From Deltaproteobacteria bacterium TL4 (GTDB lineage Bacteria > SAR324 > NAC60-12): a stretch of DNA of 53,477 bases. The translations under genes and the position numbers were made by a program. The notes under the pieces were generated by a model. The model searched no databases. It was not told where the DNA came from and saw only the letters and a list, made by a program, of their open reading frames with translations. The stretch spans positions 1-53,477 of the forward strand of contig JBBCAX010000237.1 of the NCBI GenBank assembly GCA_051382335.1, in the 5' to 3' direction. This document shows, in pieces, positions 1-53,477 of this stretch. The first letter of the stretch is position 1. Each line of letters begins with the position of its first letter.

Positions 1-16
1 CTGTTACTCAATGTTA

Positions 17-117
17 TAGCTGTCCAGGAAAGTTTTTTCCCTGGGAGCGAGGGCATCTTGCCCTCACCGGAGGGCGGGACACCCTCGCTCCCAGGACAAA
101 ACTTATCTTGAGCACTA
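17..117. mobile_element. MITE family A, copy 1 (TA-flanked, REP-like hairpin core)
   Basis: TATA at 15-18 and 116-119; imperfect terminal inverted repeats (TIRs); palindromic core CTGGGAGCGAGGG...CCCTCGCTCCCAG; near-identical core at 10635-10733. Confidence 0.8.
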
Positions 118-390
118 TAATGCTTATCGGCGAAGAGAATCAACCAGTTTATATGGATTTTCAAGATGAATCGGCGTATTTACGTTTCTTGTCGAAAAAC
201 TCGACAGAAGCTCAAATGAACGAGTTGCTTTGAACTTGTCCGAATTCAAAAAAAAGCGTAAAGGACAAGGGACATGGCCGCATCGGGTTGAGTACACCCC
301 ACCCCCGAGATCAGGCAGATTTTAATCGGAGGTGTTTTTACGATGATTTTGGTCCGGGCGTTCTTGGAACTCAAGCAAAGGGTGAGAAAA

Positions 391-2571
391 ATGAAATTCG
401 AAATTGAGACGAATGAACGAAGAAGATTCTTTTTGTTATTTTTGCTTATGGTCTTTGTTTCTGTGGGCGTTGGAGGAACCGCAAACTACGTATTGTATGA
501 TGCGGCTTTTAGAGGAGAGCATGAATGGTTGACGGTGACCGCCCAAAGTCAGGCACGCTTGATTGAAGCGATGGCACGATATAACGCGAGGCACACGCAG
601 GAGATGAAAACTTTTGGTTCGATTGATACTTTTCACTCACAAGACGCCGCTATCGTCAGCTTAAATCAAATCATCGACGCGCATAAACATTACAAGGGAT
701 TCGGAAAAACGGGTGAAATCACCCTTGCCAAGCGTGAAAAGGGACAGATTGTTTTTCTGCTTTCACATCGGCATCTCGATTATGATAACCCCGCCCCTGT
801 TCCTTTTGATTCGGAACTGGCAGAACCCATGCGAAGAGCACTTTCAGGAGGGTCAGGGACGGTGATTGGCATAGACTATCGAGGTACCACGGTCTTGGCC
901 GCTTATGAACCCTTAAAGGAATTGAATTTTGGAATTGTGGCAAAAATCGACCTTGCCGAGATTCGGGAACCGTTTATTAAAGCGGGAGCAATCGCTGGAA
1001 TCGCGGTTCTTGTTTTTGTCGGGTTTGGCTCTTTCTTATTTTTTCAGATCAGTGAACCTATCCTGATGACCTTGGAAAAGAGAAACAAGCAGTTTCAGCA
1101 AGAAATCACGGAGCGCAAGCAAGCGGAAGAATCCATAAAAAATAGCGAAAGGAGACTCCAGGAATCCCAAAAAAAAGCCGAACTTGCCAGCAAGGCTAAA
1201 ACTCAGTTTTTAGCCAATATGAGTCATGAAATCCGTACGCCGCTCAACTCGATTATAGGGTTTAGCCAGATTGTGCTCAAACAGGCCCAGCAACTGGGAC
1301 TGCCTGATGATTTTATCGGATATTTGAACAACATTGAGACCAGTGGGAAAAACCTTACCGAGCTGATCAATAATATTCTGGATCTTTCCAAAATCGAAGC
1401 CGGAAAAACTACGGTTTATGACGAAAACATCAACCTCAAGTTGTTGATTCAGAGCGTTTATCACATCAATAAAGTCCATGCGACCCAAAAAGGGGTGCGT
1501 TTTATTTATGAATTCGCGCCTTCACTTCCTGAGTTTATTCATGTTGATCGCACCAAGCTCAATCAAATCCTGATGAATTTGGTCAGCAATGCCATCAAGT
1601 TTACACCAGCAGGCAAGAGCGTTCAGCTCAGAGTTTGGTCCGACACAAAGGATCTTGTTTTTCAAGTTGAGGATCAAGGAATCGGCATTGCTCAAGAAAA
1701 GCAAAATTTGATTTTTGAAGCCTTTGAACAGGCAGATGCTTCAATAACTCGCAGCTTTGGAGGAACGGGATTAGGACTTGCGATTGCCAAAGCGATGGTT
1801 AAACTTCTGGGAGGCACTATTGATTTGGAAAGTGAAAAAGGAGAGGGCTCGATTTTTACCGTCCGAATTCCTTTGAACGTTGAAGCCGTCGAAGATGAAG
1901 AAGAGTGCGTGGTTTCTCCTGGTTTTTCCAAAGATAATCGAATCCTGATGGTTGAAGACAACCCCATGAATCAGCTCATGTCCCGGGTTATGTTTGAAGA
2001 ACTAGGCTTGAAACTTCACGTGGAAAAAAATGGCAAAGCGGGCGTTGCTAAAGCTTTGGAATGGCTGCCGGATCTGGTGCTGATGGATATGCATATGCCT
2101 GAGATGGACGGAATGGAAGCCACACGTCAAATTAGACAATCCCCGCAAGGCAGAAATATTCCGATTGTCGCCCTCTCCGCCGATGCCTTCAAAGAACAAC
2201 AGCGTCTTGCTTTCGCGGCCGGAGTTTCGGACTATTTAACGAAACCGCTCCAGGTTAACGAACTGCTACCTGTTTTGACTAAATATTTGAGGCAAGAGCC
2301 AACCTTTGACGCTGCGGAGGGTTCACGAAACGCCTTGTTATCGCCATTACCCACGGAGCTCAAGGAAACTATTATTGAAGAATTTCGGATGCTGGCTCAG
2401 ATCCCTTATTTCATGACCGATGAAATCAGTGAGCAAATTAAAAAAATAATGCGACTTTGCAGTGGCTATCATTCAAGCTACCCTAAGGTTCTAATAGAAA
2501 TTCGAAACGCTGTTTTTTCCAGAAACGTGGAAAAAGCCAACACTTTAATTCAAGAGGTTCTTCATGGCTAG
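391..2571 (+). CDS. Membrane-bound hybrid sensor histidine kinase (HisKA, HATPase, receiver)
   Basis: Two TM segments; H-box FLANMSHEIRTPLN; NLVSNAIKFT; GGTGLGLAI; receiver DLVLMDMHMP. Start 391 preferred over 343. Confidence 0.93.
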   Translation: MKFEIETNERRRFFLLFLLMVFVSVGVGGTANYVLYDAAFRGEHEWLTVTAQSQARLIEAMARYNARHTQEMKTFGSIDTFHSQDAAIVSLNQIIDAHKHYKGFGKTGEITLAKREKGQIVFLLSHRHLDYDNPAPVPFDSELAEPMRRALSGGSGTVIGIDYRGTTVLAAYEPLKELNFGIVAKIDLAEIREPFIKAGAIAGIAVLVFVGFGSFLFFQISEPILMTLEKRNKQFQQEITERKQAEESIKNSERRLQESQKKAELASKAKTQFLANMSHEIRTPLNSIIGFSQIVLKQAQQLGLPDDFIGYLNNIETSGKNLTELINNILDLSKIEAGKTTVYDENINLKLLIQSVYHINKVHATQKGVRFIYEFAPSLPEFIHVDRTKLNQILMNLVSNAIKFTPAGKSVQLRVWSDTKDLVFQVEDQGIGIAQEKQNLIFEAFEQADASITRSFGGTGLGLAIAKAMVKLLGGTIDLESEKGEGSIFTVRIPLNVEAVEDEEECVVSPGFSKDNRILMVEDNPMNQLMSRVMFEELGLKLHVEKNGKAGVAKALEWLPDLVLMDMHMPEMDGMEATRQIRQSPQGRNIPIVALSADAFKEQQRLAFAAGVSDYLTKPLQVNELLPVLTKYLRQEPTFDAAEGSRNALLSPLPTELKETIIEEFRMLAQIPYFMTDEISEQIKKIMRLCSGYHSSYPKVLIEIRNAVFSRNVEKANTLIQEVLHG

Positions 2572-4231
2572 AATATTCATCATCGACGATGACAATCACG
2601 TTGTTGAACAGCTTAGTGTTTTGCTCAGTGCGTTCGGGTATGAACTCGCCCACACCCTGTATTCTACTGCCGCCTTTGAGTATCTGAAGGTCAAACCTGC
2701 CGATCTCATCTTATTGGACGTCAATATGCCAGAAATGGATGGGATCACGCTCCTCAAACAATTGAAAGCTCATCCGGTTTACCGATCAATCCCTGTCATT
2801 ATGTTGACAGGAGAAATGGGTAGAGAATTACTGAAAGAGTGCTTTGACTTAGGTGCCATCGATTATATCAACAAGCCCTTGGACGAAGTAATTCTTCAAA
2901 CGAGAATTAAATCCGCTCTCACCATTCAGCAATCGATCAAAGAACTGACTCACTCCAAAGCGGAATTGCAAGAATCTTTGAATATTCAACAACTTTTGAA
3001 TGATAATCTGATCACCGCAACCACTGAGTTAAGGGCCGCTCAACAGCAACTCATTCATGCTCAAAAAATGAAAGCGCTCGGAACGTTGGCTGGTGGGATT
3101 GCCCATGATTTTAATAATATTTTGTTTGCCATGTTGGGATATTCGGAATTACTTTTGGATCGCTACGCCCAAGACACTGAAAGTGCGGGATATATTAAAA
3201 ATATAATCCAGTCCGGGAATCGTGCGAAAAACGTAGTACGCCAACTTCTCAACTTTGCGCGCTTTGAGGAAAAAGTCCATACGCCCACGCAACTCATTCC
3301 GACCATTAAGGACGCACTTGAGATGATGCGAATTACCTTGCCTTCCAATATTGAAATACGTCAGCAGATTCATCCGAAATGCCCTTCCATTCTGGCGGAT
3401 GCCTCTCAAATTTATCAGATCCTTCTGAACCTCTGTACCAACGCATCGGAGGCTATGAAAGAAAAAGGCGGAATATTGGAAGTGATTGCGGAACCTCTCG
3501 TTTTTGAAATTTCCTCAGCGCATCTCGATGAGATGCCTCCGGGAACTTATTTGCATCTCCTGATCCGCGATACGGGCATTGGCATAGAAACCGAAATTCA
3601 GGATCAGATTTTTGATCCTTTTTTCACAACTAAAGGTTTGGGTGGAACTCATCTGGGTGCTTCAAAAGATGGAACAGGCTTGGGACTCTCGGTGGTCTAT
3701 AATATCGTCCAGAACCATAACGGCAGGATCAATCTGGAAAGCAAGTTGAACCAAGGAACCACCTTTCATCTGTACTTTCCAGCATTGGCGGCAGACGTTG
3801 AAGCAGTGAAGGCAGCAACACCGGAACGCCTTTTCCGCTCAAAACTGATTTCTCCCCCCAAAATCCATATCCTGGTCGCGGAAGACGAACTTTTGTTAGC
3901 CCAATTATACACGGAAGCTTTAGAACAGCAAGGATACCGAATCACGTTATGCAAAAATGGCGAAGAAGCCTTGACAACCTTCAGAAATTATCCCGATCAA
4001 TTTGATTTGGTCCTAACCGACCAAGCAATGCCTAAATTGACAGGCACTCAACTGAGCCAGGAACTGATCAAAATCCGCCCTGAGCTTCCCATCATTCTGG
4101 TAACAGGGTATAGCACCATTGTCGCGGAAGAAAGTTATAAGGCTTTTGGTATTCGGAAATTCTTAATGAAACCGCTGGATTCTGATACGCTCTTCCGGAC
4201 CATTCAATCCATTTTTGATGTAAGCGCCTAA
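2564..4231 (+). CDS. Hybrid receiver-histidine kinase-receiver protein
   Basis: N-terminal receiver DLILLDVNMP; H-box AGGIAHDFNN; GTGLGLSVV; C-terminal receiver DLVLTDQAMP; overlaps the upstream kinase. Confidence 0.93.
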   Translation: MARIFIIDDDNHVVEQLSVLLSAFGYELAHTLYSTAAFEYLKVKPADLILLDVNMPEMDGITLLKQLKAHPVYRSIPVIMLTGEMGRELLKECFDLGAIDYINKPLDEVILQTRIKSALTIQQSIKELTHSKAELQESLNIQQLLNDNLITATTELRAAQQQLIHAQKMKALGTLAGGIAHDFNNILFAMLGYSELLLDRYAQDTESAGYIKNIIQSGNRAKNVVRQLLNFARFEEKVHTPTQLIPTIKDALEMMRITLPSNIEIRQQIHPKCPSILADASQIYQILLNLCTNASEAMKEKGGILEVIAEPLVFEISSAHLDEMPPGTYLHLLIRDTGIGIETEIQDQIFDPFFTTKGLGGTHLGASKDGTGLGLSVVYNIVQNHNGRINLESKLNQGTTFHLYFPALAADVEAVKAATPERLFRSKLISPPKIHILVAEDELLLAQLYTEALEQQGYRITLCKNGEEALTTFRNYPDQFDLVLTDQAMPKLTGTQLSQELIKIRPELPIILVTGYSTIVAEESYKAFGIRKFLMKPLDSDTLFRTIQSIFDVSA

Positions 4232-4371
4232 GTGGCTGTCCGAGAATGGAGGTAGGGTGTGCTTAAGCGAAGCGAGCGCCCCCGAAAGCTTACTGTCCCT
4301 TTATTTTTGGTGCGCTCGCTTCGCTTAAGCGGCACCCTACTTATGCTCACCTTCTATTCTCGGACAGTCTC
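4232..4371. mobile_element. MITE family B with REP-like doublet
   Basis: TIRs CTGTCCGAGAAT / ATTCTCGGACAG flanked by CTAA and CTAG; inner palindrome GTAGGGTG-GCTTAAGCGAAGCGAGCGC ... GCGCTCGCTTCGCTTAAGC-CACCCTAC. Confidence 0.75.
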
Positions 4372-4455
4372 CTAGCAATCCCCCAAGCAAGCTGTCCACG
4401 AACGGTAGTCACGGATCATACGCACAAGGGGGCAAACGCCTTCACGTCACATGAG

Positions 4456-6141
4456 TCAGTAAGTACTTTTTAATGAATAGACCTCTGTTTCCCATATTTT
4501 CTGAAATCGTGTTTCATTAGTAATGGGGTGCTGGATCAATTGGAGAGACATCTCACGTTGAAGGTCACTGTTGCTTGGCTTGGAGTACAGTATCAACGCG
4601 TATTTTGAAAAGTCCCGAACCATGAAATCAAATATTTCATCAATGAGATCCTCCGATACCTTTTCAATTTTTTGATTTTCCAATAAAAGCTGTCCATAGG
4701 CAACCAAAGTAAAAAGTTCACCTAATGCTAACAGATAGTCAATATCCGCGCTTTGTTGTTCGTCAGGACCCGCTTTGATCAGCAGTTTTTTGAATCGGTC
4801 AATCTGTTCCTTAAACACATTCACATTGGCCAAGTTTACAGAATCATAAGCAAGGTGATAGTCATGAAACTGGATTTTGCTCAAACCTTTGGTCGGCCCC
4901 TGATTAAACATGAAGCTATCATTGGTAAGATCATCACGCTTTGGTAACTCCGTAAATTTTCCAGGGTTGAAAAAGTAGTTTTTCATAAATTTTACAATCA
5001 AGGCCATATTGACATGCGCCGTCCCTTCTAGCTTGGGCAGCATTCGAATTTCATGCGCGGCAATTTCGAAAAAAGGTTCTTTTTCAAAACCCTTGGCCGC
5101 AATGACATCCCAAATCAGGTTAATCACTTCTTCTCCCTGCATGGTCACTTTCATTTTGACCATCGGGTTATAAAGCAGATATCTTCGGTCTTCGGGAGAT
5201 GCGGAGCGCATGTAATCAATCGCCCGTAAAGAAAAGAGTTTCATTGCGAAAAGGCGGCAGTAAGCTTCCACCAGCAAGTGTCTTACATGAGGAAAGTCTG
5301 TCACATATTTACCATACAAGGCCCGATTTGCCGCATGATCAATCGCCTCATAAAACGCGTGAGTGCAGAGTCCAATGGCACCAAAACCCAGATTGAACTT
5401 ACACGTGTTGATGGTATTCAGCATATCATCCCACGCTTTAGGACCGACTTGAAGAATATCCTTTTGTGCTATGGGATAATCATGGAGATAAAACTCGGCG
5501 ACATAGTTTTGTTCGTTAACGGTGTTTTGAACACACTCATATTTTTCATGTTTGGAATCAACAACAAAAAACACATAGTCCCCTGTATCTTCCATTTTTG
5601 CAAAGACAGAAACGAGAGCGGCTTCGTTGCCATTCCCAATATAATATTTATCGCCTTTAGCGGTATAGGTTCCGTCTCCCCGAGGGGTGAGTGTCATATC
5701 GGAAGCATAGATATCCGCGCCATGTTCTTTTTCGGAAAGACCAAAAGCAAAGACGTTACCGTCCTTCAATAATTGGGCGGTTTTATGCTTCACAAGTTCA
5801 TTACTTCCATTGAAAATAGGCGCTAATCCCAGCATCGAGACCTGGAAGGTGTACCAGTAGGTAATCCCATAAAAACTCGAAATCTCGGCAAAGTCTACAT
5901 TACGAAAAGTATTCCAGCGAGAAGCTTTACTTCCGTAACCTTCAGGCGTCATCAAGGTTGCGAAGATTTCAGCGCGTTTCTGGTATTCAACAAAATCATA
6001 ATTCCAGGTCTTATTGTGAAAATCCTCCTTGATCTTTTTCAACCCTTTGTTCTCAAACCAATCAATCAGTTTCAGCATCATTTGATTCGTTTTTTCGTCA
6101 GGATGCTTGGGTTTGTATTTTTTTGGATTTAACAATTCCAT
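4456..6141 (-). CDS. Acyl-CoA dehydrogenase family protein
   Basis: AFGLSEKEHGAD; GDKYYIGNG; LPKLEGTAHVN. Confidence 0.9.
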   Translation of the reverse strand: MELLNPKKYKPKHPDEKTNQMMLKLIDWFENKGLKKIKEDFHNKTWNYDFVEYQKRAEIFATLMTPEGYGSKASRWNTFRNVDFAEISSFYGITYWYTFQVSMLGLAPIFNGSNELVKHKTAQLLKDGNVFAFGLSEKEHGADIYASDMTLTPRGDGTYTAKGDKYYIGNGNEAALVSVFAKMEDTGDYVFFVVDSKHEKYECVQNTVNEQNYVAEFYLHDYPIAQKDILQVGPKAWDDMLNTINTCKFNLGFGAIGLCTHAFYEAIDHAANRALYGKYVTDFPHVRHLLVEAYCRLFAMKLFSLRAIDYMRSASPEDRRYLLYNPMVKMKVTMQGEEVINLIWDVIAAKGFEKEPFFEIAAHEIRMLPKLEGTAHVNMALIVKFMKNYFFNPGKFTELPKRDDLTNDSFMFNQGPTKGLSKIQFHDYHLAYDSVNLANVNVFKEQIDRFKKLLIKAGPDEQQSADIDYLLALGELFTLVAYGQLLLENQKIEKVSEDLIDEIFDFMVRDFSKYALILYSKPSNSDLQREMSLQLIQHPITNETRFQKIWETEVYSLKSTY

Positions 6142-6661
6142 AAGGACTCCTTTTGAGTTATGTAGATAAAGACGCTAAGCTGTAGCGACGAAAATCGCAC
6201 TGAAGACGCAGGCTTTCGGGCTTGGTCATAAAATGTGAAAAGTTCATATAGGCATTGCGTATACTCTGCAAATTTTGTTATTGTTGACAGTGTTCGTTGA
6301 ACCACAGGCTATGTACTACGTTTTCCAAAGAGTTACAAAAGAAAAATACCGTTAAGGAGGATGAGAATAAAAGCCGATTGAATGTTGCTCCTATCTTTAT
6401 TCATTGTCTTTCTTCGGTCAGATTATTATCTATGGCGTTTCCTTTGTCCTCGCATTTTATTGAAGTTTATATCTTCAAACCCGTGACAAATCAACACCTC
6501 AATAAAAGGGCCAACTATTTTTTAAATAATTGCGTGTGCCAATTCAAGTTCTCTGATACAATGCTCCATTCACACGCAATGTTTAGTTTTTCAATGGCGT
6601 TTTCACGGACCCTGGTCAAGTTTCTTAAATCAAGCGTTTATATACTATTTTGAGGATCAAT

Positions 6662-6970
6662 ATGAAGAAAACCTTTAAATTAACCCACCCTAAAATCAAA
6701 GTGGCCCGACTGGTAGAAGCGGTGAAATCCGACATCAGAAAGTATTTGAAGCGAGAGCGCAATAAAAAACTGCCGGAAGGGGTGGATTTCTGGGACTTCG
6801 ATTGCAAATTTGGCCCTACGGCCGAAGTCTCGAACAAAATTGATTTGTCTGAAATTTTTAAATTCATTGATGAAGCTGAAGCACAACAACTCGAGTCGTT
6901 TTATATCGAAATTTTGGCCAAGCCAGGTCACCGATTGAAAAAACTGGAACCCAAAGGCGCAGCGGTTTGA
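6662..6970 (+). CDS. DUF6172 family protein
   Basis: MKKTFKL..., KYLKRERNKKLPEGVDFWDFDCKFG and FYIEILAKPG match the family as recalled. Confidence 0.75.
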   Translation: MKKTFKLTHPKIKVARLVEAVKSDIRKYLKRERNKKLPEGVDFWDFDCKFGPTAEVSNKIDLSEIFKFIDEAEAQQLESFYIEILAKPGHRLKKLEPKGAAV

Positions 6971-7029
6971 CTTTTAGTGACTCCCCATGAAGGAGTAATC
7001 CCGAGGGGACACGCATTTCATTTGCTTTT

Positions 7030-7365
7030 TTGTCAGAGTATGTTAAGAAAAACGGACGTTATCAACTTCGAACTCAGTTAGGTAAAAACATGGTAGATCC
7101 CGATCAAAGAGTCATCTATGCCAACCTGTTGGATACTTTGGGAACAGGCAAACCCAATATGGTTTCGTTTTTAGATGATAAAGGCAGTATTGGTTTGGCT
7201 GTGGATAGCAATGGAGATGGTCTTGCCGATCACATTTATGTGTTTCAAGATGTCACCAGGGATGGAAAATTAGATTCAGACGATGAGCTTTATATTCGTG
7301 AAAAGGCCAATGAGTTGATGTCCACCCCTATTCGTGAAAAGAATCCAATCCTCATTTACGTTTAA
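7030..7365 (+). CDS. Hypothetical protein with DxDxDG-like calcium-binding loops
   Basis: DSNGDGLAD and DVTRDGKLDSDDE motifs; start uncertain (7030 or 7090). Confidence 0.6.
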   Translation: MSEYVKKNGRYQLRTQLGKNMVDPDQRVIYANLLDTLGTGKPNMVSFLDDKGSIGLAVDSNGDGLADHIYVFQDVTRDGKLDSDDELYIREKANELMSTPIREKNPILIYV

Positions 7366-7369
7366 TGAT

Positions 7370-7825
7370 ATGTTGTCATATAAAACGATTGACCCTGAAC
7401 TGATTGGAACCTTATCCTCCGAAGAAAAAGTGTGGATGGCGCAAGCCATTGCGAACATGATTGTCGCTGACGGTGTGGTTGTCGAGGCCGAAATACAATT
7501 TTTCACTGATATTATTTCTTTTTTGGACCGCAAAGAAGATGTGCTCCGTTTGGTTGAAGTCGTCAAACGCAGAAAACAGGTAGAGTTGCCTAAATTGGAA
7601 ATGAGGCGTAAAAATGCCATTCACATGGTGATGAACCTCGCGGTTATTGCCATTTCCGATAACAAACTCCGTCAATCCGAAGCTCAAGTCTTGAGGACCA
7701 TCACCAACCAGTTGAACTTGCCGCCAACCGTTTCTGAAAAAGTACTTCGTTGGGCCAGTGATTTGCTGGCCTTACGTAAAAAGGAACAAGAAATTATGGA
7801 TCTGGTGGAACACCCACTGTTATGA
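7370..7825 (+). CDS. TerB-like (tellurite resistance fold) protein
   Basis: MIVADGVVVEAE and AISDNKLRQSE, the paired acidic helices of TerB. Confidence 0.75.
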   Translation: MLSYKTIDPELIGTLSSEEKVWMAQAIANMIVADGVVVEAEIQFFTDIISFLDRKEDVLRLVEVVKRRKQVELPKLEMRRKNAIHMVMNLAVIAISDNKLRQSEAQVLRTITNQLNLPPTVSEKVLRWASDLLALRKKEQEIMDLVEHPLL

Positions 7826-7879
7826 TTCGTGTTGCTTTTATCCGTACGTTTTTAATGTCGTTTGCTCTAAAAGTGATCC

Positions 7880-8254
7880 TTGAAAATACTATTATCTCTT
7901 TTCCTATTGATCACGCCACTGATTGAGGTATGGTTGCTGTTGCAGTTTTATCGTCAAACGACGTTTTGGAGCGTTTTTATTCTCTGTACCCTTACCTGTG
8001 CCTTGGGAACATGGTTGATGAGGAACGAAAATATATCAATCCTGACCTTAATTGAAACGGAAATTCAAAACGGAAGGCTGCCCACAGAGGAATTATTGGA
8101 CGCGTTTCTCATTTGGGCCAGTGGCTTGTGTTTGGTCGTCCCTGGACTCATTTCAGACAGCGTGGGTTTTGTCCTCGTGTTCCCTGGTTGTCGAAAATGG
8201 TGTGTAGAAAAAATCAGGAGTTACCTGAAAAATTATGTTAACGACTCAGCCTAA
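7880..8254 (+). CDS. fxsA: FxsA family membrane protein
   Basis: PLIEVWLL; GRLPTEELLD; LVVPGLISDSVG. Confidence 0.85.
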   Translation: MKILLSLFLLITPLIEVWLLLQFYRQTTFWSVFILCTLTCALGTWLMRNENISILTLIETEIQNGRLPTEELLDAFLIWASGLCLVVPGLISDSVGFVLVFPGCRKWCVEKIRSYLKNYVNDSA

Positions 8255-8317
8255 AAAGGTGAGTCCGTAAAATACGCGAAAAACACTAAGATCATCCTTC
8301 AACACAAAGAAACTATT

Positions 8318-8965
8318 ATGTTTACAGGTATTGTTCAAGGCACTCGTCCTGTCGAAAAAATTACGGATCTGGAAGGGCGTCGAAGACTAAAAATAAAGTT
8401 GTCAGATCTTTCAAAAAATCTTCAACGTGGCGCAAGTGTTGGGGTTAATGGGGTTTGCCTCACGGTTGTCAGCATTGAAGATGAATGCGCGGAATTCGAT
8501 ATCATCAAGGAAAGTCTGGATCGAACCAATCTGGGACAATTGAAGGTTGGGGATCAAGTCGATATTGAAAGAGCTTGCCGATACGGAGATGAAGTCGGAG
8601 GTCACCAGGTGACAGGTCATGTGGACACGGTCGGGACTATTGAGAAAAAGAATTTTACCCCTAATAACTGCGAAGTTTACATTCATCACGCTGAAGAATG
8701 GAACAAGTACCTTGTTCCCAAAGGTTGGATTGCGGTAGATGGAATCAGTTTAACCGTTGTCGCGGTGACTCCAACCAGTTTTTCTGTGTGTCTCATCCCT
8801 GAAACACTACAGCAAACGGTCCTGGGTATCAAGACGGAGGGCGCTTCCCTCAACCTGGAGTTTGATCACACCACGAAAGTCATTGTTCAAACCATGGAAC
8901 GCTTAATACCGCAGTATTTAAACCGATCTTTGAAGGAGGGTTCACTCGAGGTTCGCGTTGATTAA
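8318..8965 (+). CDS. ribE: Riboflavin synthase alpha chain
   Basis: MFTGIVQ N-terminus; GVNGVCLTV; GGHQVTGHVD; DGISLTV. Confidence 0.95.
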   Translation: MFTGIVQGTRPVEKITDLEGRRRLKIKLSDLSKNLQRGASVGVNGVCLTVVSIEDECAEFDIIKESLDRTNLGQLKVGDQVDIERACRYGDEVGGHQVTGHVDTVGTIEKKNFTPNNCEVYIHHAEEWNKYLVPKGWIAVDGISLTVVAVTPTSFSVCLIPETLQQTVLGIKTEGASLNLEFDHTTKVIVQTMERLIPQYLNRSLKEGSLEVRVD

Positions 8966-9073
8966 ACTTGATGGGTCGTGGGCCTTTTCGCCAACGGAGG
9001 ATCCCTTCCTCTTGTGACAACCTTAAAACGATACGCATAACAGCAATTAACAACTCATCTAAAAAATTTCATC

Positions 9074-10330
9074 ATGCATCAATCCATTTTTCAATCAGTC
9101 TGTCTCTTCCTCCTTGCGGTGATTCTTCAAAGTTGTTCCCTGTTTGTGCCAAGCCAAGCTGTTCTGGAACCGCTCAGTCCTGAAGAGGTCAAGTCTTACC
9201 TGTTGGAAGATGACCAGGATTTTGAATTGCTTCCTGAAGCGCTTGAAGCTTCAATCAATTACTATCGACGGTTGCCTGACTCGTATAAGTTTGATTATGC
9301 GGGAACCCTTTATACGGCTAGGGAGATGGAAGCTTCGATGAATCTTTTTTTAGAAATCCTTGATAATTATGAAGGCGAGCAAAGGCTCATTCAAATTCAG
9401 CAAAAGTTTCAATTTTATGAAAGCAAAAACACGAAAGGACAGGCTTTTTTTACAGGATATTACGAACCACTGCTAGAGGGGAGCTTAACGCCGACAGCAG
9501 CGTTCAATATTCCCCTGTATTCAATGCCTGCGGATCTCATCACTACGGACCTTGGACTTTTTTATGATGATTTAAAAGGGCGGCGTTTGATAGGCAAAAT
9601 CAAAGGAAATCGTTTAATACCTTATGACACCAGAGAACAAATTGCCTATAAGAGCTCACTCAATAGCCGGGCCGAAATTATTTTATATCTCAAAAATCAC
9701 ATTGAATTATTTTTCCTGCAAATTCAAGGTTCCGGTTTAGTCAAACTTCCGGATGAGACACTGCAACGAGTTAATTATGCGGGTCAAAACGGTCACCCTT
9801 ACAAAGCCATTGGCGCCTTGTTGAAAGAACACATTCCCCTTGACGAAATGTCCTTACAAGCGATAAAAGCCTATCTTTACAGTCACCCTGACGAAGTAAG
9901 AAGGATCTTGAATCATAACCCCAGTTATACTTTTTTTAGAGAAGTTGAAGATGGCCCCTTGGGCAATATTGAGGTTCCGCTGACTCCAGGTCGCTCGCTG
10001 GCTATGGATCGTCAATTAATTCCCCGGGGGGGGTTGGCTTTTATCGAAACCATTTATCCTCCTTTGAATGAGGAGGAACAAAAGGAACCGAACCCTCTGA
10101 GTCGTTTTATGGTTGTTCAAGATACGGGGGGTGCTATTCGTGGACATGGGCGAGCTGATGTTTTCTGGGGACATGGCCGGGAAGCCGAGATCATCGCGGG
10201 ACATATGAAGCAACATGGCAGGATCATACTTCTTGTCGCGCGAAAAGAGATACTCCATCCTCAGCAAACAAGCGCTACGGACTCAGACAGTATGGTTCAG
10301 CGTAGCTATTCCGCAAATGAGGGAGGATGA
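9074..10330 (+). CDS. mltA: Membrane-bound lytic murein transglycosylase A
   Basis: Lipobox LQSC; FTGYYEP; FFLQIQGSG; NPSYTFF; QDTGGAIRG-RADVFWG (3D domain). Confidence 0.92.
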   Translation: MHQSIFQSVCLFLLAVILQSCSLFVPSQAVLEPLSPEEVKSYLLEDDQDFELLPEALEASINYYRRLPDSYKFDYAGTLYTAREMEASMNLFLEILDNYEGEQRLIQIQQKFQFYESKNTKGQAFFTGYYEPLLEGSLTPTAAFNIPLYSMPADLITTDLGLFYDDLKGRRLIGKIKGNRLIPYDTREQIAYKSSLNSRAEIILYLKNHIELFFLQIQGSGLVKLPDETLQRVNYAGQNGHPYKAIGALLKEHIPLDEMSLQAIKAYLYSHPDEVRRILNHNPSYTFFREVEDGPLGNIEVPLTPGRSLAMDRQLIPRGGLAFIETIYPPLNEEEQKEPNPLSRFMVVQDTGGAIRGHGRADVFWGHGREAEIIAGHMKQHGRIILLVARKEILHPQQTSATDSDSMVQRSYSANEGG

Positions 10331-10386
10331 GTTTGCTGACTGCAAAAATAATAATGGTCAGGAAGCGTTGTTTGAAATTGAGTTAT
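10292..10386 (+). repeat. Left copy of a 95-bp diverged direct repeat (partner at 31056-31150)
   Basis: Ungapped hand alignment shows 9 mismatches in 95 nt. Confidence 0.9.
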
Positions 10387-10453
10387 CGAGTAGGAGGAGC
10401 CAGAGGCTCCGTCCTCTCACAGAACCGTGCGTACGGGTCTCGTACACGGCTCT

Positions 10454-11395
10454 TCATGTCAAACGTATCCATGCGTTCAAGGGTTTCCAATGATCTAATT
10501 GCAGGTGAGAGATGGTTCTCAATCCCTGATCACTAAACCATTGGTTATTCCAAGCCATTTCTACAGCGTTCAGGTGTGAGAGTTTCCACTTCCCTTGAAC
10601 TCTGTAGACACTGCTAGCCTTTATTTTCGAGATATAGTGCGCAAGGAAAGTTTTGTCCTGGGAACGAGGGCATCTTGCCCTCACCGGAGGGCGGGACGCC
10701 CTCCCCCCAAGACAAAACTTCTCTGGATAACTATACCCCTTTGGTGGAGTTTTTGCACCATTGAACGTCTACTCTTGCACTGATTAATCAGTTGAGAGCG
10801 GAATCTTCTGTGTATATGAGCTTCTACCGACTTCAATTGTCGAGGAAACTCAGTCAGTCGATAATAGGCCGACCAACCCACATACCATTGATTCACTTTT
10901 TCGATTCGTTCTTCCCACGGAAGATGAGTTCCTCTGGGGATGAGTTCACGTAGTTTCGCATTTGCTCGCTGCATGGACTTCTTTGACATCACTACCATTT
11001 TATCAATGATCGTGAATCCCAGAAATTTTACTTCCTTAGAGGGGGCGACTTTGCTTTTATTTTCATTGATTTTCAGCTTCAGTCTTTTCTCGATAAAGCG
11101 GCTAATCGAGGCCATGACTCGGTTCCCCGCTTTTTGGCTGCCGACAAAAATGTTGCAGTCATCAGCGAAACGACAGAAAGAAAGACCTCGTTGTTCCAAT
11201 TCCTTGTCGAGTTCATCCAGAAGGATATTGCTCAACAAAGGACTGAGAGGACTTCCCTGGACGGAACCTTCGTCACTGGGGATAAGCTTGTCTCCTTCCA
11301 GAACGCCACTTCTCAGTGTCATTCCTATGAGACGGATAACTCGTTTATCTTCCACTTTTCGTTTCACAAGGTGAATGACTTTTTCATGGTTAATT
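10454..11395 (-). pseudogene. ltrA: Group II intron reverse transcriptase/maturase, N-truncated and MITE-interrupted
   Basis: QGSPLSPLLSNILLDELDKELE; RFADDCNIF; KFLGF; X domain. Removing the MITE restores the reading ...HQRG-ISKIK... Confidence 0.9.
10635..10733. mobile_element. MITE family A, copy 2, inserted in the RT gene with TA duplication
   Basis: TA at 10633-10634 and 10734-10735; excision leaving one TA restores the RT frame; same core as 17-117. Confidence 0.88.
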
Positions 11396-11580
11396 TGGAA
11401 CCTTTCAAAAATACGGAAAAGTAGTTAACAGTTTTATAATAGTCACTTCTTTCTTTATTTTAACGCAAAGACGCAAAGACGCAAGGAACGCAAAGGATTT
11501 TAAACTATTTCTTTGCGCTCCTTGCGTCTTTGCGTCTTTGCGTTAAAGATCAACTGTAAACTGAAAAATGAAAGGTGCCC
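11396..11580. mobile_element. MITE family C, copy 1
   Basis: Ends GGAACCTTTCAAAA ... CTGTAAACT...TGAAAGGTGCCC; inner long hairpin TAACGCAAAGACGCAAAGACGCAAGGA / TCCTTGCGTCTTTGCGTCTTTGCGTTA; same ends as 28896-29056. Confidence 0.8.
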
Positions 11581-11597
11581 AAAAAAGCAGAAAAAAA

Positions 11598-13801
11598 GTC
11601 GTAATCCTTCCGGGCCTCAGAAGTCATTCCACAAGAGGAGAAAAAAAAAGAGAATAGGCGAAAGAGAAAAAGGTCGTAATCCTTCCGGGCCTCAGAAGTC
11701 ATTCCACACGCCATTTTAGAGGCGTAGCCGGTAAATTCGAATCAAAAGTCGTAATCCTTCCGGGCCTCAGAAGTCATTCCACAAGAGATTATAAAGAAAC
11801 AAGAGAAAGCGTAACCGAGAAAGTCGTAATCCTTCCGGGCCTCAGAAGTCATTCCACAAGAGAGGACATGGGTAAAAAGAAAAAAGAAAAGTAAGAAAGT
11901 CGTAATCCTTCCGGGCCTCAGAAGTCATTCCACGAGAATAGCCGGGAAAGAAAAAAAGAGGAACACGTCGTAATCCTTCCGGGCCTCAGAAGTCATTCCA
12001 CATTATATAAAAGGGAGGTCATTAGATCAGAGGTGAAGTCGTAATCCTTCCGGGCCTCAGAAGTCATTCCACAAGAAATAGTTACTACCTTAGCTCAAGG
12101 TATTAAGGTTTTTGTCGTAATCCTTCCGGGCCTCAGAAGTCATTCCACTTTCTTATGTCTTGATAGGCATATAGGAAAGTATATTGTCGTAATCCTTCCG
12201 GGCCTCAGAAGTCATTCCACTTTTAGAGGCGTAGCCGGTAAAGGTAAATTAGAGTCGTAATCCTTCCGGGCCTCAGAAGTCATTCCACTGACGAACTTGT
12301 CAGTGCCAGCTTTTGCATTAAAAATAAGTCGTAATCCTTCCGGGCCTCAGAAGTCATTCCACTTTAATAGAGGGCATTATGACTAGTTTATTAGAAGTGT
12401 CGTAATCCTTCCGGGCCTCAGAAGTCATTCCACAGGACAAAAGTAGTGCTTTGTCCTTCGAAGTTAATGAATGTCGTAATCCTTCCGGGCCTCAGAAGTC
12501 ATTCCACTCTTACAAAAGAGGCACTATGACAAACACAAACTCAAGTCGTAATCCTTCCGGGCCTCAGAAGTCATTCCACAATGCATGGATTTGGTTATAG
12601 ATAATAGGGCGCGAAAAAGTCGTAATCCTTCCGGGCCTCAGAAGTCATTCCACATTGCAGGCAATGTGCCTGGTACAGGCACAAGGATTTGTCGTAATCC
12701 TTCCGGGCCTCAGAAGTCATTCCACAGAGCGATGCTCTTTCATTTGAAATAGACGAGGCGCTTTGTCGTAATCCTTCCGGGCCTCAGAAGTCATTCCACT
12801 ATTAGGAGAAAAATTATGAAGGTTTTCATGATTATAAGGTCGTAATCCTTCCGGGCCTCAGAAGTCATTCCACTATGCTTCCAAGAAAAGAGCGACGCGC
12901 TCTCATTGTCGTAATCCTTCCGGGCCTCAGAAGTCATTCCACTATGTAATAAGATTTTTTAAAATAGTAGATGCTAGAGTGTCGTAATCCTTCCGGGCCT
13001 CAGAAGTCATTCCACTGAACAGGACCTAGAAAACAAGCGGCTATGCCGCAAGTCGTAATCCTTCCGGGCCTCAGAAGTCATTCCACTCATTAGTTCAGGC
13101 TGTACATTATTATCAATGTATAAATCGTCGTAATCCTTCCGGGCCTCAGAAGTCATTCCACTGTAGAGCGTATAGGTGAATTTATACGCGATGAGGGTTT
13201 TGTCGTAATCCTTCCGGGCCTCAGAAGTCATTCCACTGTCAGGCGCAAACCTGTCAGGCGCCAACCTGTCGTAATCCTTCCGGGCCTCAGAAGTCATTCC
13301 ACCCTCTGTTTTAGAGGGGAAAATTGTTTGTGGGGTACTGTCGTAATCCTTCCGGGCCTCAGAAGTCATTCCACTTTTTGAAATTATTACCCGAGAATTC
13401 GGGATAGACGGGTCGTAATCCTTCCGGGCCTCAGAAGTCATTCCACTGAGCCTTTCTGCCACCTTTCACGGAAACGTGAATTAGTCGTAATCCTTCCGGG
13501 CCTCAGAAGTCATTCCACAATTATCGCTCCACTGGTAAATGAGGATGGACTTAATGTCGTAATCCTTCCGGGCCTCAGAAGTCATTCCACAGGGTTTGAC
13601 GTGTTGAGCGTTGAACTCTTCTCCTCAAGTCGTAATCCTTCCGGGCCTCAGAAGTCATTCCACTAAGAATGAGAAAAATATGAACAAGATGGAAAAAGTC
13701 GTAATCCTTCCGGGCCTCAGAAGTCATTCCACCTTTACAATGTATAATTCAGGAGTAGTAGTTTCTGTCGTAATCCTTCCGGGCCTCAGAAGTCATTCCA
13801 C
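11598..13801 (-). CRISPR. CRISPR array 1: 31 repeats, 30 spacers (about 31-41 nt)
   Basis: Repeat GTCGTAATCCTTCCGGGCCTCAGAAGTCATTCCAC (35 bp). The minus strand ends in ATTACGAC, a type III-like 5' handle; the cas genes and the AT-rich leader lie to the right. Confidence 0.98.
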
Positions 13802-14000
13802 AATAGAGCTGGACTTTGAACATTTGATTCATGGTTTTAGTTTTAATTATTCAATAATATCAGTGGTTTTATTTTATGAATGAATTAATGCAAGGTTATT
13901 ATTTCCCGTTTTTCAGGCCAAACCTATCATTAATTCTAATACGACTTTATAAGTCTCTGATTTTATTCAGGAGTAATATTGAGCAAATTGTTCAAAGTCG
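13802..14000 (-). promoter_or_regulatory. Leader of CRISPR array 1, with IHF-like motifs
   Basis: AT-rich non-coding stretch next to the first repeat in transcript orientation; WATCARNNNNTTR match on the minus strand at 13950-13962 and a one-mismatch match at 13858-13870. Confidence 0.7.
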
Positions 14001-14040
14001 AGAATAGAGGTAACAATGGATAATGCAGCAAATGATAAGG

Positions 14041-15263
14041 GTCGTAATCCTTCCGGGCCTCAGAAGTCATTCCACCGAAGATATGTTCATATCTCAGGAA
14101 GTGCAGGAAATCTTGTCGTAATCCTTCCGGGCCTCAGAAGTCATTCCACTGGAAATCGTAGTAGGCACTACATCGGTACGCTCTGTTTGTCGTAATCCTT
14201 CCGGGCCTCAGAAGTCATTCCACAAGATATCACACGGAGAAAATCTTGTAGAGATGGCTAAGTCGTAATCCTTCCGGGCCTCAGAAGTCATTCCACAAAC
14301 AATATTGATCATTGGATATCATATTGGTGGGAAGAGTCGTAATCCTTCCGGGCCTCAGAAGTCATTCCACCATATGCCGTCAGCACACTTGGCGCATGCC
14401 CAGATTTGAGTCGTAATCCTTCCGGGCCTCAGAAGTCATTCCACTGTTCGAGTCATAACTCGACTCGCTTAAGGTCCCTGTCGTAATCCTTCCGGGCCTC
14501 AGAAGTCATTCCACCGACGACCTCGTCGGAATGAGCCCTGCAGAATTAAGTCGTAATCCTTCCGGGCCTCAGAAGTCATTCCACAGGAGAATCCTGCCTA
14601 TGTTTCCCTATACAACAGGGGGTCGTAATCCTTCCGGGCCTCAGAAGTCATTCCACAAAGAAATTTTGATTTTATAAATAGAGAGCAAATTCTTAAAGTC
14701 GTAATCCTTCCGGGCCTCAGAAGTCATTCCACAGTGGCAAGAGGCGGTGGCGGTAGTAGTAGTAGTTTAATTGTCGTAATCCTTCCGGGCCTCAGAAGTC
14801 ATTCCACTCTTTAAAATTAAAAGCATAACAAATAAACTATGAAAGTCGTAATCCTTCCGGGCCTCAGAAGTCATTCCACCGCGAGGATGCAATTCCAAGG
14901 GAACCTTAGCCTCAAGTCGTAATCCTTCCGGGCCTCAGAAGTCATTCCACAAAATTCACTTCACTCTCTCAAGGAGGTAAGTAATGTCGTAATCCTTCCG
15001 GGCCTCAGAAGTCATTCCACAGGGGAACACATTCGCTGCTGGGTGTTAAGGAAAGAGTCGTAATCCTTCCGGGCCTCAGAAGTCATTCCACTGTACAACG
15101 TAAGCACTTTAAACCAATCGGTAGTAGATATGTCGTAATCCTTCCGGGCCTCAGAAGTCATTCCACAGTAGGATGCTCTAAAAGCAGGCTGTCCTCCCAC
15201 ATTGTCGTAATCCTTCCGGGCCTCAGAAGTCGTAATCCTTCCGGGCCTCAGAAGTCATTCCAC
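14041..15263 (-). CRISPR. CRISPR array 2: 17 full repeats plus one 25-nt partial repeat, 16 spacers
   Basis: Same 35-bp repeat; the partial copy at 15204-15228 is directly fused to the full copy at 15229-15263. Confidence 0.97.
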
Positions 15264-16187
15264 TTTTGGAAATTGAAAGATTGATTGACTTGAAAGGCAA
15301 AGTTGCAGGCTATCCTGCCATAAGGTTTTGTGTTTTTGCAAGGGATGTAAAGGAGAACAGGATTGAATCTCTGGAATTTCAAACTGACCAAAGCCAAAAG
15401 AGCGATTTTTTCCAACGCCAAGCCATTGTCGCAAGACGAATGCTTCCGAGCCTTCTTCGTTCAATTGACCTCTCACCCCAAGTGTTCCCATCCATCCGCC
15501 CAGCGTTTTTTCATCCTCCCCCCCGCCATAACCCACATCGACCCACATGCCATGAGCAAAACGTGTTTCTGTCCAGTCCAGAGGAACCTGTTCTTCGGTC
15601 AATTCTTCATTTTGAAGAACTTGACGCAGGAGGTGGTGAACGTTATCAACATGTTTTCGAAAATAAAGATCATCACAATAACGATGCCCGTCCTGTTTTT
15701 GTCCTTCGGGACGTGTCAGCCTGAGCGGAGCATGAAATATCAGGCGAAATTCAAAAGCATGGCGTATGGCTTCCACGCTGGATTGGAGCAAATCAGAGGT
15801 CAGGAGGGTTGGCGCTTGCTGAGGCCACGGAGTTCCTTTTACTCGACAATGTCCTTCTTTCAAGCGAATGGTTGTTTCAGGCACAAAATGGCCATGAGCG
15901 CCCGTGATTCGTGGCAACGAGTCGATGACTTGTTGAAAGCGGGTGAGCTCCTTCTCTGGAAATGAAACACCCAGTTCGATGAGGTCTCCCGGTTGGTAAG
16001 CTGGGATACCTGAGTCAGCAGGAGTTACAATGACGTCCGTTTGATGAAAGTTTTCCTCCGGAAGGAGGAAGGGATTGTAGGCAAAACGGAGCATTGCCGA
16101 CCATAAAGCTCCCTGATAATGCGGCAGGGACTTGATCGGAGTCAGGACTTTAAAGGTGAGAGTGAGGAAATAACGTGGATTGGACAC
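15255..16187 (-). CDS. cas6: Cas6 endoribonuclease, probable remnant of a Cas6-RT-Cas1 fusion
   Basis: G-loop LGVGKNRSFGFGQF; FHAPLRL; the stop codon lies inside the CRISPR repeat. Confidence 0.85.
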   Translation of the reverse strand: MSNPRYFLTLTFKVLTPIKSLPHYQGALWSAMLRFAYNPFLLPEENFHQTDVIVTPADSGIPAYQPGDLIELGVSFPEKELTRFQQVIDSLPRITGAHGHFVPETTIRLKEGHCRVKGTPWPQQAPTLLTSDLLQSSVEAIRHAFEFRLIFHAPLRLTRPEGQKQDGHRYCDDLYFRKHVDNVHHLLRQVLQNEELTEEQVPLDWTETRFAHGMWVDVGYGGGEDEKTLGGWMGTLGVRGQLNEEGSEAFVLRQWLGVGKNRSFGFGQFEIPEIQSCSPLHPLQKHKTLWQDSLQLCLSSQSIFQFPKVE

Positions 16188-16199
16188 AATTACCTATGC

Positions 16200-17369
16200 C
16201 TATTGAGGCGCAATGGTTTTGGTTTTAGTCAGAAGACCACAGTACTGTTGAAGTTCACCCAATGTCTTTTTTTGCCAAGGCGCAGGTTTCACCCATTGTT
16301 TTTTCCAGTAGGCAAGAATTTGTTGTCCCAGTTCTTGTTTTTGCATTGTCAATTGTTCAGGAGAATCGACAGAGGTTTCTCCAGGAGGAAGCAGGTCAGG
16401 AGATTTAAAGAAAAGGAGCACTTTATCAGGCTTAATGAGACTCTTTCGGGTATCTTCGAGATAGCGGTCATTCCACTTTAAGAGATTTCGTTGTTTCAAT
16501 TCTGCTTCTTGCTCTTGTCGTGCCTTTTCTGCCTGTTGCCGTTTTTGGAGTTCCAGACGGAATTGTTCCTGTCGTTTCAGTTCCTCTTCCCACAAAACTT
16601 GAAACCGTCCATAACCCACGGATGTTTTTCCGCCGAGTCCTTCCTCTGAAAGCACTTTTTTCAAGGCCTTCCTAAGGAAAAAAAGGGATTTATCGGGACC
16701 TTGGAGGGAGACAAAAAACTTCAAACCACTCCGCAAAGCGGCTATTTTAACAGGGATTGGATTTTCAGTGCCATCGGGCAAACGTTCTCCTGAATAATAT
16801 TTCTGATGATGGACATTGATAATGTCTTCCTCAAACCACCGATCCTCCGGGTGCATCCACGCATCAAAAAAAGTAACCGAGCCCACATAGGATTTCTTGT
16901 CAAACTCACCCCCGAAGAGTTCCACCTGATTCGCTGATTTTTGAGTGTTCTTTGAGGAACGAGACCAGGCTTCCCCGCTCTGTTTACTCAACCAGGCAGA
17001 AAGGATTCCCTTGAGGGTACTGCCTGGAATATAAGGTACTCCCCACGGTTTGTTCAGATGGAATCCAAATTCAAACACGGAGGCATTTCCCGTTCCTAAC
17101 AAAATTTTTGTGAGCGAGAGAATATCAAAAGAAATGGTATCATGCTCTCTCTTGCGCATCGTATTGACCCAGTGGTGAAAGGCATACTGATAACTTTCTT
17201 TTAATGACGGAGACATTCTGAAATTTGCCAACAAGGCCAAGGATTTATCCTTGGTTTGGTGTTCCTGATGTTCATCAATAGACTCATTAAATTTATCAAT
17301 ACGAAGCCCCAGATTATCGACACGGAGGCCGGAAATAAATTGGTGATCCGTTCTGATTGCTTCTATCAT
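16200..17369 (-). CDS. cmr6: Type III-B RAMP Cmr6 with C-terminal extension
   Basis: WGVPYIPGSTLKG; DIINVHHQKYY; ENPIPV; GLGGKTSVGYGRF. Confidence 0.93.
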   Translation of the reverse strand: MIEAIRTDHQFISGLRVDNLGLRIDKFNESIDEHQEHQTKDKSLALLANFRMSPSLKESYQYAFHHWVNTMRKREHDTISFDILSLTKILLGTGNASVFEFGFHLNKPWGVPYIPGSTLKGILSAWLSKQSGEAWSRSSKNTQKSANQVELFGGEFDKKSYVGSVTFFDAWMHPEDRWFEEDIINVHHQKYYSGERLPDGTENPIPVKIAALRSGLKFFVSLQGPDKSLFFLRKALKKVLSEEGLGGKTSVGYGRFQVLWEEELKRQEQFRLELQKRQQAEKARQEQEAELKQRNLLKWNDRYLEDTRKSLIKPDKVLLFFKSPDLLPPGETSVDSPEQLTMQKQELGQQILAYWKKQWVKPAPWQKKTLGELQQYCGLLTKTKTIAPQ

Positions 17370-17776
17370 ACCTCATCTCCCTCTTCGGCGGTTCCTTCAA
17401 TGAGGATATCCGCAATCCGTTTATGCCATTGTAAAAAGCGTAAGACCTCTTTAGTGGTCTGCATGTATTCAGGAAGGTTTTGACGTCTCACCATTTCTAA
17501 CAGGGTTCGAGAATCAGTAGCGGTCACCAGACGCATCGCATGAAGTTCCTGGGTCAAATGGTCTAATAAATATTGGTGATGCACCTCGCGGGGTTTGGTA
17601 GCTTTGGCCGCCAAAAAAGTCAGGAACTGGATCAACCCGACGGTGCGCATGACCCCGCCCGCCCTTTTACAGAGGGATTTATAGCGTTTGACAGGTTTGT
17701 CCTCCCCTTTTTCCATTTTCAGTTGTTCTATCTTTTTAAACACAAGGTCGGAATACTTTTGATTTTTAGTTTGCAT
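17366..17776 (-). CDS. cmr5: Type III-B small subunit Cmr5
   Basis: Position between cmr4 and cmr6; VGLIQFLTFLAAK; EYMQTTKEVLRFLQWHKR. Confidence 0.9.
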   Translation of the reverse strand: MQTKNQKYSDLVFKKIEQLKMEKGEDKPVKRYKSLCKRAGGVMRTVGLIQFLTFLAAKATKPREVHHQYLLDHLTQELHAMRLVTATDSRTLLEMVRRQNLPEYMQTTKEVLRFLQWHKRIADILIEGTAEEGDEV

Positions 17777-18698
17777 GGGTTCCCCCTTCCTGATTGAAGT
17801 GAATTTCGACAAAACCTTTGCCGGTAGTCGATTTGCCGCCAATCTGAAATTGCAGGTGATTTCTGATTAAAAAACCGGAAAGTTCCTCTGCCGTTTTTTT
17901 GAATTTTTCCTTGTAGGATTTATCCACGCCAATCATGCCCACAAACAGGGATTCCATGGGGACGGTTTCTTCATACCAGAGCGCTCCCGTTTTGACAGTT
18001 CCTGTTTCCTGATCGATGGCGATTCGGGCATCCACCGGTAAGGCGGTTTCACACAAAAAATTCAGAGCGTTATCATCAGCAATCACAAAACGTTGCTTGA
18101 ATATTTTCTGGCCTTCCTCGTCCTGAAAAAATAGGGGAGCTATCACATCCGCCCATTTATCGGCCAGTTCGGTTTGTTTTGAATCAATCAGCAAATCCAG
18201 TTCTTCCAGAAGAATCGAATTTCTCTGTGGATACTGAATCAGGGAGTTAGGTGGAATTAATGCTTTATAGTTGGGATTCTGATCTCCAGACATACCGAGC
18301 GATGGAATTGCGGGAAGGTAGCTCTTTCCGGATCTTTCAAGCAATTTTTTAAGTAGTTGCAACGTGTAGGGAGAAGCAAGGTAGGCAAAAGTGCCAAAGT
18401 AGGAGCGCACGGGAAGAGCCAGCAGATTGGCATCGCCTACTGAAATGGCGGAGGCGAACTCATTGCCATCTTTGCCAAACAGGGCTTCAATATACTCTGT
18501 TTTTTGCGCTTGATCCTTGGGAACAATCGTTCCATTTGAAAATTCATCTTTCATCACTCCTTTCAAGGAGGATCCGGGCACAATGGGGTGTCCCGACACA
18601 GTATTTCTTGCGGTGGGCAGATCAATATCACTAAGTCCTTGACCAATGCCACAATGAAGAGGGGAAAGTGTTTTGAGTGAAAACAGGATATTTTTCAT
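17766..18698 (-). CDS. cmr4: Type III-B backbone Cmr4
   Basis: PLHCGIG; IDLP with the catalytic Asp retained; PGSSLKG; GALWYEE; QIGGKSTTGKG. Confidence 0.95.
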   Translation of the reverse strand: MKNILFSLKTLSPLHCGIGQGLSDIDLPTARNTVSGHPIVPGSSLKGVMKDEFSNGTIVPKDQAQKTEYIEALFGKDGNEFASAISVGDANLLALPVRSYFGTFAYLASPYTLQLLKKLLERSGKSYLPAIPSLGMSGDQNPNYKALIPPNSLIQYPQRNSILLEELDLLIDSKQTELADKWADVIAPLFFQDEEGQKIFKQRFVIADDNALNFLCETALPVDARIAIDQETGTVKTGALWYEETVPMESLFVGMIGVDKSYKEKFKKTAEELSGFLIRNHLQFQIGGKSTTGKGFVEIHFNQEGGTHAN

Positions 18699-18735
18699 GA
18701 TAACTCCTCAGAAAATAGTAAGGGATAAACAAAAA

Positions 18736-19914
18736 TTAAGAAAGTTGAACGTTGGCGTTTGCCACAAGCACTCTTCCAAAACCATCTTTGGCAGACTGAG
18801 AGCCTTCCTGACAAAGAGTTTTTCCCCAAAGCGTCTCCGCAATATTTTGGGATTCTTCCGGATGGTTAACTTCCAGCAGGAAAACGGCGCCAGGTCTCAC
18901 CATTTTCCTCATGGCCTTGGGTTTATTACTCGGGTAATCCCACCCACTGATCCCATCCCACCCTTGAATAACGGCAGATCTCAGGCGAATCTGAAGAGAT
19001 GAACCAGGAAGAACAACCCATTCAATGGAATCTTTCTGGAGGTCAGGTTTTAGCCAGGCAGGACACCAGTCTCCAAAATCTCCGTGCGTTTGAAGCACTA
19101 ATTTCAGAAAGGGTTTATTGGAAAATTGATTGGGACAGCCTGGAAATTTTATCTCTGTGGGTTCCAGGTTCGCTTGTTTACGTTCGCCTCCCAGATAGAC
19201 ATTCCCCTGGAGTTTATCGGTCTCTCCCTGTACTGAAAGATAAATGAAAAGATCGCATGAACAATTTTGATGTTTTGGAGCATTTGGGGGAGTGCTTCGG
19301 GTTTTCAGATAAAATCCTGAATTTTTATAAAGGGCTCCCTGTTGGGTGATTCGAGAGTGAGCGTCTAACGCATTGTGAAATCGTTCGCTTGGGATGGGAG
19401 GCGTTACCCCAAAATGCTCAAAGGCCATTTCGCCTTCCTCCGTATGATTCAGGTAATACTTCTCGTAATAAGCCCAATGAAGGAACGCAGGATGATGTTT
19501 GGAAGGTTTATCCCTGGTATTGGAGAAGGGAATCAGCCATTCCCGGTTTCTGAGGTCGGTACCCTGAGTCGGCGGCAGTTTTTGGTATTGAAGAAGGGAT
19601 GTTTTTAACTTTCCAGTGGCTCCGTCATTGAACACGACATCTGCAGGAATCTGTACCAGGGGGAGCGGTTCCTTGTCCATCCCCAGATAGGGCTGGATGG
19701 CATTTAAGGTAATTTCTTGTTTTAAGGACTCTGCATTTTTGCTATTACGGAAATAATCCTGATCCCTTGAAAGACCGACTTTGGTTCTCACCATTCCAGC
19801 CAGGGTGTGGGGTAACGGCCATAACAGGGAATTTCCGCCAAACATCCCCTCCTCGCCAAAAGGACGGCCATCCCGAAGAATGATGGATTCATCTGATTTT
19901 AAGAGATAGTTCAT
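18736..19914 (-). CDS. cmr3: Type III-B Cmr3 (Cas5-like)
   Basis: LRDGRPFG; PLPHTLAG; LGGERK; SGWD...PKAMRKMVRPGAVF; DGFG. Confidence 0.92.
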   Translation of the reverse strand: MNYLLKSDESIILRDGRPFGEEGMFGGNSLLWPLPHTLAGMVRTKVGLSRDQDYFRNSKNAESLKQEITLNAIQPYLGMDKEPLPLVQIPADVVFNDGATGKLKTSLLQYQKLPPTQGTDLRNREWLIPFSNTRDKPSKHHPAFLHWAYYEKYYLNHTEEGEMAFEHFGVTPPIPSERFHNALDAHSRITQQGALYKNSGFYLKTRSTPPNAPKHQNCSCDLFIYLSVQGETDKLQGNVYLGGERKQANLEPTEIKFPGCPNQFSNKPFLKLVLQTHGDFGDWCPAWLKPDLQKDSIEWVVLPGSSLQIRLRSAVIQGWDGISGWDYPSNKPKAMRKMVRPGAVFLLEVNHPEESQNIAETLWGKTLCQEGSQSAKDGFGRVLVANANVQLS

Positions 19915-21656
19915 AAGGGACTCCTTGATCCATGTGGGGTTAAATTCAGGATGTCAGCAATCTGCTTGGCCACAATCATTTCCTGAGAGAGTTCACGAAT
20001 GGAGTTACATCCCAAGAGAATATTTTTTAGTGGCTTTTGGAGTTCAATCGATTGCTCATGAGTTTTTTCCTTGTGTCGCAAGGTTCTCAATACGAGAGCG
20101 GACGCTGCGTTGGTGGGTGTCAAAATATCATTGTTTTCTTCAAAACGTATAGAGTCTCCTGCGCTGAGCATCGCCTCTCTCAGTTGGTAGCCCAGAGTTC
20201 CAGGCAAGGGATGATTCTCTTCAAGATAGAGTTGAATCATGGTCTGAAGCCGCTTCACAATCCCCTCTTTTCCATCACGTTTCTCCCATTTGCCCCCAAT
20301 GAGTATATCATTCCCGGAGCGTTTGCTTTGAATAATAGCCAAGGCATTTCTGCCCCCCTGGTCTTTCGCTGATTTTTCAGCGTTTCTGGCAAGTTTAAGC
20401 GCATGATCCAGAGGTTCCGAATGATGCACAATCGCCAATCCAATACTCAAGGTCGGAACTCTTTGCGGGTTGAGTTTCAATTCTTGACAGACGTTCTTCA
20501 TCACTTCCTCAAATTTCTGACGAATGGCATCACAACCTTCCAGGGCAGTGTGAACCGGAAGATACGCCATGACATCATCGCCTCCTGAATAAATCAGAGA
20601 CCCCTGAGCCTTTTGGATCAGGTTGCCCACCTCATGAGAGAATTGAGCCAGCGACTGAGAAAAGATTTGATGCCCCTGTTTGTCTTTGATTTCATCAAGA
20701 GCCGGCCCCATTTTGTCTCCATCACCAACAAGGATGCAAGCATATTTTGGGGGTTCTCCAGCCATGTTCTTGTGTCTCAGTTTTTTCAAAATCGCCCAGG
20801 CTTCCCCGGCGGTTCCAGGATCACTCAACTCCAACTTGTTTTCATTTTCCGCATAATAGTTTTCCTGGCTGAAATCACCACCAAAACAGGCTTCAAATTG
20901 TTGCTTCAGAACTTTAGCTTCCGGGTGTTGCTTAATTTTTTCTTCCCAGGGAATTAACGCGATATCCGCCAGATCCTTAAATTTTTGTTTGAACCGTGTT
21001 TTATCGCTTAAAGGGCAAAAGCGTTTGACCAGGCCCAGAGCATCCAGTTTCTCTGATTTTTTCAAGAGACCTGGAACCTCTGAACCTCGCTCAATCACCG
21101 TTTCACGGAGGCCATCCAAGGAGTTTTTGAAGAGTCCTGTTCCATCCCAGGTTGGTTTTTCAAAGGCTCTCAGGTTTTTTCTCGCTGATAAAAGTCGCTC
21201 AACCTGATCTTTGGCCTTGGCATAGTTTTCGTCTTTGAGTTCCACCCAAACGGCATAGAATTCACCAAAATCCTTCATCTGCTGCTGTACCAAGTCCTGA
21301 TTGATTTTAAACTTTCCGATGCTGCTAACCTTCTTCAGTGCCTTGTTTTGATAGTCATCCCGATCTGTTTTCAAGTTTTTTCTGACTTCCGTGACCAAGG
21401 TTTCAGGCACGACAGACTCTGGCAATTCGGCCAAAATCTTGTTGGCGACATTCAGGGCAGAATCAGGTTCCAGATCAGAGTGGTTTTGAGGAGATGGGAA
21501 AATCAATTCCGCGCCCGAATCCCTGAGCGTCCTGGCAACTGTTTTGGAGAGTTGTGAGAGCAGATACGAGCCAAACCAGAGATCTCTCAATTTTCTGGCG
21601 GAGGCAATAAATTCCTGAACCGGACCAATGCTGATCAATAACAGTTTTTTACTCAT
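19911..21656 (-). CDS. cas10: Cas10/Cmr2, HD-less, with cyclase palm motifs intact
   Basis: SIGPVQEFIASARKLRDLWFGSYLLS; GDGDKMG; YSGGDDV; no N-terminal HD domain. Confidence 0.95.
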   Translation of the reverse strand: MSKKLLLISIGPVQEFIASARKLRDLWFGSYLLSQLSKTVARTLRDSGAELIFPSPQNHSDLEPDSALNVANKILAELPESVVPETLVTEVRKNLKTDRDDYQNKALKKVSSIGKFKINQDLVQQQMKDFGEFYAVWVELKDENYAKAKDQVERLLSARKNLRAFEKPTWDGTGLFKNSLDGLRETVIERGSEVPGLLKKSEKLDALGLVKRFCPLSDKTRFKQKFKDLADIALIPWEEKIKQHPEAKVLKQQFEACFGGDFSQENYYAENENKLELSDPGTAGEAWAILKKLRHKNMAGEPPKYACILVGDGDKMGPALDEIKDKQGHQIFSQSLAQFSHEVGNLIQKAQGSLIYSGGDDVMAYLPVHTALEGCDAIRQKFEEVMKNVCQELKLNPQRVPTLSIGLAIVHHSEPLDHALKLARNAEKSAKDQGGRNALAIIQSKRSGNDILIGGKWEKRDGKEGIVKRLQTMIQLYLEENHPLPGTLGYQLREAMLSAGDSIRFEENNDILTPTNAASALVLRTLRHKEKTHEQSIELQKPLKNILLGCNSIRELSQEMIVAKQIADILNLTPHGSRSPL

Positions 21657-22942
21657 TTGACCTCCGTTAATCCGAGATGTGTTGCCAAGGTTTTGTAAAT
21701 GTCCCTGATTCCGCTTAATCGAGCTGGAGTGTTCATGTTCATGATTTTCCCCTGGGTATGGGTTGGAAGCTCGCCTTGGGTTACGGTGTGGGAAGCCTTA
21801 CCATATTTCAACACAAGCGTATCAGGAAACTTTTGTCCGAGAGCCAGACAAATGGAATATCCCTGACTCCTGGAAAGTTTGACGACCTTCAGAATCATGG
21901 GAGAAGGGAGTCTTTCACCCGTTCCAATATTGGGTTCCAAATGAAAGTCACCTGACGGATCCCCTTGTCTATCCATATTTTGGAAACGCGATAAAATGGG
22001 GAGACCAAAAGCGGCGCGAGGAAACCATATTTTATCCGGATGCCGAGGTTTGTGAATGGTGAACTGCTTGGTGATCGACCGAATCGCATCCGGTTCTGGC
22101 CAATAGGAACGTCCTGGCCTATTGCCTTGTCCAGGGGCTCTGTCCTGACGAAATTTTCCATAGTTATCCAATAAGGCATGCCATTTGTTGGCGGGAAGTT
22201 CAGTCCAGGAATTACTGGCGGCAAGATAGAATTTATTGAAGGAGGGATAAGCAGTTGAAATACGGGCATCATTGAGTTCATCCAGAAACTTTTTTATATC
22301 GTGAATGTCCTTGAATTTCTCAAGTAACTCCTTACAGTAAAGAGATCCGGTTCCACGGCGGGTACGAGCTCCAACGCCGCCAAACAGCGTCCATAATTGC
22401 AAAGTTTTGAGGACCTCTGCTTCCTGAGCCTTTGGATAAGTGATCCCCAAATCAAAAGTCAGCTTAATGATAAAAACAATATGATCTCCATTTTTAACCT
22501 TATCCGTGATGGGGAATAAGACATATTTGGGAATCACATCGCCCCTGACCGCATATTTACTTTCCATTTGGGCTTTTTGGCTTTTCTCCACTTTTTGGTT
22601 GATCACCGAAATGGAAACTTTGGATTTTTTTCTATTCGCTTCATCCGAGTCCTTGAATTTACCTCCCCATAGCGTGTTTTCCCGATATAACAAGTGTTTC
22701 ACATCGGTTTCGTGTTGCATGGTTCGCCACCAGAAGCGCAACTGCCCTTTGATCGACTGGGATCTGACGGGGGCTTTTTCATTGATCTGCCAACTGGTGG
22801 AGTCTCCTCCAAACATAGGCGTAATTAACTCAAACGAGTACGTTTTTGTAATTCTGTCAGAGGTCTCTGGTGAAGATTGGCCTTCCGCAGGTGAAGTTTG
22901 AAATTCCGTGATGGTGTTGGGTATTGAACGGATTCTTCTCAT
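21653..22942 (-). CDS. cmr1: Type III-B Cmr1
   Basis: LITPMFGG; SIKGQLRFWWR; FGGVGARTRRGTGS; PRAAFGLPI. Confidence 0.93.
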   Translation of the reverse strand: MRRIRSIPNTITEFQTSPAEGQSSPETSDRITKTYSFELITPMFGGDSTSWQINEKAPVRSQSIKGQLRFWWRTMQHETDVKHLLYRENTLWGGKFKDSDEANRKKSKVSISVINQKVEKSQKAQMESKYAVRGDVIPKYVLFPITDKVKNGDHIVFIIKLTFDLGITYPKAQEAEVLKTLQLWTLFGGVGARTRRGTGSLYCKELLEKFKDIHDIKKFLDELNDARISTAYPSFNKFYLAASNSWTELPANKWHALLDNYGKFRQDRAPGQGNRPGRSYWPEPDAIRSITKQFTIHKPRHPDKIWFPRAAFGLPILSRFQNMDRQGDPSGDFHLEPNIGTGERLPSPMILKVVKLSRSQGYSICLALGQKFPDTLVLKYGKASHTVTQGELPTHTQGKIMNMNTPARLSGIRDIYKTLATHLGLTEVK

Positions 22943-23051
22943 GGTGTTGTGTCCTCCCATGGATGTGTAAAATACGGAGTTATCCTGTTGTGAATTTCTT
23001 GTTCCCTAACAAGAGCTCGAAGCATTGTCAACAGGCGTTATCAAAAAAAAA

Positions 23052-23318
23052 TCAATGCTCAATAGCTACAAAAAACTGGTTTTCCTTGGGATCAAAGATA
23101 CTCACGCTTTTACAGATATGTGCCAGTTCATGTCCCAGACAAAGAGCCATTCCGGTGGTGACACGGCCATAAATCCGGATGTGTTTTCCGTAAAGTTGGG
23201 GAGCTATCTGCCGTATCTCTTGACGGCATTGCGTGATCAACTCCCCCTGGGTCTTTCCGGCTGGAAGCTCGGTATTGAGTTGTAAGGTAATCTCATCAAT
23301 GGTGTCTAGTGTCAGCAT
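23052..23318 (-). CDS. csx3: Csx3/Crn3-like ring nuclease
   Basis: IYGR...LGHELAH...VSIFDPK...VAIEH fits the Csx3 pattern GR..H..H..(Y/F)DP..H; directly upstream of cmr1. Confidence 0.72.
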   Translation of the reverse strand: MLTLDTIDEITLQLNTELPAGKTQGELITQCRQEIRQIAPQLYGKHIRIYGRVTTGMALCLGHELAHICKSVSIFDPKENQFFVAIEH

Positions 23319-23327
23319 GTTGATTTC

Positions 23328-23729
23328 CTAATTCATCCAGAAGGTTTTAACATTGTACTTTGGAATGGTTTCATCTCGTGTGACCAGGAAAGCATCCAGG
23401 GACTGAGCTTGCGCAATCAGGAGTCGATCAAACGGGTCTTTGTGATGATCTGGAAGGAGAGTCGCTTCAATACTTTCCATAGCGGAAGGAGCTACCACTT
23501 CAAAATCTGAATTTTCTTTCAATTCAACATACCATTGTTTTACACTGCCATTGATCTTCAAACGTTCTTTCTTCACCAGTAATCCGATTTCCCAGAGCGA
23601 AATGGTCGAAACCAGGAGCGAGCCTTGTCTCTCCTGTTCATCCAGAAATTGGAGAAATCTTTCTGAGATTTCGGTTCTGGAATCCCAAAAGACGAGGGCA
23701 TGAGTATCCAGCAAATATTTATTCTTCAT
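23328..23729 (-). CDS. vapC: VapC-family PIN toxin
   Basis: LLDTHAL; STISLWEI; HHKDPFDRLLIAQA; LVTRD. Confidence 0.92.
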   Translation of the reverse strand: MKNKYLLDTHALVFWDSRTEISERFLQFLDEQERQGSLLVSTISLWEIGLLVKKERLKINGSVKQWYVELKENSDFEVVAPSAMESIEATLLPDHHKDPFDRLLIAQAQSLDAFLVTRDETIPKYNVKTFWMN

Positions 23730-23953
23730 AAATATCCTTCAAACACATCCTCCATAGGAGCAAAGGCTTCTTGGGCAGGAACCTTCAACTCAACCTTATG
23801 TTTGCGTTGGTTTCGCCAGTGGGTATCCTGGACAGGGACAAGTTTTACGGTTTCTTTGCCCTTGTGAGTGATCAGAATCACATGCCCCCGTTCCGCCTTC
23901 TCCACATACTCAAACAGATTCTTTCTCAAGGTGCTTATCGTAATCGTTTCCAT
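23726..23953 (-). CDS. Phd/YefM family antitoxin
   Basis: TITISTLRKNL...GHVILITHKGKETVKLVP; ATGA overlap with vapC. Confidence 0.9.
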   Translation of the reverse strand: METITISTLRKNLFEYVEKAERGHVILITHKGKETVKLVPVQDTHWRNQRKHKVELKVPAQEAFAPMEDVFEGYL

Positions 23954-24591
23954 AGGTTTTCCTCAGATTTAGGGCTTTTGGTGTAATACGCTTTTGTATT
24001 TTGAGCGAACCATTCTTTATGCCGTGAACGAATCCTTGGAAAGATTTTCATCATTCGGTAATCAGCCGTCAATAAAATGATCTGATCAGATGGGTGTTCT
24101 TTAGCCAGTTCATTCGCATAAACAATAATAGCTGAATCCATCCCATCCAGTATTTTTTCTTTTTCTTTTGTTGTGTTGTCTTTCCCTGAACGCATCCACT
24201 GAAAAGTTTTATCATCAATGAGATCAAAATCTCTCACAATATCTTGTGCGTCAGGATAGGGCGATAGGCCTTGAGGGAAGAAATAAAATTCATGTTTGGT
24301 CAGAATCACCCTTTCGATTTGCTGAACATAACTTTCCCTTTTAAAGAACCATAGTTTCAGATTTGCCAAATCTTTGGATACATCCATATCCTTGTGAAGA
24401 ATACCTCCTAAAAATTCACACCATACTAAATCTGGCACATAAATCCTATCGGAGGTGTTTTCACAAAAATTACGAATGTGATTATTGACCTCAGGATTGG
24501 GTGTGAATTTTTCATTAGCTTGTTCAACAGAGGGAAGATAGGAGGCAATCCACTGAAAGAGAACATTGGTATCCAGAATATAAATTTTCAC
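23935..24591 (-). CDS. Large PIN-domain protein, predicted active RNase
   Basis: YILDTNV; YVPDLVWCEF; DGMDSAI; LLTADY retain the acidic PIN tetrad; GTGA overlap with the upstream gene. Confidence 0.8.
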   Translation of the reverse strand: MKIYILDTNVLFQWIASYLPSVEQANEKFTPNPEVNNHIRNFCENTSDRIYVPDLVWCEFLGGILHKDMDVSKDLANLKLWFFKRESYVQQIERVILTKHEFYFFPQGLSPYPDAQDIVRDFDLIDDKTFQWMRSGKDNTTKEKEKILDGMDSAIIVYANELAKEHPSDQIILLTADYRMMKIFPRIRSRHKEWFAQNTKAYYTKSPKSEENLWKRLR

Positions 24592-25550
24592 ATTTCCTCC
24601 TGTTGTTCGTTGTTCGCCAAATCTGCTTCATCTAATTCGTAGTCGTCACTTTCCCACTCTTCCAAAACATCCTCAGGCAGAGTGATGTGAATGCGTTTCA
24701 AGGCGTCCATATCAGCAGGGAAGATTTCCTGTTTGCCATACCAGGTGACCGCGTCTTTGAGGGCGTCCGCCAAAGAGGTTTGCCACTGAGGATTCGTAAG
24801 ATCAATCATCCGGAAAGGATGAAGGTTGACGATAGGCAGAATGGAAGTAATGTTTTCATCTTTGGCTTCACAGCCCACAATCACCTGGGGCTTCGGTACG
24901 CTTGAGAAAAGATGTGGTAAGACTTCTTCTACTTCGCTGGAACTGAATTCATTCTGAATTGCCAAAACGATTCCATACTCCTGAAGAACACAGGAATTGG
25001 CATGTTCCAGAGACATCTGAACAATTTGCCATTCTGCACCCAACACACTCAGAATGGTTTCCTGAGCTGGAGCGATGAGGTTCTCCTGTGAACTGACCAC
25101 TAATATTTTGGAAGGGCAGGTTTCCTTACGCAGAGGCGAGGAGGAAGGCGCACGAAATTGAGTGACTTGTTGAATGTGTTTAAGTAGAGACTCAATGCCA
25201 TCTTCTTTTTTATGCACATAAGCGAAGCAATGGGCGTTGGCCGCTTCAAACCAGTCTTTTACAGTGCCAGCTCCACTGAACATGATGACCTTTGTTTGGT
25301 TGTGTAAGGAAACGAACCGTTTTAATACTTTGACACCATCGCCTTCCTGTTCATCAATCAAATGGCTCATATCAATATCCAGCACAAATACATCATAAAA
25401 TTTATGGTAATAGGCTTCAATCGCCTGGCTCATCGTACTCACAAAATCCAGACTGTACCCGGCTTGTTCAATACTTTCACAGGTTCGTTCTATAATATTT
25501 TCACTGGGTTGATCGTCCATAAACAGAACTGAATATTTTTTTTCTGACAT
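24588..25550 (-). CDS. Response regulator: receiver, pseudo-receiver and acidic tail, no DNA-binding domain
   Basis: VLFMDD; FVLDIDM (phosphoacceptor Asp); MFSG; YVHK. The second alpha/beta domain lacks the Asp. Confidence 0.82.
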   Translation of the reverse strand: MSEKKYSVLFMDDQPSENIIERTCESIEQAGYSLDFVSTMSQAIEAYYHKFYDVFVLDIDMSHLIDEQEGDGVKVLKRFVSLHNQTKVIMFSGAGTVKDWFEAANAHCFAYVHKKEDGIESLLKHIQQVTQFRAPSSSPLRKETCPSKILVVSSQENLIAPAQETILSVLGAEWQIVQMSLEHANSCVLQEYGIVLAIQNEFSSSEVEEVLPHLFSSVPKPQVIVGCEAKDENITSILPIVNLHPFRMIDLTNPQWQTSLADALKDAVTWYGKQEIFPADMDALKRIHITLPEDVLEEWESDDYELDEADLANNEQQEEM

Positions 25551-25560
25551 AACCTTCCTT

Positions 25561-26940
25561 TTATAATTGAATTTCAAATTGAGCGCCCTCAAGAGGTTGA
25601 GGTTCGCTGAGAATAAGTTTTCCTTTCAATAACTCTTGAATGGCGGTGCGCGCTTGATATAATCCCAAACCTGTTGATTTTTGAATGCCTTTACTGCTCA
25701 CATAGCGTTCAAAAATACGATCTTTGAGTGTGGGATCAATCCCTCCCGCATTATCGCTCAAGATCAAATGTCGCTGAGCCATATTCAATTCTATCTTAAT
25801 GAGCCTCTGTTCTTTTGGGATTTTCTTACGTTCAAAGGCTTCAATGGAATTTTTGATCAGATTTCCGACCGCCAACAGGAAATAATCCAGGTCGGACTTC
25901 CAAAGAACTGGGGAACCTGTACTATTAATCTGGAATTGTGCCTGAAATTCCAGTGCCATTTTTTCAATTTCATTCTTTGGGTCAAACTCTCTATACTTTG
26001 CCTGTATATTTTGGACAAAACGATGTACTCCCAAGATGTGATGAAGCATCGTTTGAGATTGAGACACCAACTTCCCCGATTCTTCTGTTTTAATCACAAG
26101 TTGACTGAGTTTATCCAAATTTGCCTTCAATCCCGCTAAATCGGTATTTGCGTCATGATGGAATCGGCGAATCTGTTCCTGAACACGCTGACGGTTTTCA
26201 ATGTAGGTTTTTCGGGTTTTTGCAAACTGATCGTTGGGCTGGATTTTTATACATTCATTGACCCAATTCAGAGCTTCCATCTCCCCTTTTTCTCCCCCTG
26301 TGAAATAGGCCAGATCCGAAAGAATATTCATCACCATCGCCCGGGAGTGAAGATAGCTTTCATGGGGTTCCACATTTTCTGAAACTTCCAGATACAAAGT
26401 AGCCAGTTGCTGGGTGTTATCCAAATAGTTCGTGTGTTGAAATGCAATCCGCTCCTGGTTGATCAAATCCATCAAAACCGGCAACACCAAGGGATATCCC
26501 CACTCAGGGAGGGATAGAAATTTTTCTACCCATTGACAGGTCTGTTCCTTCAACGAATCTTGCTTGAACCGGATGAGCAACTCTACCAGGTCTTTCAGCC
26601 GCTCCGGAGGGTCTCTTACATCTTTTGTTACGGACGCAGGCTCCTCGGAATAAGCGATCTTCATCAAATGAATATAGTTTCCAAGAAATGTTTCAAACCG
26701 TAGAAAGTAATCCTGAAATTCAGCTTGTTGTTTCAGCACAGCTCCGGAAGCTGAAGCCGCCATACGATTCTGCAGAATCGCTTTTTGAAAAGACGTCATG
26801 GAGGACTCACGTTCTTTGTAATGCGCCTCAAACCGGGGCAAGGCTTCCAGGTATTTTCCCTTAGTAAACAAATCCTGAATAATTTTCTGATATTCAGGAT
26901 CGTGATGTGTCCATTGTGGCGTTGGATTCGAGTGACTCAT
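25561..26940 (-). CDS. Soluble histidine kinase with helical/TPR-like N-terminus
   Basis: H-box RRFHHD; N-box NLIKNSIEA; DNAGGID; STGLGLY; no TM segment. Confidence 0.85.
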   Translation of the reverse strand: MSHSNPTPQWTHHDPEYQKIIQDLFTKGKYLEALPRFEAHYKERESSMTSFQKAILQNRMAASASGAVLKQQAEFQDYFLRFETFLGNYIHLMKIAYSEEPASVTKDVRDPPERLKDLVELLIRFKQDSLKEQTCQWVEKFLSLPEWGYPLVLPVLMDLINQERIAFQHTNYLDNTQQLATLYLEVSENVEPHESYLHSRAMVMNILSDLAYFTGGEKGEMEALNWVNECIKIQPNDQFAKTRKTYIENRQRVQEQIRRFHHDANTDLAGLKANLDKLSQLVIKTEESGKLVSQSQTMLHHILGVHRFVQNIQAKYREFDPKNEIEKMALEFQAQFQINSTGSPVLWKSDLDYFLLAVGNLIKNSIEAFERKKIPKEQRLIKIELNMAQRHLILSDNAGGIDPTLKDRIFERYVSSKGIQKSTGLGLYQARTAIQELLKGKLILSEPQPLEGAQFEIQL

Positions 26941-28391
26941 GGTTTCTCCTGTTTTTTACGTAGAAAAGGGGCAATGTCAATGACTTCCTTGATGGGAAAA
27001 GAAGGTCTCCAACTTCCTTTGCAAATCCAGTGAATATTCCACTTTCCCGCATTGGGATGCTGGAGCAAGGTCTGAACCGCATACTCCCCGGAATTTCCCA
27101 CCAAAACCAGGGTCTGAAGATTATTCCAATGAGGATCCAGTTCGTGAATCAAAGACTTGGAACCATCCTCCTGATTAGGAAACAATACCACCTGAAGTTT
27201 GTATGAATCCTGTAACATTGTAAAAAAAGGATTCCCCTGAACTGTATTTTTATTATTGTAATTGTTTTTTTGAAAGAAAAACCGTGGAGTCAGGGTGTAT
27301 TGGTATTGAAAGCGGCGATACAATTCCTGAAAATTAAATTGCTCATCACGGGTTGTTAAACCATCTGACCAAACCACCAGAGCCGCTGGCGGCAATTGTT
27401 GATTTTCACGATATTGCCAGGAAGCCCGTTGAGAGTGGTTAGGTGAAGAGGCTTGTTTGTGGGAAGAGGCTTTTGCCTGCTGAGAAGAACGAATCTCCTG
27501 CTTTTTTTCGTCAGACATCAGAAATATTTCAGCCTCAGTCGCGTTTTGGAAGCGTTGACTGGGATCTGGTTGCAGACACATCACCACAAAACGTTCCCAT
27601 TTTTCTGGTAAATCCAAGGCATGAACACGATTTTGCAGATCTAGTGGAAACGGATCATTACCAGGAATCCATTGCTGATATTCTTGCGTGGTCATGAGCA
27701 TCTGCAAGATCAACTTTCCCAGTGCATAAATATCGGTGGCTGGTGACAAGCTCCCCTGAGGATCAAAGCATTCAGGCGCAGAAAACATGGGATTAGGCCG
27801 TAAACAGAGTTTGTTGGGATTGTATCCAATAAACTCTGCCAGGAAGGTTAAGGCATGAACCCCCAGAAAGTAAGGTTGAAAGGTTGTAGGATTCAACACG
27901 ATTTTGGAAAGTGGAAGTTCTTGCAGGATTTTTTTATCAGCATGCAATCCTTTGAATGTTTTAAGGCAAGCAATAACGGTTTTTTTCAGGTTGGACAACT
28001 TATACTCATCCTCTTTTTTCAAGGGATAGAGTTTGCGTCCTTCTGCCTGAGCCAGAATCAAGCCCCGTTCCTGGGAACGCAGGTCATACGCCAGCTCATC
28101 CTGAGTATTGGTAAACTCTATGAGGTCCACAGGTTCCGGCAAAAAAGTATAGTTTCCACACAGAGCCTCCGCCATTCGGTCAAAGGAGGCTCGTAACTCT
28201 CTGATCGCGAAGGCCGTATTTTGTTCAGGCAAATTTTGGTAGTTCAAGGTCATGAGCAAGAGGGAGCGAGGCAACCACTGATCTGCCACTTCCCACATCT
28301 GGTATTGGGGATGAGTGAAAAAGTGTCGCAGAATTTTCCAGCGCTGTTCCCCGCGCTGATCCTGAAGAATGGTATTAGGAGCAAGGTTCAT
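26937..28391 (-). CDS. Pseudokinase fused to a degenerate NYN/LabA-like domain
   Basis: Kinase C-lobe (FSAPE, TDIYALG, CLQPDPSQRF), but HRD/DFG are replaced by ILQEL/FLG. The C-terminal pattern VVWSDG...TLVLVGNSGE...EVIDI resembles NYN. Start at the ATGA overlap (28391). Confidence 0.65.
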   Translation of the reverse strand: MNLAPNTILQDQRGEQRWKILRHFFTHPQYQMWEVADQWLPRSLLLMTLNYQNLPEQNTAFAIRELRASFDRMAEALCGNYTFLPEPVDLIEFTNTQDELAYDLRSQERGLILAQAEGRKLYPLKKEDEYKLSNLKKTVIACLKTFKGLHADKKILQELPLSKIVLNPTTFQPYFLGVHALTFLAEFIGYNPNKLCLRPNPMFSAPECFDPQGSLSPATDIYALGKLILQMLMTTQEYQQWIPGNDPFPLDLQNRVHALDLPEKWERFVVMCLQPDPSQRFQNATEAEIFLMSDEKKQEIRSSQQAKASSHKQASSPNHSQRASWQYRENQQLPPAALVVWSDGLTTRDEQFNFQELYRRFQYQYTLTPRFFFQKNNYNNKNTVQGNPFFTMLQDSYKLQVVLFPNQEDGSKSLIHELDPHWNNLQTLVLVGNSGEYAVQTLLQHPNAGKWNIHWICKGSWRPSFPIKEVIDIAPFLRKKQEKP

Positions 28392-28895
28392 AAGTTCCTT
28401 TGAAATGAAAATATTTGTTTCAACGCTTCTTCCATAGAACCAAACCGCCTGGAAACCTCTGACTGAGTAGCTTTGACAATCCAGTCTTTCCATTCAACAG
28501 GGAAAGCCTTGAGCAGATTGTAATCAAAAATGGCTTCCCCTTGCGGATTGGCTTTGGGCGGTTGTTCTGTCAGGATATGATACAAACTGGCTCCGAGAGA
28601 ATAAACATCGGCGCGGGCATCCAGTTTGGTTGTATCAAATGAAGTTTGGGTAAATTCAGGCGGCTGATAACCTGGTGTTCCGGTACGGGCATATTGTGCG
28701 CTTGTCTGGCCATCAATCCTCACGGCAAATCCTCCAAAATCAATGAGCACAAACTTTTTTTCCCGGGTAAAGATTACATTATCCGGTTTCAGATCCTGAT
28801 AGATGAAGCTGACCTGCTTTCCCTTGTCATTTCGTTCCTCCTGGTGAAATCGCTCCAGCATCCTGCCCACCTGAATCACAAATTGTTTGGTATTC
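28388..28895 (-). pseudogene. Ser/Thr protein kinase, N-lobe lost at a MITE
   Basis: YQDLKPDN; LIDFG; GTPGYQPPE; ADVYSLG. The Gly-loop and VAIK region are absent and the 5' end abuts MITE C. Confidence 0.85.
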
Positions 28896-29056
28896 CGGGA
28901 CCTTTCAAAAGTAGTTTACACTTTGTTGTCATTCCCGCGTAGGCGGGAATCCAGTCTTCGATACAGGGCGCTGGATTCCCGCGTTCGCGGGAATGACATC
29001 TCAACGGATGGAACGACAAACTGTAAACTAAAATTCAGCATTTTTGAAAGGTGCCC
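28896..29056. mobile_element. MITE family C, copy 2
   Basis: GGGACCTTTCAAAA ... CTGTAAACT...TTTTGAAAGGTGCCC; core GTCATTCCCGCG-GCGGGAATCCAG ... CTGGATTCCCGC-CGCGGGAATGAC. Confidence 0.85.
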
Positions 29057-30041
29057 TGGCTATTGTTACAATTTTATTTCCATTATCATCCCGTAAGACT
29101 TGATGATAGGCTTTGCGTTCGTCATTGCCTTCCCAGCAACTGTCCTCCAGAACGTATCCAAGCCCTTCCAGCTTTTCTGATAAATCAATCTGGAAGTTCG
29201 CTCTAAAAACGGAAGAAACAAATGAATCCTGAGCTTGATAGACCGTTTCTCTGATTTTCTGATACGTTTCTTCTGAGGTTGTTGTGATTTCCTGTAATTC
29301 CTCCATGGAAAGTTGAAAGGGTGAGAGTTCCAGTCTGGTTTGCATCGTCTTTATTTGGGTTTGAAGGCTATCCAACGCATGATTTGACCAGGTATTGACA
29401 TCCAGTTTCACCTGCTGCTCAGCGCCTTCCATCTGAAAATCAACTTCACAACTATCACGGAACAAGGATTGGGTTTGCTCAAATTTTTCCAGAGCCAGGT
29501 CATGAGCTTCATGCCATGCTTGTTCTTTTTCCTGAAGTTTTCGATCCAGTTGGAGGGCTTTTCTGAAATTTTCCTGAGCTAACGCAATAGCTGCCTCAGC
29601 GACCTTGTTTTCCAGATTCTTTTTTGCCTGAGTCAGTTGTATTTGTAAATCCTCAAGTTCATGAGGGAAAAAGATTTTGTGTGAGGGATGAGTTTCCAGG
29701 TAATGGAGTTCCTGTTCCAGCATCCTGATCCATTCCTTGCCAATAGCCTGCGCATTCTGATATTGTTGTTGGATTCGATTTGTAATTTGATCGATTTGCC
29801 CCTGTAAGTCCTGCCTCAATTTTTTTATATCAATCTGCAAATTCTGATAATGCTGTTTCATTTGCCGATCCTGTTCTTTAAGCCTGGCTTCCAGATGTTT
29901 TTGCTGTTTTTCAAGTCGTTGTTGTTTCTCCTGTTCCTGTTTTTGCTTCCATGCCAATTCCTGAGTTTCTTTTGCCGCTTTTTGCCACTGTTCAACCTGT
30001 GAACGCCGCACTTGAACATACTGGTCATAACTACTACTCAT
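29028..30041 (-). CDS. Coiled-coil hypothetical protein, C-terminus truncated by the MITE
   Basis: Q/E/K-rich heptads; GGAG ribosome-binding site; the last residues RAPFKNAEF are read from the MITE end. Confidence 0.7.
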   Translation of the reverse strand: MSSSYDQYVQVRRSQVEQWQKAAKETQELAWKQKQEQEKQQRLEKQQKHLEARLKEQDRQMKQHYQNLQIDIKKLRQDLQGQIDQITNRIQQQYQNAQAIGKEWIRMLEQELHYLETHPSHKIFFPHELEDLQIQLTQAKKNLENKVAEAAIALAQENFRKALQLDRKLQEKEQAWHEAHDLALEKFEQTQSLFRDSCEVDFQMEGAEQQVKLDVNTWSNHALDSLQTQIKTMQTRLELSPFQLSMEELQEITTTSEETYQKIRETVYQAQDSFVSSVFRANFQIDLSEKLEGLGYVLEDSCWEGNDERKAYHQVLRDDNGNKIVTIARAPFKNAEF

Positions 30042-30109
30042 AATTTTTCTCCGTTGTAAAAGATGTGCAAAAAATAAAAGTGTATTGGCTTACGTTGATA
30101 GCCAGTTGA

Positions 30110-31030
30110 GGTATGGTTCAAAATTAGCACAAATAGGGTGAGGATATTCATTGTATCATAATCTTCGATGGTTTGTTTTTCTTGTAAACGAACTTGAGCT
30201 AGCTTTGTAGAAAAAGAACGTCCTTTGTTTTTTAGTTTGGCTTTAAGCATCTTCTTTTCTACCTCATTAAGATAGGTCATGGCTTTATAGGCTCTTTTCT
30301 CTAAACGAGTAACGACCTTCGTCATTTCCTGAAGACCATGAAACACATCACCAAAACAAGGAATATTCGGCCAGGCAATAGCTTGCCCAGATCTCAGACC
30401 AAGGCCCCCGTCAGCGACAGTGTTATCGGGAGACAGCCCCTGAACTTCCAAGTCCATCAGATGGATTGCCCAAGTTTCTGCGTCCCGATGATCTTCCTCT
30501 GATTACGAAAAAACTCAATCACTCCCCGGTAGGAAGAATGACACAACAAAATCAAACCAAGCACCACTTGTTTCAACCAACGCTTGGTTACAGGCAGATA
30601 AAACAACACCTCCTCATCTCTGGATTTTGGGTTAAAAACATCTTGAAGTGCCTCTTTGGCTTTATCTCTCTGCTGAGAAACAAACCTCTCGGTCATCGTT
30701 GCCATATCCATCCTTTCTTCAAATATATTCTTTAATATTTTTGTCTCTAAGGAATGAGAATTAAATAACTTCCCCTTTGAGACATGGTCGTTTTTTTGTT
30801 TAGAGGCCTGCGATGGACAATGAACGGAGTGCAAAAGCTTGCTTTTGCCAGAAATGACCTGAGTTGGGCAAAAGCAAGCTTTTGCACTCCTACTCCATCG
30901 TGAAATTCCGATAAAATGAAGGGCCAGAGCAAATGGGGAAGTTATTTAATTCTCATTCCTAAAAATATATTGAACAAGAAATATCGATATTGGCAACGTC
31001 TAAATTTGTTACCCTAATTTGAACCAGGCC
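30110..31030 (-). mobile_element. Internally deleted IS remnant: DDE-type transposase fragments with imperfect TIRs
   Basis: Ends GGTATGGTTCAAAATTAG / CTAATTTGAACCAGGCC; fragments VLFYLPVTK...CHSSYRGV and TVADGGLGLRSG...CFGDVFH in two frames; IS family not determined. Confidence 0.65.
30751..30959. mobile_element. MITE family D nested in the IS remnant, TAA duplication
   Basis: Perfect 25-bp TIR GGAATGAGAATTAAATAACTTCCCC; TAA at 30748-30750 and 30960-30962; inner hairpin GGAGTGCAAAAGCTTGCTTTTGCC / GGCAAAAGCAAGCTTTTGCACTCC. Confidence 0.9.
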
Positions 31031-31055
31031 AACAAACGCTCAGGAATCAACCCAC

Positions 31056-31150
31056 ATGGTTCAGCGTCACTATTCAGCAAAAGAGGGAGGATGAGCTTGC
31101 TGACTGCAAAAATAATAATTGTCAGGAAGCTTTGTTTGGAAATGAGTTAT
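31056..31150 (+). repeat. Right copy of the 95-bp diverged direct repeat
   Basis: Aligns to 10292-10386; weaker similarity extends left to the IS end at 31030. Confidence 0.9.
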
Positions 31151-31498
31151 GGTAAAGATGGAACCATCTTTTCTGTTTTTTAGGAGAACCTGGTGGTCCC
31201 TGACAACAAAATGAGAGGCAGCAACATCCTGACAAATCAGGTTCACCTGGTTTTGGATGTCTTTGGGATAACTCGTATAGGTGAGAGGATAGTCTGCCTT
31301 CTGACAACTGACGATCAACAGCACCACCACCACAACGCCCCATTTCCGAAAAAGTGGAAACGGGACGTTGATTGAGGGAATGTAGAAACTAACGTCTGCC
31401 CCCGGAAAGCTTTCGCTCAACCGCGACTTCTGGCATAGGGAGTTGTCCCTGAGTGAGCTCAAATTGTAATGCAAGAATTTGTTTTTGAAAAAACTCAT
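31070..31498 (-). CDS. Small putative lipoprotein (start uncertain)
   Basis: RKWGVVVVVLLIVSC lipobox-like signal; the C-terminus is conserved in the second copy at 10306-10384. Confidence 0.55.
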   Translation of the reverse strand: MSFFKNKFLHYNLSSLRDNSLCQKSRLSESFPGADVSFYIPSINVPFPLFRKWGVVVVVLLIVSCQKADYPLTYTSYPKDIQNQVNLICQDVAASHFVVRDHQVLLKNRKDGSIFTITHFQTKLPDNYYFCSQQAHPPSFAE

Positions 31499-32912
31499 CA
31501 GTTGCCATCTGTCCGCGGACTTGTTTTAAGGAACTGTGTACTGCGGAGTGACTTCGATTGAAGTGTTCTCCAATTTGTTTTAGTGACAAAAGGGTCAGCT
31601 CTTTCAGCAAATACATCGCAACTTTTCTCGCTTTCAACGTATAATTATCGCGACGCTTCGATTTGGCATCTTCCACTGTTGACTGAAAGCAGGAGCATGC
31701 TCTGTGGAGAATTTGATCCTCCAAAGGAACCGAGGAAGTAGAGAAACCCGCTGCCGAGGAAGGTGGCACTTCCAGAAAATCTTCCAGCGTCGTTTGCGCA
31801 AACTCCAGTGAAATAGGTTCACAGAGCAAGGAGGAATAGGCTCCAAGACGGGTTAACGCGCCATCAAGTTTCCGAACATCTGAATAAATATGTTTCGCCA
31901 TAAATTCGCAGACATCGGTTGGCAGCGGAATGCGTTTTTGTCTCGCTTTTACATTCAAAATGGCCATGCGTGTTTCCAGATCAGGAACCTTAATATCAGC
32001 AATCATTCCGGATTCAAGACGAGAGCGGAGCGTTTGATCCAAGGTTTTTATATCCTGAGGAAGAACATTGGTCGTGATGATTATTTGCTTTTCCTGCTGC
32101 CGAAGCGCATTGACGGTATAGAGCAATTCATCCTGGCATTTTTCAGCGCCACCCAACATTTGCAGATCATCCAGCATAAACACATCGACTTCCCTATAGC
32201 GCTTCCTGAAAGAATGCATTCTGTTGGTTCTGAGATGAGAAATGAAATCATTAAGAAAGGTTTCCGCAGAAACATAAATGATTCTTCGTTGAGGGTGCAA
32301 TCTTTGGATTTCGTGCCCAATGGCCTCCATTAAGTGAGTTTTGCCTACACCCATAGAGCCATAAATCACCAGCGGATTATAAATGATGCCCGGATTCTTG
32401 GCTGCGGCTCCACCTACCTTACAAGCAACCTGATTTGTGGGGCCGACAACAAAAGAGTCCAACCGATGATTGCTGTCAAACGTTGGGTTGCCAGGAAACC
32501 GGAGCACTTTGTTATCAGCGGTGTTTGATAGGGACAGTTTCATTTCTTCAGCAGAAGAGTCTAGCGTTGAGTGAGGCGTCTGAGCTGCCTCAAATGAAGG
32601 AAGGCTGAAGGCAAATTCTTCCTGAACCGCGATTTTTTTTGGCAATTGATGTTCACCGACGTGATATTCAATTTGCTTTTTCGTAAAAGGGGAATGCTCC
32701 GGGAATAGCTCTCCCAGAATCCTCCGAAAAAGGGCATCATAATTCTTTTTTATGTCATGTTGAAAAACCGGGTGTGAAATACCCGCGATGACCGCATGAT
32801 CAGAACCAATCTCTACCAGTTGTAGATCATCCAACCATCCTTGATACTCTTCCGGATCCAGAGTGTTCCGGATATATTGCTTAAATAACGACCATTTTTG
32901 TTTTAATATCAT
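31389..32912 (-). CDS. dnaA: DnaA-family AAA+ protein, divergent and probably a paralog
   Basis: YNPLVIYGSMGVGKTHL; LDDLQ; LRSRLESG; PDLETRMAIL; domain IV AMYLLKELT. Confidence 0.88.
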   Translation of the reverse strand: MILKQKWSLFKQYIRNTLDPEEYQGWLDDLQLVEIGSDHAVIAGISHPVFQHDIKKNYDALFRRILGELFPEHSPFTKKQIEYHVGEHQLPKKIAVQEEFAFSLPSFEAAQTPHSTLDSSAEEMKLSLSNTADNKVLRFPGNPTFDSNHRLDSFVVGPTNQVACKVGGAAAKNPGIIYNPLVIYGSMGVGKTHLMEAIGHEIQRLHPQRRIIYVSAETFLNDFISHLRTNRMHSFRKRYREVDVFMLDDLQMLGGAEKCQDELLYTVNALRQQEKQIIITTNVLPQDIKTLDQTLRSRLESGMIADIKVPDLETRMAILNVKARQKRIPLPTDVCEFMAKHIYSDVRKLDGALTRLGAYSSLLCEPISLEFAQTTLEDFLEVPPSSAAGFSTSSVPLEDQILHRACSCFQSTVEDAKSKRRDNYTLKARKVAMYLLKELTLLSLKQIGEHFNRSHSAVHSSLKQVRGQMATDEFFQKQILALQFELTQGQLPMPEVAVERKLSGGRR

Positions 32913-33876
32913 TTCTTTCCGTCATCTCAATTAGGCTCAAATCCTTTGAACCTTAAAATGGATAAAACTCGGGAAGCGTTCCCCTAATATACTTATGACT
33001 GCATTTTCTTGTATAAAGCAAGAGGTCAGGTAAAAAAAACAAGAAAGTTTTTTTATAATCCCCTGATTACTCCCCTAAGAGTCTTGCTGCTTGACAGGAA
33101 AGTGTGCCCCTCGGAAATCTTATTCGAAACTCCATTTCTCACTAAAATCACCCTTTACACCTTTCCTTGGAAGGAGGTATGTCCCTGTGTTGATTTCCAC
33201 CTTTGGAATATCAAAACCGCATACCCTGAAGAGGATGTTTTAAAAGTCAATGCCTAGCCTATCTTTATAAGCATCCAGTCCTTCTCTGTATCTCAATCTT
33301 CAAGAGGCAAAGGCAAGAATAACTTTCACGCCATTGCATAACACCAGTTGCTAACATTCAAATTTACTTTTAAAACACACTCTACGAATTCAAGCCCGAT
33401 TTTTACAACTTGGGGTGCTATGAAATTCGACATCCAGACAGTATAAAATTTAACCGAGGAAATCAACAAAAAACTTTCTTTGAATAATCAGCATGTTAGA
33501 CGCAAGTTCTTGATAGTAATCCCAAAAATAAAATTACTGTAAAATCATTAACTTGTTCCTAATCTCATGAATTTATATGTATTTTGTTTTTAAAAAATCA
33601 TAGAAAAACCGTCCAGAGGGAAAGTTTAAACAACAAAAATATCTTTTTCGTTTAGACTGCTGATGATTCAATTTTAGACTTGAAATAATACAAATGAACG
33701 TGATCATAAGCAGACTATTTCTTACTAAAGAGGCCAATGAAAAAAAATGCGAATTAATCTTGCTGGTAAACGATCAGATTGCTAGAAAGAGGTATGACAG
33801 GTGAAAGCTTTAATGAGTCACTCTCGAAGTGATTAAATGAGACCTTCAACAACAATTAAATCCAAAGAAGCTATCT

Positions 33877-36084
33877 ATGCTGGGCGTCCGTCTTTTTTAT
33901 TACTTAAACCGACTTGATACCTTTGCGGAAAAGCACCGTTTGTTTTCCGCTTTTTTTGCGATTCTTGCCATCATGGTAAGCGTGGATATTTTATTTGCAG
34001 AGTATCTGTACGCACCCTATTTGGAGTTAGCCAAGATTGTGCCTCTGGGAAATACAACCTTGAAAGCGATGATCATGGAGCTCAGTCTGGATTCCTCGGC
34101 AGAGTCGTGGTTGGCGCTTCTCAGCACCGTTTTGGGCACCTTGATCATCGTGATTTCCATTGCGTCTCAAAGTATCCCTAAATTGATTGATTTGTACATG
34201 CAGGATCGGACCAGCTTGTTGTATGTCTGGTTGTTGATTATGTCAGGCGCTCATGCGATTCTGATCAAAATGTATGGTGAAATTGGTTTGCTCCGTCCCG
34301 AAAGCCGGGTCTTAAACATGCACCTTCTTCTGCCCTTTTGCACGGTAATGGCCTTCCCTTATATTTTCTATATCTTGAAATATACCAAGCCTCATAACGT
34401 AATCAATCGTATTTCACAGGGACAGCTCACGCATATTCGGGAACTGGCGGAACATCGTTTGAGCGTGTTGATGAACATTCCCTCGGTCGTTGAGGAAAAT
34501 CAGCATGTCCTTTTTGAATCCTTAAACCAACTGGATGATCTGTTGGAATATGTTTCTTTCAAAGAGCCCAAAGCGGATATCATTCAAGATATGAATTATT
34601 CGCTTCAGGAGTATATTCGTTTGAAGAGCCGTATGAACCCCAATTTTTTCAAGGTCAGTCCAAAAATACGAACCGATATTTCATTCCGGACCCTGCTCGG
34701 TCAATTTAAGGAAATAGAGCGTACGAATACTTTTTATGAACATAAATGTTTTCGTTTACTTGGCAACGTCTATATCAAATTGATGGAAAAGGGAGAGTTT
34801 GATTTAACCTCGCTTTGCGCTTCTCAAATGACGATTGTGGGAGCCACAGCGCTTGAGGCCGGAGATAATGAGTTACTTGATTTAATCATCATCCGTTTTA
34901 ACACCTACCTCCGTTTTGCGATCAAACATGGCATCAAGAATAATGAAGGCCGAAATCTTTATACGACAGCGTTTCACTATGGGAATTTTATAGAACACCT
35001 GGTTCGTCACAAGAAGATTGAACATGTAAAACGTTGTTTTATGTATTTCCGAATTTATGGAACAGAGATCTTCAAGCATGGCAGGAACAGTCCCGCCATG
35101 TATTTCATTGTGGATGTGTTTGCCGCGGAGATGAAAAAAAGTCTGATGCTGGTTCACGAAAAAGACTGGGACCTTGAGTTGCAGCGAGGTCTTTTGAAAG
35201 AGTTTTTAATGATCGACAGCCCTCCTGACTTGAACAAAGATGATCAGGATCGTGGTCAAATGATCAATAACAATGTCCGTATCTTACAAATTGGACTGGC
35301 TCTCTATTATTTGCGCCAAGGCATGATTGAGTTTGTGAAGTTGATCATCAAGGATGTTTTGGATGATGTGGAATCCCTGGGAGAAAAGACCTTTCGCCAG
35401 GTGATTCTCAATACCAGCAATCGGTTGCGTTTTTCGGGTCCTACCTTTTGGGAAGATACGGACCGAGGAAATTTAAATATCTACTATACGCCCGATCAGA
35501 ACCAAATAGATCGTTTTAACGAGCTGCTGAATGATCAACTGAGATTATTGCTAACCAAGCAGGTGGAAACTTTATATAAGCTGACCCCCTCTGAAGCCGA
35601 GTTGCTTTGGGATATGTCGCATCAAGGAGAACATAAGGAAATTTCCGCGGTTTCCAAAGATCCTAAGGCCTTTGAAAGATCTTTGCATGAGTTGAAAGAC
35701 TTGGACAGTTCAAAAGTTAAAGCCTTGATTCATTTGCGAACGAAATTAAATTTTACCACCGATAATCCTGACCTTGTCCCCACAACTTCACGCCAAATTG
35801 CGGTAAATTCGATGCTGGAAGTTCAGTTCCAGGCCTCTCAAACGGATAGCAGAATTCAACAAAAAGCCCGAGTAATTCATAACTACCCCAATTATCTTTA
35901 CATCAAATTCGTCCAACCACTTCCTGATCCGGAAGAGTTCATTAATATCCCCATGATGTTCAAATTCCGAACATTCAAGCGTGGTGTCCTTTATCATTTT
36001 CAATCACAGCTTGAAGACAACCCGGTCGATGGCATGTCTAAAATTCCTCACAGTGAGACTATAAAAATCATATCAACAGATTGA
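33877..36084 (+). CDS. Membrane protein, DUF2254-like N-terminal TM region plus large cytoplasmic domain
   Basis: About four hydrophobic segments (aa 20-170), then a helical region and a beta-rich C-terminus. Confidence 0.6.
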   Translation: MLGVRLFYYLNRLDTFAEKHRLFSAFFAILAIMVSVDILFAEYLYAPYLELAKIVPLGNTTLKAMIMELSLDSSAESWLALLSTVLGTLIIVISIASQSIPKLIDLYMQDRTSLLYVWLLIMSGAHAILIKMYGEIGLLRPESRVLNMHLLLPFCTVMAFPYIFYILKYTKPHNVINRISQGQLTHIRELAEHRLSVLMNIPSVVEENQHVLFESLNQLDDLLEYVSFKEPKADIIQDMNYSLQEYIRLKSRMNPNFFKVSPKIRTDISFRTLLGQFKEIERTNTFYEHKCFRLLGNVYIKLMEKGEFDLTSLCASQMTIVGATALEAGDNELLDLIIIRFNTYLRFAIKHGIKNNEGRNLYTTAFHYGNFIEHLVRHKKIEHVKRCFMYFRIYGTEIFKHGRNSPAMYFIVDVFAAEMKKSLMLVHEKDWDLELQRGLLKEFLMIDSPPDLNKDDQDRGQMINNNVRILQIGLALYYLRQGMIEFVKLIIKDVLDDVESLGEKTFRQVILNTSNRLRFSGPTFWEDTDRGNLNIYYTPDQNQIDRFNELLNDQLRLLLTKQVETLYKLTPSEAELLWDMSHQGEHKEISAVSKDPKAFERSLHELKDLDSSKVKALIHLRTKLNFTTDNPDLVPTTSRQIAVNSMLEVQFQASQTDSRIQQKARVIHNYPNYLYIKFVQPLPDPEEFINIPMMFKFRTFKRGVLYHFQSQLEDNPVDGMSKIPHSETIKIISTD

Positions 36085-36205
36085 GTTGAAGGCAAAATTT
36101 CTTAATAATCTCATCCTCTGAGGCCTCCAGCATAAATCGTCCGCGCCTAAAGCGCTCTACCGTGATGGGTGCTAAAGAGAAACTCATCTCCGCTGAGTCC
36201 AAGCC

Positions 36206-37201
36206 CTAATCAATATAATATCTAAATTCTTTTTCTACTTTGTTTCTCTCAACCTTCAGAACAATTTCCTGCTCGGATTTCAAGGTTTCAAGTAAACTCA
36301 GCGCTTTGGTAATATTATCAATGGGGAATCCATTAATCTCTAAAATGATATCATTTTTGATCAGACCCAGTTTTTCGTACAGGCTTTCGGCTTTGATATA
36401 TTTGAAGGAGAAATAAGTTTTTCCTTCTTTAATGGTGGGGACAACCCTGGCGTCTCTCAAAATTTGGCTAAAGTTGGCTAATTGTTCATTGACCCATTCA
36501 CGAGTATAATGGAAGGTGGTTTTTTCACCACCAGGTGTAGCGTCAGGATCTGTAACTGGAGGTGTATTCTTGACTACCGCTTGCGGTGGTTTTATCGGGA
36601 GGGGACTGGGTGGCGCGCCTTTTTCTGTAACTTCAGAAAGTCGATCCAAAGTTTCCTCTTTTGGGGCCTCCATTTTCAAGATTTCTTCTTTATTCTGATA
36701 AATGAGGGAAACTTCCCTATTTCGAATTTGATTGAGGTAGAGATACTGGGGCTCACAAGTTTCTTCAATTCGTTTCAAATCTTTTGCGGCAAAACATTCT
36801 CCTTTTTGAAAAACCTCATACTCACTTTCCTTCCCCTTTTGACTAAAAAACGCAAAGGAGGTGTTGGGGCTATAGATCATGGTTCCAACTAGCGAGATGT
36901 TCAGTTGCGGTGCACTCACAACCGTGGCGCTGGATGCGTTTTCACTCACAGGTTTATCGACTTCTGCTCTAGTTGCGTTGAAAATATTTTTATCCAGAAT
37001 GAGTTTAAATTGTGACTCGGGCAACGTTTTATCTTGAATCGGCACCGTTTTCTGGGTAACAGGGGGACGAAGTACGGGTTGAGGCAAGGCCAGGATTTGC
37101 TGACGGATCAAATTTCCGGCCAAACTCCCTAACGAGTAGCTCAAGGCCATACCTAAAATAAAAATACTTACGGAGAGTATTGCCTGAAACGAAATTTTCA
37201 T
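36206..37201 (-). CDS. gspC: Type II secretion protein GspC with PDZ domain
   Basis: N-terminal TM; LVGTM HR domain; ARVVP...LYEKLGL...DIILEING PDZ. Confidence 0.8.
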   Translation of the reverse strand: MKISFQAILSVSIFILGMALSYSLGSLAGNLIRQQILALPQPVLRPPVTQKTVPIQDKTLPESQFKLILDKNIFNATRAEVDKPVSENASSATVVSAPQLNISLVGTMIYSPNTSFAFFSQKGKESEYEVFQKGECFAAKDLKRIEETCEPQYLYLNQIRNREVSLIYQNKEEILKMEAPKEETLDRLSEVTEKGAPPSPLPIKPPQAVVKNTPPVTDPDATPGGEKTTFHYTREWVNEQLANFSQILRDARVVPTIKEGKTYFSFKYIKAESLYEKLGLIKNDIILEINGFPIDNITKALSLLETLKSEQEIVLKVERNKVEKEFRYYID

Positions 37202-37311
37202 AAGAATTCTGTGAATAAATTATTAATTTTTAGACGTGGAGTTGAGTCTTTGTCTCAATTAGCGGTATCTCCATGCATAAGTATCAAGCTTTCTTCAAAG
37301 ATAAAAGCGAT

Positions 37312-37752
37312 TTATGGAGTCAGCAGGCGTCTGATTGCGAATTGGGCCGCAAGTTCATAGCCATGGATTCCCAATCCGATAATGGAACCGATGGCAATAT
37401 CAGAAAAATAGGAATGATGCCGAAAGGCTTCTCGCTGATAGACATTGGAAATGTGGACTTCGACAAACGGGATACTGACGCCAAGAATCGCGTCTCTGAG
37501 GGCAATACTGGTATGCGTGAAGGCCCCTGGATTGATGATTAAAAAATCGGCCTGCCGGTGGTCGTGTAGGTAATTAATTATTTCTCCCTCAATATTGGAT
37601 TGGTAGGTCAGGCAAGCAATGGAGTGGCTGCTGAAACACTCCGTAACTTTTTTTTCTACTTCTTTTAAGGTGGTTCTCCCATAAACCTCAGGTTCCCGGG
37701 TTCCCAGCAAATTTAAGTTTGGACCATTGATTAAAAGCACAGTATACTTCAT
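37312..37752 (-). CDS. aroQ: Type II 3-dehydroquinate dehydratase
   Basis: NGPNLNLLGTREPEVYG; INPGAFTHTS; EVHISN. Confidence 0.97.
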   Translation of the reverse strand: MKYTVLLINGPNLNLLGTREPEVYGRTTLKEVEKKVTECFSSHSIACLTYQSNIEGEIINYLHDHRQADFLIINPGAFTHTSIALRDAILGVSIPFVEVHISNVYQREAFRHHSYFSDIAIGSIIGLGIHGYELAAQFAIRRLLTP

Positions 37753-37800
37753 AATGATTTATCCTCATAAAGTTTAAACAGCATAAAAAAGGTTCATAAG

Positions 37801-38547
37801 ATGTCTTATTTCTTATTTGACGGAAAATTGGAAGTCGGAAAAAAAGAGTTTTTGGAGGGGGAGGAAGGAAGGCATATTTTTCAGTCCAGACGTTTGAGAG
37901 AAGGTGACTGCCTGGAGGTACAAGATTTGGAGGGTGAACGCTTTCAAGCCAGCATTTTATCTTTGTTGGGGCAAAAGGTCGAATTTATGGTCAACACGCC
38001 TCTTTCCGTTCCGCCGCCCTCTCCGCTTCAACTTGAGATACTGCTGCTGCTTCCAAAAGAAAAAGCCTTGGACTGGATCCTGCAGAAATCGACAGAGTTG
38101 GGTGTCAGTGAGTTAATCATCATCCAGGGGCAGCATTCACCACAAACGATCAAAAACTCACAAAAAGAGCATAGCTTAAAGCGTTGGGAACGAATCTTGT
38201 GGGAGGCTTGTAAACAATCCGGACGACAATTTCCACCTAAGTTAGCTTTTGAAAAAGATTTGGAAACCCCCCTGAAACAGCAACCTCCCTGTCTCTGTCA
38301 ATGGGTTTTAGAACCCACCAGCTCGGACTCTTTTTCAAACGCAAAAGCTTCCGGGCGATCCGCTTTTTCTTCACATCATCGTGTTTTGATCGGTCCCGAA
38401 GGCGGAGTTAGTGAAGAAGAATTGAATTTGGCTCTAAGTCATAACATGAAACCTGTCTCCTTAGGACCCAGGATCTTACGTGTAGAAACCGCGGTGGTTG
38501 CGATCATTTCCATCTTACAATTTCTTGAAGGCGATTTTGCTAAATGA
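37801..38547 (+). CDS. rsmE: 16S rRNA m3U1498 methyltransferase
   Basis: QKSTELGV; EACKQSGR; IGPEGG; LGPRILRVETA. Confidence 0.95.
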   Translation: MSYFLFDGKLEVGKKEFLEGEEGRHIFQSRRLREGDCLEVQDLEGERFQASILSLLGQKVEFMVNTPLSVPPPSPLQLEILLLLPKEKALDWILQKSTELGVSELIIIQGQHSPQTIKNSQKEHSLKRWERILWEACKQSGRQFPPKLAFEKDLETPLKQQPPCLCQWVLEPTSSDSFSNAKASGRSAFSSHHRVLIGPEGGVSEEELNLALSHNMKPVSLGPRILRVETAVVAIISILQFLEGDFAK

Positions 38548-39797
38548 ACCTTAAAAAGGACAAAATGAGAGTTGTTGTCACAGGCATGGGCGTCATTTCT
38601 TCCCTGGGTCATTGTTTGGAAGACTATTGGCAAGGGTTGACGGAAGGCAGGTCGGGGATGAGTCCCAGCCAACATCTGGATGTTTCTGAGAGTCATTTTC
38701 AGGAAGCAGGACTCGTTACAGGCTTTGAGCCTGAAGCCTTTTTCAATAAAAAAGAAGTCAAAGCGCTTGATCGGTTCAGCCAACTAGGAATTGTTGCCGC
38801 GGAGGAAGCTTGGGAAAAAGCAAACCTGATTACCGAAAACGATGCGGAAGATCCGACTGCCGTCATTATTGGCACAGGCATAGGAGGGATTTCCTCCTAT
38901 CAGGAAGCGCATAGTCGCTTGTACGGGAGTGAGCAGGAAAAACGTCTGGACGCTTATACTATTCCCAAAATAATGCATAACGCGGTTGCCGCTCATATGG
39001 CGATTCGTTTGGGTTTGAAAGGACGCAACATCACGGTTAATACGGCGTGTTCTTCCGGAGCAAACGCCATTGGACAAGCTTATGAGTTAATTCATCACGG
39101 AATCATCTCTCGTGCTCTATGCGGAGGGGCAGAGGCTCCAGTTACCTATGAATTGTTGAAAGCCTGGGGGGCCATGGGCGTTCTCGCCAGAGCAAAAGAA
39201 GAGTTGCCCGCCCAATGCCGTCCTTTCGATAAAAACCGAAATGGTTTTATCCTTGGGGAAGGTGCGGGAATGGTTGTTCTGGAGTCTTTAAGTTCTGCGC
39301 AAAAACGTAATGCTCCCATATATGGAGAACTGATTGGATATAGTTCCAATTGTGATGCTTATCATTTGACCTTGCCTTCAGAGCAAGGTATCATCAACGC
39401 GCTTCGTCACGCTCTTAAAACTTCTGAAGTGAAACCCTTTGAAGTAGATTATATTAATGCTCATGGGACAGGTACGAAAGCAAATGATTGTTTAGAGACA
39501 AGGGCCATACATTCTGTCTTTGAAGAGGAGGCAACGCACCTTCATGTGAGTAGTAATAAATCGATGCTGGGTCATACGATGGGAGCCTCATCCGCACTGG
39601 AGTTTATCGCGACCATTCAAGCAACAAAATATGACCTCATCCCTCCCACTATCAACTACACCACACCTGACCCTGAGTGTGATTTGAACTATGTCCCCAA
39701 TCAAGCCTTAAAGAAAATCGTAACCATTGCCCTTTCGAATTCTTTTGCTTTTGGTGGCAGCAACGCCGTATTAGTGGTAAAGAAATGGAACCTATAA
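38544..39797 (+). CDS. fabF: Beta-ketoacyl-ACP synthase II family protein
   Basis: TACSSG; NAHGTGT; KSMLGHTMGA; SNSFAFGG. Confidence 0.92.
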   Translation: MNLKKDKMRVVVTGMGVISSLGHCLEDYWQGLTEGRSGMSPSQHLDVSESHFQEAGLVTGFEPEAFFNKKEVKALDRFSQLGIVAAEEAWEKANLITENDAEDPTAVIIGTGIGGISSYQEAHSRLYGSEQEKRLDAYTIPKIMHNAVAAHMAIRLGLKGRNITVNTACSSGANAIGQAYELIHHGIISRALCGGAEAPVTYELLKAWGAMGVLARAKEELPAQCRPFDKNRNGFILGEGAGMVVLESLSSAQKRNAPIYGELIGYSSNCDAYHLTLPSEQGIINALRHALKTSEVKPFEVDYINAHGTGTKANDCLETRAIHSVFEEEATHLHVSSNKSMLGHTMGASSALEFIATIQATKYDLIPPTINYTTPDPECDLNYVPNQALKKIVTIALSNSFAFGGSNAVLVVKKWNL

Positions 39798-40048
39798 GTA
39801 GAAAAGCAATCCAAAAAGCTTTGATTCATGAGATTTCCAATGAAATGGATCTTGAGCTCGCAAAAATAAATCCTGAAATGTCCCTCAGAGGGGATTTGGG
39901 CATTGAATCGCTGGACGCAATGAACATCGTGATGGCTCTTGAGGACGTGTTTCATAAAGAAACGGAACTTGATGAGATCCTGGAGTGTGAGACCGTTAAT
40001 GATCTTATTGATTACCTGGAAATTTTTCTCAATCAACAATCCTCCTAG
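39785..40048 (+). CDS. Acyl carrier protein
   Basis: DLGIESLD phosphopantetheine Ser motif; acidic 87-aa protein. Confidence 0.9.
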   Translation: MEPISRKAIQKALIHEISNEMDLELAKINPEMSLRGDLGIESLDAMNIVMALEDVFHKETELDEILECETVNDLIDYLEIFLNQQSS

Positions 40049-40055
40049 CTTGGTT

Positions 40056-41120
40056 ATGCCTCATATTCTCTCCGTCTCTCATGCCTTCCCTGAACATTAT
40101 TATTCTCAGCACACACTCAGTGAAGGCTTGAGGAAATTGTGGATAAAACGGGACTTAAATGTTGATGTTTTTGATCGTATTCAAAAAAATGTTCAGGTCC
40201 AGGGACGTTACCTGGCGTATCCCTTGGAGGATTATTACCAGTTTCAAAACTTACAGCAAAGCAATCAGGCGTGGATCAAAGCGGCCCTGGACTTGGGGCA
40301 AAAAACGCTGGCTTCGTTATTTAAAAAATCATCGCTTTCTCCTCAAGATATTTCCTTGTTTGCCTCAACCACGGTTACAGGCATTGCGGTTCCTTCCTTA
40401 GAAGCCCGTTTGATGAACGTTTTTCCTTTTAATCCCCATCTCAAACGTCTGCCTCTTTTTGGCTTGGGTTGTCTTGCTGGCGTTGCCGGAATTTCGAGAG
40501 TTGCCGATTACCTGAAGGGAAATCCGGGGGATGCGGCCCTTCTATTATCAGTCGAACTGTGTTCGTTAACCATTCAAAAAGATGATCTTTCCATAGCCAA
40601 TATTGTTTCAAGTGGACTGTTTGGCGATGGCGCGGCTGGTGTGCTGATGGTTGGAGAGCAACACCCCTTAGCCGCACAAAGCAAAGCGAAAATCATCGCT
40701 TATCAATCTGTTTTTTTCCCCGACTCAGAACACGTCATGGGTTGGGATGTCATGGAAACAGGATTCAAGATTGTATTGAGTTCCGGTGTTCCCAAGTTTG
40801 CCGAGAAGGAGTTGGAACCTTTTGTCAAGAAGGTGCTCAAAAAGCATCAACTGACCCTAAAAGACATACACCATTGGGTTGCGCATCCGGGCGGTCCTAA
40901 AGTGATTAAGGCCATGGAAAAAGGACTTAAATTACCTTCTGACGCTTTGGCGATCACCAAAAAAAGTTTGGAGACCCTCGGTAATTTATCCTCATCTTCG
41001 GTGTTGATCATCCTGGAAGAAACAATCAAACAGCGTCACCCAAAGTCGGGTGAATATGGCGTCATGCTTTCCATGGGTCCCGGATTTTCCGCGGAAATGG
41101 TATTATTGCAATGGAAATGA
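40056..41120 (+). CDS. Type III polyketide synthase (SrsA/BpsA-like)
   Basis: Cys-His-Asn triad: GLGCLAG, AHPGG, GNLSS; VELCSL; LFGDGA; GPGF. Confidence 0.93.
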   Translation: MPHILSVSHAFPEHYYSQHTLSEGLRKLWIKRDLNVDVFDRIQKNVQVQGRYLAYPLEDYYQFQNLQQSNQAWIKAALDLGQKTLASLFKKSSLSPQDISLFASTTVTGIAVPSLEARLMNVFPFNPHLKRLPLFGLGCLAGVAGISRVADYLKGNPGDAALLLSVELCSLTIQKDDLSIANIVSSGLFGDGAAGVLMVGEQHPLAAQSKAKIIAYQSVFFPDSEHVMGWDVMETGFKIVLSSGVPKFAEKELEPFVKKVLKKHQLTLKDIHHWVAHPGGPKVIKAMEKGLKLPSDALAITKKSLETLGNLSSSSVLIILEETIKQRHPKSGEYGVMLSMGPGFSAEMVLLQWK

Positions 41121-41647
41121 AATGGTTCTTCACAGGCTTAGTTGGGATCTTGATCATTCAAAGACTTTTTGAGTTGAGATTGAGCCAGCGGAACGAAGCA
41201 CGCATACTGCTGGAAGGAGGGCGGGAGTATTCTGCGGAGCACTATCCGGTCATGGTTTTATTGCACACCAGTTGGTTTATCGCTATGCTATTGGAAGTCT
41301 GGCTCTTGCGGCCCCAGTTTTATGGGTCCCTTTTTATAGGGGCACTGGCCTTCACACTATTGGGACAAGTGTTACGCTATGCGGCAATTAGAACCCTGGG
41401 TTGGCGTTGGTCCACAAGAATCATGGTCTTACCTGACGTTCCTCCGATCCATGCTGGAATCTATCGTTACATCCGTCACCCCAATTATTTAGGCGTTATT
41501 TTAGAAATTGCGGCGGTGCCTCTCTTGCACTCGGCCTACTGGACGGCCATCTGTTTTAGTATAGCGAATGCTTTTTTATTAAAAAAACGTATTTTAGCAG
41601 AAGAGCTCGCCTTGAATGAAAATCAGGAATATCATCGTCACTCGTAA
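41111..41647 (+). CDS. Isoprenylcysteine carboxyl methyltransferase family protein (SrsB/BpsB-like)
   Basis: QRLFELRLS; GIYRYIRHPNY; RILAEELAL. Confidence 0.9.
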   Translation: MEMKWFFTGLVGILIIQRLFELRLSQRNEARILLEGGREYSAEHYPVMVLLHTSWFIAMLLEVWLLRPQFYGSLFIGALAFTLLGQVLRYAAIRTLGWRWSTRIMVLPDVPPIHAGIYRYIRHPNYLGVILEIAAVPLLHSAYWTAICFSIANAFLLKKRILAEELALNENQEYHRHS

Positions 41648-41756
41648 ATAACCAACTGCGAAAACGCTTAGTCCACCATGGTCTTTCCCGGAGATTCTCA
41701 ATGGTGAGATCTTCGTCAGAACCATCATTATCCACCTTTTATCTCAGGAGATTTTC

Positions 41757-42371
41757 ATGAATTTAAGAGAAAAACTGGTCTCACAATTTGGCAAGCCACA
41801 GGGAATCCTTGGGCATGTAGCGGGAATAATCATGGCGCTTCGTCCTTCAAATAAAGAACGAAATCGTTGGACCCTTGATTTGTTGCAAATTAAACCGGAT
41901 GACCATGTTTTGGAAATTGGTTTTGGCCCCGGCTTTGCGATCCAGCATGTTAGCAAAATGTTAGCGAAGGGAAAAATCACAGGCATTGATTATTCAGAAA
42001 CCATGCTGCTGCAGGCAAAGACACGTAATCATGAAGACCTCAAAAAAGGGAAAGTCGACTTAAAACTTGGCAGCATTGAGCAATTACCTGCCTTTGAATC
42101 TCCCTTTAATAAAATCTATTCAGTCAACTCGATTCAATTTTGGCCGAATCCTGTTAAAAGTTTAACCCAACTCAAAGAGCTATTAACTCAGGACGGACGT
42201 ATCGCGATAACTTTTCAGCCCAGACAAAAAAACGCGACTAACGCAGATGCGCAAAAGATGGGAAAAAAGATTTTCACCCAATTAAAGAAGGCTGGATATA
42301 AAAATATTCAAATGGAAACCAAGGAAATGCAGCCTGTCAACACGGTCTGCGTGATTGGTTACAAATCATAA
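41757..42371 (+). CDS. Class I SAM-dependent methyltransferase
   Basis: VLEIGFGPG; GIDYSETM. Confidence 0.9.
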   Translation: MNLREKLVSQFGKPQGILGHVAGIIMALRPSNKERNRWTLDLLQIKPDDHVLEIGFGPGFAIQHVSKMLAKGKITGIDYSETMLLQAKTRNHEDLKKGKVDLKLGSIEQLPAFESPFNKIYSVNSIQFWPNPVKSLTQLKELLTQDGRIAITFQPRQKNATNADAQKMGKKIFTQLKKAGYKNIQMETKEMQPVNTVCVIGYKS

Positions 42372-42403
42372 CAGGCACGTTTCAAACCTTGCCTGATTTT
42401 TTT
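42372..42403 (+). terminator. Putative intrinsic terminator
   Basis: CAGGCA...TGCCTG stem followed by a T run, directly after the stop codon. Confidence 0.55.
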
Positions 42404-42767
42404 CCATAGGACGGGGTTACCTTGGAGATTTGCTCTGAAAAATCTTACGAGAATACTCAATTTTTTCAGGAACTTTCACATTCTTCAATTGAATATTTGA
42501 TGGATCGGGAAGCAATTGGGATAGGTCCATAGTCTGGTCTCCTTGAGGGGTTATCTTTAAGGAGACTGAATTTACAACGATTGTTTGAAATTTTTGAGTT
42601 AATTATGCTTTCACCCAAAGTGCGTAAAAACCACTTTTCTTTGGATTTGGCCAAAGCAAGCTTTGGCACTCCACAGTCTGGGTTAGACTCAAATGAATTT
42701 ATTTAAATGGACGTCATCCAGTGAGTTTGGAGTCATTGTTTTAAAATGGAACCCCGCAATGAATTGA

Positions 42768-43292
42768 TTATTTTCTGTAATAAACGGTAGCATTCAATTG
42801 TTCCGGATAGTCTTCCCCTTCAGATTCTGGAATGCCTGTTCCTAAAATGAGGAGCTGATCCTGGCGTAGAAAAATATTACGAATCAGGGTACCGGCTTTG
42901 GAAATGAAGTCGATTTTTTTTACCTGTTTTCCCTCAAGAGTGTCGCCCTTTTCTTTGATTTTAAAGCTATATTCTTTCGTTTTGAGTTTACTAATAGAGA
43001 GACTGCTGGTACATCCCCTAGCGTTATACTCAATCCACTGATCAAGCATCTGATTATTGGAGAAGGTAAGGTTTTGCAGAGAGGAACTTTCCTCAGTGAC
43101 GGTAACCGTTTCTCCTGAAGGAAGCGTTTTGACAATGGCAGGGACATCAAGACACGCTCTCTCCCAGACTCCTTCCAGTTCTGTCTTTTCGGATTTTTCC
43201 TGTTTCTTTTCTTCACTACACGATGAGAAAAGCAAGGCTAGGATCAATATCAACAGGCATAACAACCAGGCCTGAACTTTGGTGCTTTGCAT
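42768..43292 (-). CDS. Hypothetical lipoprotein
   Basis: Hydrophobic signal ending LFSSC; ELEGVW motif. Confidence 0.75.
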   Translation of the reverse strand: MQSTKVQAWLLCLLILILALLFSSCSEEKKQEKSEKTELEGVWERACLDVPAIVKTLPSGETVTVTEESSSLQNLTFSNNQMLDQWIEYNARGCTSSLSISKLKTKEYSFKIKEKGDTLEGKQVKKIDFISKAGTLIRNIFLRQDQLLILGTGIPESEGEDYPEQLNATVYYRK

Positions 43293-43319
43293 AAAACCCC
43301 TTGAATATCTTCAGAATGG

Positions 43320-44036
43320 ATGAAATTTTCATTTTTGTGGTGTGCGCGCTTCACTAAAAAGAATTATATCAACCGACTTTTCCAAGCCCCCCATGAGACC
43401 TCTGTGGGACAGGGGGTTGGTGCGCCCATAATCCATCAGTGCCGAAAACAACGCCAAGAGAAAGCTATAAAAACTATGACAAGATGCTGCATTTTGTGGA
43501 TTATTGCAAGTTTCTCTTTTCTTCAGGCTACTTGGGCACAGGAAAATACTTCACAGATTCCGCTTGGTGTTGAGTCCGTGTCCTCGTCAACGGGGCCTCG
43601 TTTCCGGTTGGCTTTTTCCGTTTATGCCATGAGCCTCGAGGAGTATCAAGAAGGAATAAGTGCCACATACATCCGCTCGGATGGGTGGGGGGGCGGTCTC
43701 AGTTATCTGGCATTGGGAGAAGACTATAGCCAGAAAGTCAGTCTCCTTTTTTTAAATTTATCGCATACCTGGGATTTCTCACCTTATTTCCTCGAATTAG
43801 GTGCCGGAATTTTACCCTTTCGCTTTGCGGAACCTGGTTTCCTTGAAGAAACGCCTCACTTTGAAAGTTATCTACTTTTCATAGGCATCGGAAAAACCCT
43901 CTTCCGTCAATGGGAGCTTTTTTTAAATATCCAGGATGACTTGCTCCAGGATCAGGAACGAAATTTTAAACAAGGCAGAAAAGTTTCGGGAACTCATCTT
44001 TTTCTGGGTGTGGGACATCCTTTCTCCGACTCCTAA
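43320..44036 (+). CDS. Putative outer-membrane beta-barrel protein (true start probably near MTRCC)
   Basis: Signal peptide ...ATWA-Q; alternating aromatic/Gly strands. Confidence 0.5.
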   Translation: MKFSFLWCARFTKKNYINRLFQAPHETSVGQGVGAPIIHQCRKQRQEKAIKTMTRCCILWIIASFSFLQATWAQENTSQIPLGVESVSSSTGPRFRLAFSVYAMSLEEYQEGISATYIRSDGWGGGLSYLALGEDYSQKVSLLFLNLSHTWDFSPYFLELGAGILPFRFAEPGFLEETPHFESYLLFIGIGKTLFRQWELFLNIQDDLLQDQERNFKQGRKVSGTHLFLGVGHPFSDS

Positions 44037-44122
44037 TGAGTTGCAATCTCCCCGTTTAAAAAGCTGGGTAAAGCAGCCTACAGAGTCAGCTTCAACCGTT
44101 TGGTCCAGTTTTTAAAAGTTTA

Positions 44123-45283
44123 ATGATGGAGCCTGAAGTGAGCTTACCTCGAACTGTTTTTCTTTCTGTAGTCCTGATGGGGTTCTTGATTCAAGGCTTG
44201 ACCCGGGTCCCTCCGCTTTCAGCGGAATCCATGTTTTTTGAAAACCCTTTTCTGTATGACGTGGAGCAACAAATTTACTTGCGTGTTGAAGATCAGAGTT
44301 ACGCGATTTCCAATATTCAGCCTGTTTATGAAATGCTGATCGACCGCTGGGGGGGGAAATACAGTAGCCATCCCCCGCTCTTGTTGGGATTTCTTGAAAG
44401 GTTTCGGGGGATTCAGTACTATGCCTGGAGTTTTGGTTATCTCGAACGTCAAGACTGGAAACTTGAAGGAAATCGGGATCTTGCGGATGCTTATTATTTC
44501 TACAAAAAAAAACTCAGACTGCCCGTAGGAAAAGCCTTTCACGGTGAAGGAACTCTGAAGGGATACCAAGTTGACGGCTGGAGAGGAACGTTTGAATTTT
44601 CCTTCGCTTCGTTCAAATTTCTGCTAGGGGCTTCCTTACTGACAGGATTACAGGTACAGGATATACATTTAATCGCCGATGTCAGAGTGGATGCTGAAGA
44701 TGCTTTCCGTATTGACGCGGATCTCGTTCAGCACTATCACGACAATGAGGTCTATGAACAACTACGGGATCAAACATACCGAGGCGAGGGGCAGAGCTTT
44801 GACGCGTTTGTCAGCTATCGTCCTTCAACCCAGTTTCATCTAGACTTGGGGATGAAGGACCTCGAAGGTGTGATGCTCTGGAACAATCTGCTTTATGGAG
44901 TGGTTCATGGCACCAACGAAAGTGTGCGGGTGAATGGTAAATTCAAAGCGTTAGTCAGCGGTTTTGAAATCACACAGGCTTATCAGCACCGTCTGACAAC
45001 CAAATCCATGCTCAGCGCGGCCTATCAGTTTACCGACAATTCCCACCATCAGTGGGAGACCGCCATGACCCTTGATCACTACCTGAAAACCTTGTACTCC
45101 TCTACAGATCTCACTTACCTCAACGGCAAACTACGTTATTCCCTCACCCGGAACTGGACGCTAAAAACTATCGGTTTTGGCATCAGTCATCCCTGCTGCC
45201 TTCTGCGCATGGAAAGCGACAATCCAGATCCCCGAAACGCTTATGCCTTAGCTCTTTCCTTAGGCCTGCGTCTTTATTTTTAA
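44123..45283 (+). CDS. Putative outer-membrane beta-barrel protein
   Basis: Signal peptide; amphipathic strands; C-terminal LGLRLYF resembling a BAM signal. Confidence 0.65.
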   Translation: MMEPEVSLPRTVFLSVVLMGFLIQGLTRVPPLSAESMFFENPFLYDVEQQIYLRVEDQSYAISNIQPVYEMLIDRWGGKYSSHPPLLLGFLERFRGIQYYAWSFGYLERQDWKLEGNRDLADAYYFYKKKLRLPVGKAFHGEGTLKGYQVDGWRGTFEFSFASFKFLLGASLLTGLQVQDIHLIADVRVDAEDAFRIDADLVQHYHDNEVYEQLRDQTYRGEGQSFDAFVSYRPSTQFHLDLGMKDLEGVMLWNNLLYGVVHGTNESVRVNGKFKALVSGFEITQAYQHRLTTKSMLSAAYQFTDNSHHQWETAMTLDHYLKTLYSSTDLTYLNGKLRYSLTRNWTLKTIGFGISHPCCLLRMESDNPDPRNAYALALSLGLRLYF

Positions 45284-45328
45284 GCGTTGCGGCTGTCTTT
45301 AGATCCAGTCCATGTCGGATGTTCTAAA

Positions 45329-48300
45329 CTACTCAAATGCAGGAGCGCCCGTTCGTAGTATGGCACCATAGTTTCCAATCAGCATAAAATCACCCTGATA
45401 ATAAATCACGTCATTAAAGTTCATACCTTCAAGATAAGACGTCCATTCTTTGCCGTTATGTGAAACATAAATCCTATCGTAGGCAACCGCTACAAACGTA
45501 CTATCCCCATAAGCAATTGCACGGATTGAGCTAAGACTTGAGTCTTTAGTCCAACGCGTTCCATCCGTGGAAGAATAGACGCCACTTCCTCCTCCTCCAA
45601 AGATCATAAACTTTTCGTTAACATAAATAACATCATTGAGATAATAAGCGTTAGCATCTTGGATGGTTTGAGTGATCCATTTTTTGCCATCACTCGATGT
45701 CAAGATCGTTCCCGAATCCCCGACTGTCATAAAGATGCCGTTGCCGAAAGTCACTTTACGCAAGTTCGAAGTCCCTGCGTCTTGCTTGCTCCAACTTGTG
45801 CCATCCCCTGAAGTAAACAGGCGCCCATTCGGACCAACCGCTACAAAAGTACCGTTACCATAAGTCACGCCCTGCATCCCAGCAGGCGTTTCATAGCTCC
45901 AGTTTACTCCCTCAGAAGCAGACAGTATCGCATTGTAGCCAATGGTGACATAACGATCATTCCCATATACGATCTTCCCTAACGAAACAGACTGTGTTGT
46001 GTGACCTGTCCAGCTAACGCAGTCCGTAGATGTGAAGTAATTTTCATTGTTACTATTTCCATATCCCGTGGCAATAAACTGATCATACCCATAAGTAATA
46101 CTGTAAAAATGACGGTTTTCCAAGGTTGTCTTCACCCAGGTTTGACCATCGTCTGAAATGTAATACTCCTGATCCTTGTTTGCTTCTCTAAGAATGAACT
46201 TTTTGTTTCCATAGACGACACTGGAGACATAGACGTCGTTCAAGGTACCTGCGGTCCACTGAATTCCATCCGTCGATGTAAAAATTTTACCATCTTGTCC
46301 GAGAATAACATAGCTGCCATTACCATAATAAATTGAGTTCGGGTTGAACGAAGCTATGGTTTGAGAATTCCATGTTGTGCCATCCGTCGAGGTTAAAATT
46401 TGATTGTAGGTTATTCCCACAAAAAGCCCATTGCCATAGATAAGGTTACTAACATAATTATTCGGGGAATCTTGAAATGACCAATCCAAACCATTACTGG
46501 AGATTCCCACTTTGCCATAGCTCGCTGTGACAAAAATATTTCCTCCGTAAACAAGCTGAGTAAATTGGGTGGAATTCAGCGTATCTGGCAGTGTTGCAGC
46601 CGTCCAGCTCAGACCATCTTGAGAACTAAGAATGGTGTTCATCCCAACAGCGACGAAAACACCATTACCATACCCGACTTTATAAAGTGAATTCGTGGTT
46701 CCTGAAGACCTCTTTTGCCAAATTTTGCCATCCGTAGAACTTAGAATTTGTCCATCAGCTCCGACCGCGACAAAAACACCGGCTCCTACTGCCACATCTG
46801 AAAGATTATGTGGCGTGCGAATGGTCCAATCGTTACCATCAGCAGAGGTTGCAATGGTGTCTCCTACTCCAACAATGATCCCACCATTTGAGGTCATGGC
46901 ATTAAAAGCAGGCGAACTTTGCAAGCTCCAGGTATTGCCATCAGTTGAGGTGAGACTTCCATTATAACCTCCGAAGCTGATTAACTGGCCTCCTTCATTA
47001 AGGATTCCATTGACAGAAGTTATCAAAAGATTGGAAGCACTCCATGTTGTGCCATCAGCGGAGGAAGAGATCGTTCCATAATCACCAACGGCAACATAGG
47101 TACCCTTGCCGTAAGCAAGGCTACGATAAGTCGCTTGCAAATAATTTTGCTGCCATGTGTCTAAATCAGTTGAGGTCAAAATGTTGCTATAAGACAAACC
47201 AACAAAGTGGTTATTCACATAAATGATTTCACTCAAGCCGTATATTGATTGAGTTTTTGGCGTCCAGGTTATTCCATCCACAGAGGTGTGGAGTATTTGC
47301 TTAAGGGTTGTCAAAAACACTCCATTGCCAAAGCCTAGGCCCACGAAATCAGATTGTGCGTCCAGGGTAGTTGATTTCCAGATTGTGCCATCGTTGGAAG
47401 TTAAAACGACCCCCGCTTTGCCAGTCGCCACAAATATTTGATTGCCATAACTGACAGCATTCAGCATCATATTTTCAAAAGTTTGGGCCGTCCACTCAGT
47501 CCCATCTACAGATCTCATGATGACATTAGCCCCTACAAGCACATAAACGCCATTACCATAAACAGCCCCGGAAAAATCATAGGAACCCTCCACTTTCTGA
47601 GTGGTCCAGGTGAGGCCATCGTTTGAGGTAATAATGGTTTGACTGGAACCCGCTGCCACAAATAAGTTGTTACCAAAGGTGATCGCTGTGAGTGTGTTCG
47701 ATGTTCCAGAGTTCTGAATCGTCCATTTTTGGCCATCATTTGAGGTGATCACGCTCCCTTTTTCTCCAACCGCCACAAACTTGTCATCAGCAAAGATATT
47801 GTCATTAAGCGTATATCCCTGGGGTTTAGGATGTGTCCAATGCCATTGAATATCATCGGCAATTGGCACGGCTTTCATGACACCCTGTTCGCCGACTTCA
47901 TTTTTTGAAGCAACCAATAAATAGGACGCCTGACTTGCCGATAAGTCAGCAGAACCGCTGGTAATTTTCGTGTTTTCAGGGATGGTGTAAGTCAACGTCT
48001 CACCACTGACGGCCAGCGTCGTGAGCGGCGCACTATCTTTGAGTTTGGTATGCGCGTCACTGCCCCAATAGAGCACATAATGCGTGATATCACGTTCAAT
48101 AGTTGCTTTGGTGATGGTAACGGTTCCTCCAATTTGATTGATATCGGGATCGGTATCCGTAAAGGCAACACCCTTTGCCAAGTGGAGCGGCACCCAGGAA
48201 TCAGCGATTGTGCCTAAGGCTGTCGCCGGCACGGGAAAAGGCGCATATTCCTCGCCATGGTTGAGTTGTCCGGAACTGCCGCTACCCCAGCAAAAAGGGA

Positions 48301-50511
48301 GACCGTCTTCTAAGGCACAGGTGTGAGCGGATCCCGCAGTTAATTGAGATATATTTTTTAAATTCGAAACAGGCACAGGGGTGGAAGCATCAAGTTTGCC
48401 GTTACCGAGCTGTCCGGAACTGCCAGAACCCCAGCATTGTGCGGTTTTGTCATTGAGAAGTACACAGGTATGCGACGAACCAACCGCTATTTGCTGAACA
48501 TTGACGATGGTATTTTTCAATTCCTCTTTGATAACTTGGGCGTTGGTAGACCATTGAGCATTCCAGCATTGAGCAGTTTGATCTTCCAAGATTGCGCAAA
48601 GTTTATTTGAACCGAGAGCAATTTGAGCAGCGTTGGAAATGCCGCTGAAGGTTACTGGTGTTGAGTGCTTTTGCTGAAGGAAATCCGTTCCCCAGCACTG
48701 TACTGTCTTATCATTGAACAGAGCACAGGTTTGAGAGTAAGAAGCAGAAATTTGTTTTACATTGGAGAGACCCGTTACAGTCACGGGTTGTGATCGATTT
48801 TCTGTGGTGCCATCTCCTAACTGACCATAAGTATTAGACCCCCAGCATTGCACGGTTCCTTCCAGCAACAATGCGCAGGTATGGCTTTCACCAGCAACGA
48901 TTTGAGTGACATTTTTGAGATCCTTGACAGACACTATCCCCGCTGGACTGGTGGTATCGCCAGTCCCTAACTGACCGGAATAATTAGAACCCCAACACTT
49001 AACAGTCGCATCTGAAAGCAGGGCACATTTATGACTACTGCCTATAGCAAGCTGTTCTACCCCTGACAAATGGTCAGGGGTAACAATGGTACCAAGTAGT
49101 TCGTAGTATCCTCCCCAGCATTGCACCGTGTTATCGCTTAAGATCACACAAGAGCTATTGCTCCCTGCGCTAATTTTGGCGACTGATGAAATATCGAGTA
49201 CCTTGGTTGGGATAGCTGAATTCTCACTTTGACCATCAGCCAATCCTCCATGAGCCCTGGAGCCCCAGCATTGAATGCTGTTGTCTGTCAATAAGGCACA
49301 GGTCTGTTGATTGCCCGCAACCACTTGAGTCGCTGATATTCCCACGACACGTCCAGGCTTGGATTGACTAACTTGCTCTCCATTTCCCAGTTTTCCTTTT
49401 GCCCCGTTTCCCCAGCACTGTACGCTTGTATCTTTCATTAAGGCACAGGCATGAGAGTAGCCTGCTGAAATTTCAGCAACATTCATCGGCAAACTGACCA
49501 AGACAGGCACAGAATGATAGTCGGTATCTCCCACACCAAGCTGTCCCTCATAGTTACCTCCCCAACATTTTGCGGTACCATTGTCCAGCACGGCACAGGA
49601 ATAAGAATAGCCAGCGGAAAGTTGTACCGCATGGTCAAGATCTTTAACAGACACAGGCGTCAATTCCTGGTTGCTGGTTGCTCCTGTTCCCAGCGCACCT
49701 CCGGAATTGCCACCCCAACATTGCACTGCTCCGCCTTGCAGCAATGCGCAAGCGTGATTAGATCCCGCAACTACCCGAGTCGCTGTAGCGATACCGCTGA
49801 CCTCTACCGGTGTTTTCTGCTGCACGGCACTTCCATTTCCCAGTTCTCCGCTGGTTCCGTATCCCCAGCATTGTACCTTTCCATTGCTCAACACTGCGCA
49901 GTTAAAGTTACTTCCCGCGGCAATCTGGGTGGCATTGATAATCCCTGCCACGGCAATAGGCACGTTTGAATTATTAATTTCCTTTTCCCCCACCGCCCCT
50001 AATTGTCCATAATAATTAGCTCCCCAGCATTGTACTGTTCCATTCCGCAGTAACGCACAGCTATGGGAAGATCCCAACGCAATTTGTGTGGCGGTTGTAA
50101 TACCACTTACCGTCACAGGAATGACTTGATCCGTATTGTTACTATAACCTAAGGCTCCACTGTCATAACCACCCCAACATTGAATCACGCCATTGCTGTA
50201 AAGCGCGCATTGGTGCGAAGAACCAGCGGCCAATTGAGTAATGGGCGCATCCGCAATAAGAGTACTGATGTTGACAAGAGGAACCCCCGTGTTGGGATCT
50301 GAAGTCCCAGTGCTGGAACCCGAAGTCGCAGCGCTGGAATTCGAAGTCGCAGTGCTGGTATCTGAAGTAACCGTGTCAGGAGCTTGCGAAGTAGCAGCTT
50401 GCTTCTTTTTGTCACTTTTATCACCCCGCCGTCATCATCGGTGATGCCGCAGGCAGAAAGAATGAGTACATTAACAAAGAACATCCATAAAAATATTTTA
50501 AGTAATTTCAT
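45329..50511 (-). pseudogene. Giant lipoprotein with RCC1 repeats and BNR/Asp-box propellers, frameshifted near 50425
   Basis: Signal MKLLK...LSAC starts at 50511 in one frame; the main frame is open from 50431. Repeats HxCA...VQCWGxNxxGQLG, then TSxDGxxW. Confidence 0.8.
50301..50363. repeat. Three 21-bp tandem repeats encoding a Ser/Thr linker
   Basis: GAAGTCCCAGTGCTGGAACCC / GAAGTCGCAGCGCTGGAATTC / GAAGTCGCAGTGCTGGTATCT. Confidence 0.8.
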
Positions 50512-50549
50512 GATTTCCTCTGCGGAGTTAAAATTTTATATAAATCAGG

Positions 50550-52628
50550 CTAAAATAAGGTTTCAAACGAACCATCCGGGAACATCGCTCGATAGCCCAA
50601 ATCCTGATTGAATTCAATGGTTCCAAGTTGTTGACCCATTTGATTAATGATACGGCCAACCTGCCGGGTTTCTTGATTGTTAGGATCAAGATCATTGATC
50701 AGGATCGCCACCCCATTGTAGCTGACCATGCTGAACTTACTGACGGTTTTAAGGGAGCGATCGGTTTCATTAGTAATCAAACTTGCCTTGATGGTCAAAT
50801 CAGCGTCTGCCGCGAAAAAACCGACCTGGACGGTAATCAAGGTAAACTCTTCTCTTGACGCCTTGGCTGTCAGTTTGTAGCCTTCCACTTCCTTATCCAA
50901 ATAAGAATGCGCTTCCGCGTCAACGGTTACCGAGCCTTTGGCAAAATAGGTTTTGGTCTCTCTGATGTCCATGTTGATTTCACAATCATAACAAATGTTC
51001 TCCCCAATATCTAAGCGAAGACTCAGCTCAACGGCTCCATCCAGACAGGTGGCAGGTCTATTTCCGGTAAGAGTCACAATGGAATCATCTATACATTTAA
51101 ACTGGACTGTATTGTTGCTCAAATCGGCCTTTTCGATCTCGAACTCGTACTCTGATGCCAAAATTTGCTGATTTGGAGAAAGTGCCGCTGTGACTCTCAG
51201 CGAAATGACTTTGTTATCCTTGAGGTTCCTGTATTTTCCATTAAAGGTGACCGAATCCGCCAAATTCACTTTTCTTTCCGTCATGACAAACAGGCCGGTG
51301 GCCTGCTTCTCAATGTAAAACTCCCTTCCTATGACGGACCTGGTTTCGTTCAGCATTTTGAAGGAGCCGGTCAACTCTGCGGTAGGGGTTGTTAAACGAC
51401 CCACAAACGTGAAATTGGATAAATAACTCATGTTGTCGGTTTCCACTTTGGTCCCATCAGAACGGGTTTCTACTTGGGTTGTCACATGCCCTGCCAGCGT
51501 GAACTCAACCAACGCCATGGTATAGGTCCCCAGCCCCGTTGTTTTAGACGCCGCAAGGTTGACAAAAGAAATTTTGAAATCAAAATCCCGAGCTTTGGGA
51601 TCCAGGTCCGACTTGGTGTTAATGCCAATATTACCAAAATCATAAGTCAAGGACTCACTGGTGAGGGTATAGCCCCGGACATTGGCTTCCAGCGAAAAGG
51701 CCGCTTTTTGTTTGGGATTATCGCCTGCAACCGAATAGGTTCCGGAACCCACACTCTGTCCAGATGAGGATTTAAGCGTCCAGGCGACGTTCATATTATT
51801 CAGGGACCCCGAGGTATAAGTCACATCCAGCAAGTGAGGAGTTTCGTTGACGGTCACCGGAAAATTTGAAAGATCGGAGGGTTTGATGAGATTGAGGTCA
51901 TTTTCACCCGCCTTAATACGTGAGGAAGATTCTGCCAAAGCGACGGATAACTCCTGAGACGCGAGTTCAAACTCAGGTAATGTATCCAATTCATTACTGA
52001 TGGTTTCATTTTGCTGATTGTACTTTTCGAGGGATCCGGTCCGTGTGTCTTCTTCAGGAGCGAAATAATCCGCATTGGCAATTTCACGAACGGTGGTGAG
52101 TGTTGTTACAGCCTCCTGCTTTGAGGCAATGGGAATGCTTGCCATGGACACAACACCTAATTGTGTTACTTCATTATTCGCGATATCAACGCCTGAAACG
52201 GAGGCCAGAAAGCCCAGTACCGGAACACCTGAAAGCGCGGTTTCAGTTGTCACGAGGGAATGTTCTCCAAAAGCATGGATGCGAACAACATAATTTTTCC
52301 CTGCGGGAATCCCCTCAAGGATCCCTTTTTTCTCACGCACATCGAAGGCTTTCTGTAGACGTTCACCGTCTTTGTTGAGAACGATGCCCCCTTTCGAGTC
52401 TAAAATAGTCACTTCTACGGTAAGGACACTAGGGATCGGGAATATTTTTGCCGTTGAACGTCGGCCCAAAGGTTGTGCGCCGTCAGGCCATCGAAGTTGA
52501 AACGCCACCCCGCCATTACCACTACCGGAAGATTTTTCATCAGAAAAGGAACCACAGCCATACACCGCCAAGATCAATGCGGTGAATCCCAAAAATAAAC
52601 TCATGCTCAACCAATGTTTTGTTTTCAT
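50550..52628 (-). CDS. Large hypothetical lipoprotein
   Basis: Lipobox VYGC; beta-rich body. Confidence 0.75.
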   Translation of the reverse strand: MKTKHWLSMSLFLGFTALILAVYGCGSFSDEKSSGSGNGGVAFQLRWPDGAQPLGRRSTAKIFPIPSVLTVEVTILDSKGGIVLNKDGERLQKAFDVREKKGILEGIPAGKNYVVRIHAFGEHSLVTTETALSGVPVLGFLASVSGVDIANNEVTQLGVVSMASIPIASKQEAVTTLTTVREIANADYFAPEEDTRTGSLEKYNQQNETISNELDTLPEFELASQELSVALAESSSRIKAGENDLNLIKPSDLSNFPVTVNETPHLLDVTYTSGSLNNMNVAWTLKSSSGQSVGSGTYSVAGDNPKQKAAFSLEANVRGYTLTSESLTYDFGNIGINTKSDLDPKARDFDFKISFVNLAASKTTGLGTYTMALVEFTLAGHVTTQVETRSDGTKVETDNMSYLSNFTFVGRLTTPTAELTGSFKMLNETRSVIGREFYIEKQATGLFVMTERKVNLADSVTFNGKYRNLKDNKVISLRVTAALSPNQQILASEYEFEIEKADLSNNTVQFKCIDDSIVTLTGNRPATCLDGAVELSLRLDIGENICYDCEINMDIRETKTYFAKGSVTVDAEAHSYLDKEVEGYKLTAKASREEFTLITVQVGFFAADADLTIKASLITNETDRSLKTVSKFSMVSYNGVAILINDLDPNNQETRQVGRIINQMGQQLGTIEFNQDLGYRAMFPDGSFETLF

Positions 52629-52715
52629 AATAACCCCTATTTTAAATTTGAAAGATAGTGTAGCCGCACTTTGTTTTGTTTAGGTGCGAAAATTAAAAGA
52701 ATTTGTCCGGAATTA

Positions 52716-53477
52716 TTAAAAGCTGAAGCGGAAACCGAAATCAAAAATGGGGCTTCTGTCAGAATTTTCAATAAAATCTGACTTCAGATAAGTCGGAAAG
52801 GTCAGTCCAAGACGCAGGTTCAAATTTCGGAAGACGAGTCCCAGTGTTGTATCCGCCACCTCCTGCTGGTTTCCAATTCCTACCTCACGGATCTGATCTT
52901 CTTGCGTACTTCTGGCCATGACGCCAAGATACCCGCTGGTTTGCGCTCCCAAAAAGGCGAGCGGATGGTCGAATCCTACAAAAAGACCGATGCTATCGCC
53001 TTTGTCATAGTCATTTTCGTCTTTAGGTTTGTAAGCTAAAGAATAGCTTCCCAAAATACGGGAGTTTTCCAATTTTCTGAGGAAACTTTGGCTGAACTGT
53101 AAGGTGGCTACTTTACCGGAGCCCACTTTTTCATCTCCTGACGGAACTTCACTGCCTATCACCGTGAGCATGGCTGACTGTTCTGAAAAATTGGTCAATA
53201 ATTTTAACGCGACCAGCGCGTTTCCTGTCCCTCCGTCATTTTGTGTCAGGATGTAGGGCACAGAGAGCGCAAGTTTCAAAGCAGAAGTAAGGCTGTAGGA
53301 AAAAGGAATCGAATACACCTGAACCTCTTTTGAAATGGCCCCTTTGACACCAATGTCGCCTGCTGCGGCGGATTTTGCGGTGGTCTTTTCTTTCTTTTCG
53401 CTTTTCCCGCCTTCTTTTCCACCTTCTTTTTTGTCGCCTTCGCCACCACCTTCTTCTTTGGCGGATTGTTCGTCATC
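52716..53477 (-). CDS. Putative outer-membrane beta-barrel/transporter-like protein, 5'-partial
   Basis: The frame is open to the window edge (DDEQSAKEEGGG...EVQVYSIP); LSVPY...GTGN; C-terminal FGFRFSF. Confidence 0.65.
   Translation of the reverse strand, partial: DDEQSAKEEGGGEGDKKEGGKEGGKSEKKEKTTAKSAAAGDIGVKGAISKEVQVYSIPFSYSLTSALKLALSVPYILTQNDGGTGNALVALKLLTNFSEQSAMLTVIGSEVPSGDEKVGSGKVATLQFSQSFLRKLENSRILGSYSLAYKPKDENDYDKGDSIGLFVGFDHPLAFLGAQTSGYLGVMARSTQEDQIREVGIGNQQEVADTTLGLVFRNLNLRLGLTFPTYLKSDFIENSDRSPIFDFGFRFSF

Follow-up and report, generated by a model that had tools for sequence, protein, structure and literature searches.

A candidate mobile module ancillary to type III CRISPR, with a histidine kinase, response regulator and PIN domain core

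Gene content of the locus

The window, a 53,477-nucleotide stretch of contig JBBCAX010000237.1 from Deltaproteobacteria bacterium TL4, carries a run of minus-strand genes leading into a type III-B operon (Table 1). All the genes listed in an earlier note on this DNA are present, in the order claimed there: coiled-coil gene (CC), Ser/Thr kinase (STK), pseudokinase (PK), histidine kinase (HK), response regulator (RR), PIN, phd, vapC, csx3 and cmr1. Their junctions are spaced by +148 nt (CC-STK), +5 (STK-PK), -4 (PK-HK), +10 (HK-RR), -4 (RR-PIN), -19 (PIN-phd), -4 (phd-vapC), +9 (vapC-csx3) and +91 (csx3-cmr1), with 4-nt overlaps at three of the nine. The pseudokinase and RR starts in the table are the likely ones judging from the N-termini of homologs.

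Table 1. Features of the locus, with positions in the window
Feature	Position	Strand	Evidence or content
CRISPR array, 49 repeats	11598..15272	.	repeat count
Type III-B operon	15255..22960	-	cmr1, cas10, cmr3, cmr4, cmr5, cmr6, cas6
Probable Csx3/Crn3 cA4 ring nuclease, 88 aa	23052..23318	-	PADLOC Csx3 E 2.2e-4
Phd/VapC toxin-antitoxin pair, ordinary	23328..23953	-	Phd E 2e-12; VapC PIN E 1.5e-14 (Pfam)
PIN-domain ribonuclease, predicted effector, 218 aa	23935..24591	-	D7, E59, D149, D152, D177
Response regulator	24588..25550	-	active receiver (D12, D13, D58, S92, K114), pseudo-receiver, acidic tail
Soluble histidine kinase	25561..26940	-	N-terminal TPR-like helical domain, DHp helix with His262, HATPase domain
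Pseudokinase with C-terminal alpha/beta domain	26937..28382	-	Pkinase E 0.0024; catalytic HRD, DFG not conserved
Ser/Thr kinase, C-lobe only	28388..28879	-	Pkinase E 4.5e-16; YQDLKPDN and LIDFG kept, N-lobe lost
MITE-like repeat, 160 bp	28896..29056	.	terminal inverted repeats and internal hairpin (I6)
Coiled-coil gene, first of the operon, C-terminally truncated	29028..30041	-	homology to L005 protein

This arrangement lies far above chance, because close homologs are numerous for both the pseudokinase (27, at 38-46% identity) and the HK (42, at 33-49% identity) and gene order is conserved. Conservation of the module is well founded, and its extent had been underestimated. Intact homologous operons, about twice as long as stated, begin with coiled-coil, radical-SAM-like, tandem AAA ATPase, coiled-coil, PP2C, vWA and FHA-like genes, followed by the Ser/Thr kinase, pseudokinase, HK, double receiver (RR) and PIN. 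As judged by homology, the genes in the window are the surviving ends of this larger conserved operon.

Damage to this copy

The 160-bp repeat has 100% identical copies on contigs C107 and C38 and a partial one on C23; no target-site duplication is seen around it. It occupies the place of roughly 8-9 kb of missing operon, truncating the coiled-coil and kinase genes and joining the former to the kinase C-lobe, and it supplies the last codons and the stop of the coiled-coil gene. The product of that gene resembles a coiled-coil/Fer4_12 protein of an intact operon (L005; 27% over 293 aa, E 3e-26), and its homologs extend beyond its truncated end. The kinase remnant aligns at 51% identity to the intact L005 kinase, over residues 179-349 of the latter. 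None of the AAA, PP2C, vWA, FHA-like, radical-SAM-like and short coiled-coil genes that intact homologs carry turned up in this assembly. The kinase N-lobe is indeed gone, as had been noticed from the sequence, but the damage is larger than that loss. The upstream portion, which we propose below to be a switch, is destroyed in this copy; the pseudokinase-HK-RR-PIN part is intact and may still work.

Kinase motifs occur in 12 of 12 homologs. Module kinases measure 333-392 aa and end shortly past the C-lobe, and a single 789-aa fusion ends in a degenerate, kinase-like tail. The C-terminal alpha/beta domain of the pseudokinase is possibly an inactive NYN-like fold: an NYN profile matches one of 14 family members, weakly (E 0.097), and the C-terminus has no PDB match and no invariant Asp.

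Histidine kinase, response regulator and PIN

The catalytic residues are intact in all three core proteins, namely the phospho-acceptor His and N and G boxes of the HK, the acidic pocket, Asp, Ser/Thr and Lys of the RR, and the acidic residues of the PIN. The HK matches HATPase_c (E 1.6e-10, Pfam), and H262, D263, N364, D396, G400, G424 and G426 are invariant in 84 of 84 sequences. Its AF2 model (pLDDT 94) matches HK folds with Z up to 18.6 and TPR proteins with Z of about 12. The RR is a 320-aa double receiver (Response_reg E 9e-13; receiver fold Z 16) whose active-receiver residues are invariant in 21/21, and the last 45 aa average 32% D+E. The resemblance of its second domain to the receiver-like OKR_DC_1_N is a lead only. 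Domain analysis agrees with the initial description of a receiver plus pseudo-receiver that has no DNA-binding output; the sole hint of one, an RHH_5 match over 14 residues, fails the cut-off (E 0.006). HK and RR carry the canonical two-component residues, from which His-to-Asp transfer is only predicted.

The PIN protein, from a family of 205-260 aa, has neighbours in the PIN-like atlas and a weak PIN_4 match (E 3.7e-4) that falls under every Pfam PIN cut-off. Its acidic residues are invariant in 16/16 and 19/19 sequences in two alignments. PIN matches occur in 25 of 41 loci, with the RR directly upstream each time; no PIN fusion proteins were found, which is weak evidence. The earlier note had proposed modelling an RR-PIN complex, and one is predicted, with a score of 0.87 against 0.54 for the best of three controls; the mark for this score is reached by 116/157 solved pairs and 2/215 mismatched ones, counts that are only rough with our own alignments. 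Model runs agree in at least 85% of contacts, with partner pLDDT of at least 83. The modelled interface involves N9, D54, W57 and D177 of the PIN and W270, I276 and 287-299 of the RR, and it places the RR tail at the rim of the PIN active site. Conservation is no higher at the predicted interface residues than elsewhere (RR 0.57 vs 0.57; PIN 0.51 vs 0.48).

Two HK homologs, P0032 and P0033, carry a CARF7 domain fused in-frame and join the window's HK in a 97/93 clade. They are 70% identical overall (CARF part 68.5%, HK part 70.6%), so that by sequence comparison the CARF7 domain is conserved as strongly as the kinase part. A CARF domain is present in only these two of roughly 100 family HK sequences, and the others have no recognisable nucleotide sensor. 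The module proteins of the window have no CARF or SAVED match in Pfam or PADLOC profiles.

Linkage to type III loci

The module's link to type III systems, suggested by this single locus, is strong by genomes, metagenome loci and controls alike. Among 15 other genomes with the module, eight have adjoining cas genes or arrays (G016, G041, G043, G044, G377, G453, G660, G893), two are suggestive, one has none and four have contigs that are too short; homologs are thus far from never being near type III loci. The core is embedded in a III-D operon in G660, and the G044 module has cas6, cas10 and csm genes interspersed. Linkage was positive at 10/27 metagenome loci (7/9 among those of at least 8 kb), against 1/72 loci of generic kinases and 0/50 of generic HKs in the same scans (together 1/122); these counts are not independent, because several of the positive loci nearly duplicate one another (L087=L099; L094-L096), and the cas reference set, drawn from family loci with self-hits excluded, may favour family loci over controls. 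CRISPR arrays taken alone occur at 6/35 loci vs 0/122 controls.

The GGDD motif is present in 9/9 Cas10 proteins examined at module loci and the N-terminal HD is absent in 8/9; the window's cas10 likewise has an intact GGDD and no N-terminal HD. Ring nucleases recur (Csx16 in L085, L086 and L204; Csx20 in L172). The module often adjoins cas2/RT/cas1 (L001, L004, L085, L087, L096, L210), and in L178 it sits within the cas operon. HK, RR and PIN occur without upstream genes in four type III loci (L086, L098, L100, L178), which makes Ser/Thr signalling, initially taken as part of the pathway, optional; as these neighbourhoods show, the core travels alone. Decayed or orphan copies exist: L001 lacks the PIN, G016 the RR and PIN, and G043 the HK, while G816 has an HK and a truncated RR with neither a PIN nor, within 15.6 kb, a cas gene.

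Phd/VapC and csx3, at first counted as members, lie outside the conserved module, since neither has a tblastn match (E<=1e-3) in the database of homologous loci. Both are additions specific to this site, Phd/VapC being a local insertion and csx3 a part of the III-B locus. The genome holds six further vapC-like matches, and csx3 has no match in Pfam, NCBIfam or PDB.

No CARF/SAVED effector is seen in the window's III-B locus, and the module had been offered as the missing output of Cas10. That idea is weakened, because the same genome has Cad1- and Card1-like effector genes at a different type III locus, through which the window's locus could signal in trans, and because many homologous loci have known effectors (CARF7-RelE, CARF5, Csx1, Csm6-like, CARF4-nuclease and Cad1-like). 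The ORFs scanned at the loci of the window, G377 and G044 include no known effector; the Pfam scan covered part of the ORFs there.

Discussion

Our preferred reading, to which we give a probability of about 55%, is that the module is a mobile type III CRISPR ancillary with an HK-RR-PIN core, in which a His-Asp phosphorelay acting through an antitoxin-like RR gates the PIN RNase as a dormancy arm. That the module is real and linked to type III systems is very probable. The complex model makes it probable that the RR binds and regulates the PIN, and the PIN is rather likely to be an infection-triggered toxic effector. A reliance of the trigger on Cas10 signalling, for which we infer a link from Cas10 to the HK, has slightly less than even odds. 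The original interpretation thus survives in its conservation, type III link, catalytic residues and RR-PIN model, and gives way on membership, extent, the need for Ser/Thr signalling and the missing output.

In the predicted complex, the RR would bind the PIN RNase like an antitoxin, with the receiver edge and the conserved acidic tail reaching the active-site rim. The HK would phosphorylate Asp58 of the RR, and the change in phosphorylation state would free or activate the PIN, which may then cut host and invader RNA, leading to dormancy or death. The input would be infection sensed through the type III system. The CARF7-HK fusions would provide the most direct route, cyclic oligoadenylate binding switching the kinase; in unfused HKs, a partner could pass the signal to the TPR-like domain, either a neighbouring CARF protein or an optional upstream switch of AAA, vWA, PP2C, FHA, kinase and pseudokinase proteins that resembles TerY-P. 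A more specific and tentative proposal is that type III systems signal by His-Asp phosphorelay, cyclic oligoadenylate acting through a fused CARF domain or a partner on the HK and the phospho-switchable antitoxin RR releasing the PIN. The nine-gene tier would then be an optional Ser/Thr checkpoint in a reversible, multi-step gate from target recognition to arrest.

Cami1-type CARF7-wHTH-RelE effectors are activated by cA4. The P0032 and P0033 fusions share their CARF7 (APE2256) sensor, with an intact TPR-like histidine kinase in place of the RelE nuclease, and their output would therefore be phosphotransfer. VapBC and other PIN type II toxin-antitoxin pairs resemble the RR-PIN pair in the intact PIN acidic residues and in an overlapping upstream partner with an acidic tail modelled at the active site; here, however, a double receiver that is phosphorylatable and has a cognate HK takes the place of the small DNA-binding VapB. 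Ambrosia (bioRxiv 10.1101/2025.09.30.679545) is an antiphage cluster that also encodes an HK-like ATPase and a receiver, but its receiver has a wHTH, its proposed action is on transcription of an RM-like system, and it has no PIN. Cam2 (PMC11229360) is likewise a type III-associated receiver protein, in contrast membrane-bound and without a histidine kinase partner or PIN.

The upstream half can be compared with two further systems. In the account given in PMC11090510, the TerY-P triad unites vWA, a PP2C-like phosphatase and an active kinase in one operon, as do the intact homologs L005, L094 and L173; vWA and PP2C are absent from the window's copy. The same source places a SpoVK/CDC48-like tandem AAA ATPase in CoCoNuT III-A extensions too. 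Unlike in TerY-P, neither a zinc ribbon nor an OB fold is matched by Pfam at the C-terminus of the module kinase, and the operon, which is linked to type III CRISPR, also encodes FHA-like, pseudokinase, HK, RR and PIN proteins; PADLOC TerY-P profiles do not match the module's PP2C or vWA proteins. Altae-Tran et al. 2023 (PMC10910872) list CRISPR-linked vWA, kinase and phosphatase associations, their Table S3 labels including 'vwa + PPC + kinase system', 'vWA + FHA + PP2C', 'wWA + kinase', 'TPR HATPase' and 'Recep domain + 4 unknown genes'. As in this operon, vWA, PP2C, FHA and kinase genes are there tied to CRISPR loci, and one of these associations could equal its upstream half; compared by description only, the main-text passages and labels contain no histidine kinase-receiver-PIN unit and no mechanism.

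The resemblance to TerY-P lends some weight to a self-contained, TerY-P-like abortive infection system that resides in type III loci without using Cas10 signals, triggered by phage proteins or stress through its AAA, vWA and kinase proteins. The full operon has candidate sensors of its own and the vWA-PP2C-kinase triad, TerY-P-like modules are described in PMC11090510 as both stand-alone antiphage systems and add-ons elsewhere, most HKs lack a CARF domain, and known effectors often coexist. We nonetheless consider such independence unlikely: the core is found on its own in four type III loci, conserved CARF7-HK fusions exist, and the link is specific to type III and RT-cas1 loci, with a restriction-modification-like gene only at L003 among the scanned neighbours.

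The proximity to cas2/RT/cas1 and the position within cas operons would also suit a regulator of the CRISPR machinery, in which phosphorylation would adjust cas expression, adaptation (RT-Cas1) or signal decay, while the PIN would process crRNA, cas mRNA or oligoadenylate. This is improbable, given that Cas6 and dedicated ring nucleases are already in the same loci, that all 25 PIN matches are accompanied by the RR, and that the RR tail modelled at the active site fits a restrained toxin. Least probable, and by our estimate quite improbable, is that RR and PIN form an addiction module stabilising the cas locus with no part in infection. PMC10910872 reports toxin-antitoxin pairs in the vicinity of cas genes, and this very locus has an ordinary Phd/VapC pair; yet addiction does not account for the invariance of HK His and RR Asp, for nine upstream genes or for the CARF fusion, and the module is often partly lost.

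Known type III outputs are allosteric nucleases, proteases, deaminases, NADases and membrane proteins. In our searches we found no two-component phosphorelay among them and no description of the HK-RR-PIN core as a CRISPR accessory; the CRISPR association of vWA, PP2C and kinase genes is already listed. If our preferred reading is correct, phosphorylation would join the routes of CRISPR signalling and a response regulator would serve as an antitoxin. The module would then be a candidate output at some of the cyclase-positive loci that have no effector, of which 133 are reported (PMC11229360). A CARF-HK fusion with its RR and PIN makes a three-protein system that is directly testable in vitro, and a kinase responsive to cyclic oligoadenylate could serve as a useful sensor part.

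Gene order and damage in the window

The module is a real, conserved, type III-linked unit that combines signalling proteins with a predicted RNase, and the window carries a damaged copy of it. The gene series described in the earlier note is borne out by the ORF list and family scans: a coiled-coil gene (CC), a Ser/Thr kinase fragment, a pseudokinase, a histidine kinase (HK), a double-receiver response regulator (RR), a 218-aa PIN ribonuclease (PIN), phd, vapC, a csx3-like gene and cmr1 all lie on the minus strand, with successive junction spacings from CC to cmr1 of +148, +5, -4, +10, -4, -19, -4, +9 and +91 nt. Downstream of the csx3-like gene are cmr1, cas10, cmr3-6 and cas6, followed by a 49-repeat array. 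The window Cas10 contains GGDD and lacks an N-terminal HD domain, and neither a CARF nor a SAVED effector was observed at this III-B locus. HK, RR and PIN have no system-level match in PADLOC or NCBIfam. A promoter and terminator scan of the window yielded nothing usable.

Compared with L005, an intact homolog, the match of the window CC ends at residue 386 of 632 and that of the kinase starts at residue 179 of 349, so that approximately 8-9 kb is missing by arithmetic on the L005 coordinates, with the FHA gene counted or not. The genes lying between CC and kinase in L005 were not found in this assembly. The junction, which is occupied by a short repeat (see table), may represent a real deletion, or it may be an assembly collapse of a repeat-middle-repeat arrangement; both genes are interrupted under either explanation. 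Partial decay is common in the family (the window, genomes G016, G043 and G816, and loci L001 and L101). Mobile-element debris flanks the window locus on both sides. RT-Cas1 may have been lost from it; 43 aa of the window cas6 recur at 95% on C160, another contig of the same genome.

Coordinates of features in the window and in homologous loci (L numbers)
Sequence	Positions	Feature	Detail
Window	23052-30041	CC to csx3-like gene	minus strand
Window	28896-29056	160-bp repeat	terminal inverted repeats; identical copies on other contigs
Window	30038-31030	Fragments resembling transposases; repeated inverted elements	upstream of module
Window	31389-32912	dnaA-like gene	1.3 kb from first module gene
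Window	15255-16187	cas6 ORF	terminates within CRISPR repeat
Window	10681-11367	Group II intron RT fragment	far side of array
L210 (same-family genome)	3343-6072	909-aa Cas6-RT-Cas1 fusion	resembles window cas6, by eye
L003	3-4419	Two unknown genes, Hsp70-like gene, 118-aa gene	replace CC/AAA genes
L176 (G453)	6559-8928	789-aa protein	kinase and degenerate tail in one
L175 (G453, III-D locus)	11390-15691	Three unannotated genes (349, 383 and 700 aa)	between module's array and Csx1 gene
L181 (G041)	4240-11663	Prok-E2, JAB-ThiF, CARF-adenosine deaminase, NUDIX, 813-aa unknown gene	adjoin CRISPR array
L100	13124-17338	CARF5 gene, then phage-type single-subunit RNA polymerase	directly after HK-RR-PIN

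The intact operon and its distribution

Homologous loci share a conserved order: CC, a radical-SAM-like Fer4_12 gene, a tandem AAA gene (AAA_lid_6), a coiled-coil gene of about 210 aa, PP2C-like, vWA and FHA-like genes, kinase, pseudokinase, HK, RR and PIN. The FHA-like call is weak (ArnA, E 0.009; Pfam FHA below cut-off in 4 of 10 members). Phd/VapC and csx3, which the earlier note had listed within the system, find no match in these loci and were rejected as members. In L003, HK is lost and the long RR ORF comprises the C-terminal half only, beside an intact PIN.

Protein searches returned 27 close homologs among 30 matches for the pseudokinase and 42 among 66 for HK, and an HK profile search of 1.84 billion entries gave 76 clusters at E<=1e-30, a few of which are generic kinases. 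Named hosts include Thiocapsa, Thiocystis, Desulfobacterales, Anaerolineales, Nitrosomonadales and Cloacimonadota. The family is nevertheless rare and patchy. HK was detected in 1 of 301 sampled genomes (the centre genome), in 5/401 and, in a second sample overlapping that one, 7/401, in 3 of 88 including the window's genome, and in the sole member of a single-genome sample (1/1); two further samples contained none (0/151 and 0/351). The pseudokinase search was positive in 2 of 41 genomes, namely the window's genome and G016, the latter with a 31-residue remnant. The G921 contig is identical to L007 and was entered once in these counts; L202 and L203, drawn from wrong contig numbers, were excluded. 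Plasmid and phage sequences gave no RR homologs at a cut-off of E<=1e-20.

Conserved residues and predicted folds

The phosphotransfer and PIN catalytic residues are retained. In HK, His262 and the N and G boxes are invariant in 84/84 sequences, and its AF2 model (pLDDT 94) has an all-helical N-terminal half followed by a DHp helix and catalytic domain. In fold searches it resembles histidine kinases most closely (Z 18.6, rmsd 2.0, 136 residues aligned); residues 114-254 give weaker TPR matches (Z about 12), a level common for helical repeats. RR has D12, D13, D58, S92 and K114 invariant in 21/21, a five-stranded alpha/beta second domain without an invariant aspartate, and an acidic tail. Fold searches for the N-terminal domain of HK and the second domain of RR, neither of them modelled by itself, are barely informative. 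D7, E59, D149, D152 and D177 are invariant in PIN.

Catalytic motifs are present in all 12 Ser/Thr kinases. The pseudokinase has a kinase-like C-lobe that lacks HRD and DFG, and was rejected as an active kinase; an NYN identity was sought for its C-terminal domain and could not be confirmed. The tail of the L176 kinase probably corresponds to the pseudokinase gene; compared with the reference pseudokinase, it gives no significant match.

Two HK homologs, P0032 and P0033, carry an in-frame CARF7-wHTH ahead of an intact HK. They are 70% identical, with the CARF part (68.5%) and HK part (70.6%) equally conserved, and P0032 is the closest row to the window HK in the tree (47%). Three distant family HKs (P0074, P0153 and P0159) share a homologous N-terminal domain of about 300 aa with Lon-protease-like motifs by eye, a likeness left unsupported by Pfam, which gave no match there.

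The HK-RR-PIN core

HK-RR-PIN occurs without the kinases in four loci (L086, L098, L100 and L178), all of which have a CARF gene in the vicinity, and thus constitutes the minimal unit. RR lies directly upstream of PIN in 25/25 loci with a PIN match among 41 examined, all retrieved via HK or pseudokinase, so that lone PINs fall outside the sample. Longer PIN fusions were not found, which is weak evidence.

The earlier note had called for prediction of an RR-PIN complex, and the RR(1-300)-PIN model scores 0.87 against 0.54 for the best control. Among solved complexes, 116 of 157 attain the mark applied, as do 2 of 215 mismatched pairs; these rates carry over roughly to our own alignments. Contacts agree by at least 85% across runs, and partner pLDDT is at least 83. 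No solved relative of the module PIN was seen, which makes a pass by likeness less likely. The predicted interface comprises RR residues 50-51, 82-85 and 269-299; on the PIN side it includes the catalytic-site residues N9, D54, W57 and D177. From this predicted geometry, RR may mask the PIN catalytic site in the manner of an antitoxin. Conservation of the interface residues is no higher than average, which counts against masking. Overall, the module would work like a toxin-antitoxin pair under a two-component switch.

Association with type III loci

Cas genes or arrays lie beside the module in 8 of 15 other genomes, which disposes of the concern, raised in the earlier note, that such modules might never occur near type III loci. 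In G044, cas6, cas10 and csm genes are interleaved with the module, followed by cas2, RT, cas1 and an array. III-D-like operons adjoin it in G377, G453, G043 and G893, and in G660 HK-RR-PIN sits within a III-D operon that neighbours a III-B operon. A remnant in G016 lies between an array and cas6-RT-cas1, cmr6-5-4 (ORFs read by eye), and cas1, cas2, RT, arrays and a CARF-deaminase are found beside the module in G041. G357 and G810 are suggestive, having the RT-primase gene that sits between cas2 and cas1 in G044. The module fills the whole contig in G042, G045, L006 and L007. G816 has a degenerate copy and no type III linkage.

Two locus scans identified 8/80 and 27/77 as family loci, the remaining 72 and 50 (generic kinase and generic HK loci) serving as controls. 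In a uniform linkage test, family loci were positive in 2/8 and 10/27 (9/15 for loci of at least 8 kb) versus 1/72 and 0/50 controls, counts that include some near-duplicate family loci. L106 scored negative, yet Pfam finds Csm6 there. Arrays, which need no reference set, occur in 6/35 family loci versus 0/122 controls. III-B- and III-D-associated copies share clades in the HK tree, which suggests that the module may have moved between subtypes. As for the genes beside the array in L175, none matched PADLOC at E<=1e-5; the 700-aa gene has a weak Lon_C match (E 4e-6).

Role in type III immunity

We consider it most likely, with a probability of about 0.55, that the module serves type III immunity as an effector arm in which a phosphorelay gates PIN. 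Under the main rival explanation, which we regard as distinctly less probable, the module would be an arm that shares the type III loci yet acts independently of Cas10. Cas10 at module loci keeps GGDD in 9/9 examined and lacks the N-terminal HD domain in 8/9, and known effectors are present at many of these loci.

One proposal in the earlier note, that the module supplies the missing output of Cas10 signalling, is weakened. In its favour, no known effector was found among scanned ORFs at the window locus, and the same is true of G044 and of G377, which has Csx20. Against it stand the effectors at many module loci, the frequent decay of the module, and effectors at another locus in the genome: the window's genome carries two further type III loci, a III-D one on contig C160 and one on C45 that is III-A-like and includes Cad1- and Card1-like genes. 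A ring-nuclease survey (bioRxiv 10.1101/2024.09.24.614671) counted 32 loci that have a ring nuclease but lack an effector; for 9 of these, the genome holds a further locus that does bear one, and the window's genome matches this case. An array of about 186 repeats also lies elsewhere in this genome (contigs noted: C45, C160 and C90).

Comparison with published systems

The module is outside every known family that was compared. No account of an HK-RR-PIN core at type III loci was found in the literature searched, although the Makarova 2020 CARF classification, Shmakov 2018 and supplements may list it. Within the accessible portions of the sources, histidine kinases are absent among vWA-associated effectors (PMC7159879), Cam2 is without a histidine kinase, in contrast to the module (PMC11229360), the word 'kinase' is absent from the text of PMC9704534, and PMC6546367 has a single kinase family, C3a189, and no response regulators. 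According to its search listing, version 1 of PMC10542128 contains 'pseudokinase' and 'PP2C'; version 3 contains neither. Comparison also covered parts of PMC11090510 and the Ambrosia preprint. CRISPR associations of vWA/PP2C/FHA/kinase are tabulated in PMC10910872 (Altae-Tran), including Table S3; these may include the upstream half of the module operon. The CARF5 and phage-type RNA polymerase genes of L100 fit the 'csx1 + Phage RNAPol' label in the same Table S3.
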